Part shown: piece after piece, positions 1 through 64,000 of the stretch | Layout of the letters: each line of letters starts with the position of its first letter | Numbering within the stretch: the first letter of the stretch is position 1 | Assembly (NCBI GenBank): GCA_038320555.1 | Contig: JBBQEJ010000005.1 | Coordinates: 5,357 to 69,356, forward strand | Direction of reading: 5' to 3' | Length of the DNA: 64,000 nt | DNA from: Vicinamibacterales bacterium | GTDB taxonomy: Bacteria > Acidobacteriota > Vicinamibacteria > Vicinamibacterales > 2-12-FULL-66-21 | Translations under genes and position numbers: made by a program | The notes under the pieces: model-generated | Database searches by the model: none | What the model saw: only the letters and a program-made list of their open reading frames with translations | What the model was told of the DNA's origin: nothing

Positions 1-28
1 TCTGCTGGCTCCGTTCCTCTGTGGTGAA
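1..28. repeat. H-family hairpin element, right arm only (cut by window edge)
   Basis: gctccgttcctctgtggtgaa (8-28) is nearly identical to the right arms at 18985-19006 and 41419-41440. Confidence 0.55.
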
Positions 29-34
29 TCGTTT

Positions 35-80
35 TTCACCCACCGTCACTCTCTTTACATCCCTGAAACATTCATGTAAC
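35..80 (+). promoter_or_regulatory. Candidate Pho-box-like array upstream of porin-pstSCA
   Basis: Five hexamers in 10-bp phase: TTCACC, GTCACT, TTACAT, GAAACA, TGTAAC. The hexamer vocabulary is shared with arrays at 5041-5079 and 13261-13299. OmpR/PhoB-family sites are phased direct repeats. Confidence 0.35.
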
Positions 81-205
81 TGGGGCGCAATCTCCGGCTT
101 TTAAGCTGTCTCGCGAGTCATGGATATTCGGCGAATCGACAGTTAACACCCATGAAACATCGGCGTGACCCGTTCGAAACCCGCCAGGCCTATTCTCGAG
201 GAAGC

Positions 206-1321
206 ATGAATTTGATCCTTCGACTCTCAGCATGGAGACGGGGAGCGCTCGCCCTCGCCGTACTGGCGCTCGCGGTCCCGTGTGCGGCACAGGTGACGCC
301 GGCCGCGGGATACACTCCGCCCGACGACACGCCCGCCATCAAGATCGGCGCGGTCATATTCACCGACTATACGGTCCAGCAGAAGCCGAAAATCAAGGAC
401 GCGGACAACAACGACGTCACGTTGAACTCGTTCACCGTCGGGCGTGCGTACCTCAACATCACCGGCAACATCTCGCACAACATCGCCTTCCGGATCACTC
501 CCGACATCACCCGTGAAGCTGGCACTGGCAGTTCGCTGAATGGCAGCTACACCTTCCGTCTCAAATACGCCTACGCGCAGTTCAATCTCGACGATTACGT
601 GAACCGGGGCCGCACCGGCTCCTGGGTTCGTCTGGGAATGCAGCAGACGCCGTGGGTCGACTTCATGGAATCGGTCTACCGCTATCGCTTCCAGGGCACC
701 ATCTTCGAGGAGCGCGAAGGCTTCCTCTCGTCGTCGGACGTCGGCGCGTCGTTTCATTACAGCCTGCCGGGCAACTACGGCGAGATCCACACAGGCTTCT
801 ACAACGGCGAAACGTACTCGAAGCCGGAAGTCAACGACCAGAAAGGCTTCATGATTCGCGGCACCGTTCGTCCCTTGCGCCTGCATCCGGTGTTGCGCGG
901 GCTGAGGCTCACGGGCTTCTACGACAAGGACGCCTACCTGAAGAACGCCGATCGGACCCGCGGCATCGTCGGGCTGACGTTCGAACATAAATATCTCAAC
1001 GCGTCGTTCGCCTATCTTGCGGCGACCGATCAGACGTCGGCAACGAAAACTGCCGTGGACTCACACGGTTTCTCAGTCTGGGCGATCCCGCGAGCGCCAA
1101 ACGGATGGGAGGGACTGCTTCGGTACGACCAGCTGAAACCCAACACCACCGTCAGCGGCACACGGAAGCGTGTGATCGGCGGGGTCGCGTACTGGTTTCC
1201 GCATCAGGGCACGGTGAATACCGCGCTCCTGTTCGACATCGACGAGGCGACGTTTGATAACTTCGTCGTCCCGCAGCCCACGCAACGGCGGTTTGCGGTC
1301 CACGCGCTGGTAACCTTCTAA
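206..1321 (+). CDS. Outer-membrane beta-barrel porin, probably phosphate-selective (OprO/OprP-like)
   Basis: Part of ORF 152-1321. The ATG at 206 follows GAGGAAG and opens a signal peptide (MNLILRL...ALAVPCAAQ). Alternating beta-strand pattern, C-terminal Phe (LVTF), directly upstream of pstS. Confidence 0.6.
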   Translation: MNLILRLSAWRRGALALAVLALAVPCAAQVTPAAGYTPPDDTPAIKIGAVIFTDYTVQQKPKIKDADNNDVTLNSFTVGRAYLNITGNISHNIAFRITPDITREAGTGSSLNGSYTFRLKYAYAQFNLDDYVNRGRTGSWVRLGMQQTPWVDFMESVYRYRFQGTIFEEREGFLSSSDVGASFHYSLPGNYGEIHTGFYNGETYSKPEVNDQKGFMIRGTVRPLRLHPVLRGLRLTGFYDKDAYLKNADRTRGIVGLTFEHKYLNASFAYLAATDQTSATKTAVDSHGFSVWAIPRAPNGWEGLLRYDQLKPNTTVSGTRKRVIGGVAYWFPHQGTVNTALLFDIDEATFDNFVVPQPTQRRFAVHALVTF

Positions 1322-1323
1322 GC

Positions 1324-1367
1324 CACGGATGAACACGGACGAACACTGATACACGAATATGCACAGA
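1324..1367. repeat. Tandem word array CACGGA/CACGGA/CACTGA/CACGAA/CACAGA (8-10 bp phase)
   Basis: Read directly in the porin-pstS spacer. It runs into the first ATG of the pstS ORF, which argues for a later pstS start. Confidence 0.6.
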
Positions 1368-1379
1368 GGAATGAATTCT

Positions 1380-2414
1380 ATGAAGCTCGCATTCAGACAC
1401 GTGACGATTGCGGTGGCGGTGGCGGTAGCCGCCGCCGGCGCGACGGTGGCGGCGCAGAAGGTGCAGATTACCGGCGCGGGCGCAACGTTTCCATATCCCA
1501 TTTACTCGAAATGGTTCTCTGAGTACAACAAGCTGCACCCGAACGTCGAGATTAACTATCAGTCGATCGGCTCTGGTGGCGGCGTGAAGCAGCTCACCAG
1601 CCGGACAGTATTCTTCGGCGCCAGCGACTACCCGCTGACCCCTGAGCAACTGCTCGCGGCGCCGGGCAAGATTCTCCACTTCCCGACAGTTCTCGGGGCG
1701 GTGGTGCCGATCTACAACGTCCCGGGCGTCTCGGCCGAGCTCAAATTCACCGGCCCTCTCCTGGCGGACATCTTCCTGGGTAACATCACGAAGTGGAACG
1801 ACAGCCGGATTGCGAAGCTGAACGAGGGTGTGACGCTGCCAAACAGCGACATTACCATCGTGCATCGGTCGGACGGGTCCGGGACGACGTATATCTTCGT
1901 GGATTTCCTGTCGAAAGTCTCGCCGGAATGGAAGAAGCGCGTCGGCGTCGCGGGTTCGGTGAACTGGCCGGTCGGTGTAGGCGCCAAGGGCAATGAGGCC
2001 GTGGCCGGCATGGTCAAGCAGACGCCTGGTTCACTCGGGTACACCGAGCCGGCGTACGCCACTGAAAACAAAATCGCGTTCGGAACAGTGCAGAACGCAG
2101 CGGGCAAATTCATCAAGGCGTCTGCTGCTTCGGTCACGGCCGCTGCCGCCGGCGCGGTGAAACACATGCCTGCAGATTTCCGCGTGTCGATCACGAATCC
2201 GCCCGGCGACGACTCCTATCCCGTCGCCTCGTTTACGTGGCTGCTCATGTACCAGAGTCCGCAGGACAAGGCGCTCGCAAAAACCATGGTGGATTTCACG
2301 AAGTGGGCCTTGAGTGACGGCCAGAAGTACGCCGCCGACCTTGGCTACGCGCCGCTGCCCCAAGCCGTTGTCGACCTCGAGCTGAAGTCCCTGGCCACGA
2401 TTAAAACGCAGTAA
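1380..2414 (+). CDS. pstS: Phosphate ABC transporter substrate-binding protein PstS
   Basis: GAGATFPYPIYSKWFSEYNK and SDGSGTTYIF motifs plus a signal peptide MKLAFRHVTIAVAVAVAAAG. The ORF opens at 1359; the ATG at 1380 has a GAGGA 9 nt upstream. Confidence 0.9.
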   Translation: MKLAFRHVTIAVAVAVAAAGATVAAQKVQITGAGATFPYPIYSKWFSEYNKLHPNVEINYQSIGSGGGVKQLTSRTVFFGASDYPLTPEQLLAAPGKILHFPTVLGAVVPIYNVPGVSAELKFTGPLLADIFLGNITKWNDSRIAKLNEGVTLPNSDITIVHRSDGSGTTYIFVDFLSKVSPEWKKRVGVAGSVNWPVGVGAKGNEAVAGMVKQTPGSLGYTEPAYATENKIAFGTVQNAAGKFIKASAASVTAAAAGAVKHMPADFRVSITNPPGDDSYPVASFTWLLMYQSPQDKALAKTMVDFTKWALSDGQKYAADLGYAPLPQAVVDLELKSLATIKTQ

Positions 2415-2429
2415 GAGCCAAACCTGTCA

Positions 2430-3383
2430 ATGCGCCGCCCCATCGTCGCCCGTCCCGACGAAATATTCTTTCGCGCCGGGACTGGTGCGTTCGCGCTGCT
2501 GCTGATTGTGATCGTCGGCGGCATCGCGTTCGAGCTCGGGCGGCAGTCTTCCCTGTCGATTCACAAATTCGGCTGGCAGTTCTGGCAGACCGACATCTGG
2601 GATCCGGTCGCAGCGGAGTTCGGCGCGCGTCCATTCATCTGGGGCACGCTGTACTCCTCGATCCTCGCGCTGATCATTTCCACCCCCATCGCACTCGGGA
2701 TTGCCATCTTCACCTCTGAGCTCGCGCCGCAGTGGCTGCGCCGGCCGCTCGTGTTCCTGACGGAGCTCCTCGCCGCCATTCCCTCGATTGTCTACGGCCT
2801 CTGGGGCGTCTTCGTGCTCGTACCGCTCGTCCGGCAGTTCGAACTGAACACGCCGGACTGGCTGAAGAGTGTGCCACTGTTCACCGGGCCCCCGCTGGGC
2901 GTCGGCATGCTCTCGGCGGCCATCATCCTGTCGATCATGGTGATCCCCTTCACGTCGTCCGTGGCGCGGGAGGTGTTGAAAGTGGTTCCGCAGGCTCAGC
3001 GTGAAGGCGCGTACGCGCTCGGCGCCACGCGGTGGGAAGCGATTCGGATGGCGCTGTTCTACGCGCGCACGGGCGTCATCGGCGCCATCATGCTCGGGTT
3101 CGGCCGCGCGCTGGGCGAGACCATGGCGGTAACGATGGTGATCGGCAATAACGCGCAGATCACGACGTCGCTCTATGCGCCGCAGTACACGATGGCGGCG
3201 GTCATCGCGAACGAGTTCGCCGAGGCGGCCGACGACATCCATCTGAGCGCGCTCGTCGAGATCGGCCTGGTCCTCTTCGTGATGACGCTCATCATCAACT
3301 CGCTGTCGCGGATGCTGATCTGGTCGATGGCCCGGCAGCGGCGCCCCAGGCCCCTGCATCTCGCGATGAGAAAGGCCGCCTGA
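2430..3383 (+). CDS. pstC: Phosphate ABC transporter permease PstC
   Basis: Polytopic permease with an EAA-like loop (REGAYALGATRWEAI), following pstS. Confidence 0.9.
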   Translation: MRRPIVARPDEIFFRAGTGAFALLLIVIVGGIAFELGRQSSLSIHKFGWQFWQTDIWDPVAAEFGARPFIWGTLYSSILALIISTPIALGIAIFTSELAPQWLRRPLVFLTELLAAIPSIVYGLWGVFVLVPLVRQFELNTPDWLKSVPLFTGPPLGVGMLSAAIILSIMVIPFTSSVAREVLKVVPQAQREGAYALGATRWEAIRMALFYARTGVIGAIMLGFGRALGETMAVTMVIGNNAQITTSLYAPQYTMAAVIANEFAEAADDIHLSALVEIGLVLFVMTLIINSLSRMLIWSMARQRRPRPLHLAMRKAA

Positions 3384-4231
3384 TGCGCGATCTCTGGCGG
3401 CGCGGTCTTTCCTGCGCCGTGTTGATCTTCTGCGGCGCCGCCGTCGTGCTGGCACTCGTCCCGCTCGCCTTCATTCTCTTTTACGTCGTGACCCAGGGCA
3501 TCACGGCGCTCAACCTCGACTTCTTCCGCCATATGCCAGCGCCGGTCGGGGAATCGGGCGGCGGCATGGCAAACGCGATCATCGGTTCCCTCATCGTTAC
3601 AGGGCTCGGCTCGCTGTTTGCCATTCCGGTCGGCGTGTTGAGCGGCCTCTACGCCGCCGAATACCGCGGTACGCGGTTCGCCTCGGCGACGCGCTTCGCT
3701 GCCGACACCTTGAACGGGGTGCCATCCATTGTCATCGGCGTGTTCGCGTACGGAGTGGCCGTGCTGCCGTTCAAGCACTTCTCCGCGCTCGCGGGCGGTC
3801 TCGCGCTCGGCATCATGATGATCCCGCTCATCATGCGGACGACGGAGGAGCTGCTGCTGCTCGTGCCGTCAACATTGCGGGAAGGCGCGCTCGCGCTCGG
3901 GGCTACGCGCGCCCGCGCCGTCTTCACGGTTGTCCTGCCAGCGGCGCTCCCTGGGATCATTACCGGGATTCTGCTCGCGCTCGCGCGCATCGCGGGGGAA
4001 ACGGCGCCGCTCCTCTTCACGTCGCTCAACAACCGCTTCTGGTCGACCGACGTCACGCAACCGATCTCCACGCTGACGGTTCAGGTCTTCGCGTATGCCA
4101 TCGCCCCGTACGAGGATTGGCATCGCCAGGCGTGGGCCGGCGCGCTTGTGCTCGTCACGATCGTGCTGCTCTGTTCGCTGCTGGCGCGGATTGCCACGGC
4201 GCGCATGGAGAAGATGCAGCGCGGCGCGTGA
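3383..4231 (+). CDS. pstA: Phosphate ABC transporter permease PstA
   Basis: Its start overlaps the pstC stop (ATGA). Motif REGALALGATRARAVFTVVLP, polytopic. Confidence 0.9.
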   Translation: MRDLWRRGLSCAVLIFCGAAVVLALVPLAFILFYVVTQGITALNLDFFRHMPAPVGESGGGMANAIIGSLIVTGLGSLFAIPVGVLSGLYAAEYRGTRFASATRFAADTLNGVPSIVIGVFAYGVAVLPFKHFSALAGGLALGIMMIPLIMRTTEELLLLVPSTLREGALALGATRARAVFTVVLPAALPGIITGILLALARIAGETAPLLFTSLNNRFWSTDVTQPISTLTVQVFAYAIAPYEDWHRQAWAGALVLVTIVLLCSLLARIATARMEKMQRGA

Positions 4232-4235
4232 GAAC

Positions 4236-4264
4236 GAATCCCTCTAGTACTTAGAGAGTGATTC
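4236..4264. terminator. Low-GC hairpin between convergent pstA and the response regulator
   Basis: GAATC-CCTCTA-gtact-TAGAG-agt-GATTC. No clear U-tract. Confidence 0.35.
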
Positions 4265-4267
4265 GCT

Positions 4268-5014
4268 CTACTCCACAAAGCGGTAGCCGAGTCCGACCAC
4301 GGTCTCGATCTGGTGCGCGGCGACGCCAAGCTTTGCGCGGAGGCGGCCGACGTGCACGTCAACCGAACGCGTCTCGATGAACCGTTCGTATCCCCATACG
4401 CGCTCGAGTAGCCGATCACGCGACAACACGCGATTGCGGTTGTCGACCAGAAAGCGCAGCAGCTCGAATTCCCTCCGCGTCAGCCGGATGGGCTGTCCGT
4501 CCACCGCGACCGCGACCGCGTCGAAATCGGCTTTCAGATGCTTCCCCTGATACAGGGCCGGGGCCGGGGCGTGCGCATGCCGCCGCAGCAGGGCACGTAC
4601 CCGCGCGGATAGCTCGCGGAGGCTGAAGGGCTTGGTGACGTAGTCGTCGGCGCCCATGTCGAGTCCTGCGACGCGATCCGACTCCGACGTGCGCGCCGTG
4701 AGCATGATGATCGGCACACCGGCGGTCTGGGGCCTCGCGCGCAGGATCCGGCATACCTCTCCACCGCTCAGCACGGGCAGGTTCAAATCCAGGATGATCA
4801 GATCGGGAGGGGCTTCGGTTGCGGCCCGAATCGCGGCGTCGCCGCTCGCGACCAGTTCCACCTGCGCGTCGCCGCTGCGTTCGAGCGTGTGCTTGACGAG
4901 CGTGGCGATGTCGTGCTCGTCCTCCACGACAAGTACGCGTGGCGCCCGACCGATTCCTGATCGATGCGTTCGCGCGGTCCCGACGGCATCTGCGTCATTC
5001 GGAATGAAGGCCAC
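4268..5014 (-). CDS. OmpR/PhoB-family response regulator (receiver + winged helix), no adjacent kinase
   Basis: VLVVEDEHDIA...LIILDLNLPVLSG...GADDYVTKPFSLRELSARV...VGLGYRFVE. The ORF extends to 5158, but the GTG at 5014 is preferred because a promoter-like array lies at 5026-5079. Confidence 0.85.
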   Translation of the reverse strand: MAFIPNDADAVGTARTHRSGIGRAPRVLVVEDEHDIATLVKHTLERSGDAQVELVASGDAAIRAATEAPPDLIILDLNLPVLSGGEVCRILRARPQTAGVPIIMLTARTSESDRVAGLDMGADDYVTKPFSLRELSARVRALLRRHAHAPAPALYQGKHLKADFDAVAVAVDGQPIRLTRREFELLRFLVDNRNRVLSRDRLLERVWGYERFIETRSVDVHVGRLRAKLGVAAHQIETVVGLGYRFVE

Positions 5015-5040
5015 GACTCCGGACGAGCGTAGCAGCCGTC

Positions 5041-5079
5041 GATTTCCATGGTGTGACGCGGGCGTTAACTCTGGGTTAC
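5041..5079 (-). promoter_or_regulatory. Candidate Pho-box-like array upstream of the PhoB-like regulator
   Basis: On the minus strand: GTAACC-N5-TTAACG-N5-GTCACA-N5-GAAATC (11-bp phase). This is followed by N9, TACGCT (5026-5031), then 11 nt to the GTG at 5014. Confidence 0.35.
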
Positions 5080-5170
5080 GAGTAGACGCTAGCCCGAACG
5101 ACAGCTGCCTCAAGACCCAACAAGAGAAGGGGAGCAACCTGCCGGAAAGAAGTCCCAATTTCTTCTACAA

Positions 5171-5338
5171 GAGGCCAGGAGACAGGAGAGTCTGACGAAC
5201 GTTTGGAGATTCACAACGAAGGAACGGAGACAACGACAACGAACGAAGCGGGTCACGTTCTCCCTGCCGCGCGAGCGGGGCGCGACCGGCGCAGGATTCT
5301 TCCTTCGCTCGTCTCCGTTCTCTTCGTCTCCGTTTGCC
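5171..5338. repeat. Purine-rich arm / GC-rich core / pyrimidine-rich arm word-repeat block
   Basis: Left: caggagacaggagag ... acaacgaaggaacggagacaacgacaacgaacgaagcgg. Right: ttcttccttcgctcgtctccgttctcttcgtctccgtttgcc. The arms are imperfect complements. Confidence 0.7.
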
Positions 5339-5366
5339 TTTTAAACCTGGCACGTGGACACTAAAC

Positions 5367-5489
5367 GATGCCCGCGAGTTCCTGACGAGTGCCGGCATCG
5401 ACGTTGACGCCGTGGCCCCGCACGTGGACGGCAAATTCGCGAGCGCATTCGTCCGCGCGCGGAAAGGGCACAGGTCTGAGAACCTGTGA
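5367..5489 (+). pseudogene. 3' remnant of an upstream gene, possibly a SAM-methyltransferase (ArsM-like) C-terminus
   Basis: Translates to DAREFLTSAGIDVDAVAPHVDGKFASAFVRARKGHRSENL*. Its stop overlaps the arsC GTG as GTGA (5486-5489). No start codon gives a full-length gene, and the upstream sequence is the repeat block. Confidence 0.3.
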
Positions 5490-5880
5490 CGACCGTGCTT
5501 TTCGCGTGTGTGCACAATGTCGGCCGCTCGCAGATGGCGGCTGCCCTCTTCAACAAGCTGGCCGATCCGTCGAAGGCCCTGGCGATCTCGGCCGGCGCGC
5601 AGCCGGGCGAGCGGGTTCATCCCGAGGTGGTGGAGGCCATGCGGGAGGCCGGCATTGATCTGGCCGGGTCGTGCCGCAGAAACTGACTGAGGATCTTGCG
5701 CGGCAGGCGCAGGTGCTCGTGACGATGGGGTTCAGGGATGCGTGCCCGTTCGTGCCCGGCGCGCGCGTGGAGGACTGGCCGCTCCTCGGATCCGAAGGGA
5801 CAACCGCTCGGGATCGTTCGTCAGATACGCGACGACATACGGGCCAAAGTCGAGGACCTGATCGCGCGGGAGTGGTTGAA
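5486..5880 (+). pseudogene. arsC: LMW-PTP-type arsenate reductase ArsC, disrupted by two frameshifts
   Basis: Frame 2: VLFACVHNVGRSQMAAALFNKLA...MREAGIDLAG. Frame 1: VPQKLTEDLARQAQVLVTMG.RDACPFVPGARVEDWPL. Frame 2 again: DPKGQPLGIVRQIRDDIRAKVEDLIAREW. Shifts lie near 5663-5670 and 5782-5789, and there is no stop in the final frame before the repeat element. Confidence 0.75.
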
Positions 5881-6109
5881 TCACTCTAATCACTCGAGTC
5901 TCTCGCGAGATTGCGGAGTATGTCGCGCGGAGGACGCTGAGCACGCGGAGAAGCGCGGGGGCGACCGGGTCGCCAGCCCCATCGTCGCCCGCGCTGGCGA
6001 CCCGGCCGCTTCCGCGCCCCTTTGCGTCCTCGGCGCGCTCTGCGCGACACACTCCGCGATCTCAGCGCGAGAGCCGGGCCACCGGGTTGTGAAACCAGTT
6101 CTAGTGATT
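5878..6109. mobile_element. MITE-like palindromic repeat, copy A (core 5899-6073)
   Basis: The reverse complement matches copy B (43147-43320). The roughly 50 bp at each end match above 90 percent by eye and the centre is more diverged. Internal imperfect inverted repeats: tctctcgcgagattgcggagtatgtcgcgcggaggacgc versus gcgtcctcggcgcgctctgcgcgacacactccgcgatctcagcgcgagag. No transposase. Confidence 0.75.
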
Positions 6110-6111
6110 CT

Positions 6112-6492
6112 TCAAGGTGCCGGTGCCGTCACCCTCCATCCGCCCGCTTCCAGTTCCGATACGAGCCGCTCAACCGCGCCGAGCGCGCGCTCGACGCGAT
6201 GCCAGTCGGTGTAGCGCACGCGGCTCACCACCGCCTGGTCCACTTCGACGCGAAGTTCCCATCCTCCAAGTGGTGCTTCACCCAGAATGAAACGGCGGCG
6301 GTGTCCCTCGTGGCTGAGCTCAGTCGTGTACATGATGGCGTTCCGTGCAGCGATGAAAAAGCGCTCCCCAATCTTGTACTTCAAGCGGTGGCCCCTCCGT
6401 GTAAACACCGTGTAAATTGCTGGCGCGGAGGCGGAAGCAATGCGAAAGCAAAAGGGCTGCCCTGACACCCCACGACTACGGTCCCCTCGCAT
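6112..6492 (-). CDS. Hypothetical protein (about 126 aa)
   Basis: Taken from the ATG at 6492 of ORF 6112-6816; the longer version would overlap the glgC start. Third-position GC is lower than in neighbouring genes. I recognise no motif. Confidence 0.4.
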   Translation of the reverse strand: MRGDRSRGVSGQPFCFRIASASAPAIYTVFTRRGHRLKYKIGERFFIAARNAIMYTTELSHEGHRRRFILGEAPLGGWELRVEVDQAVVSRVRYTDWHRVERALGAVERLVSELEAGGWRVTAPAP

Positions 6493-6589
6493 ATATCGTT
6501 CCCGCTTTGCGCTCACATCGCCAAGTGTTTCAACGCAGTCGTTTACGGCTATCAATGCCACGTTCGGCATCCGCGAATAAGATGAAGGC

Positions 6590-7846
6590 ATGAATGATGT
6601 GCTCGCACTCATCCTTGGGGGCGGACGAGGCACGCGGCTCTTTCCCCTCACGCGCATGCGGTCGAAACCGGCAGTGCCGCTTGGCGGCAAGTATCGCCTC
6701 ATCGACATTCCCATCAGCAACTGCCTCCATGCGGGCCTGAAGCGCATCTTCGTCCTCACGCAGTTCAACTCCGCGTCGCTCAACCGGCACATCGCGCAGA
6801 CGTACCGGCTCGACATGTTCTCGGACGGTTTCGTCGAAGTGCTCGCCGCGGAACAGACGCCGGAGAGTCTGGACTGGTTCCAGGGAACCGCCGACGCGGT
6901 CAGGCAGGCGGCGCGCCACTTCGCCGGGTACGACGCCGAGCACTATCTCATCCTGGCAGGCGACCATCTGTATCGCATGGATTTCTGCGAAATGATCGAC
7001 GCGCACATCGAAAGCGGGGCCGACATCACCATTGCGGCACAGCCCGTCAGTCCAGACGATGCGACCGAGATGGGGATTTTTCTGTTCGACGAGCGCGGGC
7101 AGATTGGCGGGTTCGAGGAGAAGCCGGCTCCGGCGCGGCTGGCCGAGATGGGCACCAGTATTCCGCGCGGCTCGGCTGCGGGAGGCGTGACGCCGGAAAA
7201 ACCGTTCGTCGCGTCCATGGGGATTTACGTCTTCTCGCGCGACATGCTGCTCGAAATCCTCCAGGAACCGGGCATCGACTTCGGCAAGGAGATCATCCCG
7301 AAGGCGCTCGGCCGCTACCAGGTCAATCCGTACATCTTCCGCGGGTACTGGGCGGACGTCGGCACGATCGACGCGTTCTATCATGCCAATATCCAGCTCA
7401 CGCACCGCGGCGCGCCGTTCGACTTCTTCCATCCGCGGCGGCCGATCTACACGCACCCGCGGTTTCTGCCGGGGACACGCGCGTACTCCTGCCACGTCGA
7501 TACATCAATCGTGGCGGAGGGGTGTTATCTGGATCAATGCGAGATCACTGATTCCATCGTGGGCATCCGGACGCACGTCGAGAACGGCGCCCGCATCACC
7601 CGATCGATTCTTCTTGGGGCGGATTATTACGAAGAGGAAGGGGCAGCCGGCGCCATTCCGCTCGGCATCGGCCGAAATGTCGTCCTGGACCGGGTCATCG
7701 TCGATAAGAACGCCCGCATCGCTGACGGAGTGCGGCTCGTCAACGATGCGAGCCTCGATCACGCGGACGGCGAGGGCTATTGCATCCGCAACGGAATCAT
7801 CATCGTGCCCAAGGGAGCCGAGGTGAAGGCGGGCGTCACGGTGTAG
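6590..7846 (+). CDS. glgC: Glucose-1-phosphate adenylyltransferase
   Basis: LILGGGRGTRLFPLTRMRSKPAVPLGGKYRLIDIPISNC with a C-terminal left-handed beta-helix region. Confidence 0.9.
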   Translation: MNDVLALILGGGRGTRLFPLTRMRSKPAVPLGGKYRLIDIPISNCLHAGLKRIFVLTQFNSASLNRHIAQTYRLDMFSDGFVEVLAAEQTPESLDWFQGTADAVRQAARHFAGYDAEHYLILAGDHLYRMDFCEMIDAHIESGADITIAAQPVSPDDATEMGIFLFDERGQIGGFEEKPAPARLAEMGTSIPRGSAAGGVTPEKPFVASMGIYVFSRDMLLEILQEPGIDFGKEIIPKALGRYQVNPYIFRGYWADVGTIDAFYHANIQLTHRGAPFDFFHPRRPIYTHPRFLPGTRAYSCHVDTSIVAEGCYLDQCEITDSIVGIRTHVENGARITRSILLGADYYEEEGAAGAIPLGIGRNVVLDRVIVDKNARIADGVRLVNDASLDHADGEGYCIRNGIIIVPKGAEVKAGVTV

Positions 7847-7850
7847 GTCC

Positions 7851-7886
7851 AATCACTGAAGTGGTTGGTGATTTTAGTGATTTCAG
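7851..7886. repeat. AATCACT / GGTGATT / AGTGATT word repeat with a 7-bp inverted pair
   Basis: aatcact (7851-7857) pairs with agtgatt (7876-7882). It fills the gap between convergent genes. Confidence 0.6.
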
Positions 7887-7889
7887 ACG

Positions 7890-8438
7890 TCACCCGGCGA
7901 GCTCCGCCTTCACCTTGCGTCCGGCAGCCTGCGCGGCGACGGTGTCGTAGTGATGCGTGCCGGTACTGTGATGTCCGATCCGTTCGTACAACGCGATCAG
8001 ACTGGCCTCGTCGCGGACGTCTGGGGATTCGGCCACTTCGAGAGCGTGCCGCAACTCGTGTCCGACGAGCGCGATGCTGTCGTTGGATCCGGCATGTCCA
8101 CCCACCTGGATGCGCAGGTACCGATGGCCTTCGGGACCGGCCGCCAGCAGGAGCCGTCCGGCAATCGAGGCGGGCATCAGCCGTCCGCTTTCGATGTAGA
8201 CGATCACGTCGCTCTTATCGAGCGCGAGCATTAGATGTGCAAACGTCCCTGAGCGCCTCATCCCCTCGGCAAGGATTGCCGCCATAGTTGCGTCCACGGC
8301 ACGTACGTGCCGCGTCGGGTCGCTCATGAACGCTTTCACCTGCGCAGCAGTCAGCGGCGCAATCGCGCTCGCCGGCGCCGCGTCGCGCGCGACGCCGATC
8401 GCCATCGCACAGACGAGAACAACAGGCAGAACTCTCAT
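7890..8438 (-). CDS. Secreted hypothetical protein with an HExxH motif (possible metalloprotease-like)
   Basis: Signal peptide MRVLPVVLVCAMAIGVA and motif VGHELRHALE. Start taken at the internal ATG 8438. Confidence 0.5.
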   Translation of the reverse strand: MRVLPVVLVCAMAIGVARDAAPASAIAPLTAAQVKAFMSDPTRHVRAVDATMAAILAEGMRRSGTFAHLMLALDKSDVIVYIESGRLMPASIAGRLLLAAGPEGHRYLRIQVGGHAGSNDSIALVGHELRHALEVAESPDVRDEASLIALYERIGHHSTGTHHYDTVAAQAAGRKVKAELAG

Positions 8439-8608
8439 CGGGACCTCCGTTGAAAACGGTGGCCCCTCATCCGGGGTCGTGCGGGCTGCCGGCCTCCACT
8501 CCGGCAACTCGGTGGGCTTAGACGGTGCTCGAGAGCAGGAGGTTTATTGTTGTGCGGTCGCGGGACGCGTGGGACAAATCAGGGACGAGCGGAGTGTCGA
8601 GACTCCTG

Positions 8609-9109
8609 TCACCCGATCTCCCGCAACATGCGCGCTGGAACGAACCAGCGCAGTTGTCCGATCCCCTTGGGCGGGAAGACCTCGAACTCAATACAGCAGA
8701 TCGCGCCTTTTTTGAATTCGAGCGGCGTTCGCGCGCCGACCAGACGCGCCGCAAGCTCGCCGATGTTCGGCTCGTGCCCGACGAGCGCGATGCGCCCCTT
8801 GCGCATATGCTTGGCGAGTTCCTGAATCACCGCGGCGGGCGTGCCGGCTGGCGCCAGGGCATCGCTCACCGATACCGACGGCTTCGACTTCAAGGCTTCG
8901 GCGAACACGTCCGCCGTCTGCCGCGCGCGGACGAGCGGGCTCACCACGATGTGATCGAATCCGATGTCGAGCGCGTCGAGTGCCTTGGCTTCCTTGCGGA
9001 GCCGGTTGATCCCGCGGTTCGTCAATGGCCGTTTGGAGTCGTCCGGATAGTCCTCGCCGCGTTCGGCGGCAACGCCGTGACGAATGAGGTACAGCTGCAG
9101 GGTGGCCAT
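8609..9109 (-). CDS. sixA: Phosphohistidine phosphatase SixA (histidine phosphatase superfamily)
   Basis: LYLIRHGVA...RPLTNRG...SPLVRARQTA...LVGHEPN. Confidence 0.8.
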   Translation of the reverse strand: MATLQLYLIRHGVAAERGEDYPDDSKRPLTNRGINRLRKEAKALDALDIGFDHIVVSPLVRARQTADVFAEALKSKPSVSVSDALAPAGTPAAVIQELAKHMRKGRIALVGHEPNIGELAARLVGARTPLEFKKGAICCIEFEVFPPKGIGQLRWFVPARMLREIG

Positions 9110-9112
9110 CGA

Positions 9113-10072
9113 TCAGCGATCGCTCGCCACGGTGCGCGGTTCGGCCTGCCGCGACAGCGTCATCTTGATTGCGCGCGTGCGCCGCGGCGCGTGCGCAAGC
9201 TGCGGCACGATGACCTTGCGGACCGCGAGCGCGGCCTCACGAAGCGCGGGCGCCGTGGAGACGTACCGTCCGTGCAGAAGCCGGCATCGATCCTCGATGT
9301 GCCGCGCGAGATCCTCGAGCGCCACGCGGGACGGCGCACGCTCGGATCGCGGTTGGGTCTGCACCTCCGCGACGTGCGTCTGCAGGACCTGGAGATCGTG
9401 CAGTTTGCCGAGCATGTCCTGCGCGCGCTTGATTGTGCGCACGTGCGGGGCAGCCTGCCTGAGGCCGCTGTCGGCAGCCAGCTCGAGGCCGTACCGGAGT
9501 TTCTTCGCGGCGATGCGCACCGCGTGCAGCCGCTCCGGCGCGTACATGTGGCCGGCCTCGTCCATCGCGAGCGTGAGCCGGCGGGATCGCGACAGCAGAC
9601 GCGCCCCCAACGCTTTCCGCCAGGGTTCAGCCTTCGCTTCGGTGAGCGCCGCGCCGACCGACGACAGCCGGCGATCGAGCTTGTCCACGTCGACACTCTC
9701 GAGCCGCTCGAGCATCAACTTGCGGCGGCTCTCGCGCTCTTTCATGACGCGCGCGCGAACGTCTTCCACCGCGGTTCGGGACACTTGCGGCGAGCGCGCC
9801 AGCTCGTCGAGCAACCGCATCGTGACATCGAGTTCTCGGACCGTGCCGAGCGCGCGGGTCAGCCGCCTGATCTTCCGCCGGGCCTTGCCCGCCTTGCTGC
9901 CTTTGAGGCCGGTGGACAGCACCGGGACCGCTTCCCGAAGCCGTCGCGACGTGACCCGGGCCTGATGGACCCCGCGATCGTCGCCCGACACCGCCTGGGG
10001 CAGGTGGCGCTTCAGCGCCCGGGCGAGGCGCTGGAGTAGCAGAGTCGTGACACGGGGCGTTCGAGTGTTCAT
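9113..10072 (-). CDS. CHAD domain-containing protein
   Basis: GVHQARVTSRRLREA and HAVRIAAKKLRYGLELA helical repeats. Start taken at MNTRTPRV (10072). Confidence 0.75.
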   Translation of the reverse strand: MNTRTPRVTTLLLQRLARALKRHLPQAVSGDDRGVHQARVTSRRLREAVPVLSTGLKGSKAGKARRKIRRLTRALGTVRELDVTMRLLDELARSPQVSRTAVEDVRARVMKERESRRKLMLERLESVDVDKLDRRLSSVGAALTEAKAEPWRKALGARLLSRSRRLTLAMDEAGHMYAPERLHAVRIAAKKLRYGLELAADSGLRQAAPHVRTIKRAQDMLGKLHDLQVLQTHVAEVQTQPRSERAPSRVALEDLARHIEDRCRLLHGRYVSTAPALREAALAVRKVIVPQLAHAPRRTRAIKMTLSRQAEPRTVASDR

Positions 10073-10177
10073 GGTAGGATGGCGACCGGCCGGACCTTTC
10101 CTTTGCGCTGAAGTGCGCAAGTATATATCGACCGTGTAACGTGCAAGACCCGGACCCGTTGAGCTGCCCTCCCCTGC

Positions 10178-11845
10178 ATGCGCATTGCCGCCATTGACAT
10201 CGGCACCAATTCCATCCACATGATCGTGGTCAAGGTGCGACCGGATCTGTCATTCGAGGTCATTGACCGCGAAAAAGACATGGTCCGGCTGGGGGCCGGC
10301 GGGCTCGACGGCCGCAACCTCACGGCTTCTGCCATGTCGGCGGGCCTGCAAACACTGGCAAAATTCAAGCGTCTGGCCGAATCCAACAAGGTCGACGAGA
10401 TCGTCGCGGCGGCGACAAGTGCCACCCGGGAAGCAGAAAACGGCGGCGACTTCATTGCTGAGGTAGCCCGTCAAACCGGCATTCGAATCAAGGTCATCTC
10501 GGGCACGGAAGAGGCTCGGCTCATCCATCTGGCGGCCGGCTATGGCGTGGATGTGGGCGGCAGCACAGCCGCAGTAATAGACATCGGCGGGGGAAGCGTC
10601 GAAATCACCCTCGGAACCGCGACGCATCTGACACTCGGCAAGAGCTTCAAAACCGGGGTCATTCGTCTGACCGAGCACTTCGTCAAAACCGACCCGCTGT
10701 CGGCCCGTGACCAACGGCGGCTCGTCAAACACCTGAATCGCACGATGGGCGGCCATCTCGAGCAAATCGAAACGAGCGGTTTCGATCGCGTCATCGGCAC
10801 GTCCGGGACCATCCTGAGCCTCGGGGCACTCGCCTTGACCGACGACGCCGGACCGCCCGAAGACCTGCGCAATCAGCGCGTGAGCGCCAAGTCGCTGCGC
10901 CGCCTCCGCAAGCAGCTCGTCGCCGCCGACATCGAAGAGCGTCTGCACATGCCGGGCCTCGATCCACGACGGGCCGATCTCAGCGTCGCGGGCTCGGTGC
11001 TCCTCGACACGATTCTTCGCGGCCTCGGTGCCGAGGACATCACGCTCTGCGATCTGGCACTCAGGGAAGGCCTCGTCCTCGATTACATCCACCGCAACAG
11101 CGCGCGCATCCGTAAGGTCGAGCGCTATCCCGACGTCCGCCGCCGCAGCGTCGTCGAGCTCGGCGAGCGTTGCGGATACTGGTCGGAACACGCACAACAG
11201 GTGGCGCGGCTCGCGCTGAGCGTCTTCGATCAGACACGCAGCGTGCACGGCCTCGCCGATCGCGAACGGGAGTGGCTCGAGTACGCCGCCCTTCTGCACG
11301 ACGTCGGGGTGCACATCAGCTACGATCGCCATCACCGCCACTCGTACTATCTGATCAAGAATGGTGATCTGCGCGGCTTCGAACCGCGAGAGATCGAGGT
11401 GATCGCGCTCGTCACGCGATATCACCGTCAGGCGACCCCGAAAAAATCGCATGAGGGGTACGGTGATCTGAACAGCTCGCTGCGCGGGACCGTGCGGATG
11501 CTGTCAGCGATTGTCAGGCTTGCCGAGGGCCTCGATCGGAGCCACGCCCAGGCGCTCGCCGGGATTGACCTCTTTCCTCGCGGCGACGACTACCTCGCCC
11601 GGCTTCGCGCGAATGGCGATGCGGAGCTGGAGTTGTGGGCCGCACATCGTCACGTGGCGCCGCTCGAGCGGGAGCTCGACTTGCCGATTCGCTTCGACGT
11701 CTCCGGCGCCGAGTACAAGGAACACGCACCTAATGTTGAACAACCTGACCACGCCCCACGAGTATCCCGGAAAGCTGTTCGTGGTCGAGGGAATCGACGG
11801 CTCCGGCAAGACGACCCAGCTGGCCCTGCTCGCGAAATGGCTTAG
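10178..11845 (+). CDS. ppx: Exopolyphosphatase Ppx/GppA with a C-terminal HD domain
   Basis: MRIAAIDIGTNSIHMIVV, IDIGGGSVE, LLHDVGVHISYDRHHRHSYYLI. The last roughly 38 codons overlap the next gene and have low third-position GC. Confidence 0.9.
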   Translation: MRIAAIDIGTNSIHMIVVKVRPDLSFEVIDREKDMVRLGAGGLDGRNLTASAMSAGLQTLAKFKRLAESNKVDEIVAAATSATREAENGGDFIAEVARQTGIRIKVISGTEEARLIHLAAGYGVDVGGSTAAVIDIGGGSVEITLGTATHLTLGKSFKTGVIRLTEHFVKTDPLSARDQRRLVKHLNRTMGGHLEQIETSGFDRVIGTSGTILSLGALALTDDAGPPEDLRNQRVSAKSLRRLRKQLVAADIEERLHMPGLDPRRADLSVAGSVLLDTILRGLGAEDITLCDLALREGLVLDYIHRNSARIRKVERYPDVRRRSVVELGERCGYWSEHAQQVARLALSVFDQTRSVHGLADREREWLEYAALLHDVGVHISYDRHHRHSYYLIKNGDLRGFEPREIEVIALVTRYHRQATPKKSHEGYGDLNSSLRGTVRMLSAIVRLAEGLDRSHAQALAGIDLFPRGDDYLARLRANGDAELELWAAHRHVAPLERELDLPIRFDVSGAEYKEHAPNVEQPDHAPRVSRKAVRGRGNRRLRQDDPAGPAREMA

Positions 11846-12434
11846 CGCAGCCGGCCATCCGGTCGTCCTCACCGAGTGGAACTCCTCGGCGCTGGTCAAA
11901 GCGGCCACCAAGACCGGGAAGAAGAAGAACTCGCTGACGCCGATGACGTTCAGCCTGCTGCACGCGACCGATTTCGCCGATCGGCTGCTCTACAACATCG
12001 TGCCGCCGCTCAAGGCCGGGATGATCGTGCTCGCGGATCGTTACGCCTACACCGCGTTCGCCCGCGACGCCGCGCGCGGCGTCGACCGCCGGTGGGTGCG
12101 CGAGCTGTACAGTTTCGCAGTCAAGCCCGACATGGCCATTTACTTTCGTGTGCCGATCGAGGTCTCGACCGATCGCCTGATGGCGCGTCGCGTCAAGCTG
12201 AAGTTCTATGAGGCGGGGCTGGACATGGGCTGGAGCTCGAACGCCCTCGAAAGCTTCCGGATCTTCCAGCGCAAGGTACTTGACGAGTACGATCGCGTTG
12301 TCGAGGAATTCGGACTGAGCGTCGTCAATGCGGTCGGCAGCATCACCGAGCAACAGCGGACGTTCCGCAAGCTCGTGACCCAGCATCTGGATATCAAGGA
12401 GACCGATGAACAGCTCGACGAGCAGCTTGCCTGA
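11733..12434 (+). CDS. Thymidylate-kinase-like P-loop kinase, paralog 1 (canonical Walker A)
   Basis: FVVEGIDGSGKTTQ and LADRYAYTAFA motifs. It lacks the canonical Tmk REPGGT and AYQ motifs. Confidence 0.75.
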   Translation: MLNNLTTPHEYPGKLFVVEGIDGSGKTTQLALLAKWLSAAGHPVVLTEWNSSALVKAATKTGKKKNSLTPMTFSLLHATDFADRLLYNIVPPLKAGMIVLADRYAYTAFARDAARGVDRRWVRELYSFAVKPDMAIYFRVPIEVSTDRLMARRVKLKFYEAGLDMGWSSNALESFRIFQRKVLDEYDRVVEEFGLSVVNAVGSITEQQRTFRKLVTQHLDIKETDEQLDEQLA

Positions 12435-13188
12435 GACGGCGGACAGCGGCGTTCGCCCGGGCAGTTACTACGGCAACGGCATTCCCTACCTGCCAATCGA
12501 CGGGTATCCGGGGAAGATTATTGCCATCGAAGGGACCGACGGCGTTGGACGATCCACGCAGATTCGCCTGCTGCGCGAGTGGCTGGAGGTGCAGGGCTAC
12601 GGAGTCATCGAAACCGGATGGACCCGCTCGGAACTGATGCAGCCGACGATCGAGCTTGCCAAAGCCAGCAACACCTTGAACAAACTCACATTCGTGCTGC
12701 TCTATGCCACGGATTTCGCCGACCGCCTCGAAAAGGAGATCATCCCGGCGCTCAAGGCAGGGTTCATCGTTTTGTCGGATCGCTACGTCTATACCGCGAT
12801 GGCGCGGGCCGGCGTCCGCGGCGTGGACCGCACGTGGATGCGCAACCTGTACGGATTCGCCATCGCCCCGCACCAGGTCTTCTATCTGAAAATCGACGAG
12901 AAGACGCTGATACGGCGCGTGCTGCAGTCGCGCGGGATGGATTACTGGGAGTCCGGCATGGACATGAAGCTCGGCGATGACATCTACGAGAGCTTCCGTG
13001 CCTACCAGCGTTCGCTGTTGCGGGAATACGCGTCCATGGCCGACGAATTCGGCTTCAGAGTGCTCGACGCGAGGCGCAAGATAAGCGTCATCCAGGACGA
13101 GCTCCGACGCCAGATCGGCGCCTTTCTCGCCGAATCCGATACGTCGTCGGCAGCCCGCATCGACGGCAGCCCAGAGGGGCAGCGCTAG
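12406..13188 (+). CDS. Thymidylate-kinase-like P-loop protein, paralog 2 (Walker A Lys replaced by Arg)
   Basis: IAIEGTDGVGRSTQ and LSDRYVYTAMA. Clearly paralogous to the preceding gene (ATDFADRL, LKAG.IVL.DRY.YTA) and overlaps it by 29 nt. Confidence 0.75.
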   Translation: MNSSTSSLPETADSGVRPGSYYGNGIPYLPIDGYPGKIIAIEGTDGVGRSTQIRLLREWLEVQGYGVIETGWTRSELMQPTIELAKASNTLNKLTFVLLYATDFADRLEKEIIPALKAGFIVLSDRYVYTAMARAGVRGVDRTWMRNLYGFAIAPHQVFYLKIDEKTLIRRVLQSRGMDYWESGMDMKLGDDIYESFRAYQRSLLREYASMADEFGFRVLDARRKISVIQDELRRQIGAFLAESDTSSAARIDGSPEGQR

Positions 13189-13260
13189 AGGTCTGACCCC
13201 ACTCCCCCGATCGTGGTTCGCAGAGCCGCGGGCCGCCAGCCGCGACAGAATCTCCCGCCC

Positions 13261-13299
13261 GTTACACCGAATTTACAGCCAGGAAATCAGGTCGAAACG
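13261..13299 (+). promoter_or_regulatory. Candidate Pho-box-like array upstream of pstB
   Basis: GTTACA-N5-TTTACA-N5-GAAATC-N5-GAAACG (11-bp phase). This is followed by N9, TACGAT (13309-13314), then 12 nt to the ATG at 13327. Confidence 0.4.
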
Positions 13300-13326
13300 C
13301 CCGCCCGGTACGATCCTCATGCCGGC

Positions 13327-14157
13327 ATGTCAGCTGTCCAGACGCCTTCCACGAAACTTTCAGTGACGCCGGAAGCACCCCGCGAGCCGGTGCCAGACCG
13401 GGCCGCGCTCATCGACGTCCAGGACCTCAGTTTCTATTACGGCGCGAAGCGGGCGCTCGAGCACATCACGATTGGCATCCAGCCGAATGTGGTGACGGCG
13501 TTCATCGGGCCGTCTGGCTGCGGCAAGAGCACGTTCCTGCGCACGCTCAACCGGATGAACGACATCATCGCCGGCACGCGGGTGGAGGGGAAGGTGTTGA
13601 TCGACGGGGACGACATCTATGGCCCTGGAAGCGACGTCGTGCGCCTCAGGCGGCGCGTGGGCATGGTCTTTCAGAAATCCAACCCATTTCCAAAATCGAT
13701 CTTCGAGAACGTCGCCTACGGATTGCGGATCAACGGGCTCGCGCGCGGACGCGCGGCGCTCCAGGCCAGGGTCGAGGAGAGCCTGAAGGCGGCCGCGATC
13801 TGGGACGAAGTCAAGGATCGGCTTCACGAATCCGCGATTGCCCTGTCGGGCGGCCAGCAGCAACGGTTGTGCATCGCCCGTGCCCTGGCGATCCAGCCGG
13901 AGATTCTGCTGATGGACGAACCGGCATCGGCGCTCGATCCGATCGCGACGCAGCGTATCGAGGAGCTCGTGTACCAGCTCAAATCCCGGTATACGATCGT
14001 CATCGTGACGCACAACATGCAGCAGGCCGCGCGCGTCTCCGATCGCACGGCGTTCTTCTGGCTCGGCAAGCTCGTCGAATACGCGCCGACGGAGCGCATC
14101 TTCACGAATCCGGCTGAGAAGCTCACGGAGGATTACGTGACCGGGCGGTTTGGCTAG
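13327..14157 (+). CDS. pstB: Phosphate ABC transporter ATP-binding protein PstB
   Basis: [36 protein letters not shown]. The ORF opens at 13213 (GTG); the ATG at 13327 gives the typical length. Confidence 0.9.
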
Positions 14158-14167
14158 TGCGATTCGA

Positions 14168-14202
14168 CTCGCGGCTCGCGGTTCGCGGCCCGCGGTTTTC
14201 GT
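14168..14202. repeat. Tandem heptamer array (NTCGCGG) x4-5
   Basis: ctcgcgg ctcgcgg ttcgcgg cccgcgg ttttcgt. It is the reverse-complement vocabulary of the array at 43327-43368. A second pair, actaggg attaggg, lies at 14239-14252. Confidence 0.75.
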
Positions 14203-14259
14203 TATTATTTGTGGCTTCCGTCTTTAGGCGGAAGGAGACTAGGGATTAGGGATACAACG

Positions 14260-14940
14260 GTGCCCGATACGACGGTTCGTCATTTCCAGGCCGACCTCGA
14301 ACAGCTCAAGACGCGCCTTCTCGAGATGGGCGGGCTGGCCGAGGATCGCGTGCGCGCGGCGGTTGATGGCCTCGTGCGGCGCGACGCGGAAGCGGTCGCC
14401 CGCGTGATCCAGGGCGACCGGCCGATCAACCAGCTGCACATCGAAATCGACAACCGCTGCTTTACCTTGCTCGCCCTGCATCAGCCGATGGCTGTCGATC
14501 TCCGCGCGATCGTGTCAGCCGTGAAAATCAACACGGATCTCGAGCGGGTCGGCGACCTCGCGGTCAACATCGCCGAAGCGGTGGTCCGCTACATGCGCCA
14601 CCCGCCGGTCAAGGAGCTCATCGACATTCCCCGCATGGCCTCCATCGCGCAGACCATGCTCCGCGACGCGCTCGACGCGTACGTCCGGCGCGACACGCCG
14701 CTCGCGCAGAGCGTGCTCGATGCCGACGACGGGCTGGACTCGTTGAAAACGCAGGTGTTCCGCGAGCTGCTGACCTTCATGCTGCAGGATCCCACCACCA
14801 TCGAGCCCGCGCTCGACCTGATCCTGGTGTCGCGGCACCTCGAACGCATCGGCGACCACGCCACCAACATCGCCGAAGACGTGATCTTCATGGTGCTGGC
14901 CAAGGATGTCCGTCACCACATCAACGAGCCCGGGATGTGA
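14260..14940 (+). CDS. phoU: Phosphate signalling complex protein PhoU
   Basis: Two PhoU repeats (INQLHIEIDNRC...DLERVGDLAVNIAE; ...HLERIGDHATNIAEDV). The ORF opens at TTG 14209; GTG 14260 is preferred. Confidence 0.85.
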   Translation: MPDTTVRHFQADLEQLKTRLLEMGGLAEDRVRAAVDGLVRRDAEAVARVIQGDRPINQLHIEIDNRCFTLLALHQPMAVDLRAIVSAVKINTDLERVGDLAVNIAEAVVRYMRHPPVKELIDIPRMASIAQTMLRDALDAYVRRDTPLAQSVLDADDGLDSLKTQVFRELLTFMLQDPTTIEPALDLILVSRHLERIGDHATNIAEDVIFMVLAKDVRHHINEPGM

Positions 14941-15024
14941 ACCGGGCGGTCTGAGCAAGGGTGGTCTGAAGACCGCGCCCCTACATAATCCAATATCCCA
15001 TCAGATAGAATAGGAAGGTTGCAC

Positions 15025-15195
15025 ATGTTGCAGCCCGATCCTGTGTGCGCGTACTGCCGCCGCCGGCCGTCTGAACCGGCCTGGCTGCCCTTCTGCAGCG
15101 AGCGGTGCAAGATGGCCGACCTCGGCCGCTGGCTCTCGGATGACTATCGCGTTCCCGGGCCGCCGCTGCCTGTCGACGACGAAGACGCTGATTAG
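15025..15195 (+). CDS. yacG: DNA gyrase inhibitor YacG-like zinc-finger protein (56 aa; below the ORF-track cutoff)
   Basis: Hand translation: [56 protein letters not shown]. The pattern C-x2-C ... PFCS-x-RC ... DLG-x-W is the YacG signature. Confidence 0.7.
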
Positions 15196-15357
15196 TGTCG
15201 CGTCTCCGAAGTCCTGTTAACATCGAGAGCGGCGATGCGCCCGGCGCGCAAGGCGCGAGGAGGGCGCATACCGGGTGTAAGCACCCGACGAGCAACGCAG
15301 CGCCCCGGGATGCAGCGCCGGCCGAATGTAACGGACTTCGGAGACACGACACCAGAG

Positions 15358-16644
15358 ATGGCCGACACGCTCACCATCACCGACAACCGCACGGGCAGGA
15401 AATACGAGATCCCGATCCAGGACGGAACCATCCGGGCGATCGACCTGCGCCAGATCAAAGTCACGCCCGAGGAATTCGGGATGATGACCTACGACCCGGC
15501 TTTCACGAACACCGCCGCCTGCCGCAGCCGGATCACCTACATCGATGGCGACCACGGCGTGCTCATGTATCGCGGTTACCCCATCGAACAGCTGGCCGAG
15601 CACAGCGACTTCCTTGAAACCGCCTATCTCATTCTCTTCGGCGAACTGCCGACCACTGGGCAGCTCGAACATTGGTCAGAGGACATTACCCGGCATACGA
15701 TGCTCCACGAGAACATCAAGAAGTTTCTCGAGGGGTTCCGCTATGACGCGCACCCGATGGGGATGTTCCTGAGCGCGGTCGGCGCGCTGTCGACGTTCTA
15801 CCCCGCCGCGAAGAACATCTCCGATGAGTCGTCGCGGCGTCTGCAGACCGTCCGGCTCATCGCCAAGGTGCCGAGCCTCGCCGCGTACGCGTTTCGTCAC
15901 ACGATCGGCCGTCCGTACGTGCTTCCCGACAACGAGCTGAGCTTCTCGGGGAACTTCCTGAACATGCTGTTCAAGATGACGGAGCCCCGATACAAGCCGC
16001 ACCCCGTCCTCGAACGCGCGCTGGACGTGCTCTTCATTCTGCACGCCGACCACGAGCAGAACTGCAGCACGCACGTCATGCGCGGCATCGGCAGCTAACA
16101 CGCCGATCCGTATTCATCGCTGGCCGGGGCGGCGGCGGCGCTCTACGGTCCTCTCCACGGCGGCGCGAACGAGGCCGTCCTGAAGATGCTGACCGAGATC
16201 GGATCCATCGAGCACGTCCCGGCATTCATCAAGCGCGTCAAAGGCGGCGAAGGCCGTCTCATGGGCTTCGGGCACCGCGTGTACAAGTTTTACGACCCGC
16301 GGGCCACGATTATCAAGCGCATCGCGGACCTGGTCTTCGAAGTGACCGGCAGAAACCCGCTCCTCAACATCGCGCTCGAGCTCGAGCGGATCGCGCTGTC
16401 GGACGAGTACTTCATCTCGCGGAAGCTGTATCCGAACGTTGACTTTTACTCCGGGCTGATCTACCAGGCGATGGGCTTCCCGGTCTCGATGTTCCCGGTG
16501 CTCTTTGCCATCCCCCGCACCGCCGGCTGGATCGCGCAGTGGGAGGAGATGCTCACGGACCCCGAGCAGAAGATCGCCAGGCCGCGGCAGATCTATATTG
16601 GGCCGGCCAGACGGGATTACATCAGCCGCGACAAGAGACGATGA
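15358..16644 (+). pseudogene. gltA: Citrate synthase, single reading frame interrupted by an in-frame TAA at 16096-16098
   Basis: ORFs 15235-16098 and 16186-16644 are in the same frame. Read-through gives [51 protein letters not shown], colinear with the conserved citrate synthase core. Confidence 0.85.
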
Positions 16645-16645
16645 C

Positions 16646-17578
16646 ATGCGAAAGCTGATTTCATCGTGCGCGCTCGCTCTTGCGGCACTCGGATGCCTCC
16701 ATGCCGCGCAGCCAGGACCGCCGAAGTTCGACGGCAACCGCGCGTACGAGGACGTCCGCCAGCTGGTCGCGATCGGCCCGCGCGTCGCGGGCACGCCGGG
16801 CGCGCACGCCGCTCGCGAGTACATCCGGAAGCAGCTCGCACAGGCCGGCGTCACCGTCGAGGAGCAAGCCTTCGAGGCGACGACGCCGCTCGGACGCGTG
16901 AAGATGGTAAACCTGCGGGCGACCCTTCCGGCGGTGCAGGGTCGCGGCGCGACCGGCAGCCCCGCGCCACCCGGCGCGCGGCTCGTCATCGGGGGCCACT
17001 ACGACACCAAGCTGTTCAAGGACTTCACGTTCGTCGGGGCAAACGACGGCGGATCGAGCGCCGCGTTTCTCATCGAGCTCGGGCGCGCGCTCAAATCACG
17101 TCCCAATCCTGTGCCGATCGAGTTGCTTTTCCTGGACGGCGAGGAGGCGGTTGTCGATTGGCAAGGACAGGACCACACGTACGGCAGCCGCTACTACGTC
17201 GAGTCGGCGCGGAAGGCGGGCACGCTCAAGGACATCAAGGCCTTCATTCTCGTCGACATGATCGGGGATCGCGACCTCGTCATCAAACGGGAGAGCAATT
17301 CGACACCGTACCTCACCGGTGCGATCTGGAACGCCGCCGCACGTTTGGACCGCCGCGAATTCGTCGCCGAGACGTCGCCGATCGAAGACGATCACCTGGA
17401 GTTCCTTGCCGCACGCGTCCCCGCAGTCGACATCATCGATCTCGAATACTACACCCGATCGGGCGAGATGGCGTGGCACTCGCCGCACGATACGCTCGAG
17501 AACGTGGCCGCAGGGAGCCTGCAGGCGGTGGGGGACGTGCTCATCGCGGCGCTGCCGGAGATCGAGAAGCGCAAATAG
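16646..17578 (+). CDS. M28-family peptidase (glutaminyl-cyclase-like), secreted
   Basis: Signal peptide MRKLISSCALALAALG, then GGHYDTK...GANDGGSSAA...LFLDGEE. Confidence 0.75.
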   Translation: MRKLISSCALALAALGCLHAAQPGPPKFDGNRAYEDVRQLVAIGPRVAGTPGAHAAREYIRKQLAQAGVTVEEQAFEATTPLGRVKMVNLRATLPAVQGRGATGSPAPPGARLVIGGHYDTKLFKDFTFVGANDGGSSAAFLIELGRALKSRPNPVPIELLFLDGEEAVVDWQGQDHTYGSRYYVESARKAGTLKDIKAFILVDMIGDRDLVIKRESNSTPYLTGAIWNAAARLDRREFVAETSPIEDDHLEFLAARVPAVDIIDLEYYTRSGEMAWHSPHDTLENVAAGSLQAVGDVLIAALPEIEKRK

Positions 17579-17582
17579 CATT

Positions 17583-25803: not shown

Positions 25804-26796
25804 GCTCTTCGTACGTGCGCGGATGTCGTGCGAGACCTGCGCGAGCTCGATCATGATGCGCTCGAACTCCTTCGCGTACTCGGCGGCGGACAGAAACGTC
25901 TTGCGGATTTTCAGATCCTCGACCTCCGCTTCGAGCGTGGTCTTGCGTTGCAGGAGCCTGAGTAAGACTTCATCGGTCGGTGCGGCCCCCGGCAACGACT
26001 CATCCAGATAGGTCCGGCTCGCGTACGACCCGTCGTCGCCCGGGCTGGAAGCTTCGTTACCGATGCCGTCGCCGTTGTCATCGACGAGCGCACGCTCTGT
26101 CGAGAGCTGGCCGCGCTGCTGGTAGTACCGCCGTACGCCCGCACTGGCGGCGGCAAACGCCTCCCAGACCGAGATCCGACCATTCTTGTCGAGGTCGGCC
26201 GCGGTGTCGGCGAGCGAACGGATGAAATACTCAGGAAAGATCGTGTCGAAGCGCTGGGCCGGCGAATCGGTCGCGGTGACGACAACTCGGCGAGGCGCCG
26301 CAAGCCGTTCGAGAAACGGAAAGCTTGCGGAGGCGGCGTTGACAATGACAAGGCGGCCCGGAACGGGCCGCAGGAGCGCGGCCCATTCTGCCGACTCCAA
26401 ATCACGGCCCACGAGGTTGAACTTCGAGTCGGTACCGTCGAACGTGCCGTGACCGATCAGCACGACCAGCAGCACGTCCTCGCGCGTCATACGCGCGGCG
26501 ATCGATCCGAGGACCCGCCGCACATTGTCAGCCGTCGACGCGGACGCGGGCTGGATCGTGTCCGACAGTATGGTGACCAGCGCGGAGTCGAACTTCAGGT
26601 TGTCGACGAGCGATGTCGACAGGTCTGTAGTCCAGCGATTGTACTGCGTGACGTATTCACGGCCACCGGAGGCTCCAGATACGATGAGGGCAAAGCGCTG
26701 CTCGGCTGCTGCCACGGGAACAGGGAAGGAAACGAGCGCTGCCGCGAGACACGCGACGACCCTCACCGCAGCCCCCATCGGCGTCGCAGCAACCAC
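25801..26796 (-). CDS. Secreted hypothetical protein, caspase/legumain-fold-like but without a cysteine; EF-hand-like loop
   Basis: Signal peptide, LLVVLIGHGTF and RLVIVNAASASF strands. DLDKNGRISVWE (26161-26196) fits the 12-residue EF-hand loop. The only Cys is in the signal peptide. Confidence 0.45.
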   Translation of the reverse strand: MVAATPMGAAVRVVACLAAALVSFPVPVAAAEQRFALIVSGASGGREYVTQYNRWTTDLSTSLVDNLKFDSALVTILSDTIQPASASTADNVRRVLGSIAARMTREDVLLVVLIGHGTFDGTDSKFNLVGRDLESAEWAALLRPVPGRLVIVNAASASFPFLERLAAPRRVVVTATDSPAQRFDTIFPEYFIRSLADTAADLDKNGRISVWEAFAAASAGVRRYYQQRGQLSTERALVDDNGDGIGNEASSPGDDGSYASRTYLDESLPGAAPTDEVLLRLLQRKTTLEAEVEDLKIRKTFLSAAEYAKEFERIMIELAQVSHDIRARTKS

Positions 26797-28973
26797 TCGA
26801 CGCCGAGCAGCATCATGACGGCGGCGAAGGACCAGCCGTTGTGCCAGAGATCGTGGGTCACGGCGAGACGCGCGGCCGGCAGGCCCGTACGCAGTCGTTC
26901 GAGGATCGCCGCGCCATCACCGGGCCTCACGACTTGGCCTCCCGACGCCAGCGCGATGCGCTGAAGGACCTGGTCGTTCAGGCGTGGATCGGTCATCTCG
27001 AGATCCGCGCCTCCGACAAGCATCGCCGCAGAAGCGGAGCCCAACACCGTTGACCCGCGCCGGGCCTCGACGCTCATGCGATACACCCCCGGAGAATCCG
27101 GTCGAAAGCGCGCCACGTACCCGCCGTTGCCGTCCTGTTCGTCGCGCGCAGCCTCGGCGCGAAGAGAATCGATGTGACCATCCGGGGACGTCACGCGCAC
27201 GTCGACTGCGGCATCGGTCTGCGGGACGAATGCGCCGTTGCGAACCGCGACGCGCACCGGCAGCGTATCACCTGGTGAGGATCCCGCCGGAAGCGTGATA
27301 GCGACGGGATCCGTCGAAGCGAGCGCGAGCCACCGCACCGCCTGCCGCCAGAACGTGTCGTACGAACGATCGGACGACGGGAGGAGCATGCGCCAACGCC
27401 ACGACGCCTCACCCGTGAAGACCATCGATCGCCCCTCGCCGTAACGCTGCACGGCAACGAGCGCGGTTGCGCCGCCGCCGGCGCCGCCGGTCACGGCCAG
27501 CACGCTGGCGCCGGGACGCGGTCCCCCCAGCGGGACGGCAGAAGCCAGCGCCGGGGTCGCGTCCCACCGCCTGCGGACGTCGTCGGGACCAGCGCCGAGC
27601 TGCATCACCGGGTGAGATTCCCCTGCCGCCGTCAAGGTGACGCGGTTCACGCCGCGTGAAGACGCGGGCAGCACGGCGTCGCCGCGGTTGGACAACTGGA
27701 GCGGCAGGACTTCCTCGAGTGGTGTGCCCACGAGCCCTGGTTTGACAAACGATCGTGCACCCAGCACGAGAAGGCCGCCGCCTCGCTGTCCGACGAAGGC
27801 GCGCGTCATTTCCTGCTGCTCGCGGGTCAGCTGGCTCGATTCGACGTTGGCGAGCACGAGGGCGTCGTAGGCAAAGAGATCCTCTGCGCGCGTGGGGTAC
27901 CCGCCGCTCAACGAATCCGTCCGTGACTTCGATGCCTGGATGTAAAAAGTGTCGGCACCCTGCTCGTTCCTGCCTTTGCGCACGATCGAGTCGACGTCGA
28001 GCCCGGAATCACCGGCCCAGGCGCGTTTGAGGAAGCTGTGCTCGAATCCAGGGGCGCCCTCGACGAAGAGCACGTGGCGTACCCGTGGCGGCGGCTGGAC
28101 AAGCACACTTCGTGTGTTGTTTTCCGGGACGAGCTCGCCGGCCGTCACCGGCACGTCAACCGTATAGATCGTAGCCTGTCCGCGTGAGGGCGCGACCTGG
28201 AACACCGTCCGCACGGGGACACCGTCCGCAACCGGCGCGACCCGCCGCACCTCGATCGGCCTCCCGTTCTCCAGCAACTGCAGGGCGATCGGATCGGTCC
28301 CATGGCCATGACCGACAGCCGAAACGGCGAGATCGATCCGTGAGTCGTCGAAGATCGCCTCGGCGGCCGTCACGCTCAACACCTCGCGATCGCGGCCCAC
28401 CGTCTGCGAGCCGACTCCGATCGCATACACAGGAGGCATACGCTCTGGCAGCGGACTCGCGGTCGTGTCTCCTCCGTCGGAGAGGAGCACGATTCCGGCA
28501 ACGGGCCGGCCGCGATAACGATCTCCGACCGCGGCGATCGCGCCTGCAAGATCGCTCCGGCGGCCTGTGGCGGCGAGATCGCCGGGAGCCGTGGCTTTCA
28601 GACCGTCGCCGAAGGCGAGGACTTCGATCTGAAAATGCGGGCCAAGCACGGGCGTCAGCGTGTGGACGACGAGATCGCGCGCGCGATCGATGCGGCGTTG
28701 TCCGTTGGCGTCCTCGATGCTCATACTGCGAGACGCGTCGACGAGAACCGGCACCACCACGTCGCGCATCCCATCGTCGCTCCGTCGGATCGGACGCAGC
28801 AGGAAAAGTACGAGCAGCGCGAGAGTGGCGAAGCGCAGCGCGATCAGCGCATTCCGCCGGCGCGCCGCGACCCCAAACCCCGCGTACGCGAGCCAGGAGA
28901 CTCCCGCGATCACGACCCCGACGAGAACGAGCGCCCACGACGGAAGCGCATTCGCGAAGGTCACAGGCACCAC
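26763..28973 (-). CDS. Membrane-anchored vWA-like protein of the MoxR/BatA cluster
   Basis: N-terminal double TM, MIDAS-like VLVDASRSMS, IVLLSDGGDT, C-terminal TM (WSFAAVMMLLGVEWLL). Confidence 0.6.
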   Translation of the reverse strand: MVPVTFANALPSWALVLVGVVIAGVSWLAYAGFGVAARRRNALIALRFATLALLVLFLLRPIRRSDDGMRDVVVPVLVDASRSMSIEDANGQRRIDRARDLVVHTLTPVLGPHFQIEVLAFGDGLKATAPGDLAATGRRSDLAGAIAAVGDRYRGRPVAGIVLLSDGGDTTASPLPERMPPVYAIGVGSQTVGRDREVLSVTAAEAIFDDSRIDLAVSAVGHGHGTDPIALQLLENGRPIEVRRVAPVADGVPVRTVFQVAPSRGQATIYTVDVPVTAGELVPENNTRSVLVQPPPRVRHVLFVEGAPGFEHSFLKRAWAGDSGLDVDSIVRKGRNEQGADTFYIQASKSRTDSLSGGYPTRAEDLFAYDALVLANVESSQLTREQQEMTRAFVGQRGGGLLVLGARSFVKPGLVGTPLEEVLPLQLSNRGDAVLPASSRGVNRVTLTAAGESHPVMQLGAGPDDVRRRWDATPALASAVPLGGPRPGASVLAVTGGAGGGATALVAVQRYGEGRSMVFTGEASWRWRMLLPSSDRSYDTFWRQAVRWLALASTDPVAITLPAGSSPGDTLPVRVAVRNGAFVPQTDAAVDVRVTSPDGHIDSLRAEAARDEQDGNGGYVARFRPDSPGVYRMSVEARRGSTVLGSASAAMLVGGADLEMTDPRLNDQVLQRIALASGGQVVRPGDGAAILERLRTGLPAARLAVTHDLWHNGWSFAAVMMLLGVEWLLRRRWGLR

Positions 28974-31900
28974 TTACGGTTTCTTCTTCGCCAGTGACTC
29001 GAAGTACTTCGCAATCAACTGGCGATACGCGTCCGGCACGCGGTCGCTGCCTCCAGCGCTGAAACGATCGTCCGGACCTCTTCGTGACAGACGGTTGGAG
29101 ACCGAGGCCTCATATTTTTCGAGTTCCGTGTCGAGATTCCTGCGGAGGGATTCCCAGCCGGTTCGATCCTGCTTGAAGGCCTCGGTACCAGGCGCGGAGC
29201 GGCTGAACTGCTGCTCTTCGGGGGTGAATCCCTCCAGGCCGCTGCGCGGCTGGCCCGCGCTCAAGCGTCTTAACGCAGCCTGTGCGCGCTGCAGCTCCCG
29301 CTGATATTCATCGCGAAGCCGCTGGACGTCGCTTCCCTGTCGGCCGCTTCCCTGCCGCCCATCAGCTGTCCCGGTGTCAGTCGACCCGGGTCCCGGGCGT
29401 CCGCGAACGGGCTGTGCGCGCCGGCCTTCATCCATCGACGAGCCATTCGGGTCTGACCCGTCGCGCTCGCGCCCTTCCGCCGCCCGAAGCTGCTGTTCCG
29501 CCCGCTGCACCCGATCGCGAATGGCGCGCGCCTGGTCGAGTTGATCCGTCAACTGGCGCGCCTCGGCTGACGAGCTCGCGCCGAGCTTGTCAGCGATTTG
29601 CTCGAGCGTGCGCGCGAGCTCCTGCTCACGAGCGACGGTTCCGTTCGGCGCGGCGCCCTGATTGCGCATCTCTTTCGCGGTTTCGCGCATGCGATCCGAA
29701 ACGTGTTCGCGCTCCAGATCGCGCGCGGCGTTACCGAGAGCGGTGGCGTCCGGCCCTTTGAGGCCCTGCGACGCCTGTAGCGCCGATCGGGTCAAGTCCT
29801 GGACACGCGCGGCCAGCCGGACCTTTTCATCGGCAAGGCGCTTGCGCGCGTCCGCCCCGGACGCGCCGGTATTCCGATCGAGCCGATTCGCTTCCGCGGC
29901 GATCCGCCCCTGCTCCCGGGTGATCTGCTGCGCCTCCAGCTTGACGTCCGCACCGGCGGACGCCCCCACGTTCCCACCACGCACCTGGCGCTCGAGACGA
30001 CGCAGTTGTTCCGCGGCGCGCTGGCCGTTCTGCGCGGCGCCACGGGGGTCGTCGAGGCGCAGGTTGCTCGCGGCTGATCGCATCTGGTCCGACGCGCCGC
30101 GCAGCGCCTCCTGTTCCTGATTCGCGGACGCGCCGCCCGCGCCGGAAGGAGGCTGACCCGACCGGCCGCGCGACGATGCGTTCGGGTCTCCATGAGGTCT
30201 AAGAAGCTCCTCGGCCTGCTCCCGCAGCGCCGTCTGCTCACGCGTCAGTTTCTCGAGCTGCCGTTTCATCTCGTCGGTGGCGAGAGTCGCCTGCGCCAGC
30301 TCGGCTTGCCGGCGGCTGAGATCTTCCTGGCGGCGCGCGAGATCGCGGATGCGATCGAGCGCGCTCTCCCGGGAGTCACCACCATCGGGGCGGGTCTCCA
30401 CGGCCGCGCGCGTTTCGTAGTTGGTCCGCTGCTGGCGCTGAAGCTCTTTGTCGAACAGCGCCGACAGATCCTGCTCCGCGCGGTTCGAGCCGCCGCTGCC
30501 GGCGCCGTTCGCCTGTTGCGTCACCTGACGGCGTCGCACCTCCGCCTGAGCCTGAAGCAGTCCATTCAGGGCCGCCATTTCGTGCGTGAGCGCCTCCTTC
30601 GTCCGCTCGGTCGTCAGCTGCTGAAGGGCCTTCCCCATCGCGTCAACCGCCGTCGCGATCGGATCGCCAGTCGAGCGGCGCGGCTGGGGTGCGGCCGGGG
30701 CCTGACGCTCGGGCGCAGGCGCCCGCCCGCGCCGGGTTCGCGGCATCAGCTGTTGTTCCGCGCGCGACTTCAGCTCGGCCTGCGCTGCCGCGATCGCTTT
30801 GACATCATCGGTGGATCGACCGCCTTGTGAGCGGCGCTCCACGTTCCAGGTCGACGAGATGATCTCCTTCTGCGCCTGGATCAAACTCTCGATCTGCTGA
30901 TCCGATCCACCGCCACCCGCCTGGCTCTCGGCCGCCACGAACTCGCCATTGAACGGCTTGACTTCGAGAAAGAAAATATCGCTCGTGGCTTCGGTCGACC
31001 GTTTGCCTCGCCCGACGTCGCGGGCGCGCGCATAGTAGGTCACGACGTCGCCAGGCTTGACGCCAAGGTCCTCCGCCGGCAGGACCCTCGTGCCGATCTT
31101 CTGAACGTTTGTGCCCGTGATCCGCTCGAACGGGACGACATGCTCGGGACCTCCCGCCACCGAATACACCAGCTCGAACGTACCGATCCCATAGTCGTCG
31201 TCGGCGCGCGCTTCGATCGGGACTTCCTCGAGCGGCGTTATCTGCTGATCGGCGGACGGGCGCAGGATACGCACGTCAGGAGGACGGTCGTCCATCAGCC
31301 GGATGAAATACTCGGCGTCGCCGGCAGACTTCAGCCCTTCGCCGCCGGCGAGACGAATGCGATAGGAGTCGTTCCGGGCAAGCAGCAATTCGGCTTCAAC
31401 CGTGCGCTCTCCGGCTGCCTCCAATGAAACCGCCGGCGAACGCCCCAGCGCCAGCTCGCCACGCGCGATGGGCTTGTCGGTGTGAATTCTGAGGCGCACG
31501 CGCGTGCCCGCTGGTGCATAGATGTCGCCTCCATCCTGTTCATCGCGAGGCGCGAGACCAGCGAACGACGGATAGACGTAGTGAAGATCGATGCGTTCGA
31601 CGCGCGGTGCGGTAAGGGCCGTGACGGTATAGCGCGGCGACCGTGCCGAACCCGCGCTCACGACGTACGAGAACGTGCGATCCACCGACCCAATCGTGAA
31701 TTCGAAGGCATCACCCTTCAGCGTCATTGCCAGCGTACGAGGCTCGCCGTTCGCCGACACCGTCAGATCGGGAGTAAACCGCGTCAAGACGCCCTTCGAA
31801 CCGTGAAGCGACGCGCGAATACGGAGCGAGGAGCCCGCTGGGACGCGAACACTTCCAGGGAGCACTTCGACACTGACCGATCCCGGAAAGAAACGCAGCC

Positions 31901-32447
31901 TCGCGGTTCCGGCAGCCCGTTCGAAAAAGGGCTGGCTCGCAGCGAGCGCCATCAGAAGAAGCGCAACACCGAAGGCCGCCCACAGCGCACCTCGACGAAG
32001 TTCCGGGTTCGTCAAAATTTCTGCCGGTTGGATCGCACACAGCCTCGTGACCGCGTCGTCGAGCATGAGCGGAAGGAACGCCGCGGATCCGGCGCCTGCG
32101 GGCCGTTCGGCCGCGTCGATCGCGCTGACGAGCGAATCGTCCAGGTCGCGCCACGACAGAGCTTTCGCGCGCTCCTCGATGAACCGGGCCACCCGGCGAT
32201 CGGAGGGAGGCCCCGGCGTCAGCCACGTCGCGAGGGCCGCCACGGCCAGTGCAAGTACACCGGTCGCAGCGGCAAGAACAAGGAGCGGAATTCCCTGCAC
32301 TCGGAAGATGTACTCAACGATCGCGCCTACGACGAGCAGGATTGCCAATACCGCCGATGCGCGCGCCATGGTCCGCAGCGCGACAAGCCACGTCCAGCGC
32401 CTCCGGACGACCGCGATGAGCGAGCGCAGCTCCCTGTGTGGATCCAT
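28974..32447 (-). CDS. Large membrane-anchored coiled-coil protein (DUF4175-like)
   Basis: N-terminal TM helices, an Ig-like middle region, and a long R/Q/A/E-rich coiled-coil C-terminal half. It sits at the position typical of DUF4175 in Bat-like clusters. Confidence 0.5.
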   Translation of the reverse strand: MDPHRELRSLIAVVRRRWTWLVALRTMARASAVLAILLVVGAIVEYIFRVQGIPLLVLAAATGVLALAVAALATWLTPGPPSDRRVARFIEERAKALSWRDLDDSLVSAIDAAERPAGAGSAAFLPLMLDDAVTRLCAIQPAEILTNPELRRGALWAAFGVALLLMALAASQPFFERAAGTARLRFFPGSVSVEVLPGSVRVPAGSSLRIRASLHGSKGVLTRFTPDLTVSANGEPRTLAMTLKGDAFEFTIGSVDRTFSYVVSAGSARSPRYTVTALTAPRVERIDLHYVYPSFAGLAPRDEQDGGDIYAPAGTRVRLRIHTDKPIARGELALGRSPAVSLEAAGERTVEAELLLARNDSYRIRLAGGEGLKSAGDAEYFIRLMDDRPPDVRILRPSADQQITPLEEVPIEARADDDYGIGTFELVYSVAGGPEHVVPFERITGTNVQKIGTRVLPAEDLGVKPGDVVTYYARARDVGRGKRSTEATSDIFFLEVKPFNGEFVAAESQAGGGGSDQQIESLIQAQKEIISSTWNVERRSQGGRSTDDVKAIAAAQAELKSRAEQQLMPRTRRGRAPAPERQAPAAPQPRRSTGDPIATAVDAMGKALQQLTTERTKEALTHEMAALNGLLQAQAEVRRRQVTQQANGAGSGGSNRAEQDLSALFDKELQRQQRTNYETRAAVETRPDGGDSRESALDRIRDLARRQEDLSRRQAELAQATLATDEMKRQLEKLTREQTALREQAEELLRPHGDPNASSRGRSGQPPSGAGGASANQEQEALRGASDQMRSAASNLRLDDPRGAAQNGQRAAEQLRRLERQVRGGNVGASAGADVKLEAQQITREQGRIAAEANRLDRNTGASGADARKRLADEKVRLAARVQDLTRSALQASQGLKGPDATALGNAARDLEREHVSDRMRETAKEMRNQGAAPNGTVAREQELARTLEQIADKLGASSSAEARQLTDQLDQARAIRDRVQRAEQQLRAAEGRERDGSDPNGSSMDEGRRAQPVRGRPGPGSTDTGTADGRQGSGRQGSDVQRLRDEYQRELQRAQAALRRLSAGQPRSGLEGFTPEEQQFSRSAPGTEAFKQDRTGWESLRRNLDTELEKYEASVSNRLSRRGPDDRFSAGGSDRVPDAYRQLIAKYFESLAKKKP

Positions 32448-34279
32448 CAGGCCCTGCCCACGAAAGACTCGGCAATCAGAGTGGCCAGCATCAATAACAA
32501 TCCGTACTGCCAGTAATTCTGACCAGCCTCGATCTGTTGCGCGCGGGCGCTGGTCGCGGCGCTCACCGGGGACACTCGTTCGACCATCGCGGCAAACTCG
32601 TCAGGCCGGACAACAGCCGGCGCACTCTCACGTGTATCGACGTTCACGGCAATCGCCCGGCCATCTGCTTTTGCGCGGTACACGCCAGGCCTGGTGCTGG
32701 AACCTTCCGGCGACGCACCCACGAGATAGTCACGCCCACGGTCACGAGCGCCGGAGACGTATCGCACGGCCTCCAGGGCAAACGGCACGAACACCGGGTG
32801 CAGCGGAAAATCGTTCCAGCGCCGATCGAAGTCCGACGCGAACAGCACAACCCGCCCCTGCCCCTCGCGTCGCTCGAGGAGTGCCGGGCTGCCATCCGTA
32901 AAACGCGCCGCGACGTCCCATCCGTCGGCGTTCAAACGCCACGCCCGATCGAAATGCACCTGGCCCAGGTTCGCAGCAAGCGAGCCGAACGGACGGAAGA
33001 TGGGGTGTCGCAGATCCGTGGCGGACAGCGCGACCGCTGCCGCGATCTCCGTTCCTGCCATGGCCGGGTGCCAGTTGAACATCGTTGACACGACCACCGG
33101 CTCCACGTCGGGGGAACCCGCAATCAACAAGCCGCCGCCAGAACGGGTAAACGCCGCGAGCGAGTCCCAGGCGCGACGCTCGAGGCCGCGCGTCGAGAGC
33201 AGCACAACCGCCGAGTACTTCCCAAGTTCCTCCCGGCCGATGGACGTCGATGCGACGCTGCGAGCGTCGATGCGAAGGTCGTCGCGATCCGCAGTCGCTG
33301 CAAGCGCCCGGGCCACGAAGAAGCCGGAATCGGCGGCCCCGGATGTGACGAGCAGCGCAGCCTGATGCGCCACCGGATCCAGCACGGCAAATCGCGTGTT
33401 GTCAGCGACGAATCCTTCCGCATCGTCTACCGACACCGCGATGGATCCGTTCTCAGGTACGCGATACGGAATCTGGACGTCGGTGGTCGAATCCGGCGGC
33501 GCTGCATAGGGGGACAAGGCAACCGCACGTCCGTCGCGCTCGACGCGAACCTGACCGCTCCGCGGTTCGCGGCCGGCATTGTGGATCGACGCCACAACTC
33601 GATCACTGGCGGTGCGGAGTCCAGCAATGGAGAGGTTGTCTGGGAGGGCGCCCACGTCCCTGACATCAAGGGCGAGGCCGGCGGGTAGAACCGCCCGGTG
33701 CTCACCCTCCCACCCCGCGCGCTGAAGATCGGTGACAACGATCAGGCGTCCGGAGTCGCCGCCGGCGATCTCGGCCGCCTTCGCGAAAACCGCCTCGTAA
33801 CGCGTCGCTCCGAATCCCGGCTCGAGTCCCACGAGGGCCGTTCGCGCAGCGGAGGCCGGCCCGGGCGACGCGATCGCGTCCGCGCGGTCGTCGAAGGCGA
33901 CGATGGCCACCCGTGCGCCGGGCGCTGCTTCATCGACGGCGCGTCTGGCGAGCTCGAGCGCGTGCGCAAAGCGACCCGGCGCCCCCATGCTGAAGGATCG
34001 ATCGATGGCGACGATGCGAACCGTTGACGAGCCGGACGCGCCGGCGATGTACGGACGCGCAAACGCCGTGGCAAGGAGCAGCAGCGCAGCGACGCGCGCC
34101 GCCAGCAGCAGCAGATCCCGCAGCGCCCGTCTTCGGGACCGCGCGACAGGCGAACGCCGCAGCAGCCGCACGGCGCTGAACGGCACTTCGGGCGCAACGT
34201 CGCGCCGCAAAAAGTGCAGCACGATCGGAATCGCCACCGTCAGTGCTCCGAGCAGAAATGCCGGATAGAGAAAACTCAT
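32447..34279 (-). CDS. BatA-N-terminal-domain / vWA-like membrane protein
   Basis: MSFLYPAFLLGALTVAIPIVLHFLRR (aerotolerance-regulator N-terminal motif) and MIDAS-like VAIDRSFSMG. Confidence 0.7.
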   Translation of the reverse strand: MSFLYPAFLLGALTVAIPIVLHFLRRDVAPEVPFSAVRLLRRSPVARSRRRALRDLLLLAARVAALLLLATAFARPYIAGASGSSTVRIVAIDRSFSMGAPGRFAHALELARRAVDEAAPGARVAIVAFDDRADAIASPGPASAARTALVGLEPGFGATRYEAVFAKAAEIAGGDSGRLIVVTDLQRAGWEGEHRAVLPAGLALDVRDVGALPDNLSIAGLRTASDRVVASIHNAGREPRSGQVRVERDGRAVALSPYAAPPDSTTDVQIPYRVPENGSIAVSVDDAEGFVADNTRFAVLDPVAHQAALLVTSGAADSGFFVARALAATADRDDLRIDARSVASTSIGREELGKYSAVVLLSTRGLERRAWDSLAAFTRSGGGLLIAGSPDVEPVVVSTMFNWHPAMAGTEIAAAVALSATDLRHPIFRPFGSLAANLGQVHFDRAWRLNADGWDVAARFTDGSPALLERREGQGRVVLFASDFDRRWNDFPLHPVFVPFALEAVRYVSGARDRGRDYLVGASPEGSSTRPGVYRAKADGRAIAVNVDTRESAPAVVRPDEFAAMVERVSPVSAATSARAQQIEAGQNYWQYGLLLMLATLIAESFVGRA

Positions 34280-34282
34280 GCG

Positions 34283-34427
34283 CCTCAAAACTCACACTTC
34301 AGCGCTCAAACAGGAGTTACCGGAGGAACTGGAGTCCTCATGTGTGTGTCTTTTGTCTTCTCAACTAAGGACGACGTCTTTTGAAGAATTTCTCCCGTTC
34401 CCGTCGTTCCTCCTGTTCGAAGGCGGA
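34283..34427. repeat. Low-GC word-repeat spacer inside the MoxR cluster
   Basis: ctcaaaa ctcacac ... ctcaaac; tgtcttt tgtcttc; ctcccgttcccgtcgttcctcctgttcgaagg. It is the only long gap in an otherwise overlapping gene chain. Confidence 0.65.
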
Positions 34428-35339
34428 TCATTTCCGTCGGGCTCTGGCTGCGAGATATGCGAGCAGGGCGAAGTCGAGGGGCTGCGACGTATCAAGCTGG
34501 ACGTAGTCGATTCCAGAGCCCCGAAGCTCGCGGTCATAGTGGAGCGTCAGGCCGGCGAGCTCGCGCAGGTACGCCGTGCGCACGGACTCGGGATCCGCGG
34601 TCACCTCGTCCGCGCTTTCCAGGTCTTTGAAACGCGAGGCCCCGCGAAACGGGAACGTCAACTCGTTCGGATCCAGCACTTGAAACACCACCACGTCCGT
34701 GCCTCGGAATTTCAGATGGCGGAGTCCCTTGATGACCGGGGCTGGATCGTCGAGCAGATCGGAAATGAGCACCACAAGGCTGCGCTTGAGGAGCGCCTCG
34801 GCCAGCTGGTGGAGAGGACGGCCGACGTCCGAGCGTGTGCCCGGCTGCAACCGCTCGAGCGCAAGGAGCAGCGCGTGCAGATGGCCGGAACGCGACCCCG
34901 CCGGCAGGCGGAACACGATCCGCTCGTCGAATGCGATGAGGCCGGTCGCGTCGCGCTGGCGATTCATCAGGAACGCGAGCGACGCGGCGAGCACCGATCC
35001 GTACTCCAGCTTGCTCATCGGCGCCGCGCCCCGGTACGCCATCGAGGCGCTCACATCCAGCAGCACGTGGCATTCGAGGTTGGTTTCCTCTTCGAACTTC
35101 TTGACGTAATGCCGATCGCTTCTCGCATACACCTTCCAGTCGAGCGTTGACAGATCGTCGCCAGGCAGGTACTGCCGGTACTCCGCAAACTCGACGCTGA
35201 ATCCTTTATACGGACTGCGGTGAAGGCCCGAGAGAAACCCTTCGACGACCGTGCGCGCCTTCAACTCCATCGTGCCCAGGCGCGCGATGACGGCGGGGTC
35301 CAGGAACCGCAAATCGCGAGACGTCGAGGGAGGCGGCAT
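34428..35339 (-). CDS. DUF58 domain protein (vWA-like, MoxR partner)
   Basis: GLHRSPYKGFSVEFAEYRQYLPGDDLSTLDWKVYARSD. Confidence 0.85.
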   Translation of the reverse strand: MPPPSTSRDLRFLDPAVIARLGTMELKARTVVEGFLSGLHRSPYKGFSVEFAEYRQYLPGDDLSTLDWKVYARSDRHYVKKFEEETNLECHVLLDVSASMAYRGAAPMSKLEYGSVLAASLAFLMNRQRDATGLIAFDERIVFRLPAGSRSGHLHALLLALERLQPGTRSDVGRPLHQLAEALLKRSLVVLISDLLDDPAPVIKGLRHLKFRGTDVVVFQVLDPNELTFPFRGASRFKDLESADEVTADPESVRTAYLRELAGLTLHYDRELRGSGIDYVQLDTSQPLDFALLAYLAARARRK

Positions 35340-35341
35340 GG

Positions 35342-36349
35342 CTACATTCCGCTGCGGGGGACAGGGACCGCCTCGAGCAGGCGTTCCACGAGGTTATCGG
35401 CGGTGATGCGCTCGGACTCCGCGTAGAAGTTCGGGATCACCCGATGACGCAGCACCGGCCGCGCCAGCGCCTGGATGTCCGCCACGGAGACGTGATAGCG
35501 GCCAAGAATCAACGCGCGCGCCTTGCCGGCAAGGATGAGCGCCTGGGACGCCCGAAGGCCCGCTCCCCACTTCACCCACTCGCGGATGAACTGGTGATCG
35601 CTCTGCCGTCCCGGCCGCGAGGCGTCGACGAGCCGGACGGCGTACCGCGCAATCTCTTCCGCGACGATCACCTGCCGGACGAGTTGCTGGATCTCGAGAA
35701 TGTCGGCGCCGCTGAAGATCTGCGACGGGGTGTGCGTCTCGACGCCCGTCGTGTTCGTCACGACGCGCACCTCTTCGTCTTCCGAGAGGTACGTCATCAC
35801 GATATTGAACATGAAGCGATCGAGCTGGGCTTCCGGCAGCGGATACGTGCCTTCGAGCTCGATCGGATTCTGCGTGGCGAGCACGAAGAAGGGGCGTTCG
35901 AGCGGATAGGTCCGCCCCGCGGCCGTCACGTGATATTCCTGCATGGCCTCGAGCAGGGCCGCCTGGGTTTTCGGCGGCGTGCGATTGATCTCGTCCGCAA
36001 GCAGAATCTGCGCAAAGATCGGCCCTTTCACGAAGCGCAGCGAGCGATGCCCGTCTCGCTCGTCGAGGACTTCGGTGCCGGTGATGTCGGCCGGCATCAG
36101 GTCGGGGGTGAATTGAATCCGCTTGAACGACAGGTCGAGAATCTGCGCGACCGTCTTGATCAGCAGAGTCTTGGCCAGCCCGGGCACGCCGGTGATCAGG
36201 CAGTGGCCGCCGGTGAAGAGCGCCATCAAGACCTGGTCAATGACCTCGTCCTGCCCGACGATAACCTTGCGGATCTCCGTGAGGATCCGTTCCCGCCCCT
36301 GCGACACGCGCTCGGCAACCGCGGCGATGTCCGATCTTGTCGTGTGCAT
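35342..36349 (-). CDS. MoxR-family AAA+ ATPase
   Basis: VIVGQDEVIDQVLMALFTGGHCLITGVPGLAKT...ILLADEINRTPPKTQAALLEAMQE. Start at MHTTRSD (36349); the longer ORF is rejected. Confidence 0.9.
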   Translation of the reverse strand: MHTTRSDIAAVAERVSQGRERILTEIRKVIVGQDEVIDQVLMALFTGGHCLITGVPGLAKTLLIKTVAQILDLSFKRIQFTPDLMPADITGTEVLDERDGHRSLRFVKGPIFAQILLADEINRTPPKTQAALLEAMQEYHVTAAGRTYPLERPFFVLATQNPIELEGTYPLPEAQLDRFMFNIVMTYLSEDEEVRVVTNTTGVETHTPSQIFSGADILEIQQLVRQVIVAEEIARYAVRLVDASRPGRQSDHQFIREWVKWGAGLRASQALILAGKARALILGRYHVSVADIQALARPVLRHRVIPNFYAESERITADNLVERLLEAVPVPRSGM

Positions 36350-37143
36350 CAGTGGGTTAGCGAATAAATGATTTCGTTGATCTCCATCCGGTACGCCACC
36401 GCCGTGTATTTCACGTAGCCCGGATACTCCGCCGCGTTCGACCACTCCCAGCCGTCGCCCATGTCCACGTTCCAGTTGATGAGCACCATGGCGCGGCCGT
36501 TGTCGTCTTCGATCGCGCGCAGGTGCGCGACGTAGCCACCCTTCTCCCACGTGCGTCCCTGCAGGAACGAACCGAGGCCCGGCGTCTGAGGGAACGAATC
36601 GAACTGGTAGAAGCAGTGGAAAATCGGATGCGCTGGCGGAAGATCGATGATCTTGCGATCGGGAAAGACCCGCCGCAGCTCGCTCTCGACGTTCGCCCAT
36701 TCGATGGGACCGTGAAAATCATCGAAGGTCAGCGTGCCTCCTCGCAGCAGGAACTCGCGCAAAATCGGCACCTCTGCGTCCTTCAGCCGCAGGTTCCCCC
36801 CTTCCACGATGTAGATCCATGGATAGGACCACAGGTTCGGATCCTCAATCGTCAGTACGACCGGATCGTTGACCTGAATGGCCGTCGCCGTACGCACGCG
36901 GCGCGACAGGTTCTGGTCGGCCGCGGGTGCGTCGATGAACCACGGTTCGTCTTCGGGGTTGAGGTATCCCGCCCGCGGGACCGTCCAGGCCGTGTAGCGA
37001 ATCCGCGCGAACGTCCACTGCAGTCCGGCGAACCGCGCGTCGGGGGCGTCCGGGTTCTGTGCGTCTGCCCGCGGCGTCAGCCACGCGGCGCCCGCCCACA
37101 GCAGCAGGCCGGCGACAGCCGCTGTGGGAAGGAGCGGCTTCAT
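36349..37143 (-). CDS. DUF4159 domain protein, secreted
   Basis: Signal peptide MKPLLPTAAVAGLLLWAGAAW, then YPWIYIVEGGNLRLKDAEVPILREFLLRGGTLTFDDFHG. Confidence 0.7.
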   Translation of the reverse strand: MKPLLPTAAVAGLLLWAGAAWLTPRADAQNPDAPDARFAGLQWTFARIRYTAWTVPRAGYLNPEDEPWFIDAPAADQNLSRRVRTATAIQVNDPVVLTIEDPNLWSYPWIYIVEGGNLRLKDAEVPILREFLLRGGTLTFDDFHGPIEWANVESELRRVFPDRKIIDLPPAHPIFHCFYQFDSFPQTPGLGSFLQGRTWEKGGYVAHLRAIEDDNGRAMVLINWNVDMGDGWEWSNAAEYPGYVKYTAVAYRMEINEIIYSLTH

Positions 37144-39704
37144 TGCCGAACTCCGGGAGCGCCGGAGCCCTTGATGGATCGCAGCAGCAGGTCCTGCGCG
37201 CGATCGAAGCTCGGCGCGATCTCGAGCGCGGCGAGCGCTTCGACCTTCGCCTCCGCCGGACGGTTCGCGAGCAGGTAGGCCTCGGCCAGATCGCAATGTG
37301 CTGAGGCCTTGTCCGCCGGACCGATGGCCAGGGCGGCCTTGAACTCGCGCACCGCGGTGTCCGGCTGGTTGCTTTTGAGCGCGAGGCGCCCGAGGCCGCT
37401 GTGTGCGAGCGGATCAAACGGGTCGATAGCCACAATCCGGTCGTACGCCAGCAGCAACGCCTGGGGCGCCGACGCCTTCTCGGCGAGTGCCGCAAGACGC
37501 CGTGCGGCCTCGACCGTGGTGTGATCCTGCGCAATCATCGCCCGATACTCGGACATCGCGCGCGCGGTGTCGCCAAGCTGCTCGGCCAGCCGCGCCATGA
37601 CGGCGTGCGGGCTGTCGTCCCCGGTTGCCGCCGGAATCAGCGCCGCAGCTCTTCCGAGCGGCTCGAATGCCGCGCGATCGCCGGCCGCCGCCAGCGCCTC
37701 GCCGTAGGCCAGTTGGGCCCCATAACTGCCGGGATGCTCCGCTGCCACCGCACGCAGCGCCGCCACGTCCGGCTTGGCGGGAGGCGCGCCCCTTTCACCG
37801 GGGGCGGCGGGGCCGGTCGATCCGGGAATCGCGCGGAGCGCCGCTCGAAGCGGCCCGAACCGCGCATCGAGCGCCTTGTCGAACGATCCCTGCAGATCAG
37901 GCAGCGTGACGCCGATCGTCTTCTCGATTGCCGCGTCCCCTTCCAGCCCCTGGCCGTACGATCGCACGAGCGCCTGGAGCTTGGCATCTCCATACGTCCG
38001 CACGACGTGATCGACGAGCAGCGACGCTTCGAAATACGCCAGCGCGATCGTGTCGGGCCGCGTGAATCCGGAGTTCAGATCCGCGAGCTTCAGGGTCTTG
38101 CCGCGTTCGAGCGCCATCGCAAAGGGGATTTCCATCTCGCGTCCCCACTCGGGACGGGCCTGGGTTTCCTCGTACTCCGAGATGCCTTCGGTGAGCCACC
38201 GAGGCACGCGCTGGTTCGACATCTGCAGCGTGATGACATGCGTCATCTCGTGCCAGAGCGTGGCCTGCCACGAGAACGGCCGGCCCGGGTGCGCATGAGG
38301 CGAATCGAGCGACACAACACGGCCGAAACACGCGCCGAGCGCGCCGATCATGCCGGGCAGCCCGACGGTGCGCACGGCGAAGTCGTCGTGCTTGGGAAAA
38401 ATCTCGACGAGAATCGGTCCCTTCGGCGTGAAGTGGTACTTCGCCGACAGCGTCTTCAGCGCTTCCTGCGCGAGCGGCATGGCATACTCACGCATCACGG
38501 GAGCTTCATCGGGATCCAGCTTCAGGATGATGTCGCCTTCGGGAATTTCGACGAACTTGTCGAGCGTATCGAGCAGCGCGAGCAGGTTGTAGGTGACGAC
38601 GTCGTACGGGTCGATCTTGAACGCGCGATCGAGCGCCTGACGCGCCTGCGCCTCATCGCCTGTACGCATCAGGTGCATGCCGAGCTCCGCATACGCCCGC
38701 GCGTTCGTCGGATCGAGCGCGACCGCTTCGCGCGCGAGGCCGACCGCCTCGTCGAATCGGTAGTTGTGCGCGGTGAGCTGAGACGCGACCCGATAGATCT
38801 CTCCGTAGGCCGGATTGATCGCGAGCGTGCTCTTGACCTCCGCGTCGAACGCCGTCCGCCCGCCTCGAACATACGTAATCGCCGCGGCCAGCGCGCGCGC
38901 CTCAAGGTGCGACGGATTCTGCGCCAGCACGCGCGCAATGCGCTCACGCGCCGCGTCCCACCTCGTGTTGTCGAGATCGAGCTCCGCGAGGAGCAACTCC
39001 GCGTCCGCCAGGTGTGGATCAATTTCGAGCGCGCGGGTGGCGGCGGCGGCCGCGGCCGCTGGATCGTCTTCAGCCAGGGCGCGCCCCAGGCCGGCGTGCG
39101 CCGGTGCCCACTCGGGATCCTGCGCAAGCACCTGCTGGAAGGACTTCACCGCCTCCGTGTAGTTGTACGTTTCGAGAAACAACAGACCCCACGCGGTATC
39201 GACCGCCGGGTTCGACCCGGCCGCCGCAGCCGAGCGGAAGAGGCCGTTCGCCTCGCGCGATCGCCCCAACGCTTCGGCTGCCCGGCCTGCACGGGTCAGC
39301 GACGCGGGATCGTTCTCCGATGATCGGAAAAGCACATTCAGGAGCTGTGAGGCGTCGCCGGCGCGGCCGAGTCTCTGGAACACCAGAGCTAGTTCGAGGG
39401 CCGCGTCGCTGAGCGGAGCTCGGTTGGCTGCCGGCTGCAGCATCCCGATCGCCTCGGTGTACCGTCCTGTGCCGACGGCGAGATGCGCCAGCACCGCGAT
39501 CGCCGCGGGATCGCCGGCGGGTCGGGTCTTCGCCAGCGTCTCTGCCTCGGCCGGCTTTCCGTGCGCGATGGCACGCCAGGCGCTCGCAGGGAATGGCAGC
39601 GGCGCCGCAGCCGCCTGCTGACTGTGCGATGGCCCGGTGACCGCCGTCCAGACGCAGAGCGAAGCAAAAAGAACGATCGCCGGCCGGAAGGGGAGGTGTC
39701 GCAT
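37140..39704 (-). CDS. Secreted TPR-repeat protein with a peptidase-MA-like (HExxH) domain
   Basis: Start at MRHLPFRPAIVLFASLCVW (39704). Multiple TPRs, with WHEMTHVITLQ...RWLTEGISEYEE. Confidence 0.7.
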   Translation of the reverse strand: MRHLPFRPAIVLFASLCVWTAVTGPSHSQQAAAAPLPFPASAWRAIAHGKPAEAETLAKTRPAGDPAAIAVLAHLAVGTGRYTEAIGMLQPAANRAPLSDAALELALVFQRLGRAGDASQLLNVLFRSSENDPASLTRAGRAAEALGRSREANGLFRSAAAAGSNPAVDTAWGLLFLETYNYTEAVKSFQQVLAQDPEWAPAHAGLGRALAEDDPAAAAAAATRALEIDPHLADAELLLAELDLDNTRWDAARERIARVLAQNPSHLEARALAAAITYVRGGRTAFDAEVKSTLAINPAYGEIYRVASQLTAHNYRFDEAVGLAREAVALDPTNARAYAELGMHLMRTGDEAQARQALDRAFKIDPYDVVTYNLLALLDTLDKFVEIPEGDIILKLDPDEAPVMREYAMPLAQEALKTLSAKYHFTPKGPILVEIFPKHDDFAVRTVGLPGMIGALGACFGRVVSLDSPHAHPGRPFSWQATLWHEMTHVITLQMSNQRVPRWLTEGISEYEETQARPEWGREMEIPFAMALERGKTLKLADLNSGFTRPDTIALAYFEASLLVDHVVRTYGDAKLQALVRSYGQGLEGDAAIEKTIGVTLPDLQGSFDKALDARFGPLRAALRAIPGSTGPAAPGERGAPPAKPDVAALRAVAAEHPGSYGAQLAYGEALAAAGDRAAFEPLGRAAALIPAATGDDSPHAVMARLAEQLGDTARAMSEYRAMIAQDHTTVEAARRLAALAEKASAPQALLLAYDRIVAIDPFDPLAHSGLGRLALKSNQPDTAVREFKAALAIGPADKASAHCDLAEAYLLANRPAEAKVEALAALEIAPSFDRAQDLLLRSIKGSGAPGVRQ

Positions 39705-39838
39705 GTCCCTGATTGGATTATAGAAGGTTCCCGTGCGATCAGCGGGCTTCCGCCTGTCGGTAAGACGGCGGCGGCACGCAGACAGTTTGGCGCGAGAGGC
39801 CGATGCCTCCGCTGTTCGACCTGGCTCAGGCGCGTCCG

Positions 39839-41305
39839 CTAATAGAGAGCCCTCCAGGTGAAGAAGAGCGTGGCGCACAAGCCCTGGCCGATTCCGAAAA
39901 CTGCAGCCCATGCAGGAACGTTCCGCGGCGCGACGAGTATCGCGAGTGCCAGGAACAGCGGAAACAACGTGGCGCTCAGACGTCCCATCGACAGCAGGCC
40001 TCCTGCGAAGAGCGGCGGGACGAGATTGACGAGCACAAATGCGCCCCACGCGGGGCCCAGCCGTCGAAACACAGGATAGGTGAGCGCAAGGGCGAAAAGA
40101 ACGCCGAGGGCGTTCAGCGTGTTGAACGGATTGTTCGTCACGACTTGCACAAGTGGCTCGTTGCGCACGTGGTCGAAGGCGGCGACGATCGGTCCGAGGC
40201 CTTGGTACGTCCGTCCCCAGGCTTCGTGACTGCGTGCCCAGGCGAACCAGACGCCGGTCAATCGGTAGAGGTACGCCGTAAAGAGCAACATGCCGATCCC
40301 GGGCATCGCGGCCGCGAGCAGCCGCACGCCAAGCGCCCGCACCGTCGAACCCATCGGGCGCTCGGCACGTCCGGCATTGTCGGCAGCTCTCACATCCTGA
40401 TAGATCTGTTGCAGCGCCAGAACCGCGAGCGGAATGCTGACGAAGCAGCCGTTCGGCCTCGTGAGGCCAACGAGCAGTCCCCAGAGAGACGCGGCGATCC
40501 AGTCGCGGTGGAGAAAGTGGTAACAGGCGGCGGCGGCGCCAAGCAGGAACAGCGATTCGGTGTACGGCGCATTGTAGAACAGCGCAAACGGATAGGCGGC
40601 AAGGAGAAGTGTGGCACCGGCCGCGCGCTCTGGCCCGATAAGATCGGATCCCAACCGTGTCACGTAGGCCAGAGCCCAGAAAAATGCGCCAAGCGAAATG
40701 ACGACGCCCGCCCATAACGCGCGCAGCATCCGCCGCTCACGCGGAACGGTTCGATCCGACATTCCGAACACCGCGCCGAGCGGCCGCATCAGCATCGGCA
40801 TCGCCGGAAAGAACGCGATGTTCCGCTGGCGCTGGAACGTGTGATCCCACGTGTAGCCGTCGAGCGCGATGTCGCCGTACCATCCGGCATCGAACCGCGC
40901 AGGCAGATTTGCCAGCGGATCTCTTGAGAGCACGAACCCCGGCGTGGCCGACAGGCCGATGGTGACAACGGCAAAGAAGGCGACCAGGAACACCGCGGGA
41001 CGCGTCGCGACAAACGCGCGCAACGCCGCCGCAACATTCGGCCGCGCGACGACCGCGGCGTGAGCCCTCCTCACACGCCCCAGGATGCTCGGCCGCGGCC
41101 ATAACAGGTGCCGCGCGATCTGGACGCACGCCGCCGCGTAGACCAGAAGCAGCGGAGGCGGGGGAAAGATCAGGACATTCCGGACAAACACGGCGGGGGT
41201 CGCCACGAGCGCGCACCATGCCGCCGCGGCAATCAGAACGGCGGTCATGATATCGGCAATCCGCGCGCCCCTGGTCAGCGGGTCAATGTCGGGTATCACA
41301 GGCAT
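39839..41305 (-). CDS. Polytopic GT-C-type glycosyltransferase, PIG-V/mannosyltransferase-like
   Basis: At least 9 TM segments, with DAGWYGDIALDGYTW...NIAFFPAMP resembling the PIG-V-family motif. Confidence 0.55.
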   Translation of the reverse strand: MPVIPDIDPLTRGARIADIMTAVLIAAAAWCALVATPAVFVRNVLIFPPPPLLLVYAAACVQIARHLLWPRPSILGRVRRAHAAVVARPNVAAALRAFVATRPAVFLVAFFAVVTIGLSATPGFVLSRDPLANLPARFDAGWYGDIALDGYTWDHTFQRQRNIAFFPAMPMLMRPLGAVFGMSDRTVPRERRMLRALWAGVVISLGAFFWALAYVTRLGSDLIGPERAAGATLLLAAYPFALFYNAPYTESLFLLGAAAACYHFLHRDWIAASLWGLLVGLTRPNGCFVSIPLAVLALQQIYQDVRAADNAGRAERPMGSTVRALGVRLLAAAMPGIGMLLFTAYLYRLTGVWFAWARSHEAWGRTYQGLGPIVAAFDHVRNEPLVQVVTNNPFNTLNALGVLFALALTYPVFRRLGPAWGAFVLVNLVPPLFAGGLLSMGRLSATLFPLFLALAILVAPRNVPAWAAVFGIGQGLCATLFFTWRALY

Positions 41306-41368
41306 GAGTCGAGGCAGCAGAGTACTCTAGCGAAGCTGAGTTCCACTAGAGACACAGCAGAGTAAATT

Positions 41369-41440
41369 CACCACAGAGGTAGCAGAGTAAACGGAGTCTA
41401 AAGAATTTTTCTCTGTTTCCTCCGCTATCTCTGTGGTGAA
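41369..41440. repeat. H-family hairpin element, copy H2
   Basis: Left arm caccacagaggtagcagagtaaacggag, loop tctaaagaattttt, right arm ctctgtttcctccgctatctctgtggtgaa. Same orientation as H1. Confidence 0.75.
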
Positions 41441-41488
41441 GACCCTCCGATATCTCCGTCCGCTCCGCTCCCTCCAATGCGCAGGCCC

Positions 41489-43096
41489 TCATTTCCGCAG
41501 CTCGTATAACGATGACGGCGCGCCGTACCATTCCGCGCTGGCGATGTGCCGCACGCGCGGCATCGTCTCGAGGCGCTTGACGGTGGCGGCGCAGACCTCC
41601 GGTTCCCACAACCGGCAATGCACGGCGATATGCGTCACACCCGTCCGGGCAAGATAGTCGAGCGAGCTCGGATCGGGGAACCCGGACGTGCCGTCGACGA
41701 GCGCCGCGTACGAGCGCGGATTGAAGCCGCTGTAGCCGTTGACCATCGGCGTCCAATGCCAGATGGAGAAATACATATACGGAAGATTCTCGGCAAACCG
41801 ATCCGGCTGCGCGTGGATCGGAAACTCGAACAACACCGCACCCGTCTTCGGAATCGATGCATAGATGCCCGGCGAGAAACGCCACATCGGCAGCCGGTCG
41901 TACCGCGGCCACGCGTCCACCATCAACGCCAGCGTGAAGAACGCAAGGGCGGCCGGGCGCGCGCGCGCGCCGGGTATACGCGCGAGTAACCGGCCGGCTC
42001 CCGCACCCGCGAGCACCGCAATCGTCAACCCGACGAGTATTCCGAATCGCGCAGGCACGCGGACCGACCGAAACGGCCATGCGAACCTGTACAAAGCCGG
42101 ATAGAACACACCGTGCACACCGAGCGAGCCGTCGAACGCCACCACGCCCGCGGCGATGAAGGCCGTGCGGGTCGCGGTGAGCGGCGGCCACGCGCCGGCG
42201 GCCGCAAGCGACAGAGGCACCAGGCCCGGAAACAACGCGCGCTCCGCGTGGACGACGCGCGGAAGAAACGCGCGATACGTCGGGTTGCCGACACCCGGAC
42301 GGAGGTAGTCCAACGGAACCGCGCTGAACTCCGCGACGCTTTCTGCCTGCCGGACGCCGCGTGCGGAAGCCGACGCGATGTACGCGCCGGCCAGAGGCCA
42401 CACCAGTATCGCCGCAAGGCATCCCCCCGCGGCCGCGTACACGACGCGGACACCTGGTACTTTCCACGCGCCTGCCAGGACGACGGCAAACACCGCGGCA
42501 TACACCGCGAGAAACAGGCCGTAATACATCGACGAGTACCACTGCGCCGCGAGCGCCAGCGCGAGCACGAGGGCGTACCGGCGTCGCCCGTCGCGCAGAA
42601 TGCGATGCACTGCCAGCAGCACCACCGGCATCCACATCGTCATCTGCAGCTCCAGGTGGCTCAGATGGTTGAGGCGAAATGGACAGAGCGTGAACGTGAC
42701 GGCAGTAATCCAGGCGGAAGGGCGTCCGTATCCGAGGGCGCGCACGAGCAGGTACGCGGAAAGACCGGACAGGATGAATGCCGCGAGAAGAACCTCGTTA
42801 TAGGCGACGACCGGATGCACGCCCGCCCACGCAAGCGGCGCCGCGGCGAGAGCCGGAAGGATCATCGAATCCGAATAGGTGAGCGTGGCGGGAAGCGGAT
42901 AAAAAATGTTCGCGTCAAACAGGTGTCTCGGATCGTGGGCAATCTGGTGCTGCACCCAGGCGATCCGCCACATGGAGAAGATCGGATCGCCGCGATCAGG
43001 GACAGCGTATAAGTCGGCGGCCTGCTGATGCAGGATCGTCAACGTCACCGCGACGAGCCCCAGGAACACCGCGGCGATCTCGCCGTGCCTGCTCAC
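41489..43096 (-). CDS. Polytopic membrane protein, GT-C-like glycosyltransferase with a C-terminal soluble domain
   Basis: Many TM helices and an N-terminal DPIFSMWRIAWVQHQ...NIFYP motif. The GTG start lies inside a heptamer array. Confidence 0.5.
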   Translation of the reverse strand: MSRHGEIAAVFLGLVAVTLTILHQQAADLYAVPDRGDPIFSMWRIAWVQHQIAHDPRHLFDANIFYPLPATLTYSDSMILPALAAAPLAWAGVHPVVAYNEVLLAAFILSGLSAYLLVRALGYGRPSAWITAVTFTLCPFRLNHLSHLELQMTMWMPVVLLAVHRILRDGRRRYALVLALALAAQWYSSMYYGLFLAVYAAVFAVVLAGAWKVPGVRVVYAAAGGCLAAILVWPLAGAYIASASARGVRQAESVAEFSAVPLDYLRPGVGNPTYRAFLPRVVHAERALFPGLVPLSLAAAGAWPPLTATRTAFIAAGVVAFDGSLGVHGVFYPALYRFAWPFRSVRVPARFGILVGLTIAVLAGAGAGRLLARIPGARARPAALAFFTLALMVDAWPRYDRLPMWRFSPGIYASIPKTGAVLFEFPIHAQPDRFAENLPYMYFSIWHWTPMVNGYSGFNPRSYAALVDGTSGFPDPSSLDYLARTGVTHIAVHCRLWEPEVCAATVKRLETMPRVRHIASAEWYGAPSSLYELRK

Positions 43097-43128
43097 GAAT
43101 CACTCATCACGAATCACTAATCACTAGT
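43094..43128. repeat. Tandem heptamer array CAC(G/T)NAT x5
   Basis: cacgaat cactcat cacgaat cactaat cactagt. Confidence 0.8.
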
Positions 43129-43146
43129 CTAGAACTGTTTCAAAAC

Positions 43147-43320
43147 CTCTCGCGCCGCGATCGCCGAGTGTGTCGCGCAGAGAGCGCCGAGGACGCAGGG
43201 GGGCGCGGGAGCGACCGGATCGCCCGCGGGCGACCGCGAGGCCGGGTGATCCGGTCCCCGCCGCGCTTCTCGGCGTGCTCAGCGTCCTCCGCGCGACATA
43301 CTCCGCGATCTCCCCGAGAG
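43147..43320. mobile_element. MITE-like palindromic repeat, copy B (inverted relative to copy A)
   Basis: ctctcgcgccgcgatcgccgagtgtgtcgcgcagag ... cagcgtcctccgcgcgacatactccgcgatctccccgagag. Colinear with the reverse complement of 5899-6073. Confidence 0.75.
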
Positions 43321-43326
43321 ACTAAT

Positions 43327-43368
43327 CACGAACCGCGAAACGCGAACCGCGCATCACGAATCGCGGCT
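43327..43368. repeat. Tandem heptamer array C(A/G)CG(A/C)AN x6
   Basis: cacgaac cgcgaaa cgcgaac cgcgcat cacgaat cgcggct. It overlaps the stop and last codons of the ICMT gene. Confidence 0.8.
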
Positions 43369-43869
43369 CCCGGCCAGCGCTCGCTCTTCGACCCGAATCC
43401 GCCCAGCGATGAGGATACCGAAGACGACGACCGACAGCGTACCTGCGATCGGCGCCTGGGCCATCAGCGCCATCCCCGCCAGCTCCCCCATCACCCCGAG
43501 ATAATTCGGGTGGCGCATGAACCGGTAGGGACCGCTCGTAATCCGCGTGGAGTCGGGAGGCACGAGCACGCGGAAGGTCCACCTCTCGCCAAGCGTCGCG
43601 ATCGCCCAGTACTTGATCGTCTTGGCAAGCACGAAGACAACCGTCCCGGCAATGAACACCGCATTCGGCTGCGCACGGCGGGCCCAGGCCTCGAACGCCA
43701 TCGCAAGAAATGCCGCGGGATACGCCAGTTGCATCAGCGGAAACACGTCGTTTTTGGGTTCGGCCGCGCCGGCCGATCGCAGGGCGCGATCGTGGCGGCC
43801 CGCCAGTCGCTTCTCGAACGCCATGGGGAGAAACGCCAGTGCCAGGAGGAGGACGAACAGGGGATCCAT
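43354..43869 (-). CDS. Isoprenylcysteine carboxyl methyltransferase (ICMT)-family membrane methyltransferase
   Basis: ITSGPYRFMRHPNYLG...RIRVEERAL. Start MDPLFVLL (43869), 1-nt overlap with the upstream stop. Confidence 0.75.
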   Translation of the reverse strand: MDPLFVLLLALAFLPMAFEKRLAGRHDRALRSAGAAEPKNDVFPLMQLAYPAAFLAMAFEAWARRAQPNAVFIAGTVVFVLAKTIKYWAIATLGERWTFRVLVPPDSTRITSGPYRFMRHPNYLGVMGELAGMALMAQAPIAGTLSVVVFGILIAGRIRVEERALAGSRDS

Positions 43870-44999
43870 CAGGCGGCGTGAATGTCGCCGGCGTATCTGA
43901 TCGCGTGCCGCAGCAACTGCGGCAGCACGGCGGCGCCGTACCCTGCCGCACGGACGGTGCCCGGATAGCCGACGAGCCAGCGCATGGTGCGATTGAAGCG
44001 CCACTTGGCGGAGAATTCGCGGCGGCGCGCGGCCAGCAGGCGGACGTGGGCGGAGGCCGTTCCGTGCTCGAGCGCGTGGAGCGCCTCGCCGGCAGCCAGC
44101 TCCGCACCACGAAGCGCGAAGCGCAAACCGTCGCCGGTCATCGGGTCGACGAAGCCCGAGGCGTCACCCGCGAGCAGCAGCCCTGGAGCACCTGCCACGT
44201 CACAATCAACGGCCAGTGGGCCCAGGCAGATCGGTTCCGCAATCATGCGCGCGTCCGCAAACCGGCCGCGGAGTTGAGCGTCGCCCAGCAACGCGGCAAT
44301 CAGCAGGTCCTTCGGCGATCGTCCATCAAGCGTCGGTGTGACGAGGCATGCATTGGTGACACGGTTGGGCAGCGGCGCAACGCCCAGGTAATGCCCGGCC
44401 CGCACGTGCATCTCGCCAAACGCCGTCATGCTGCTGACGTTCTCGAAGTAGCCGCCGACCGCCCAGCGTCGAGGGCGCACGGCGGATCGCGACAGTCCCA
44501 GACCGCGTGCCACGCGCGAATACCGGCCGTCGGCCGCAATCACGAGGCGTGCGGTCACGTGGAGCGATCTGGCGTCGCGGCCTTTGACGGCAAGCCCCGC
44601 AATCTCGGGCTCATGGCCCGATGAATCAACGATGGCGCCCTGCACCAGCACGCCCTGCTCGATACGCGCGCCCGCACCCGCAGCCGCCATCACCAGCGCG
44701 CCGTCGAGCTCGCGGCGCCCCAGAGCCCGCCCGCACACGGAATCGTACCGTCCTTCGACACGCACCCCTTCGTCGCCCGTGACGATCATTCCCGCAAGCG
44801 GGAGCGAGCCACCCGTTGCGCACTCAAGCCCGAGCCGGTCGAGGACCGCGAGCGCCCCCGGATTCAGCGTATCGCCACACAGTTTCTGGCGCGGAAACTC
44901 TGCCCGATCGAAGACGAGCACCCGCGCCCCGGCCCGCGCGAGGATCGTCGCCGCGATGGCTCCCGCCGGCCCCGCGCCCGCGATCAGGACATCAAGCAT
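43869..44999 (-). CDS. FAD-dependent oxidoreductase, geranylgeranyl-reductase family
   Basis: MLDVLIAGAGPAGAIAATILARAGARVLVFDRAEFPRQKLCGDTLNPGA. Confidence 0.8.
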   Translation of the reverse strand: MLDVLIAGAGPAGAIAATILARAGARVLVFDRAEFPRQKLCGDTLNPGALAVLDRLGLECATGGSLPLAGMIVTGDEGVRVEGRYDSVCGRALGRRELDGALVMAAAGAGARIEQGVLVQGAIVDSSGHEPEIAGLAVKGRDARSLHVTARLVIAADGRYSRVARGLGLSRSAVRPRRWAVGGYFENVSSMTAFGEMHVRAGHYLGVAPLPNRVTNACLVTPTLDGRSPKDLLIAALLGDAQLRGRFADARMIAEPICLGPLAVDCDVAGAPGLLLAGDASGFVDPMTGDGLRFALRGAELAAGEALHALEHGTASAHVRLLAARRREFSAKWRFNRTMRWLVGYPGTVRAAGYGAAVLPQLLRHAIRYAGDIHAA

Positions 45000-45021
45000 G
45001 TCGCATCCGGGAGTTGACGAA

Positions 45022-45160
45022 GATAACGGAGTTCAAAGCGAAGCAACGGTGTAAACGGAGACGAACGAAGATTGATTGGGTTTTCATGAAAACTCTTCTT
45101 CGTTCTTTCTTCGTTCTCTTCGTTCCTTCGTTGTGAACTTCGTGAACTTCGTTAACTTCG
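45022..45160. repeat. Purine arm / AT loop / pyrimidine arm word-repeat block
   Basis: Purine arm gataacggag...gtaaacggagacgaacgaag, loop attgattgggttttcatgaaaactc, pyrimidine arm cttcttcgttctttcttcgttctcttcgttccttcgtt, then gtgaacttc gtgaacttc gttaacttc. Confidence 0.75.
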
Positions 45161-46444
45161 ATCCCCCCGGCCGAGGACGATGGCGCTGTTCTTCGAGCCG
45201 AAGCCGAGGCAGTTGCACAGCGCCGCCTCGGGCTGGGCGGCGCGGCCCCGGTTCGGAATGAAATCAAGATCGCAGTCAGGATCGGGATGCGCGTGGTTGA
45301 TGGTTGGAGGGAGGAACCCGTCACGCATCGCGAGCGAGGCCGTCACGATTCCCGCAGCGCCGCTCGCCCCCTGGGGGTGTCCGATCATCGACTTCGTCGA
45401 CGAGCCCGGCACGCGATCGGCGAGCGGACCAAACAGACGCCGCACGCAGCGCGACTCGACGGTGTCATTCAGGACCGTCGACGTGCCATGAAAATTCACG
45501 TATCCGATCTCTTCGATCCGGCGGCCCGATCGATCGATGGCCATCTGCATCGCGCGCACGATCTGCTCGCCGTCCGGATCCATCTGCACGCGATGATAGG
45601 CGTCGCACGTCGAGCCGTAGCCGTCAACCGTCGCGTAGATTCGGGCGCCCCGCGCCCGCGCGCGATCCTCGCGTTCGAGGACGAGCATCCACGCCCCTTC
45701 TCCCAGCACGAACCCGTCGCGGCCGCGCTCGAACGGCCGTGACGCCTCGGCCGGCCGATCGTTGTGGGCCGTCGAAACCGCGCGCATCTTGGAAAAGCCG
45801 AAGATCATGCCGGGTGTAACGCAGGCATCCGCGCCGCCTGACAGAATCACGTCCGCATCTCCCGCGCGGATGAGCGACGCGGCGTACGAGATCGCGTCAG
45901 TGGAGCTCGTGCAGCCCGTCGAGATTACATGGCTGATGCCGTGAAGCTCGAGCGCGATCGAGATCTCGCTCGACATCATGCCGACGATCGAGACGGGAAT
46001 CGCATACGGCGTGACGCGTTTCCAGCCGTCGGTGAAGAACTCGCAGTATTGGCGCTCGGCGACGTCGATTCCGCCGGCGCCGCTCCCGACGAGCACGCCG
46101 GCGCCCGGTTCGTTCAGGCGCAGGCCGGCGTCGTGCCAGGCCTCCGTCGCAGCGATCACGGCAATGAGGGAGGCTTTCGAATACCGGCGGGGATCCGCAC
46201 GGCCGTTCCGTTCGCTGCGTTCATCCGGCGCACGCTGTCCGATCGCGATGGCGTCGTCGATCGTGACGGCAGGCACCGGCGCCGCCACCGTGCAGGGATA
46301 CAGAGACGCGTCGAAGTCGACGATCGCGCGCGTGGCGCTGCAGCCGCTCCGCACGTGGCGCCAGAAGCAATCGCGACCGACGCCGAAAGGCGACACCACG
46401 CCGATGCCGGTGATGGCGACGCGCGGAATTCCTGAGCCAGCCAT
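45152..46444 (-). CDS. Beta-ketoacyl synthase, KAS I/II (FabF)-like, stand-alone
   Basis: ITGIGVVSPFG, active-site TGCTSS, NFHGTST, GHPQGASG (Cys-His-His triad). No ACP or chain-length-factor gene adjacent. Confidence 0.85.
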   Translation of the reverse strand: MAGSGIPRVAITGIGVVSPFGVGRDCFWRHVRSGCSATRAIVDFDASLYPCTVAAPVPAVTIDDAIAIGQRAPDERSERNGRADPRRYSKASLIAVIAATEAWHDAGLRLNEPGAGVLVGSGAGGIDVAERQYCEFFTDGWKRVTPYAIPVSIVGMMSSEISIALELHGISHVISTGCTSSTDAISYAASLIRAGDADVILSGGADACVTPGMIFGFSKMRAVSTAHNDRPAEASRPFERGRDGFVLGEGAWMLVLEREDRARARGARIYATVDGYGSTCDAYHRVQMDPDGEQIVRAMQMAIDRSGRRIEEIGYVNFHGTSTVLNDTVESRCVRRLFGPLADRVPGSSTKSMIGHPQGASGAAGIVTASLAMRDGFLPPTINHAHPDPDCDLDFIPNRGRAAQPEAALCNCLGFGSKNSAIVLGRGDRS

Positions 46445-46467
46445 CCTTCTATAATAGCGGCCGCACG

Positions 46468-47289
46468 ATGGCCGGGCTTACATGGTTCGACCACGCGCGA
46501 TACAATTCGAAAACCACGCCATACGGAATGGACGAGCGTCCCATCATCGGTTCCATGGAAAAAACGAGCCGCGCGGCAGTCATTTTCGCACCATCCCGTG
46601 GCGCCCTTATCACGGCTTTGGGCGGCGCCGCCGCTTTTGCCGCCTCCCTCGCCTACTTCCTCTATGCATACCTCGTGCGATTCGGGGTTACGACGGCCGA
46701 CACCGCGATTTGGCGTCCCGCCCTGACCGATATCGCGCTCTTCAGCGCCTTCGCCCTTCACCATAGCCTCTTTGCGCGAACGCCGCTCAAGGCCTGGGTA
46801 CGGCGGGTCGCGCCGCCCTTGCTCGAACGCTCACTCTACACCTGGGTCGCCAGCGCGATGTTTGCAGGCGTCTGCTGGTGGTGGATGCCGGTTCACGGGG
46901 AACTCTATCGACTCGAAGGCTATTGGCGATGGGTGGCGTGGAGCGTTCAAGCCGCAGGCGTCCTGCTGACCTTCCTGGGATCGCGCGCGCTTGATGTCCT
47001 GGAACTCGCGGGCGTCCGCGCCGTACTGACGGCACGTACCGCCCACGTTCCGCTCGAAACGTCAGGCGTCTTCGCTCTTGTTCGTCATCCGCTCTATTTC
47101 GGATGGGCGCTGTTCACGTTCGGCACACCGGATATGACCGCAACCCGCGCACTGTTCGCGGTCGTGAGTACCGGGTATCTCGCGCTCGCCATTCCGTGGG
47201 AAGAACGCGCACTGGTGACGACGTTTGGTCCCGAGTACGAGGCGTATCGGCGGACGACGCGATGGCGGATGTTGCCAGGCGTGTACTGA
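46468..47289 (+). CDS. ICMT/PEMT-superfamily membrane methyltransferase-like protein
   Basis: TSGVFALVRHPLYFGW...PWEERALVTTFGPEYEAYRRTT. The real start is probably internal (ATG 46528 or 46555). Confidence 0.65.
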   Translation: MAGLTWFDHARYNSKTTPYGMDERPIIGSMEKTSRAAVIFAPSRGALITALGGAAAFAASLAYFLYAYLVRFGVTTADTAIWRPALTDIALFSAFALHHSLFARTPLKAWVRRVAPPLLERSLYTWVASAMFAGVCWWWMPVHGELYRLEGYWRWVAWSVQAAGVLLTFLGSRALDVLELAGVRAVLTARTAHVPLETSGVFALVRHPLYFGWALFTFGTPDMTATRALFAVVSTGYLALAIPWEERALVTTFGPEYEAYRRTTRWRMLPGVY

Positions 47290-47412
47290 GGCGTGGAAAC
47301 GTCACGCGGCGACGATCGACTGCTGCGGTTAGAGGTTGGAACCCCCGCCGGCCACTGCGCACAGACCCCAACACATCTCGCGCATATCATAAGGTACACT
47401 TTCAGATCAGCG

Positions 47413-48972
47413 ATGTTGCCGCGTATCGTTACCGTTGCGCTCTTCTGGTTCCTGACCTCCGGCGCCGTACCCCCTCTAGTGGCGCGTCTGCCGGCTCCCA
47501 TCGAGGACGCGATTCGTCACGTCACGGCGGCCGAGCTAAGGGCGTACGTCACGATCCTGGCGAGCGATCAGCTGTCGGGGCGTGGACTCGGAGACGCAGG
47601 AAATCGCGAGGCTGAGCGCTACATCACCGCTACGCTGCGCGACGGGAAAGTGCTGGCGGCGGCGCCCGATTACACGCAGCCCGTCGAGGTCTTTGAGCCT
47701 CGACTGGGAACCGACGGCCGGTTGACCATCACCAAATCGGACCGGCCATTTGCCGAGCTGGCTGTCGGCTCGGACCTGCTGCCGCTTCCCCTCTCGAGCG
47801 ACCAGACAGCGAGCGGACCGCTCCTCTTCGTCGGACACGGCATCTCCGCGCCCGAACTCGATCACGACGACTACGCGGGCATCGACGCCCGCGGCGCGAT
47901 CGTCCTTGCGCTCGACGACGCGCCGGACGCGTTGCGCCGATCACTCCGTATCTCGAGCGAGGACCGGGGAGAAATCGCCGCGGTCGGCCGCAAGGCCGAC
48001 GATGCGCGCGCGCACGGCGCCGTTGGACTGATCGTGATCAGGTCGTATCTCGGAGATGCGCAGTACCTATGGCCCGAGCATCCGTCGGTCCGCGCCGCGA
48101 CATATCGGCTCTATGCGCCCATGCGCGAGAAGCCGCTCGCCGTGGCCGCCATCTCCCAGCGTGCGGCAGGTTCAGTACGACAGGCGCTCGAGCGGCGGCA
48201 GTCACTGCACGCCACCTTGCGTCCCGGCGTGCTGGCGACGCCGATCGTCATGGACAACATCCTCGCCATCGTCGAAGGCCGGCGCGCCTCCGCTGAGATG
48301 GTCGTCGTCGGGGCGCACATGGATCATGACGGCATCGACGACATGGGACGGATTTACAACGGCGCGGACGACAACGCCTCAGGGACGGCAGCCGTGCTTG
48401 CGATGGCGTCCGCCTTCACGCACGCCGCGGCGGAGGGCGCTCGTCCCGCGCGCGCCGTCGTGTTCGCGCTCTGGAATGGCGAAGAGAAGGGCTCGCTCGG
48501 CGCTGAGTACTATGCCGGCCATCCGGTCCCGGGCCGCCGCGTCGTCGCCAACGTGAACCTGGACATGATCGGACGCGACGAGGACATTCCCAATCCGGAC
48601 GATCCCCGCTTCCGTGGCTTCGAGAAGACCGCCGCGTCACAGAATACGAACGTCGTACATCTTCTCGGCTACACGTATTCGCCGGACCTCGCCCGTATCG
48701 CCGGGATCGCAAACGAGACGATCCACCTGACGATCAAGCAGGACTACGACCACGACTCACAGAACCTCGTGCGCCGGTCGGACAACTGGCCGTTCCTGCA
48801 GCGCGGCGTGCCCGCCGTTTTCCTGACGACCGGACTCCATCCGGACTACCACACGCCGGACGACGATACCGTCCGGATTGATTTCGCGAAGCTCGAACGG
48901 ATTACGGCGCTGGCGTCGCGCATCGCCTGGATGGCTGCCGACGGTGATGCGCCGCGATTCAAGGGGCAATGA
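47413..48972 (+). CDS. M28-family aminopeptidase with a PA domain, secreted
   Basis: Start MLPRIVTVALFWFL, then GAHMDHDG...GADDNASGTAAVL...LWNGEEKGSLGAEYY. Confidence 0.8.
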   Translation: MLPRIVTVALFWFLTSGAVPPLVARLPAPIEDAIRHVTAAELRAYVTILASDQLSGRGLGDAGNREAERYITATLRDGKVLAAAPDYTQPVEVFEPRLGTDGRLTITKSDRPFAELAVGSDLLPLPLSSDQTASGPLLFVGHGISAPELDHDDYAGIDARGAIVLALDDAPDALRRSLRISSEDRGEIAAVGRKADDARAHGAVGLIVIRSYLGDAQYLWPEHPSVRAATYRLYAPMREKPLAVAAISQRAAGSVRQALERRQSLHATLRPGVLATPIVMDNILAIVEGRRASAEMVVVGAHMDHDGIDDMGRIYNGADDNASGTAAVLAMASAFTHAAAEGARPARAVVFALWNGEEKGSLGAEYYAGHPVPGRRVVANVNLDMIGRDEDIPNPDDPRFRGFEKTAASQNTNVVHLLGYTYSPDLARIAGIANETIHLTIKQDYDHDSQNLVRRSDNWPFLQRGVPAVFLTTGLHPDYHTPDDDTVRIDFAKLERITALASRIAWMAADGDAPRFKGQ

Positions 48973-51335
48973 TGGCTGACGCTGAAGTTTCCACTCCCGC
49001 TCCCCAGACGCCCTCGCTCCCCTCGGAGCTGCCGGTTGTGCCGCTTCGAGAGACCGTCGTGCTGCCGATGACCGTCGCGCCGCTTGGCGTGGGGCGATCG
49101 ATTTCGGTAGAGGCGATCAACCGCGCGCTGGCCGGCGATCGGATGGTGCTGCTCCTGCTGCAGCGCGGGGAGGCGGATGAGCCCTCCCCCGACGATCTGC
49201 ACCGCGTGGGGACGGTCGCGATCATCCGCCAGATGGCCAAGGCGCCGACCGGCATGCGCGTGCTCGTCGAAGGTGTCGCCCGCGCACGCGCGGAGTTCCT
49301 CCAGAACGATCGCGGCTTCCTCCGAGCGCTGTTGAAGCCGCTTCCCGAAACGGCGGAACGATCGATCGATATCGACGCCCGGGTGCGGCGGCTGCAGGAG
49401 CTCGTGGACCGGGCGCTGTCGCTTGCAACCGGCTTGTCGCCCGACATCAAGACCCTCGTGATGAGCCTCGACGATCCGCTCCGGATCGCGTACCTCCTGG
49501 CCAGCCTGCTCGACATGAAAGCAGAGGACAAGCAGCGCCTTCTCGAGGAGAACAGCCTGACCGTGAAGCTGGACGCGGTCTCGATGGTACTGGCGCGTGA
49601 AATCGAAGTCCTCGAGCTCAAGGGGCAGATCGAATCCAAGGCGGAGAAGGAAATGACCGACGCGCAGCGCCAATACGTGCTGCGCCAGCAGATGAAGGCC
49701 ATTCAAACCGAGCTGGGCGAAGGGGACGGCGAGACGGCGGAGCTCCGCAAGCGCGTCGCCGAGGCGAATCTCCCCGACTCGGTCGCGGCCATCGCGAACC
49801 GCGAAGTCGACCGCCTCGAGCGAATGACTCCGGCGTCGCCCGAGTACCAGATGATCCGCACGTACCTGGACTGGGTACTCGACGTGCCGTGGGACAAGCC
49901 GACCGAGGACCGGCTGGATCCGATCGAGGCGCGTAAGGTCCTCGACATAGACCATTACGACCTCGACAAGGTCAAGGAACGCATCGTCGAGTACCTCGCG
50001 GTGCGGAAGCTCAAGGGGGACCTGAAGGGCCCGATCCTCTGCTTCGTGGGACCGCCGGGCGTCGGCAAGACGTCGCTCGGGCAGTCGATCGCGCGTTCGA
50101 TGAACCGGAAGTTCGTGCGTATCTCGCTCGGTGGCGTGCGCGACGAGGCGGAGATCCGCGGTCACCGGCGCACGTATATCGGATCGATGCCGGGCCGCAT
50201 CGTGACGGCGCTCAAGTCGGTAGGATCGTCGAACCCTGTGCTGATGCTCGACGAGATCGACAAGATCTCGGTGGGCGTTCAGGGCGATCCGGCGGCGGCG
50301 CTGCTCGAAGTGCTCGACCCCGCGCAGAACCACGCCTTCCGCGATCACTATCTCGAGATTCCGATCGACCTGTCCCGTGTCCTCTTCATTGCAACAGCAA
50401 ATCAGCTCGGGACGATTCACCCGGCGCTGCTGGATCGGATGGAAATCATCACGCTCAGCGGCTACACGGAAGACGACAAGGTCCACATCGCGAAGATGTA
50501 CCTGATCCCTCGGCAGCGTGAGGAGCACGGCCTCAAGCCTGAACACCTGGAGATCACGGACGCCGCGCTGCGGCGCATCATCATGGAGTACACCCGCGAG
50601 GCGGGCGTGCGGTCGATCGAACGGCAGATTGGCACCATCGCGCGGAAGGTCGCGGCGCGCGTGACAACCGACGCCGCGCACAGCGCGATCGTCGACGCGC
50701 CACAGGTGCCGGATTACCTCGGGCCGGCGCGATTCCGTTCGGAAGCCGCGTTCAGGACCTCGCGGCCCGGCGTCGCGACCGGCGTCGCCTGGACCGAAAC
50801 GGGCGGAGACGTGCTCTTCATCGAAGCGGTCCTGCTGCCGGGCGGCTCCGGACACCTGACGCTGACCGGACAGCTCGGCAACGTCATGCAGGAGTCCGCG
50901 CGCGCCGCGCTCAGCCACGTCCGGCAACAGTCGGAAGCGCTCGGGATCAAGCCCGACATGCTGACCCGGCACGACGTTCATGTGCACGTGCCGGCGGGCG
51001 CCATTCCCAAGGACGGTCCGTCGGCGGGCGTCACGATCGCGACCGCCATCGTGTCGGCCGCGCGCGGCGAACCGGTGCAATCCGACGTGGCGATGACGGG
51101 GGAAATCACGCTGTCAGGTCTCGTGCTGCCCGTGGGGGGCATTCGTGAAAAAGCCCTCGCGGCGCGGCGCTACGGCATCAAGACCTTCATCCTGCCGGAA
51201 ATGAACGAGCAGGATCTGGCGGAGCTGCCGCCGGATGTGCGCCGTGAGATGACATTCGTGCCGGCGCGCACGCTCGAGGACGTGCTGAAGGTCGCGCTCC
51301 CCGGCGTGCCGGTTCCTGACGTGCCCGTCGCGTAG
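48969..51335 (+). CDS. lon: ATP-dependent protease Lon (La)
   Basis: LON N-domain, GPPGVGKTS, and protease motif [19 protein letters not shown] overlap with the upstream gene. Confidence 0.95.
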
Positions 51336-51394
51336 AGGTGTTGACCCCCAGCAAACTTGGCGGAAATGAGACAACTTTTTCAGGTCAAGACCGT

Positions 51395-51410
51395 CCCCGC
51401 GTCAGCGGGG
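51395..51410 (+). terminator. Short GC hairpin downstream of lon
   Basis: ccccgc-gtca-gcgggg followed by cgttatc (weak T-tract). Confidence 0.35.
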
Positions 51411-51482
51411 CGTTATCAAGGAATGCAATCTGGCGAGGCGGTGCCTCGACGGTCTGAGGCGCAGCCTCGCTAGCGCGGACTC

Positions 51483-52604
51483 GTGCCGTCCGTCTTCTTC
51501 TACATCTCGGGCCACGGCTTCGGACACGCGGCGCGCGAGATGGCGGTGATCAACGCGCTCGGCGCCCTCCTGCCCGATCACGCGATCGTCGTCCGCTCCT
51601 CTGCGCCGCGGTGGCTCTTCGACCAGACGGTCCGTGTCCCCATCAAGTTGCTCGACGGGGAAACGGACACGGGCGTCGTTCAGCTCGACAGCCTTCGTCT
51701 TGACGAGCCGGCCACGATTGCGCGCGCGGCGGAGTTCTATCGAGCCCTGGCCGGCCGGGCAGCCGCAGAAGCGAGCGTGCTTCGCGAACACGAGGCCAGG
51801 CTGGTCATCTCCGACGCCCCTCCGCTCGGCTGCGCGGCGGCTTCCCTCGCCGGGATCCCGTCGGTGGTGCTGTCGAATTTCACGTGGGACTGGATTTACG
51901 AGGCGTACGACAAAGAGCTCGCGGCCACGCCGGATCTGCTTCCGGCGATCCGCGGCGCTTACGCAGAGGCCACCGAAGCGTGGCGGCTCCCCATGCACGG
52001 CGGGTTTGCCACCGTTCGCCGCATCCTCGATGTGCCATTTGTCGCGCGCCACGCGCGCGCAGATCGCACGGCTCGCGAGGTGCGGTCCGATCTGTCCCTT
52101 CCGCTCGACACGCCGCTTGCGCTCGTGTCTTTCGGCGGCTACGGTGTGGCGGGTCTCCGCCTTGCCGAGCTCGACTGCCTCGACGCCGCCGGCGTCGTCG
52201 TCACCGCCCCCGCCGGGCAGATTGCCTCGATCGACGGACCCGTTCTGCGTGTGGCCGAAGAGGACATCTCCCGTCACGGACTGCGGTACGCCGACCTGAT
52301 CGCGGCGGTCGACGTCGTCGTTACGAAACCGGGCTACGGCATCATCGCGGACTCGGTCGCGAACCACACCGCGATGCTCTACACGTCGCGCGGCCGCTTC
52401 GCCGAGTACGACGTCATGGTCGCCGAGATGCCCCGATTCCTGCGCTGCGAGTACCTCGACCTCGAGTCGCTCCTCGCCGGCCGCTGGCGCGACGCGCTGA
52501 TTAGGCTGCTTCGTCAACCGCCTCCGCCGGAGCAGCCTCGAACCGATGGCGCCGAGGTCGTCGCGGATCTGATCGTCGAGAGACTTGCCGCTTTCCGCGG
52601 TTGA
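51483..52604 (+). CDS. GT-B-fold glycosyltransferase-like protein (UDP-glycosyltransferase/MGT-related)
   Basis: GTG start. FFYISGHGFGHAAREMAVINAL N-terminal motif and C-terminal VVTKPGYGIIADS. Confidence 0.55.
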   Translation: MPSVFFYISGHGFGHAAREMAVINALGALLPDHAIVVRSSAPRWLFDQTVRVPIKLLDGETDTGVVQLDSLRLDEPATIARAAEFYRALAGRAAAEASVLREHEARLVISDAPPLGCAAASLAGIPSVVLSNFTWDWIYEAYDKELAATPDLLPAIRGAYAEATEAWRLPMHGGFATVRRILDVPFVARHARADRTAREVRSDLSLPLDTPLALVSFGGYGVAGLRLAELDCLDAAGVVVTAPAGQIASIDGPVLRVAEEDISRHGLRYADLIAAVDVVVTKPGYGIIADSVANHTAMLYTSRGRFAEYDVMVAEMPRFLRCEYLDLESLLAGRWRDALIRLLRQPPPPEQPRTDGAEVVADLIVERLAAFRG

Positions 52605-52666
52605 AGCCAACGGAGTGAGCGGAGGGAGAGAGAGCACGTCGACCCCGTTAACTCTAGAGTGGCTGG

Positions 52667-52715
52667 TCTCTCGCGGAGATCGCCGAGCGATCTCGGCGCG
52701 AGAGGTTTTGAAACC
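52667..52715. mobile_element. Miniature derivative (copy C) of the MITE-like repeat: the two terminal arms only
   Basis: tctctcgcg-gagatcg-ccgag-cgatctc-gg-cgcgagag followed by gttttgaaacc. This matches the ends and flank of copies A and B with the internal roughly 130 bp absent. Confidence 0.65.
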
Positions 52716-52753
52716 ATTCCAGTAACCGGAAGTAGAATCTGCCCGAGGTCTGA

Positions 52754-54052
52754 ATGATCAGTCGCCGTTCGTTTCTCTCCATGTCTGCCGGGTTCCCGGT
52801 GCTGGTAGCGCAAAGACGCGGCGGCGCGCAGGCGCAGCAGATGGACGAGGCGCTGCCGGCGTCGCTCGCCGCGCTGACGTCGATGCGAGACCAGGCACGG
52901 CCGATTACGAGCGACCAACGGCGCGCCCGCATCGAGAAGGCCCGGCGGCTGATGGCCCGGCAGAAGATCGACGCCCTCATCCTGTCTGGCAGCACGTCAC
53001 TCGTCTACTTCACCAATATCCGCTGGGGCGGTGGCGAACGGTTGTTCGCCTGCATCATTCCCGGGAAGGGAGATCCCTTCTTCGTCTGCCCGGCCTTCGA
53101 GGAAGACCGCGCGCGCGAGCAGATCGCGCTCGGGCCGTTCGGCGGCGGGCGGGCGGATGTGCGCACGTGGAACGAGGACGAGAGTCCCTATACGCTCGTC
53201 GCGCAGGGCCTGAAGGATCGCGGCGTCGTCACCGGCACGGCAGGCGTCGAGGAAACGATGAAGTTCGTCTGGAGCGACGGCATTCGTTCGGCCGCTCCGC
53301 AGTTGCAGATCGTCAGCGGCACGCCGATCACCGCGGGCTGCCGCATGATCAAGGACGAGCACGAGCTCGAGCTCATGCGGCTCGCTTCGGCAGCCACGCT
53401 GAAAGTCTACGAGGCCGTGTATCGCGCGCTGCAGCCCGGCATGACGCAGACTCAGGTGTCGCGCCTGATTGACGCCGGGTATCGGCGCGTCGGCTTCCCC
53501 GGTGAGGCCAGCGTGCAGGTTGGCGAGTACACCGCGCTCCCCCACGGTTCCATCACGCCGCAAACCATTCGCGACGGCACGATCATCATGATCGACGACG
53601 GGTGCAGCGTCGAGGGCTACCAGTCCGACATCACGCGCACCTTCGTGCTCGGAAAGCCGACCCCGAAGATGAACACGGTCTTCGACGTCGTCAAACGGGC
53701 CCAGACCGCCGCGCTCCAGGCCGCGCGTCCCGGTGTACCGCTCGAGTCCATCGATGCAGCCGCGCGCAGAATCGTCACCGATGCGGGGTACGGCCCCGGC
53801 TTCACGTACTTCAGCCACCGCCTGGGGCACGGCATGGGGATGGACGGCCATGAATGGCCGTACCTCGTGAAGAACAACATGTTCGGATGGGACAAGGCGC
53901 TGACGGCACAGCCGGGCATGGTCTTCAGCGACGAACCGGGAATTTACATCCGCGGCGAGTTCGGCGTGCGTCTGGAAGACGACATGTATATCACCGGCGA
54001 CGGCGCGAAGCTGTTCACGCCGCAGTCGGAGTCGCTGGAGAAGCCGTTTTAG
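52754..54052 (+). CDS. M24-family Xaa-Pro peptidase with a Tat-type signal
   Basis: MISRRSFLSMSAG, then a creatinase/prolidase N-domain and HRLGHGMGMDGHE...EPGIY...RLED. Confidence 0.8.
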   Translation: MISRRSFLSMSAGFPVLVAQRRGGAQAQQMDEALPASLAALTSMRDQARPITSDQRRARIEKARRLMARQKIDALILSGSTSLVYFTNIRWGGGERLFACIIPGKGDPFFVCPAFEEDRAREQIALGPFGGGRADVRTWNEDESPYTLVAQGLKDRGVVTGTAGVEETMKFVWSDGIRSAAPQLQIVSGTPITAGCRMIKDEHELELMRLASAATLKVYEAVYRALQPGMTQTQVSRLIDAGYRRVGFPGEASVQVGEYTALPHGSITPQTIRDGTIIMIDDGCSVEGYQSDITRTFVLGKPTPKMNTVFDVVKRAQTAALQAARPGVPLESIDAAARRIVTDAGYGPGFTYFSHRLGHGMGMDGHEWPYLVKNNMFGWDKALTAQPGMVFSDEPGIYIRGEFGVRLEDDMYITGDGAKLFTPQSESLEKPF

Positions 54053-54110
54053 AATCTATGAATTGGCGAACTGGTCAATTCACCTAGTTCGATACTTCAC
54101 TAATTCCCAA

Positions 54111-54905
54111 TTACTTGATCACGGTCACGAGCGACCAGATCTTCGGGATATTGACCTTCTCGATCGACTGAGGCCGCAACTCGGCCTGCGCGAGGAACGC
54201 CGGCAGATCCAGATCCGCCTTGAACCCGATGTGAATCGTGAACGGCGAAATCAGCCGCTCGATTCTTGACAGGATGGCGTTCGGACTGAGGAAGTGATTC
54301 AGGACGATGATGCGGCCGCCGGGCCGGCACACGCGGCGCATTTCGTGCGCTACCTTCACGGGATCCGGCACGACGCTGATCAGGTACGGCGCGTAGACGA
54401 TATCAAAGGAGTCGTCGGCGAATTTCAGATCCGCCGCGTCCATCTGCAGCAGACGGACGTTTCGAACGTCCTTTCGGGCTGCGCGCTCCCGCGCAATCTC
54501 GAGCATTGGCCCGCTGAAGTCGATGCCGACAACCGAACAGTTCTTCGGGTAGAGCGACAGGTTGATGCCGGTCCCGACGCCGACCTCGAGGACCCGTTCG
54601 CCCGACTGGATGTCCATGCGCTCGATCGCCTGAAGCCTGCCCGGATGCAGCGTGGGCCCGAAGGTGATGTCGTACACCTTCGCCAGCTTGTCGTAGACCT
54701 CTTCAACGAAGTCGTTCTCGACGGCAATCACCGACAACGCGCGCGTCAAGGCATCCGACCCCGACGCTAGTTCGTCCGACGAATCGACTTTGCGATCGAA
54801 TAAGGGCATCAGAACCCCAGTATGGCGGAACACACGAAAAGACCGCTCGTCTCCAGAACGAGCGGCGAGTTTTTGGACTATATCGCGTAAGTATGGATGG
54901 GGCAA
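54111..54905 (-). CDS. Class I SAM-dependent methyltransferase (phospholipid N-methyltransferase/UbiE-like)
   Basis: VLEVGVGTGINL...VVGIDFSGPML...RPGGRIIVLNHF. The start is uncertain (alternative ATG at 54809). Confidence 0.7.
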   Translation of the reverse strand: MPHPYLRDIVQKLAARSGDERSFRVFRHTGVLMPLFDRKVDSSDELASGSDALTRALSVIAVENDFVEEVYDKLAKVYDITFGPTLHPGRLQAIERMDIQSGERVLEVGVGTGINLSLYPKNCSVVGIDFSGPMLEIARERAARKDVRNVRLLQMDAADLKFADDSFDIVYAPYLISVVPDPVKVAHEMRRVCRPGGRIIVLNHFLSPNAILSRIERLISPFTIHIGFKADLDLPAFLAQAELRPQSIEKVNIPKIWSLVTVIK

Positions 54906-54923
54906 GCGCGACGGGACAAAGGA

Positions 54924-56786
54924 CTACGCCAGGCCATCAATGACCCCGAGCGCGCCTTCAATCGACTCGCTGGTGGTTGAAATCTGGAGGCCCTGGACCA
55001 GCGGGCGGATTTCAGCCGCAATCTCGCGGGCAATCGCCAGCCCTTCAGCCGCGGCCCGACCGTCCGCGTCTGCACGTCGCATCCGGTCCACCACCACCTC
55101 AGGTACGCGGACACCCGGTACCTCATTCGCCATGAACTCGGTGTGGCGCAGGCTTTCGAGGGGGGCAATGGCCGCAAGCACCGGAATGCGGAAAGCCTCG
55201 ATGCGGCGAAGGAAGCGCGCCAGCTCTTTGGCATCGAAGACGAGCTGAGTGATCGCGAACTCGGCCCCCGCCTTGACCTTGTACTCGAAGCGACGCAGTT
55301 CTTCGTCCGGATCCAGCGCGGCTGGATTGGCGGCGACACCGATATGAAACGCCGTGGGCACGCCGATGCTCTGTCCGCCGATATCCGATCCCCGATTGAG
55401 GGACGTGACCATGTTCGTGAGGCCGATCGAATCGACGTCGAACACGCCGGTCGCGTCCGGATAATCGCCGATCTGGGGCGGATCGCCGGTGATGAGCAGC
55501 AGATTGCGCACGCCCATCGAGTGCGCCCCCAGGAGGTCCGACTGCATTCCGAGAAGGTTTCGATCCCGGCACGCATAGTGAAGAATCGTCTCAACGCCGG
55601 CCTGCTGCTGCACCAGCACTGCGGCCGAGAGCGCGCTCATCCGCGCGCCGGCGCGCGGGCCGTCCGGGATATTCACCAGATCGACCCCGTGGATGCGAAG
55701 CTGCCGCGCCCGGTCGACCAGCGCCTCGGCGCGAAAGCCCCGCGGAGGCACCAACTCGACGCTGACGACAAACGCCGCGCGCGCGAGGCCGTTGGCCATC
55801 CGCGACTTCTCCGCCCGCGCCACCGGATCGACAAGCGGCGCCGCAGCCGGCGCGGTGCGGCCCGCGCCTGCCGACACGCGCTTCGAGCCCACGGCCACCG
55901 ATCCATTCGACGCGAGCGCCCGTACGGCCACTTTGATGTGCCGGATGTGCTCGGGCGTCGTGCCGCAACAGCCCCCGACGAGCCGCACGCCGTTGGTGAT
56001 GAAGCGGCGCGCGTACGACGCCATGTATTCGGGTGAACACAGATAGATGTTCCGGCCTTCAATCTCGCGCGGGCGTCCGGCGTTGGGCTGCGCCGACAGC
56101 TTCACCGTCGCCACGTGCGCCATCCGTTCGATACTTTCGAGCATCGCCGCCGGACCGACGCTGCAGTTGAGGCCCACAACCTGCGCTCCCAGACGCTCCA
56201 GTTCCGGCACGAAGGTCTCGGGTGCCGCGCCGTCGAGGCTGTTGCCGTCGTCTTCGGTTGTCACCTGAGCGACGATCGGCAGATCGCAGACGCTGCGGAC
56301 CGCGCGGATCGCCGCGCCGATTTCGTTCACGTCGCGGAACGTCTCGAGCACGAACAGGTCGACGCTCCCTTCGACGAGCGCACGGGCTTGCTCCCGGAAG
56401 AATTCCTCCGCTTCATCGACGCCGGTCTTGCCCCAGGGCTCGATGCGAATGCCGAGCGGACCGATCGCGCCCGCCACATATACCTGCTCGCGCGCCGCGT
56501 GGCGCGCGATCTTCGCCCCCTGAAGGTTGATCGTATGCACGCAATCCGCAAGCCCGTGCGCCCCGAGCTTGATCCGATTCGCGCCGAATGTGTTCGTTTC
56601 GATCACATCGGCGCCCGCCCGCACGTACGCCTGGTGGACGTCCGCGACGAGCTCGGGCTGCGTGAGGTTCAGCTCGTCGAACGACCGGTTCAGAAAGATG
56701 CCTCGTGCGTACAGCATCGTGCCCATCGCGCCGTCACAGACGAGCACACGCTGGTCGATCGCTTCAAGGAAGGAGAGCCTGGACAT
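54924..56786 (-). CDS. Bifunctional homocysteine S-methyltransferase / 5,10-methylenetetrahydrofolate reductase (YitJ-like)
   Basis: N-terminal Hcy-binding domain (VCDGAMGTMLY...ETNTFGAN...GGCCGTTPEHI) and a C-terminal MetF-like TIM barrel. Confidence 0.85.
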   Translation of the reverse strand: MSRLSFLEAIDQRVLVCDGAMGTMLYARGIFLNRSFDELNLTQPELVADVHQAYVRAGADVIETNTFGANRIKLGAHGLADCVHTINLQGAKIARHAAREQVYVAGAIGPLGIRIEPWGKTGVDEAEEFFREQARALVEGSVDLFVLETFRDVNEIGAAIRAVRSVCDLPIVAQVTTEDDGNSLDGAAPETFVPELERLGAQVVGLNCSVGPAAMLESIERMAHVATVKLSAQPNAGRPREIEGRNIYLCSPEYMASYARRFITNGVRLVGGCCGTTPEHIRHIKVAVRALASNGSVAVGSKRVSAGAGRTAPAAAPLVDPVARAEKSRMANGLARAAFVVSVELVPPRGFRAEALVDRARQLRIHGVDLVNIPDGPRAGARMSALSAAVLVQQQAGVETILHYACRDRNLLGMQSDLLGAHSMGVRNLLLITGDPPQIGDYPDATGVFDVDSIGLTNMVTSLNRGSDIGGQSIGVPTAFHIGVAANPAALDPDEELRRFEYKVKAGAEFAITQLVFDAKELARFLRRIEAFRIPVLAAIAPLESLRHTEFMANEVPGVRVPEVVVDRMRRADADGRAAAEGLAIAREIAAEIRPLVQGLQISTTSESIEGALGVIDGLA

Positions 56787-56792
56787 AAAACT

Positions 56793-57449
56793 CTACAACA
56801 CTACATGGTACTCCAACGTCGCCGCCTCGACGAGGAGGTAGGACCTCGAGACGAGATCGAGGCACACCGACCGCACGCCCTGCACCTCCATCTCCGTGAA
56901 GCGATGATGATGGCCAAACAGGTGCAGCCGCGGCTTCATTGCGCCAAGGATCTCGTTGATGGGCGTTTTGCCGGCGTCGTTGCCACGTCCGACACGAAAC
57001 GGCCGCGGCGCTTCGTGCGTGAGCAGGATGTCCACGCCCTGCATCCGTTTGCAGGCCTCCACCTCTCCCCGGACGAAATGGCGGCGGCGATCGGCCAGCT
57101 CGGTGGCTTTCGGCGAGCCTTTCTTCGGATGCGGCAGCTCGGAAGCCGCCATCTCGTATACCGTCGGCGCGAACGTCCCGCCAAGACCGGCGACGCGCAG
57201 CCCCGCGATGGACTCGAGCGTGCCGTTTGGAATGTGATGGTGGCCGGCGGGCAGATCGCCCGAGGCGATCAGATCGAAGTTCTCGTTGTTTCCTTTGATC
57301 CAGTAGAGGGGCGGGTCAAAAGGCTCGTAGCACCCCGAGGCGTCGGCGACGTCTCCGACCGACAGCCAGAAATTAACGTCGGGGTGTTGCCGCATGATGC
57401 GGCGCACGCTGGCGAAATCTCCGTGAATGTCACCTAAGGCGCCAAACAT
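56793..57449 (-). CDS. Metallophosphoesterase
   Basis: GDIHGD...VGDVAD...GNNE...GHHH. Confidence 0.75.
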   Translation of the reverse strand: MFGALGDIHGDFASVRRIMRQHPDVNFWLSVGDVADASGCYEPFDPPLYWIKGNNENFDLIASGDLPAGHHHIPNGTLESIAGLRVAGLGGTFAPTVYEMAASELPHPKKGSPKATELADRRRHFVRGEVEACKRMQGVDILLTHEAPRPFRVGRGNDAGKTPINEILGAMKPRLHLFGHHHRFTEMEVQGVRSVCLDLVSRSYLLVEAATLEYHVVL

Positions 57450-57455
57450 GCATTC

Positions 57456-57507
57456 GGTGAATTCGTGAATGACTGGGTTGGTGAATTCACCTATTCACGA
57501 ATTCACC
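57456..57507. repeat. Perfect 15-bp inverted repeat (GGTGAATTCGTGAAT / ATTCACGAATTCACC), 22-nt loop
   Basis: Arms at 57456-57470 and 57493-57507. Embedded in 8-bp-phased GTGAATTC/GAATTCAC words between nuoI and the next gene. Confidence 0.85.
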
Positions 57508-57519
57508 AATTCGCCGATT

Positions 57520-57957
57520 TCATTTGCTCGTCGTCGCCGGGACGAGCAAGTCGGCCTTGTCCCAGATGAAGTCCTTGTTGCTGTAAACGGCGAGCTCGTA
57601 GTCCTTGCCCATGAAGATCGCCGACACCGGGCAGGCCTCTTCGCAGTAGCCGCAAAAGATGCAGCGCGTTTTGTGGATCTGGTAGACCTTGGCGTAGCGT
57701 GGCCCCGCCTGCACCGACCCGTCGTTTTCGGCCGCCTCCAGGTAAATCGCGTCCGCCGGACACGCCACCGCGCACAGCCCGCACGCGACGCACTTCTCGA
57801 GGCCGTCCTCGTCGCGCATCAGGACCTGTTTTCCACGGTATTTCGGGAAAACCGGAATCTTCTGGTCCGGGTAATTGACCGTGATGGGTTTTCTGAAAAT
57901 GTGCTTCAGCGTGGTCGCGAAGCCGACAATGAACGGACGAATCATGCCTGCGATCAT
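57520..57957 (-). CDS. nuoI: NADH-quinone oxidoreductase subunit I (2x[4Fe-4S]), not in a nuo operon
   Basis: TLKHIFRKPITVNYPDQKIPVFPKYRGKQVL, CVACGLCAVACP, CIFCGYCEEACP. Confidence 0.85.
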   Translation of the reverse strand: MIAGMIRPFIVGFATTLKHIFRKPITVNYPDQKIPVFPKYRGKQVLMRDEDGLEKCVACGLCAVACPADAIYLEAAENDGSVQAGPRYAKVYQIHKTRCIFCGYCEEACPVSAIFMGKDYELAVYSNKDFIWDKADLLVPATTSK

Positions 57958-57965
57958 ATATCAAA

Positions 57966-58021
57966 GGGACAAGGGACAAGAGACACGGGACAGGAGAGAG
58001 GGGAAAAAGAGAAAAGGGAAA
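57966..58021. repeat. Tandem purine-only heptamer array x8
   Basis: gggacaa gggacaa gagacac gggacag gagagag gggaaaa agagaaa agggaaa. Located in the divergent nuoI/lytS spacer. Confidence 0.85.
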
Positions 58022-58047
58022 AGCGCCTGCAAAGCCAGGCGTTATAA

Positions 58048-59388
58048 TTGAAAGACTCAATGCCACAGGCCACGAAAGCGCTTACGGCCGGGCAGTTCCT
58101 GCTCACGACGCTTGTCGTGAAGGTCGCGATCGTCGCGATCCTCTCTACGATGCTCGTACGGTTTCCATGGTTCCGGCGTATCCTGCTCACCGAGAAGCGG
58201 GACTGGCCGGAGCGCCTGATCTTCGCTGCCAGCCTCGGCGTACCGCTCACCGCTGGCGTCGTCGCGCGCCTCCTCATCAACTACGACGCGGCGGACCTGA
58301 CACTGGCCGGCGCCTTCCTCGCCGGGCTGCTCGCCGGTCCGTACGCAGGCGCCATCGTCGGCTCGATGGTCGGGATCCCGCCGCTCATTGCCGGGGAATG
58401 GATTGCGCTGCCGTTCGCCGTGGGGTGCGGGTTTGCCGGCGGCGGCCTGCGTGAGATTTGCCCCAAGGAAGCGATCTGGCACTTTTCGCCGCTGTTCTTC
58501 ACAGACCTCCATCGCCACGTGTGGCGCCTCGTGCGTCGCTTTCAAATCGACTGGGTCGTGATCCTGCTGGCAGCACCGATTGGGCTCGAGATCCTTCGGC
58601 AGTTTCTCGGTGACAGGTTCCACGAAAACAGGATCTTTTACCTCGCTCCGCCTGCCGGCGAAGCCTGGTTTGCCGTACTGATCGTGCTGGCCACGGTGTT
58701 GTGCGTCGCGATCCCGATCAAGATCTGGAACAGCGCGCGGATCGAGCACCGGCTGCAGGAACAGGAAAAGCTGCTGATGGCGGCACGCGTCGAGGCGCTG
58801 GCCAGCCAGATCAATCCGCACTTTCTCTTCAACACGCTGACATCGATCTCCTCGCTCATCCGATCGCAACCCGAGACCGCCCGGATGCTGATCGTGAAGC
58901 TGTCAGGTCTCCTCCGCCGGCTGCTCCGCAGCCAGGAGCATTTCGTGACGCTGCGCGAAGAGCTCGAGGCGATCGACGAGTATCTCGACATCGAGAGCAT
59001 CCGCTTCGGCCCGAAGCTGCGCATCGAGAAATCCATCGATCCCGACAGCCTCGACGTGGTCATGCCGAGCATGCTCCTCCAGCCGCTCATCGAGAACTCC
59101 ATCAAGCACGGGCTCTCGCCGAAAATCGGAGAGGGGCGGATTACGATTCGCAGCTCACGGCAGAACGGCCACGCGATCATCGACATCATCGACAACGGCG
59201 TCGGCGTCTCGACCAGTCATGTCGATCGCGTCAAGTCGGGCGGGATCGGACTGCGTAACGTCAACGAGCGTCTGCGGGTCATCTACGGCGCAAACTATCA
59301 GCTGCAGCTCGACAGCGTCCCGGGCGAAGGTACTTGTGCGCGGATTGTCATTCCCGAGCTCGTGGTCCCGTCGAAGATCACCGCGTAG
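58048..59388 (+). CDS. LytS/YehU-family sensor histidine kinase
   Basis: N-terminal multi-TM (5TMR-LYT-like) domain, QINPHFLFNTLTSISSLI, and a C-terminal HATPase (DNGVG...GGIGLRNV). Confidence 0.85.
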   Translation: MKDSMPQATKALTAGQFLLTTLVVKVAIVAILSTMLVRFPWFRRILLTEKRDWPERLIFAASLGVPLTAGVVARLLINYDAADLTLAGAFLAGLLAGPYAGAIVGSMVGIPPLIAGEWIALPFAVGCGFAGGGLREICPKEAIWHFSPLFFTDLHRHVWRLVRRFQIDWVVILLAAPIGLEILRQFLGDRFHENRIFYLAPPAGEAWFAVLIVLATVLCVAIPIKIWNSARIEHRLQEQEKLLMAARVEALASQINPHFLFNTLTSISSLIRSQPETARMLIVKLSGLLRRLLRSQEHFVTLREELEAIDEYLDIESIRFGPKLRIEKSIDPDSLDVVMPSMLLQPLIENSIKHGLSPKIGEGRITIRSSRQNGHAIIDIIDNGVGVSTSHVDRVKSGGIGLRNVNERLRVIYGANYQLQLDSVPGEGTCARIVIPELVVPSKITA

Positions 59389-59392
59389 AACC

Positions 59393-60184
59393 ATGGACGG
59401 GCAAACGCTTCGAACGATCGTGGTCGACGACGAGCAGCTGGCGCGCGAGGAGCTGTGCTTTCTCATCGGGCAGCTGGACGAGGTGGACGTCGTCGGGCAG
59501 GCGGGCAACGGCATCGAAGCGCTCCGGGTTGTCGAGGAGCAGTCTCCCGACCTTGTCATGCTCGATGTGCAGATGCCCGGGCTCACCGGTTTCGAGGTTG
59601 CGCGCCGGCTGCTGCGGGCGGGGATCGATGCGCAGTTCATCTTCGTGACCGCCTACGATCAGCACGCCATCGAGGCCTTCGAGGTGAACGCGGTCGACTA
59701 CCTGCTGAAACCTGTGGAAGCTGAGCGGCTGGCGACGGCGGTGGACCGCGCGCGCCGCCGGATTCAGACGGATCGGCCGGCCGCCAAAGGACGATCGGTA
59801 GACGAAATGGAACGGCTCCTGCTGCTGTTGTCGGATCGGCAGGACCGGCGCGAGCAGCTCGCCCTCAAGGTCGCGGATCGCTTCCTGCTGGTCCAATCGG
59901 ACGAGGTGGTTCACGCCTCGGTCGAAGACGATGTCATCACGGTTGTAACGAACAGCTTGTCTGGAACGTCCAACTATCGGACACTGGATGAACTGCAGGC
60001 GCGCCTCGACCCCGCGGTGTTCTGGCGGGTGCATCGGTCGCACCTCGTAAATATTAATAAAATCAAGGAGATAGTGCCCTGGTTCAGCCGAAACTACATC
60101 CTGAAGATGCGGGACGGCAAGGGCACCGAAATCCCGGTGAGCCGATCGCAGACCAAACGGCTCCGTGAGTATTTAAGGTTATGA
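59393..60184 (+). CDS. LytTR-family response regulator
   Basis: Receiver domain (IVVDDEQLAREEL...MLDVQMPGLTG) and LytTR domain (FWRVHRSHLVNINKI). Confidence 0.85.
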   Translation: MDGQTLRTIVVDDEQLAREELCFLIGQLDEVDVVGQAGNGIEALRVVEEQSPDLVMLDVQMPGLTGFEVARRLLRAGIDAQFIFVTAYDQHAIEAFEVNAVDYLLKPVEAERLATAVDRARRRIQTDRPAAKGRSVDEMERLLLLLSDRQDRREQLALKVADRFLLVQSDEVVHASVEDDVITVVTNSLSGTSNYRTLDELQARLDPAVFWRVHRSHLVNINKIKEIVPWFSRNYILKMRDGKGTEIPVSRSQTKRLREYLRL

Positions 60185-60894
60185 GCAACCAGTACGACCC
60201 GTATGCACCGCCGCCCCCACAGCCGGCTCCGTACAACTCCTCGCAGCCGATGCCGGCCGCCGATGCTCTGACAGCACCGGAACAGATCGTGTCGACCGAG
60301 CCGGTCCCGGCCCTGGCGGGCGGGATTCCGGCCCCACCCGATGCGCGTCTGGCGATCGACGGCGGCGCGCTGCGGATGGAACGTGTGGTCGAGGAGCTGA
60401 TCGCGTGGCTGAAAACGCTCGCGTCAGCCGCTGTTTACGCCACGCTCATCGTCACCTTCGGCTTTCAGGTGGCTCGCGTGGAAGGGCACAGCATGGCGCC
60501 GACGCTTGCCGACCAGGATCGCCTGATCGTCAACAAACTGGCGTATCGGATCGGCGAACCGCGCATCGGCGATATCGTCATGCTGTACTACCCGAACGAT
60601 CCGAACAAGTCGTTCGTGAAGCGCGTGATCGCCGAGGAAGGCGACCAGGTCCGCATCGTCGACGGTAAGGTGTACCGCAACGACATCCTCCTCGATGATT
60701 CATTTATTGCGCCCGACTTCCGCAGCCACGACGACTGGGGTCCGCAGGTGATTCCGGAAGGCTACTATTTTGTAATGGGGGACCACCGCAACAACAGCTC
60801 CGACAGCCGTCACTGGGGCTTCGTGCCGAAGAAGTACATCATCGGCAGGGTACAGTTGCGCTGGTGGCCGCTCGCACACGCGCGGATGTTCTAG
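60181..60894 (+). CDS. lepB: Signal peptidase I
   Basis: EGHSMAPTL, SFVKRVIA, GDHRNNSSDSRHWGFV. Pro-rich N-terminal extension. ATGA overlap with the regulator gene. Confidence 0.85.
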   Translation: MSNQYDPYAPPPPQPAPYNSSQPMPAADALTAPEQIVSTEPVPALAGGIPAPPDARLAIDGGALRMERVVEELIAWLKTLASAAVYATLIVTFGFQVARVEGHSMAPTLADQDRLIVNKLAYRIGEPRIGDIVMLYYPNDPNKSFVKRVIAEEGDQVRIVDGKVYRNDILLDDSFIAPDFRSHDDWGPQVIPEGYYFVMGDHRNNSSDSRHWGFVPKKYIIGRVQLRWWPLAHARMF

Positions 60895-61781
60895 TCCTGG
60901 CCCGCAACGACGCGGTCAACCGCGTCCTTTTTCGTGTTCTCATCCTGAACCTGGCGGTGGCGGTGGCGAAGCTGATGCTTGGCTACGCCACAGGCGCCGT
61001 CAGCGTCATCTCGGACGGATTCCACTCGTTGACCGATGCGGCGTCGAACGTGATGGGGCTCGTGGGACTTCGCGCCTCGCTCAAGCCGCCCGACGACGAT
61101 CATCCTTACGGCCATCGCAAGTACGAGACGCTCGCGGCGGCCGGTATTTTCATCTTCCTGCTGTTCGTCGTCGTCGAGGTCAGCCGGTCCGCGCTCAACC
61201 GCCTGGCCGGCGGAGCGGCGCCGCGCGTCACGATCACGAGCTTCGGGGTGATGATTGTGACGCTGGTGATCAACCTGTTGGTCGTGCGCTACGAAGGGAG
61301 CGAAGGACGCCGGCTGCACAGCGAGCTGCTGCACGCCGACGCGATGGCCACCAGGAGCGATGTGCTGACGTCGTGCGCGGTGCTGATTTCGCTGGCCGCG
61401 GTGTGGCTCGGCTATCCCGTGCTGGATCCGATCGGCGGCCTGCTGATCGCGGTCTTTATCGCGCGGACCGGGTGGGAAATCGCGCGCGACACGTCGCGCG
61501 TCCTGTCCGATCGCGCCGTGCTTGCGGAAGATGATATCCGCCGGGTTGTGATGAGCTCACCCGGCGTCGTGGGCTGCCACCACATCCGCTCCCGCGGGTC
61601 GGCCGATCATACGTTCGTCGATCTGCACGTCTGGTATCCGCCCGACATGCCGCTCCACGAGGCCCACCGGCTGTCGCACATCCTGAAAGACCAGCTGATG
61701 TCGACGTATCCGCAGATCGCCGACGCGATCATCCACATCGAGCCTCCGCCGGGGGGGCAATCACTAAGCACTAATCCTTGA
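60864..61781 (+). CDS. Cation diffusion facilitator (CDF) metal efflux transporter
   Basis: ISDGFHSLTDAASN, HADAMATRSDVL, and a C-terminal cytoplasmic domain. The GTG start overlaps lepB by 31 nt. Confidence 0.8.
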   Translation: MAARTRADVLVLARNDAVNRVLFRVLILNLAVAVAKLMLGYATGAVSVISDGFHSLTDAASNVMGLVGLRASLKPPDDDHPYGHRKYETLAAAGIFIFLLFVVVEVSRSALNRLAGGAAPRVTITSFGVMIVTLVINLLVVRYEGSEGRRLHSELLHADAMATRSDVLTSCAVLISLAAVWLGYPVLDPIGGLLIAVFIARTGWEIARDTSRVLSDRAVLAEDDIRRVVMSSPGVVGCHHIRSRGSADHTFVDLHVWYPPDMPLHEAHRLSHILKDQLMSTYPQIADAIIHIEPPPGGQSLSTNP

Positions 61782-61782
61782 A

Positions 61783-61807
61783 CCGCCAGCCGCCAGCCGC
61801 CAGCCGC
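61783..61807. repeat. Perfect tandem heptamer (CCGCCAG) x3.6
   Basis: ccgccag ccgccag ccgccag ccgc. It exactly fills the gap between the convergent CDF and acyl-CoA ligase genes. Confidence 0.9.
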
Positions 61808-63648
61808 TAATCGTGATACAGCGCCTCGATTTGATCGTGCCACCGTTGCTCGACGACCTTGCGCTTCACTTTAAGGGTTGGCGTCAGCTCGCCGGACTCG
61901 ACGGTGAACTCCGCGGGTAACAAGGCGAGCCGCTTGATGCGCTCGAACTGCGACAGGTCGCGATTGAGCGCGTCCACAACTTCCTGGTATAACGCGACGA
62001 CGTCCGGACGCGTGACAAGATCGTCGCGAGTCCCGGGCGGCCGCCCCAGATCTTTCAGGCGGCGCTCAAGCGCCGGGAACTCGGGCACGATCAGGACAGC
62101 CGCATATTTCCGGCGATCGCCGAGCAGGACGGCTTCGCCGACGAGCGGGCTGCGCCTCAGCACGCCCTCGATCGGCTGCGGCGCGATCTTCTTCCCGCCC
62201 GAGGTGACGAGCAGATCCTTCTTGCGATCGGTAATCGTGAGGTAGCCCTCCCCATCGATCTGCCCGATGTCGCCGGTATGAAACCATCCGTCCTGCAAGG
62301 CCTCTGCCGTCGCTTCGGGCTTGTTCAAATAGCCGCGCATGACGTTCGGCCCACGAGCCAGAATCTCTCCGTCGTCCGCAATCCGGAGTTCCACGCCGGC
62401 AATCGGACGGCCCACCGTGCCGACGCGCAGCGCGTGCAGCGGGTTGAACGTCAGGATGGGCGCCGTCTCGGTCAGTCCGTAACCTTCGATGATGGGCACG
62501 CCGATGGCCTGAAAGAACTCCATCACGCTGGCGGCGAGAGGGGCGCTTCCCGACGCCACGAAACGCAGTCGTCCGCCCAGCTTTTCGCGAATCGTCGAGA
62601 ACACCAGCCGCTCGCCGATCGCGTTTTTCAGCGACGTGATCGGACCGGCCGTCCGGCCCCGCAGGACCGCGCGGGCCCGGTCCAGCCCCGCGTTCACGGC
62701 CCATCGGAACATTGCGGCCTTGATGCCGCCGGTCTTCTGGCCCGTCTCCAGGATGCGCGCGTGGAGCTTCTCGTATACGCGCGGCACACCGGTCAGGACC
62801 GTCGGCCGGACGCGGGCAAGATCGCGCGCGATGGTCTCGAAGGATTCGGCGAAGACAATCGTGACGCCGGAAAACAAAAAGATGTACGCCACCATGCGCT
62901 CGAACGCATGGCTCAGCGGCAGGAACGACAACGCCACGTCGTCCTGCGAGATCTCGAGCGCGGCGGCCGCGGCGCGCATGTTGGCTACGAGGTTCGCGTG
63001 CGTCAGCATGACACCCTTGGGCTCGCCCGTGGTGCCCGAGGTGTAAATGACGGTCGCCAGGCTGTCGGCGGCCACGGCGCGCGCGCCGTCCCGAAATTCG
63101 CGGGCCGCGCCCCACTCTCCCGTCATCCGCGCGTGTCCGCGACGCTCGACCTCCTCGAGCGGCAGGACCGACGCGTCAGGCGGGGCGCCGGCCGCGGCCG
63201 CCGTGTCCATCACGACGATGGCCTCGAGCGTCGGAAAGAGATGCCGCACCTCCTGCGCCTTCTCGAGCTGCAGGCGCGTCGAGACGATTGCGAGCCTGGC
63301 ACCGGAATCCTGAAGGATGTAGCGAGCCTGCGACGCGGACAGCGTGGGATAGATCGGCACGGTGACCGCACCAGCCGCGAGGACCGCCAGATCGCACAGG
63401 AGCCACTCCGGCCGGCTCTCCGCGATGATCGCCACGCGATCGCCGCCCGACACGCCAATCGAACGGAGTCCCAGCGAGAGATCGCGGATGCGCTCGAACA
63501 CGTCCTTGCTTGAAAGCCAGACGATGTCGTCGCCGCGGCAACGGCCGATCGTGTGCGGCCTGGGAAACCGTCCCATCATGTGGAACGGCAGATCCGCGAT
63601 CGTGTTCACAGCGGTGTCGATCTCGACATCCTGGTCGTCAGCGGTCAT
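61807..63648 (-). CDS. Long-chain-fatty-acid--CoA ligase (AMP-dependent synthetase)
   Basis: YTSGTTGEPKGVMLTH, GYGLTE, TGDIG...DRKKDL. Start taken at MTADDQD (63648); the ORF opens at 63705. Confidence 0.85.
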   Translation of the reverse strand: MTADDQDVEIDTAVNTIADLPFHMMGRFPRPHTIGRCRGDDIVWLSSKDVFERIRDLSLGLRSIGVSGGDRVAIIAESRPEWLLCDLAVLAAGAVTVPIYPTLSASQARYILQDSGARLAIVSTRLQLEKAQEVRHLFPTLEAIVVMDTAAAAGAPPDASVLPLEEVERRGHARMTGEWGAAREFRDGARAVAADSLATVIYTSGTTGEPKGVMLTHANLVANMRAAAAALEISQDDVALSFLPLSHAFERMVAYIFLFSGVTIVFAESFETIARDLARVRPTVLTGVPRVYEKLHARILETGQKTGGIKAAMFRWAVNAGLDRARAVLRGRTAGPITSLKNAIGERLVFSTIREKLGGRLRFVASGSAPLAASVMEFFQAIGVPIIEGYGLTETAPILTFNPLHALRVGTVGRPIAGVELRIADDGEILARGPNVMRGYLNKPEATAEALQDGWFHTGDIGQIDGEGYLTITDRKKDLLVTSGGKKIAPQPIEGVLRRSPLVGEAVLLGDRRKYAAVLIVPEFPALERRLKDLGRPPGTRDDLVTRPDVVALYQEVVDALNRDLSQFERIKRLALLPAEFTVESGELTPTLKVKRKVVEQRWHDQIEALYHD

Positions 63649-63774
63649 CAACGGGCGCAGCGTAGCACAATCATTTCCGGCCCTGTCGCTGAAAGATCCG
63701 AACACGAGAACGAGAGAACGGGAGAGACAGCGTCTGTCGCTGATTGACGTGTGCGCGCGCTACAATGGCACTTT

Positions 63775-64000
63775 GTGAAAGAAGGGAACAAGAGCCGGAC
63801 CGGGCCGCGCAAGGCGGCAGCCGACGCGTCGGAGCCGGTATCCGAGCTCACCACCAACCGGCTGTCGGTGTACTTGCGCTGCCTGAACGTGCTCGACGCG
63901 GCTGGCGTGCGCACCGTGTCCTCGCAGGGGCTGGCCGAACAGTTTCACCTCAACGCCGCCCAGATCCGGAAAGACCTCGCGTACTTCGGCGAGTTCGGGG
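63775..64000 (+). CDS. rex: Redox-sensing transcriptional repressor Rex, N-terminal part (runs off the window)
   Basis: Hand translation from GTG 63775: ...TNRLSVYLRCLNVLDAAGVRTVSSQGLAEQFHLNAAQIRKDLAYFGEFG. Confidence 0.8.
   Translation, partial: MKEGNKSRTGPRKAAADASEPVSELTTNRLSVYLRCLNVLDAAGVRTVSSQGLAEQFHLNAAQIRKDLAYFGEFG

Follow-up and report, generated by a model that had tools for sequence, protein, structure and literature searches.

In this Vicinamibacterales-like acidobacterium, the two overlapping thymidylate kinase-like genes located between ppx and pstB very probably encode the two subunits, catalytic (c) and regulatory (r), of a family-3 polyphosphate kinase (PPK3). The assignment draws on sequence, fold, gene order and neighbouring genes: the pair has the family membership, the pairing, the synteny and the residue patterns of PPK3. 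The reaction, the preference for ATP formation and the activation by the second subunit would, by analogy, be those of the Sulfolobus enzyme. In Sulfolobus acidocaldarius, PPK3 consists of the catalytic cPPK3 Saci_2019 and the inactive, activating rPPK3 Saci_2020 (Hofmann et al., J Biol Chem 2026, PMC12995831). Saci_2019 converts ATP to polyphosphate (polyP) and, by preference, runs the reverse reaction, in which ADP and polyP yield ATP, and Saci_2020, which alone is inactive, activates it approximately 10-fold at a 1:1 ratio; the complex (SaPPK3) is an α2β2 assembly (PMC12995831).

The first-pass annotation of this DNA had proposed an active plus degenerate heteromer with the thymidylate kinase (Tmk) fold, phosphorylating nucleotides in connection with polyP or phosphate rather than acting as a housekeeping Tmk. 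This view is supported, since such an arrangement was shown for the homologous SaPPK3 pair (PMC12995831). The statement that no characterised example was known no longer holds, because SaPPK3 exists (bioRxiv DOI 10.1101/2024.08.28.610084; JBC 2026), and the term obligate heterodimer was too strong, as SaPPK3 is a heterotetramer and its catalytic subunit retains about 10% of the activity by itself.

The genes were located in the window, the 64-kb stretch of DNA that was analysed. The plus-strand ppx gene (10178..11845) encodes a 555-aa exopolyphosphatase of the Ppx/GppA family, with matches to Pfam Ppx-GppA (2.1e-55), Ppx-GppA_III (8.5e-31) and HD, and scores 249.9 bits on TIGR03706, below the cut-off of 307. 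Paralog 1, the putative cPPK3 (11733..12434, plus strand, ATG at 11733 and TGA at 12434; 233 aa), is followed by paralog 2, the putative rPPK3 (12406..13188, plus strand, ATG at 12406 and TAG at 13188; 260 aa), and both reading frames were confirmed to the base, together with their overlaps with ppx and with each other. The 3' end of ppx overlaps paralog 1 by 113 nt and covers the cPPK3 start and P-loop codons in another frame; a long ppx/cPPK3 overlap recurs in two other Vicinamibacterales loci (L002 and L005). The two paralogs overlap by 29 nt. The sequence AAGGAA lies 10 nt 5' of the paralog 1 ATG, and AAGGAG lies 4 nt 5' of that of paralog 2.

Downstream on the plus strand are pstB (13213..14157), encoding the ATPase of a phosphate ABC importer (TIGR00972, 399.6 bits, above the cut-off of 343.2), and phoU (14209..14940), encoding the phosphate signalling complex protein (TIGR02135, 225.9 bits, above the cut-off of 130.25). 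The TIGR00972 match begins at residue 67, and the start of pstB is likely the ATG at about 13327. Upstream of ppx and divergent from it, the minus strand carries a gene for a CHAD-domain protein of a polyP-granule associated family (9113..10219; Pfam CHAD 2e-33), which probably starts at the ATG at 10072, the Pfam match beginning at residue 62, and one for a SixA-type phosphohistidine phosphatase (8609..9109; TIGR00249, 95.8 bits, above the cut-off of 74.5). The rest of the Pho island comprises plus-strand pstS (1359-2414; Pfam PBP_like_2), pstC (2430-3383) and pstA (3383-4231), both matching Pfam BPD_transp_1, and a minus-strand gene for a PhoB-like response regulator of the OmpR family (4268-5158; Pfam Response_reg and Trans_reg_C). 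Neither a third Tmk-like ORF nor a PPK1 or PPK2 domain was found within the 64-kb window. No terminator-like site was detected from ppx to pstB, including the rPPK3-pstB gap, which is weak evidence since the scan yielded fewer sites than shuffled sequence, and promoter/terminator and Rfam scans gave nothing informative. We infer that ppx, cPPK3 and rPPK3 are co-transcribed, here apparently together with pstB-phoU.

The two proteins share 43% identity over 214 residues (E 9e-63), and the motifs YPGK[LI], ATDFADRL, LKAG.IVL.DRY.YTA and RGVDR.W.R.LY.FA, listed previously as common to both, are all present in each. The Walker A sequences, GIDGSGKTTQ in paralog 1 and GTDGVGRSTQ in paralog 2, were likewise read correctly, with Lys replaced by Arg in the second. 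Both proteins match Pfam Thymidylate_kin (E 1.6e-23 and 3.9e-22 for paralogs 1 and 2, respectively), close homologues are all named 'dTMP kinase' by their sources, and STK_15430 of Sulfurisphaera tokodaii, to which both paralogs are closest among solved structures, was first described in print as a Tmk (cited in PMC12995831 as Biswas et al. 2017). On these grounds both paralogs could be real, if unusual, thymidylate (dTMP) kinases, in line with public annotation, since on the NCBIfam dTMP-kinase equivalog TIGR00041 they score 82.8 and 80.4 bits, both below the cut-off of 83.25 but by 0.5-3 bits only. We consider this highly improbable. Alignment to Thermus thermophilus Tmk bears out the earlier remark that the canonical dTMP-binding motifs REPGG and AYQ are missing from both paralogs, which have TEWNSS/TGWTRS and YTAFARD/YTAMARA instead. 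Saci_2019 and Saci_2020 formed no dTDP from dTMP, whereas Saci_0893, the real Tmk of S. acidocaldarius and a separate gene, did (PMC12995831), and the older STK_15430 work tracked ADP formation only (bioRxiv 10.1101/2024.08.28.610084). Furthermore, conserved pairing, ppx/SixA/CHAD neighbours and fusions to Ppx domains, described below, would have no rationale for a Tmk. As for the resemblance to PPK2 raised in the first-pass annotation, it stands at the level of P-loop kinases only: neither paralog matched Pfam PPK2 (PF03976) at E up to 0.01, and the PPK3 family is derived from Tmk, not from PPK2.

In phmmer searches the best PDB match of paralog 1 was STK_15430 (2plr/5h70; E 3.3e-52, full length), whereas true Tmks in the PDB matched at E 6e-16 or weaker; identity with Saci_2019 was 48%. 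Profile HMMs were prepared for the two subunit types, using sequences from other phyla (74 for c, 69 for r), and paralog 1 scored 343 bits with the c-HMM against 240 bits with the r-HMM. The c-type split was recovered in 158 of 200 neighbour-joining (NJ) bootstraps. By these sequence comparisons paralog 1 is classed as a cPPK3, in the clade of Saci_2019 and STK_15430 and separate from canonical Tmk. In addition to its intact Walker A and DRY motifs, it carries a basic patch (K56/K60/K63/K64/K157). At four of these positions (K56, K60, K64 and K157), at least 81% of c sequences but at most 29% of r sequences have a basic residue; Saci_2019 also has K60, K63, K64 and K157. Core pI had a median of 8.95 in c sequences and 5.50 in r sequences. 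At the sequence level, this distribution of basic residues and the contrast in pI agree with the positively charged cleft reported in cPPK3 but not in rPPK3 (PMC12995831).

Paralog 2 showed the opposite preference, with 327 bits for the r-HMM against 260 for the c-HMM, and it matched Saci_2020 better than paralog 1 did (97 versus 74 bits), although its identity with Saci_2020 is only 29%. Its match to STK_15430 (E 9e-44) was also far stronger than those to true Tmks (about 1e-15). The N-terminal 25 or so residues of paralog 2 are predicted to be disordered. Its AF2 model (pLDDT 83.7) had STK_15430 chains as all of its top 8 Foldseek matches (TM 0.89-0.92, rmsd about 2 Å), with E 1e-18 compared with 1e-11 for true Tmk. 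Paralog 2 thus groups with the r-subunits by sequence and, by analogy with Saci_2020, is presumably regulatory and itself inactive as a kinase.

The same HMMs separated the Sulfolobus subunits, Saci_2019 scoring 275 bits with the c-HMM versus 218 with the r-HMM and Saci_2020 134 bits with the r-HMM versus 100 with the c-HMM. A single clade of Sulfolobales and bacterial r sequences was recovered in only 65 of 200 NJ bootstraps, and the trees were subject to long-branch attraction towards the outgroup. When an NJ tree was rooted on a partial Tmk of T. thermophilus, the r sequences formed a grade and Saci_2020 fell next to the outgroup; this topology was taken as long-branch attraction and the tree was rejected, and unrooted split support and HMM scores were used in its place. 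For the orthology of Sulfolobales r and bacterial r we therefore rely on HMM scores, gene order and the common Walker-A Arg, not on the tree.

The survey of the pairing took in the 80 closest species genomes, which span more than 12 phyla, and the top 80 loci were verified. The r gene followed the c gene in 76 of the 80. A broader set of 557 genome matches was not taken as a count of PPK3, because the pattern EG.DG.GK also matches canonical Tmks. Among the 59 loci with enough flanking sequence, scored for genes within 8 kb, ppx was present in 36, SixA in 22 and CHAD in 14, and 22 of the 59, at the search sensitivity used, showed no polyP or phosphate gene over that distance. The expectation that relatives would keep the pair beside ppx and pst genes was thus borne out as a general linkage to ppx, whereas the linkage to pstB-phoU (9 of 59 loci) is lineage-specific. 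PPK3 of S. acidocaldarius is encoded with ppx, SixA and CHAD (PMC12995831); all of these are in the window, and the same set is found in S. acidocaldarius, S. tokodaii and Metallosphaera sedula, where SixA adjoins ppx. Natural single-chain fusions were also found, of the c-r type (proteins P0124, P0146, P0176 and P0200) and of the c-r-Ppx domain III/HD type. The c-r fusions are indirect support for a physical association of the subunits.

The Walker-A Arg of paralog 2 is a family hallmark of the r-subunit. Of 78 syntenic r genes, 76 have it (for example, GADGSGRSTQ in locus L049), as do S. tokodaii and M. sedula r, whereas Saci_2020 keeps Lys. The two other loci, L060 and L070, were rechecked and keep the Walker-A Lys. 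In the fused proteins the r-domain P-loops are degenerate in other ways (GSDYSGHY, GAHHAGVT, GVPGSGTS and GADKHATA), and the varied loss of the Walker-A Lys, to Arg or to these sequences, indicates that this residue is dispensable in r. Replacement of the DRX Arg, the stated lesion of rPPK3 (PMC12995831), does not occur in paralog 2, in which the lesion is the Walker-A Lys to Arg change. DRY is present in paralog 2 and in all 78 r genes of related loci, and Arg to Gly at the DRX position was seen only in the three Sulfolobales r-subunits examined. The DRX-Arg criterion for a disabled r, as worded, therefore fits Sulfolobales only.

Paralog 2 and nearly all r-subunits outside Sulfolobales keep D-R-Y, R134, R138, the lid R171 and E-x-G-x-D, and in the 69 r sequences conservation reaches at least 97% at each of E42, D45, D103, D125-R126-Y127, R134, R138, R171, E182, G184, D186 and Q201. 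An Arg specific to r, R74 of paralog 2, is conserved in 87% of r sequences. Given this retention of catalytic residues, the r active site is under selection, and the description as an inactive scaffold may be too simple. One reading, which we put forward tentatively and regard as possible rather than probable, is that outside Sulfolobales the second PPK3 subunit is a ligand-binding sensor and not a dead scaffold. With its site conserved save for the Walker-A Lys to Arg change, r would presumably bind ATP, ADP or the end of a polyP chain but not turn it over, and such binding could set the direction or rate of cPPK3 according to energy charge or polyP availability. Saci_2020, the sole characterised r, is atypical and heavily decayed and could not have shown a sensor role.

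The same conservation could also mean that both subunits are catalytically competent, the Arg-type r acting as a second phosphotransferase (on NMP, NDP or polyP ends) or as a slow enzyme. Outside Sulfolobales, r retains all catalytic residues save the Walker-A Lys, the change is specifically to Arg, unlike random decay, two lineages retain the Lys, and the only r tested is the strongly decayed Saci_2020 (PMC12995831). Nevertheless, we judge this reading unlikely, as the basic polyP cleft of c is gone in r, which is acidic. In P-loop NTPases, Walker-A Lys-to-Arg changes usually keep nucleotide binding but cripple phosphoryl transfer, lowering it by orders of magnitude (RecA K72R). Moreover, the unrelated ways in which the fused r P-loops have degenerated, together with the loss of the DRX Arg in Sulfolobales r, indicate that catalysis by r is dispensable in several lineages.

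A PPK3 with a single active subunit, the preferred reading, would work as follows. The intact P-loop of cPPK3 would bind ATP or ADP, and the polyP chain would be held in the basic cleft, where a true Tmk binds dTMP, for the reversible reaction ATP + polyP(n) <-> ADP + polyP(n+1). With the Walker-A lysine gone and little of the basic cleft left, rPPK3 is probably no kinase; most likely it assembles with cPPK3, as α2β2 by analogy with SaPPK3, and activates it. Both the inactivity of the r-subunit encoded in the window and the stoichiometry of the complex are inferred. Expression of the pair with the exopolyphosphatase, and apparently also with pstB-phoU, would tie polyP synthesis and mobilisation to phosphate uptake and Pho signalling.

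PPK3 has been described as mainly archaeal, plus 'a few taxonomically scattered bacteria'. The c/r pair is present in many soil, sediment and wastewater lineages, including Acidobacteriota, Nitrospirota, Planctomycetota, Chloroflexota, Bacteroidota, Verrucomicrobiota and Melainabacteria, often beside ppx or pst genes, and both subunits are represented by thousands of metagenome proteins labelled 'dTMP kinase'. Because of these labels, polyP surveys restricted to ppk1 and ppk2 miss PPK3 in dominant soil and phosphorus-removal organisms. The Arg-type P-loop of the second subunit offers a simple signature for finding PPK3 operons and a mutagenesis target for how the regulatory subunit works.

The pair is a soil-bacterial member of the newly known PPK3 family (characterised in Sulfolobus in 2024-2026) and no new kind of system. 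As in SaPPK3, Tmk-fold paralogs are encoded directly after ppx by two overlapping genes, of which the catalytic one precedes the degenerate one; the c-subunits agree in P-loop, DRY, lid and basic patch, and the dTMP motifs are missing in both systems. On the other hand, the window pair is bacterial (Acidobacteriota) and mesophilic, and its r-subunit has a Walker-A Arg with intact DRY and lid, while Saci_2020 has a Walker-A Lys, DGY and several other catalytic losses. The operon in the window runs on into pstB-phoU, SixA and CHAD are divergent here and co-directional there, and the ppx/c overlap is 113 nt compared with 4 nt. Paralog 1 has its cPPK3 ortholog in STK_15430 (ST1543; PDB 2plr, 4nzy, 4rzx, 5h70; deposited under the name 'dTMP kinase'), but STK_15430 is archaeal and about 20-50 residues shorter, and its partner r (L083, 3626-4240) has the P-loop GIEGSGRTAH but ADGY. 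Canonical Tmk (TIGR00041; for example T. thermophilus 5x7j and E. coli 4tmk) has the same fold, P-loop, DRY/DRX and lid arginine, but is a single-gene homodimer rather than a c/r pair and matches at E of about 1e-15 rather than 1e-50. Two-domain class II PPK2, for example PA3455 of Pseudomonas aeruginosa, also joins an active P-loop kinase module to an inactive duplicate serving oligomerisation and carries out polyP-driven nucleotide phosphorylation, an analogy made in PMC12995831; it belongs, however, to another P-loop kinase family, has its modules in one chain, and has its nucleotide and polyP sites swapped relative to PPK3.

Two genes resembling thymidylate kinase (Tmk), paralog 1 (11733-12434, +, 233 aa) and paralog 2 (12406-13188, +, 260 aa), follow the Ppx/GppA exopolyphosphatase gene ppx (10178-11845, +). 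The 3' end of ppx overlaps paralog 1 by 113 nt, paralog 1 overlaps paralog 2 by 29 nt, and the two proteins are 43% identical (E 9e-63), confirming in full the tandem Tmk-like pair overlapping ppx and each other described in the first-pass annotation. The shared motifs that it quoted were all found, paralog 1 carrying GIDGSGKTTQ and paralog 2 GTDGVGRSTQ, and, as it had stated, neither has the dTMP-binding Tmk motifs REPGG and AYQ, other residues standing in their place. A Shine-Dalgarno-like AAGGA(G/A) precedes the starts of both paralogs. Codon-position GC backed the plus-strand genes, the long antisense ORFs being high-GC artefacts. The final 113 nt of ppx (11733-11845) span, in another frame, the start and P-loop codons of paralog 1. 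A similarly long overlap was seen in the Vicinamibacterales relatives L002 and L005 (~8001-8110), not in Nitrospirota, whose ppx and c genes have a gap between them (locus L010, for example), nor in Sulfolobus (4-nt overlap).

Both paralogs matched Pfam Thymidylate_kin, and with the NCBIfam dTMP-kinase model paralog 1 scored 82.8 bits and paralog 2 80.4 bits, both just under the curated cut-off of 83.25. The best PDB match was S. tokodaii STK_15430 (2plr, 4nzy, 4rzx, 5h70), with E 3e-52 for paralog 1 and E 9e-44 for paralog 2; genuine Tmks were tens of orders of magnitude weaker (E ~1e-15). An AlphaFold2 model of paralog 2 (mean pLDDT 83.7, residues 1-25 disordered) gave eight STK_15430 chains as the top eight Foldseek matches (TM 0.89-0.92, rmsd ~2 Å), followed by canonical Tmks at E ~1e-11.

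STK_15430 is the S. tokodaii ortholog of cPPK3, the catalytic subunit of family-3 polyphosphate kinase (PPK3) characterized in S. acidocaldarius (SaPPK3) by Hofmann et al., J Biol Chem 2026 (PMC12995831; preprint bioRxiv 10.1101/2024.08.28.610084). In that organism SixA, Ppx and a CHAD protein share the ppx operon with Saci_2019 and Saci_2020, both annotated as dTMP kinases (PMC12995831). Saci_2019 (cPPK3) forms polyphosphate (polyP) from ATP and, far more efficiently, ATP from ADP and polyP, and is devoid of dTMP kinase activity; the true Tmk is encoded by a third gene, Saci_0893 (PMC12995831). Saci_2020 (rPPK3, the regulatory subunit) is inactive alone, stimulates about 10-fold at a 1:1 ratio and forms with Saci_2019 a complex behaving as a2b2, which has been modelled as an r-r core flanked by a c-subunit on either side (PMC12995831). 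Paralog 1 shares 48% identity with Saci_2019 and paralog 2 shares 29% with Saci_2020, which paralog 2 matched with 97 bits versus 74 bits for paralog 1. HMMs of the c and r types, built from the sequences of related-genome loci minus the six closest relatives, sorted all four reference proteins as expected (c-HMM and r-HMM, respectively: paralog 1, 343 and 240 bits; paralog 2, 260 and 327; Saci_2019, 275 and 218; Saci_2020, 100 and 134). Neighbour-joining bootstraps separated all c-type proteins from the rest in 158/200 replicates; a single r clade including the Sulfolobales was recovered in only 65/200, because the long Sulfolobales r branch was drawn to the outgroup.

The window pair is PPK3, a family published in 2024-2026 whose bacterial homologs were already predicted by its authors to be PPK3 too (PMC12995831), with Acidobacteriota named among "few bacterial homologues" (bioRxiv 10.1101/2024.08.28.610084). 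The first-pass annotation had proposed a polyP- or phosphate-linked, non-Tmk pair of one active and one degenerate protein, which is essentially the mechanism published for SaPPK3; its statement that no characterized example was known is superseded by Saci_2019 and Saci_2020 (PMC12995831).

The distribution of the pair was determined by a cPPK3-alignment scan using one genome per species, and 80 loci from the closest species genomes were verified (52-87% identity to paralog 1). The closest (80-87%) were from Vicinamibacterales-type Acidobacteriota MAGs, and the gene order was exactly that of the window in four loci (L001, L002, L004 and L005). The other bacterial loci came from other Acidobacteriota, Nitrospirota, Planctomycetota, Chloroflexota, Bacteroidota, Verrucomicrobiota, Melainabacteria, Armatimonadota, Thermodesulfobacteriota, Binatia and Hydrogenedentota, and the archaeal ones from Nitrososphaerales, Thermoplasmata and Methanoliparum. 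An r-type gene directly followed the c-type gene in 76/80 loci, the four exceptions being two contigs that ended early or had no r match and two Planctomycetota with r upstream of ppx. Judged from these sequences, the c/r pair is far more widely distributed in bacteria than the published "a few". In the 59 loci flanked on either side by 3 kb or more of sequence, Ppx was encoded within 8 kb in 36, SixA in 22, CHAD in 14, and PstB and PhoU in 9; the linkage to ppx is the general one, and that to pstB-phoU is confined to certain lineages.

Database sources that name either subunit call it "dTMP kinase" or "thymidylate kinase". The reading that these labels imply, that the paralogs are true Tmks, is contradicted by the missing dTMP motifs and by the Sulfolobus assays, which gave no dTDP (PMC12995831); the earlier study of STK_15430 tracked ADP formation only (bioRxiv 10.1101/2024.08.28.610084). 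Moreover, conserved pairing and polyP-related neighbours would be pointless for a Tmk. Each subunit query had at least 8000 database matches at E 1e-10 or better and therefore, given these labels, mis-annotation of PPK3 is widespread in soil metagenomes.

A second question is whether both PPK3 subunits could be active where the r site is intact. Arg replaces the Walker-A Lys in 76/78 r genes of the related loci (consensus G-[TPA]-D-G-x-G-R-[ST]-T), so the substitution singled out by the first-pass annotation is no local accident. The pattern also holds across 50%-identity cluster representatives, 305 of which matched paralog 2 at E 1e-30 or better, and in the r-subunits of S. tokodaii (GIEGSGRTAH; L083, 3626-4240) and M. 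sedula (GSEGSGRTYH; L084, 3624-4253). By these alignments, Walker-A Arg generally marks the regulatory subunit. The only Lys-type r genes among the 78, both GTDGSGKSTQ, were in L060 (8699-9328) and L070 (8699-9325), from an uncultured bacterium and a Gastranaerophilales MAG, respectively; the Melainabacteria locus L037 has Arg. Column statistics for non-Sulfolobales r showed at least 97% conservation of almost all catalytic positions, namely E42, D45, D103, D125-R126-Y127, R134, R138, the lid R171, E182-x-G184-x-D186 and Q201. The basic positions K56, K60, K64 and K157 conserved in c are lost in r (Saci_2019 has K60, K63, K64 and K157 in common with paralog 1), and the cores differ in median pI (8.95 in c, 5.50 in r), which fits the published basic polyP-binding cleft, found in cPPK3 only (PMC12995831).

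Loss of this cleft disfavours activity of both subunits, as does the fact that r has degenerated independently in fusion proteins and in the Sulfolobales. Walker-A Lys-to-Arg changes have a known effect, which also weighs against it. In c-r fusion proteins the P-loop of the r domain is degenerate in several other ways, which argues that r need not in general be catalytic. Such single chains were seen as cPPK3-rPPK3 in P0124 (460 aa, Alicyclobacillaceae) and as cPPK3-rPPK3-Ppx domain III/HD in P0146, P0176 and P0200 (650-696 aa), all four with r-domain P-loops degenerate otherwise than by Lys-to-Arg. A Lys-type cPPK3-like domain was also observed in large multidomain proteins: with MFS and APH/DUF2252 in P0213 and P0216, with inorganic pyrophosphatase in P0221 and P0249, and with SPX and DUF2252 in P0214 (794 aa), a protein of the eukaryote Ancoracysta twista (EukProt). 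In a eukaryote lacking VTC4, a PPK3-like kinase fused to SPX could matter for polyP synthesis.

The surroundings of the PPK3 pair comprise SixA (8609-9109, -), a CHAD-domain protein (9113-10219, -; likely start ATG 10072), ppx, the pair itself, PstB (13213-14157) and PhoU (14209-14940). Since pstS, pstC, pstA and a PhoB-like response regulator lie upstream of this 8.6-15 kb stretch, the whole region is best described as a phosphate island. pstSCA (1359-4231) and pstB-phoU (13213-14940) are about 9 kb apart and enclose the PhoB-like regulator, glgC (6590-7846), an ORF without assigned function (7890-8507), SixA, CHAD, ppx and the PPK3 pair, so that the pst operon is split around the polyP module. 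Within the 64-kb window no gene for PPK1, PPK2 or a third Tmk-like protein was found. The PPK3 genes continue into pstB-phoU with no predicted terminator between them, weak evidence that suggests joint control with phosphate uptake in this lineage and would agree with co-transcription. Further downstream, citrate synthase is encoded in two ORFs (15235-16098 and 16186-16644, +) that match positions 2-194 and 225-357 of Pfam Citrate_synt, which indicates a frameshift, pseudogene or assembly error between 16098 and 16186. A Bat/MoxR-type-like cluster unrelated to the pair (26763-36700, -) encodes a MoxR-like AAA_3 ATPase (35342-36700, -), DUF58 (34428-35339, -), BatA/VWA (32447-34288, -), a DUF4175-like protein of 1157 aa (28974-32447, -) and a GATase1-like protein (26763-28973, -).

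What the sequences themselves establish is that the pair belongs to the PPK3 family, together with its pairing, its synteny and its residue patterns. By analogy with SaPPK3, from which the reaction, its preferred direction and activation by r are taken over, paralog 1 would bind nucleotide in its intact P-loop, hold polyP in the basic cleft in place of the dTMP site and pass the terminal phosphate back and forth between ATP/ADP and polyP. Paralog 2, presumably inactive itself, would join paralog 1, probably with the Sulfolobus stoichiometry, and activate it. Ppx, from the overlapping gene immediately upstream, would break down polyP by hydrolysis, SixA and CHAD being companions of the kind usual at polyP loci. 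The likeness to the Sulfolobus enzyme is less close in the r-subunit. The inactivity of rPPK3 was attributed to a replaced DRX arginine (PMC12995831). Of the r-subunits examined, only the three from Sulfolobales have lost this Arg (ADGY), and DRY was retained in all 78 others; within this sample, the published replacement appears confined to Sulfolobales. The biochemically studied Saci_2020 (L081, 5621-6250) is also the exception in retaining the Walker-A Lys (GIMSSGKTTH). The sole characterized r-subunit is atypical, and the conserved r site could have a role that Saci_2020 does not reveal.
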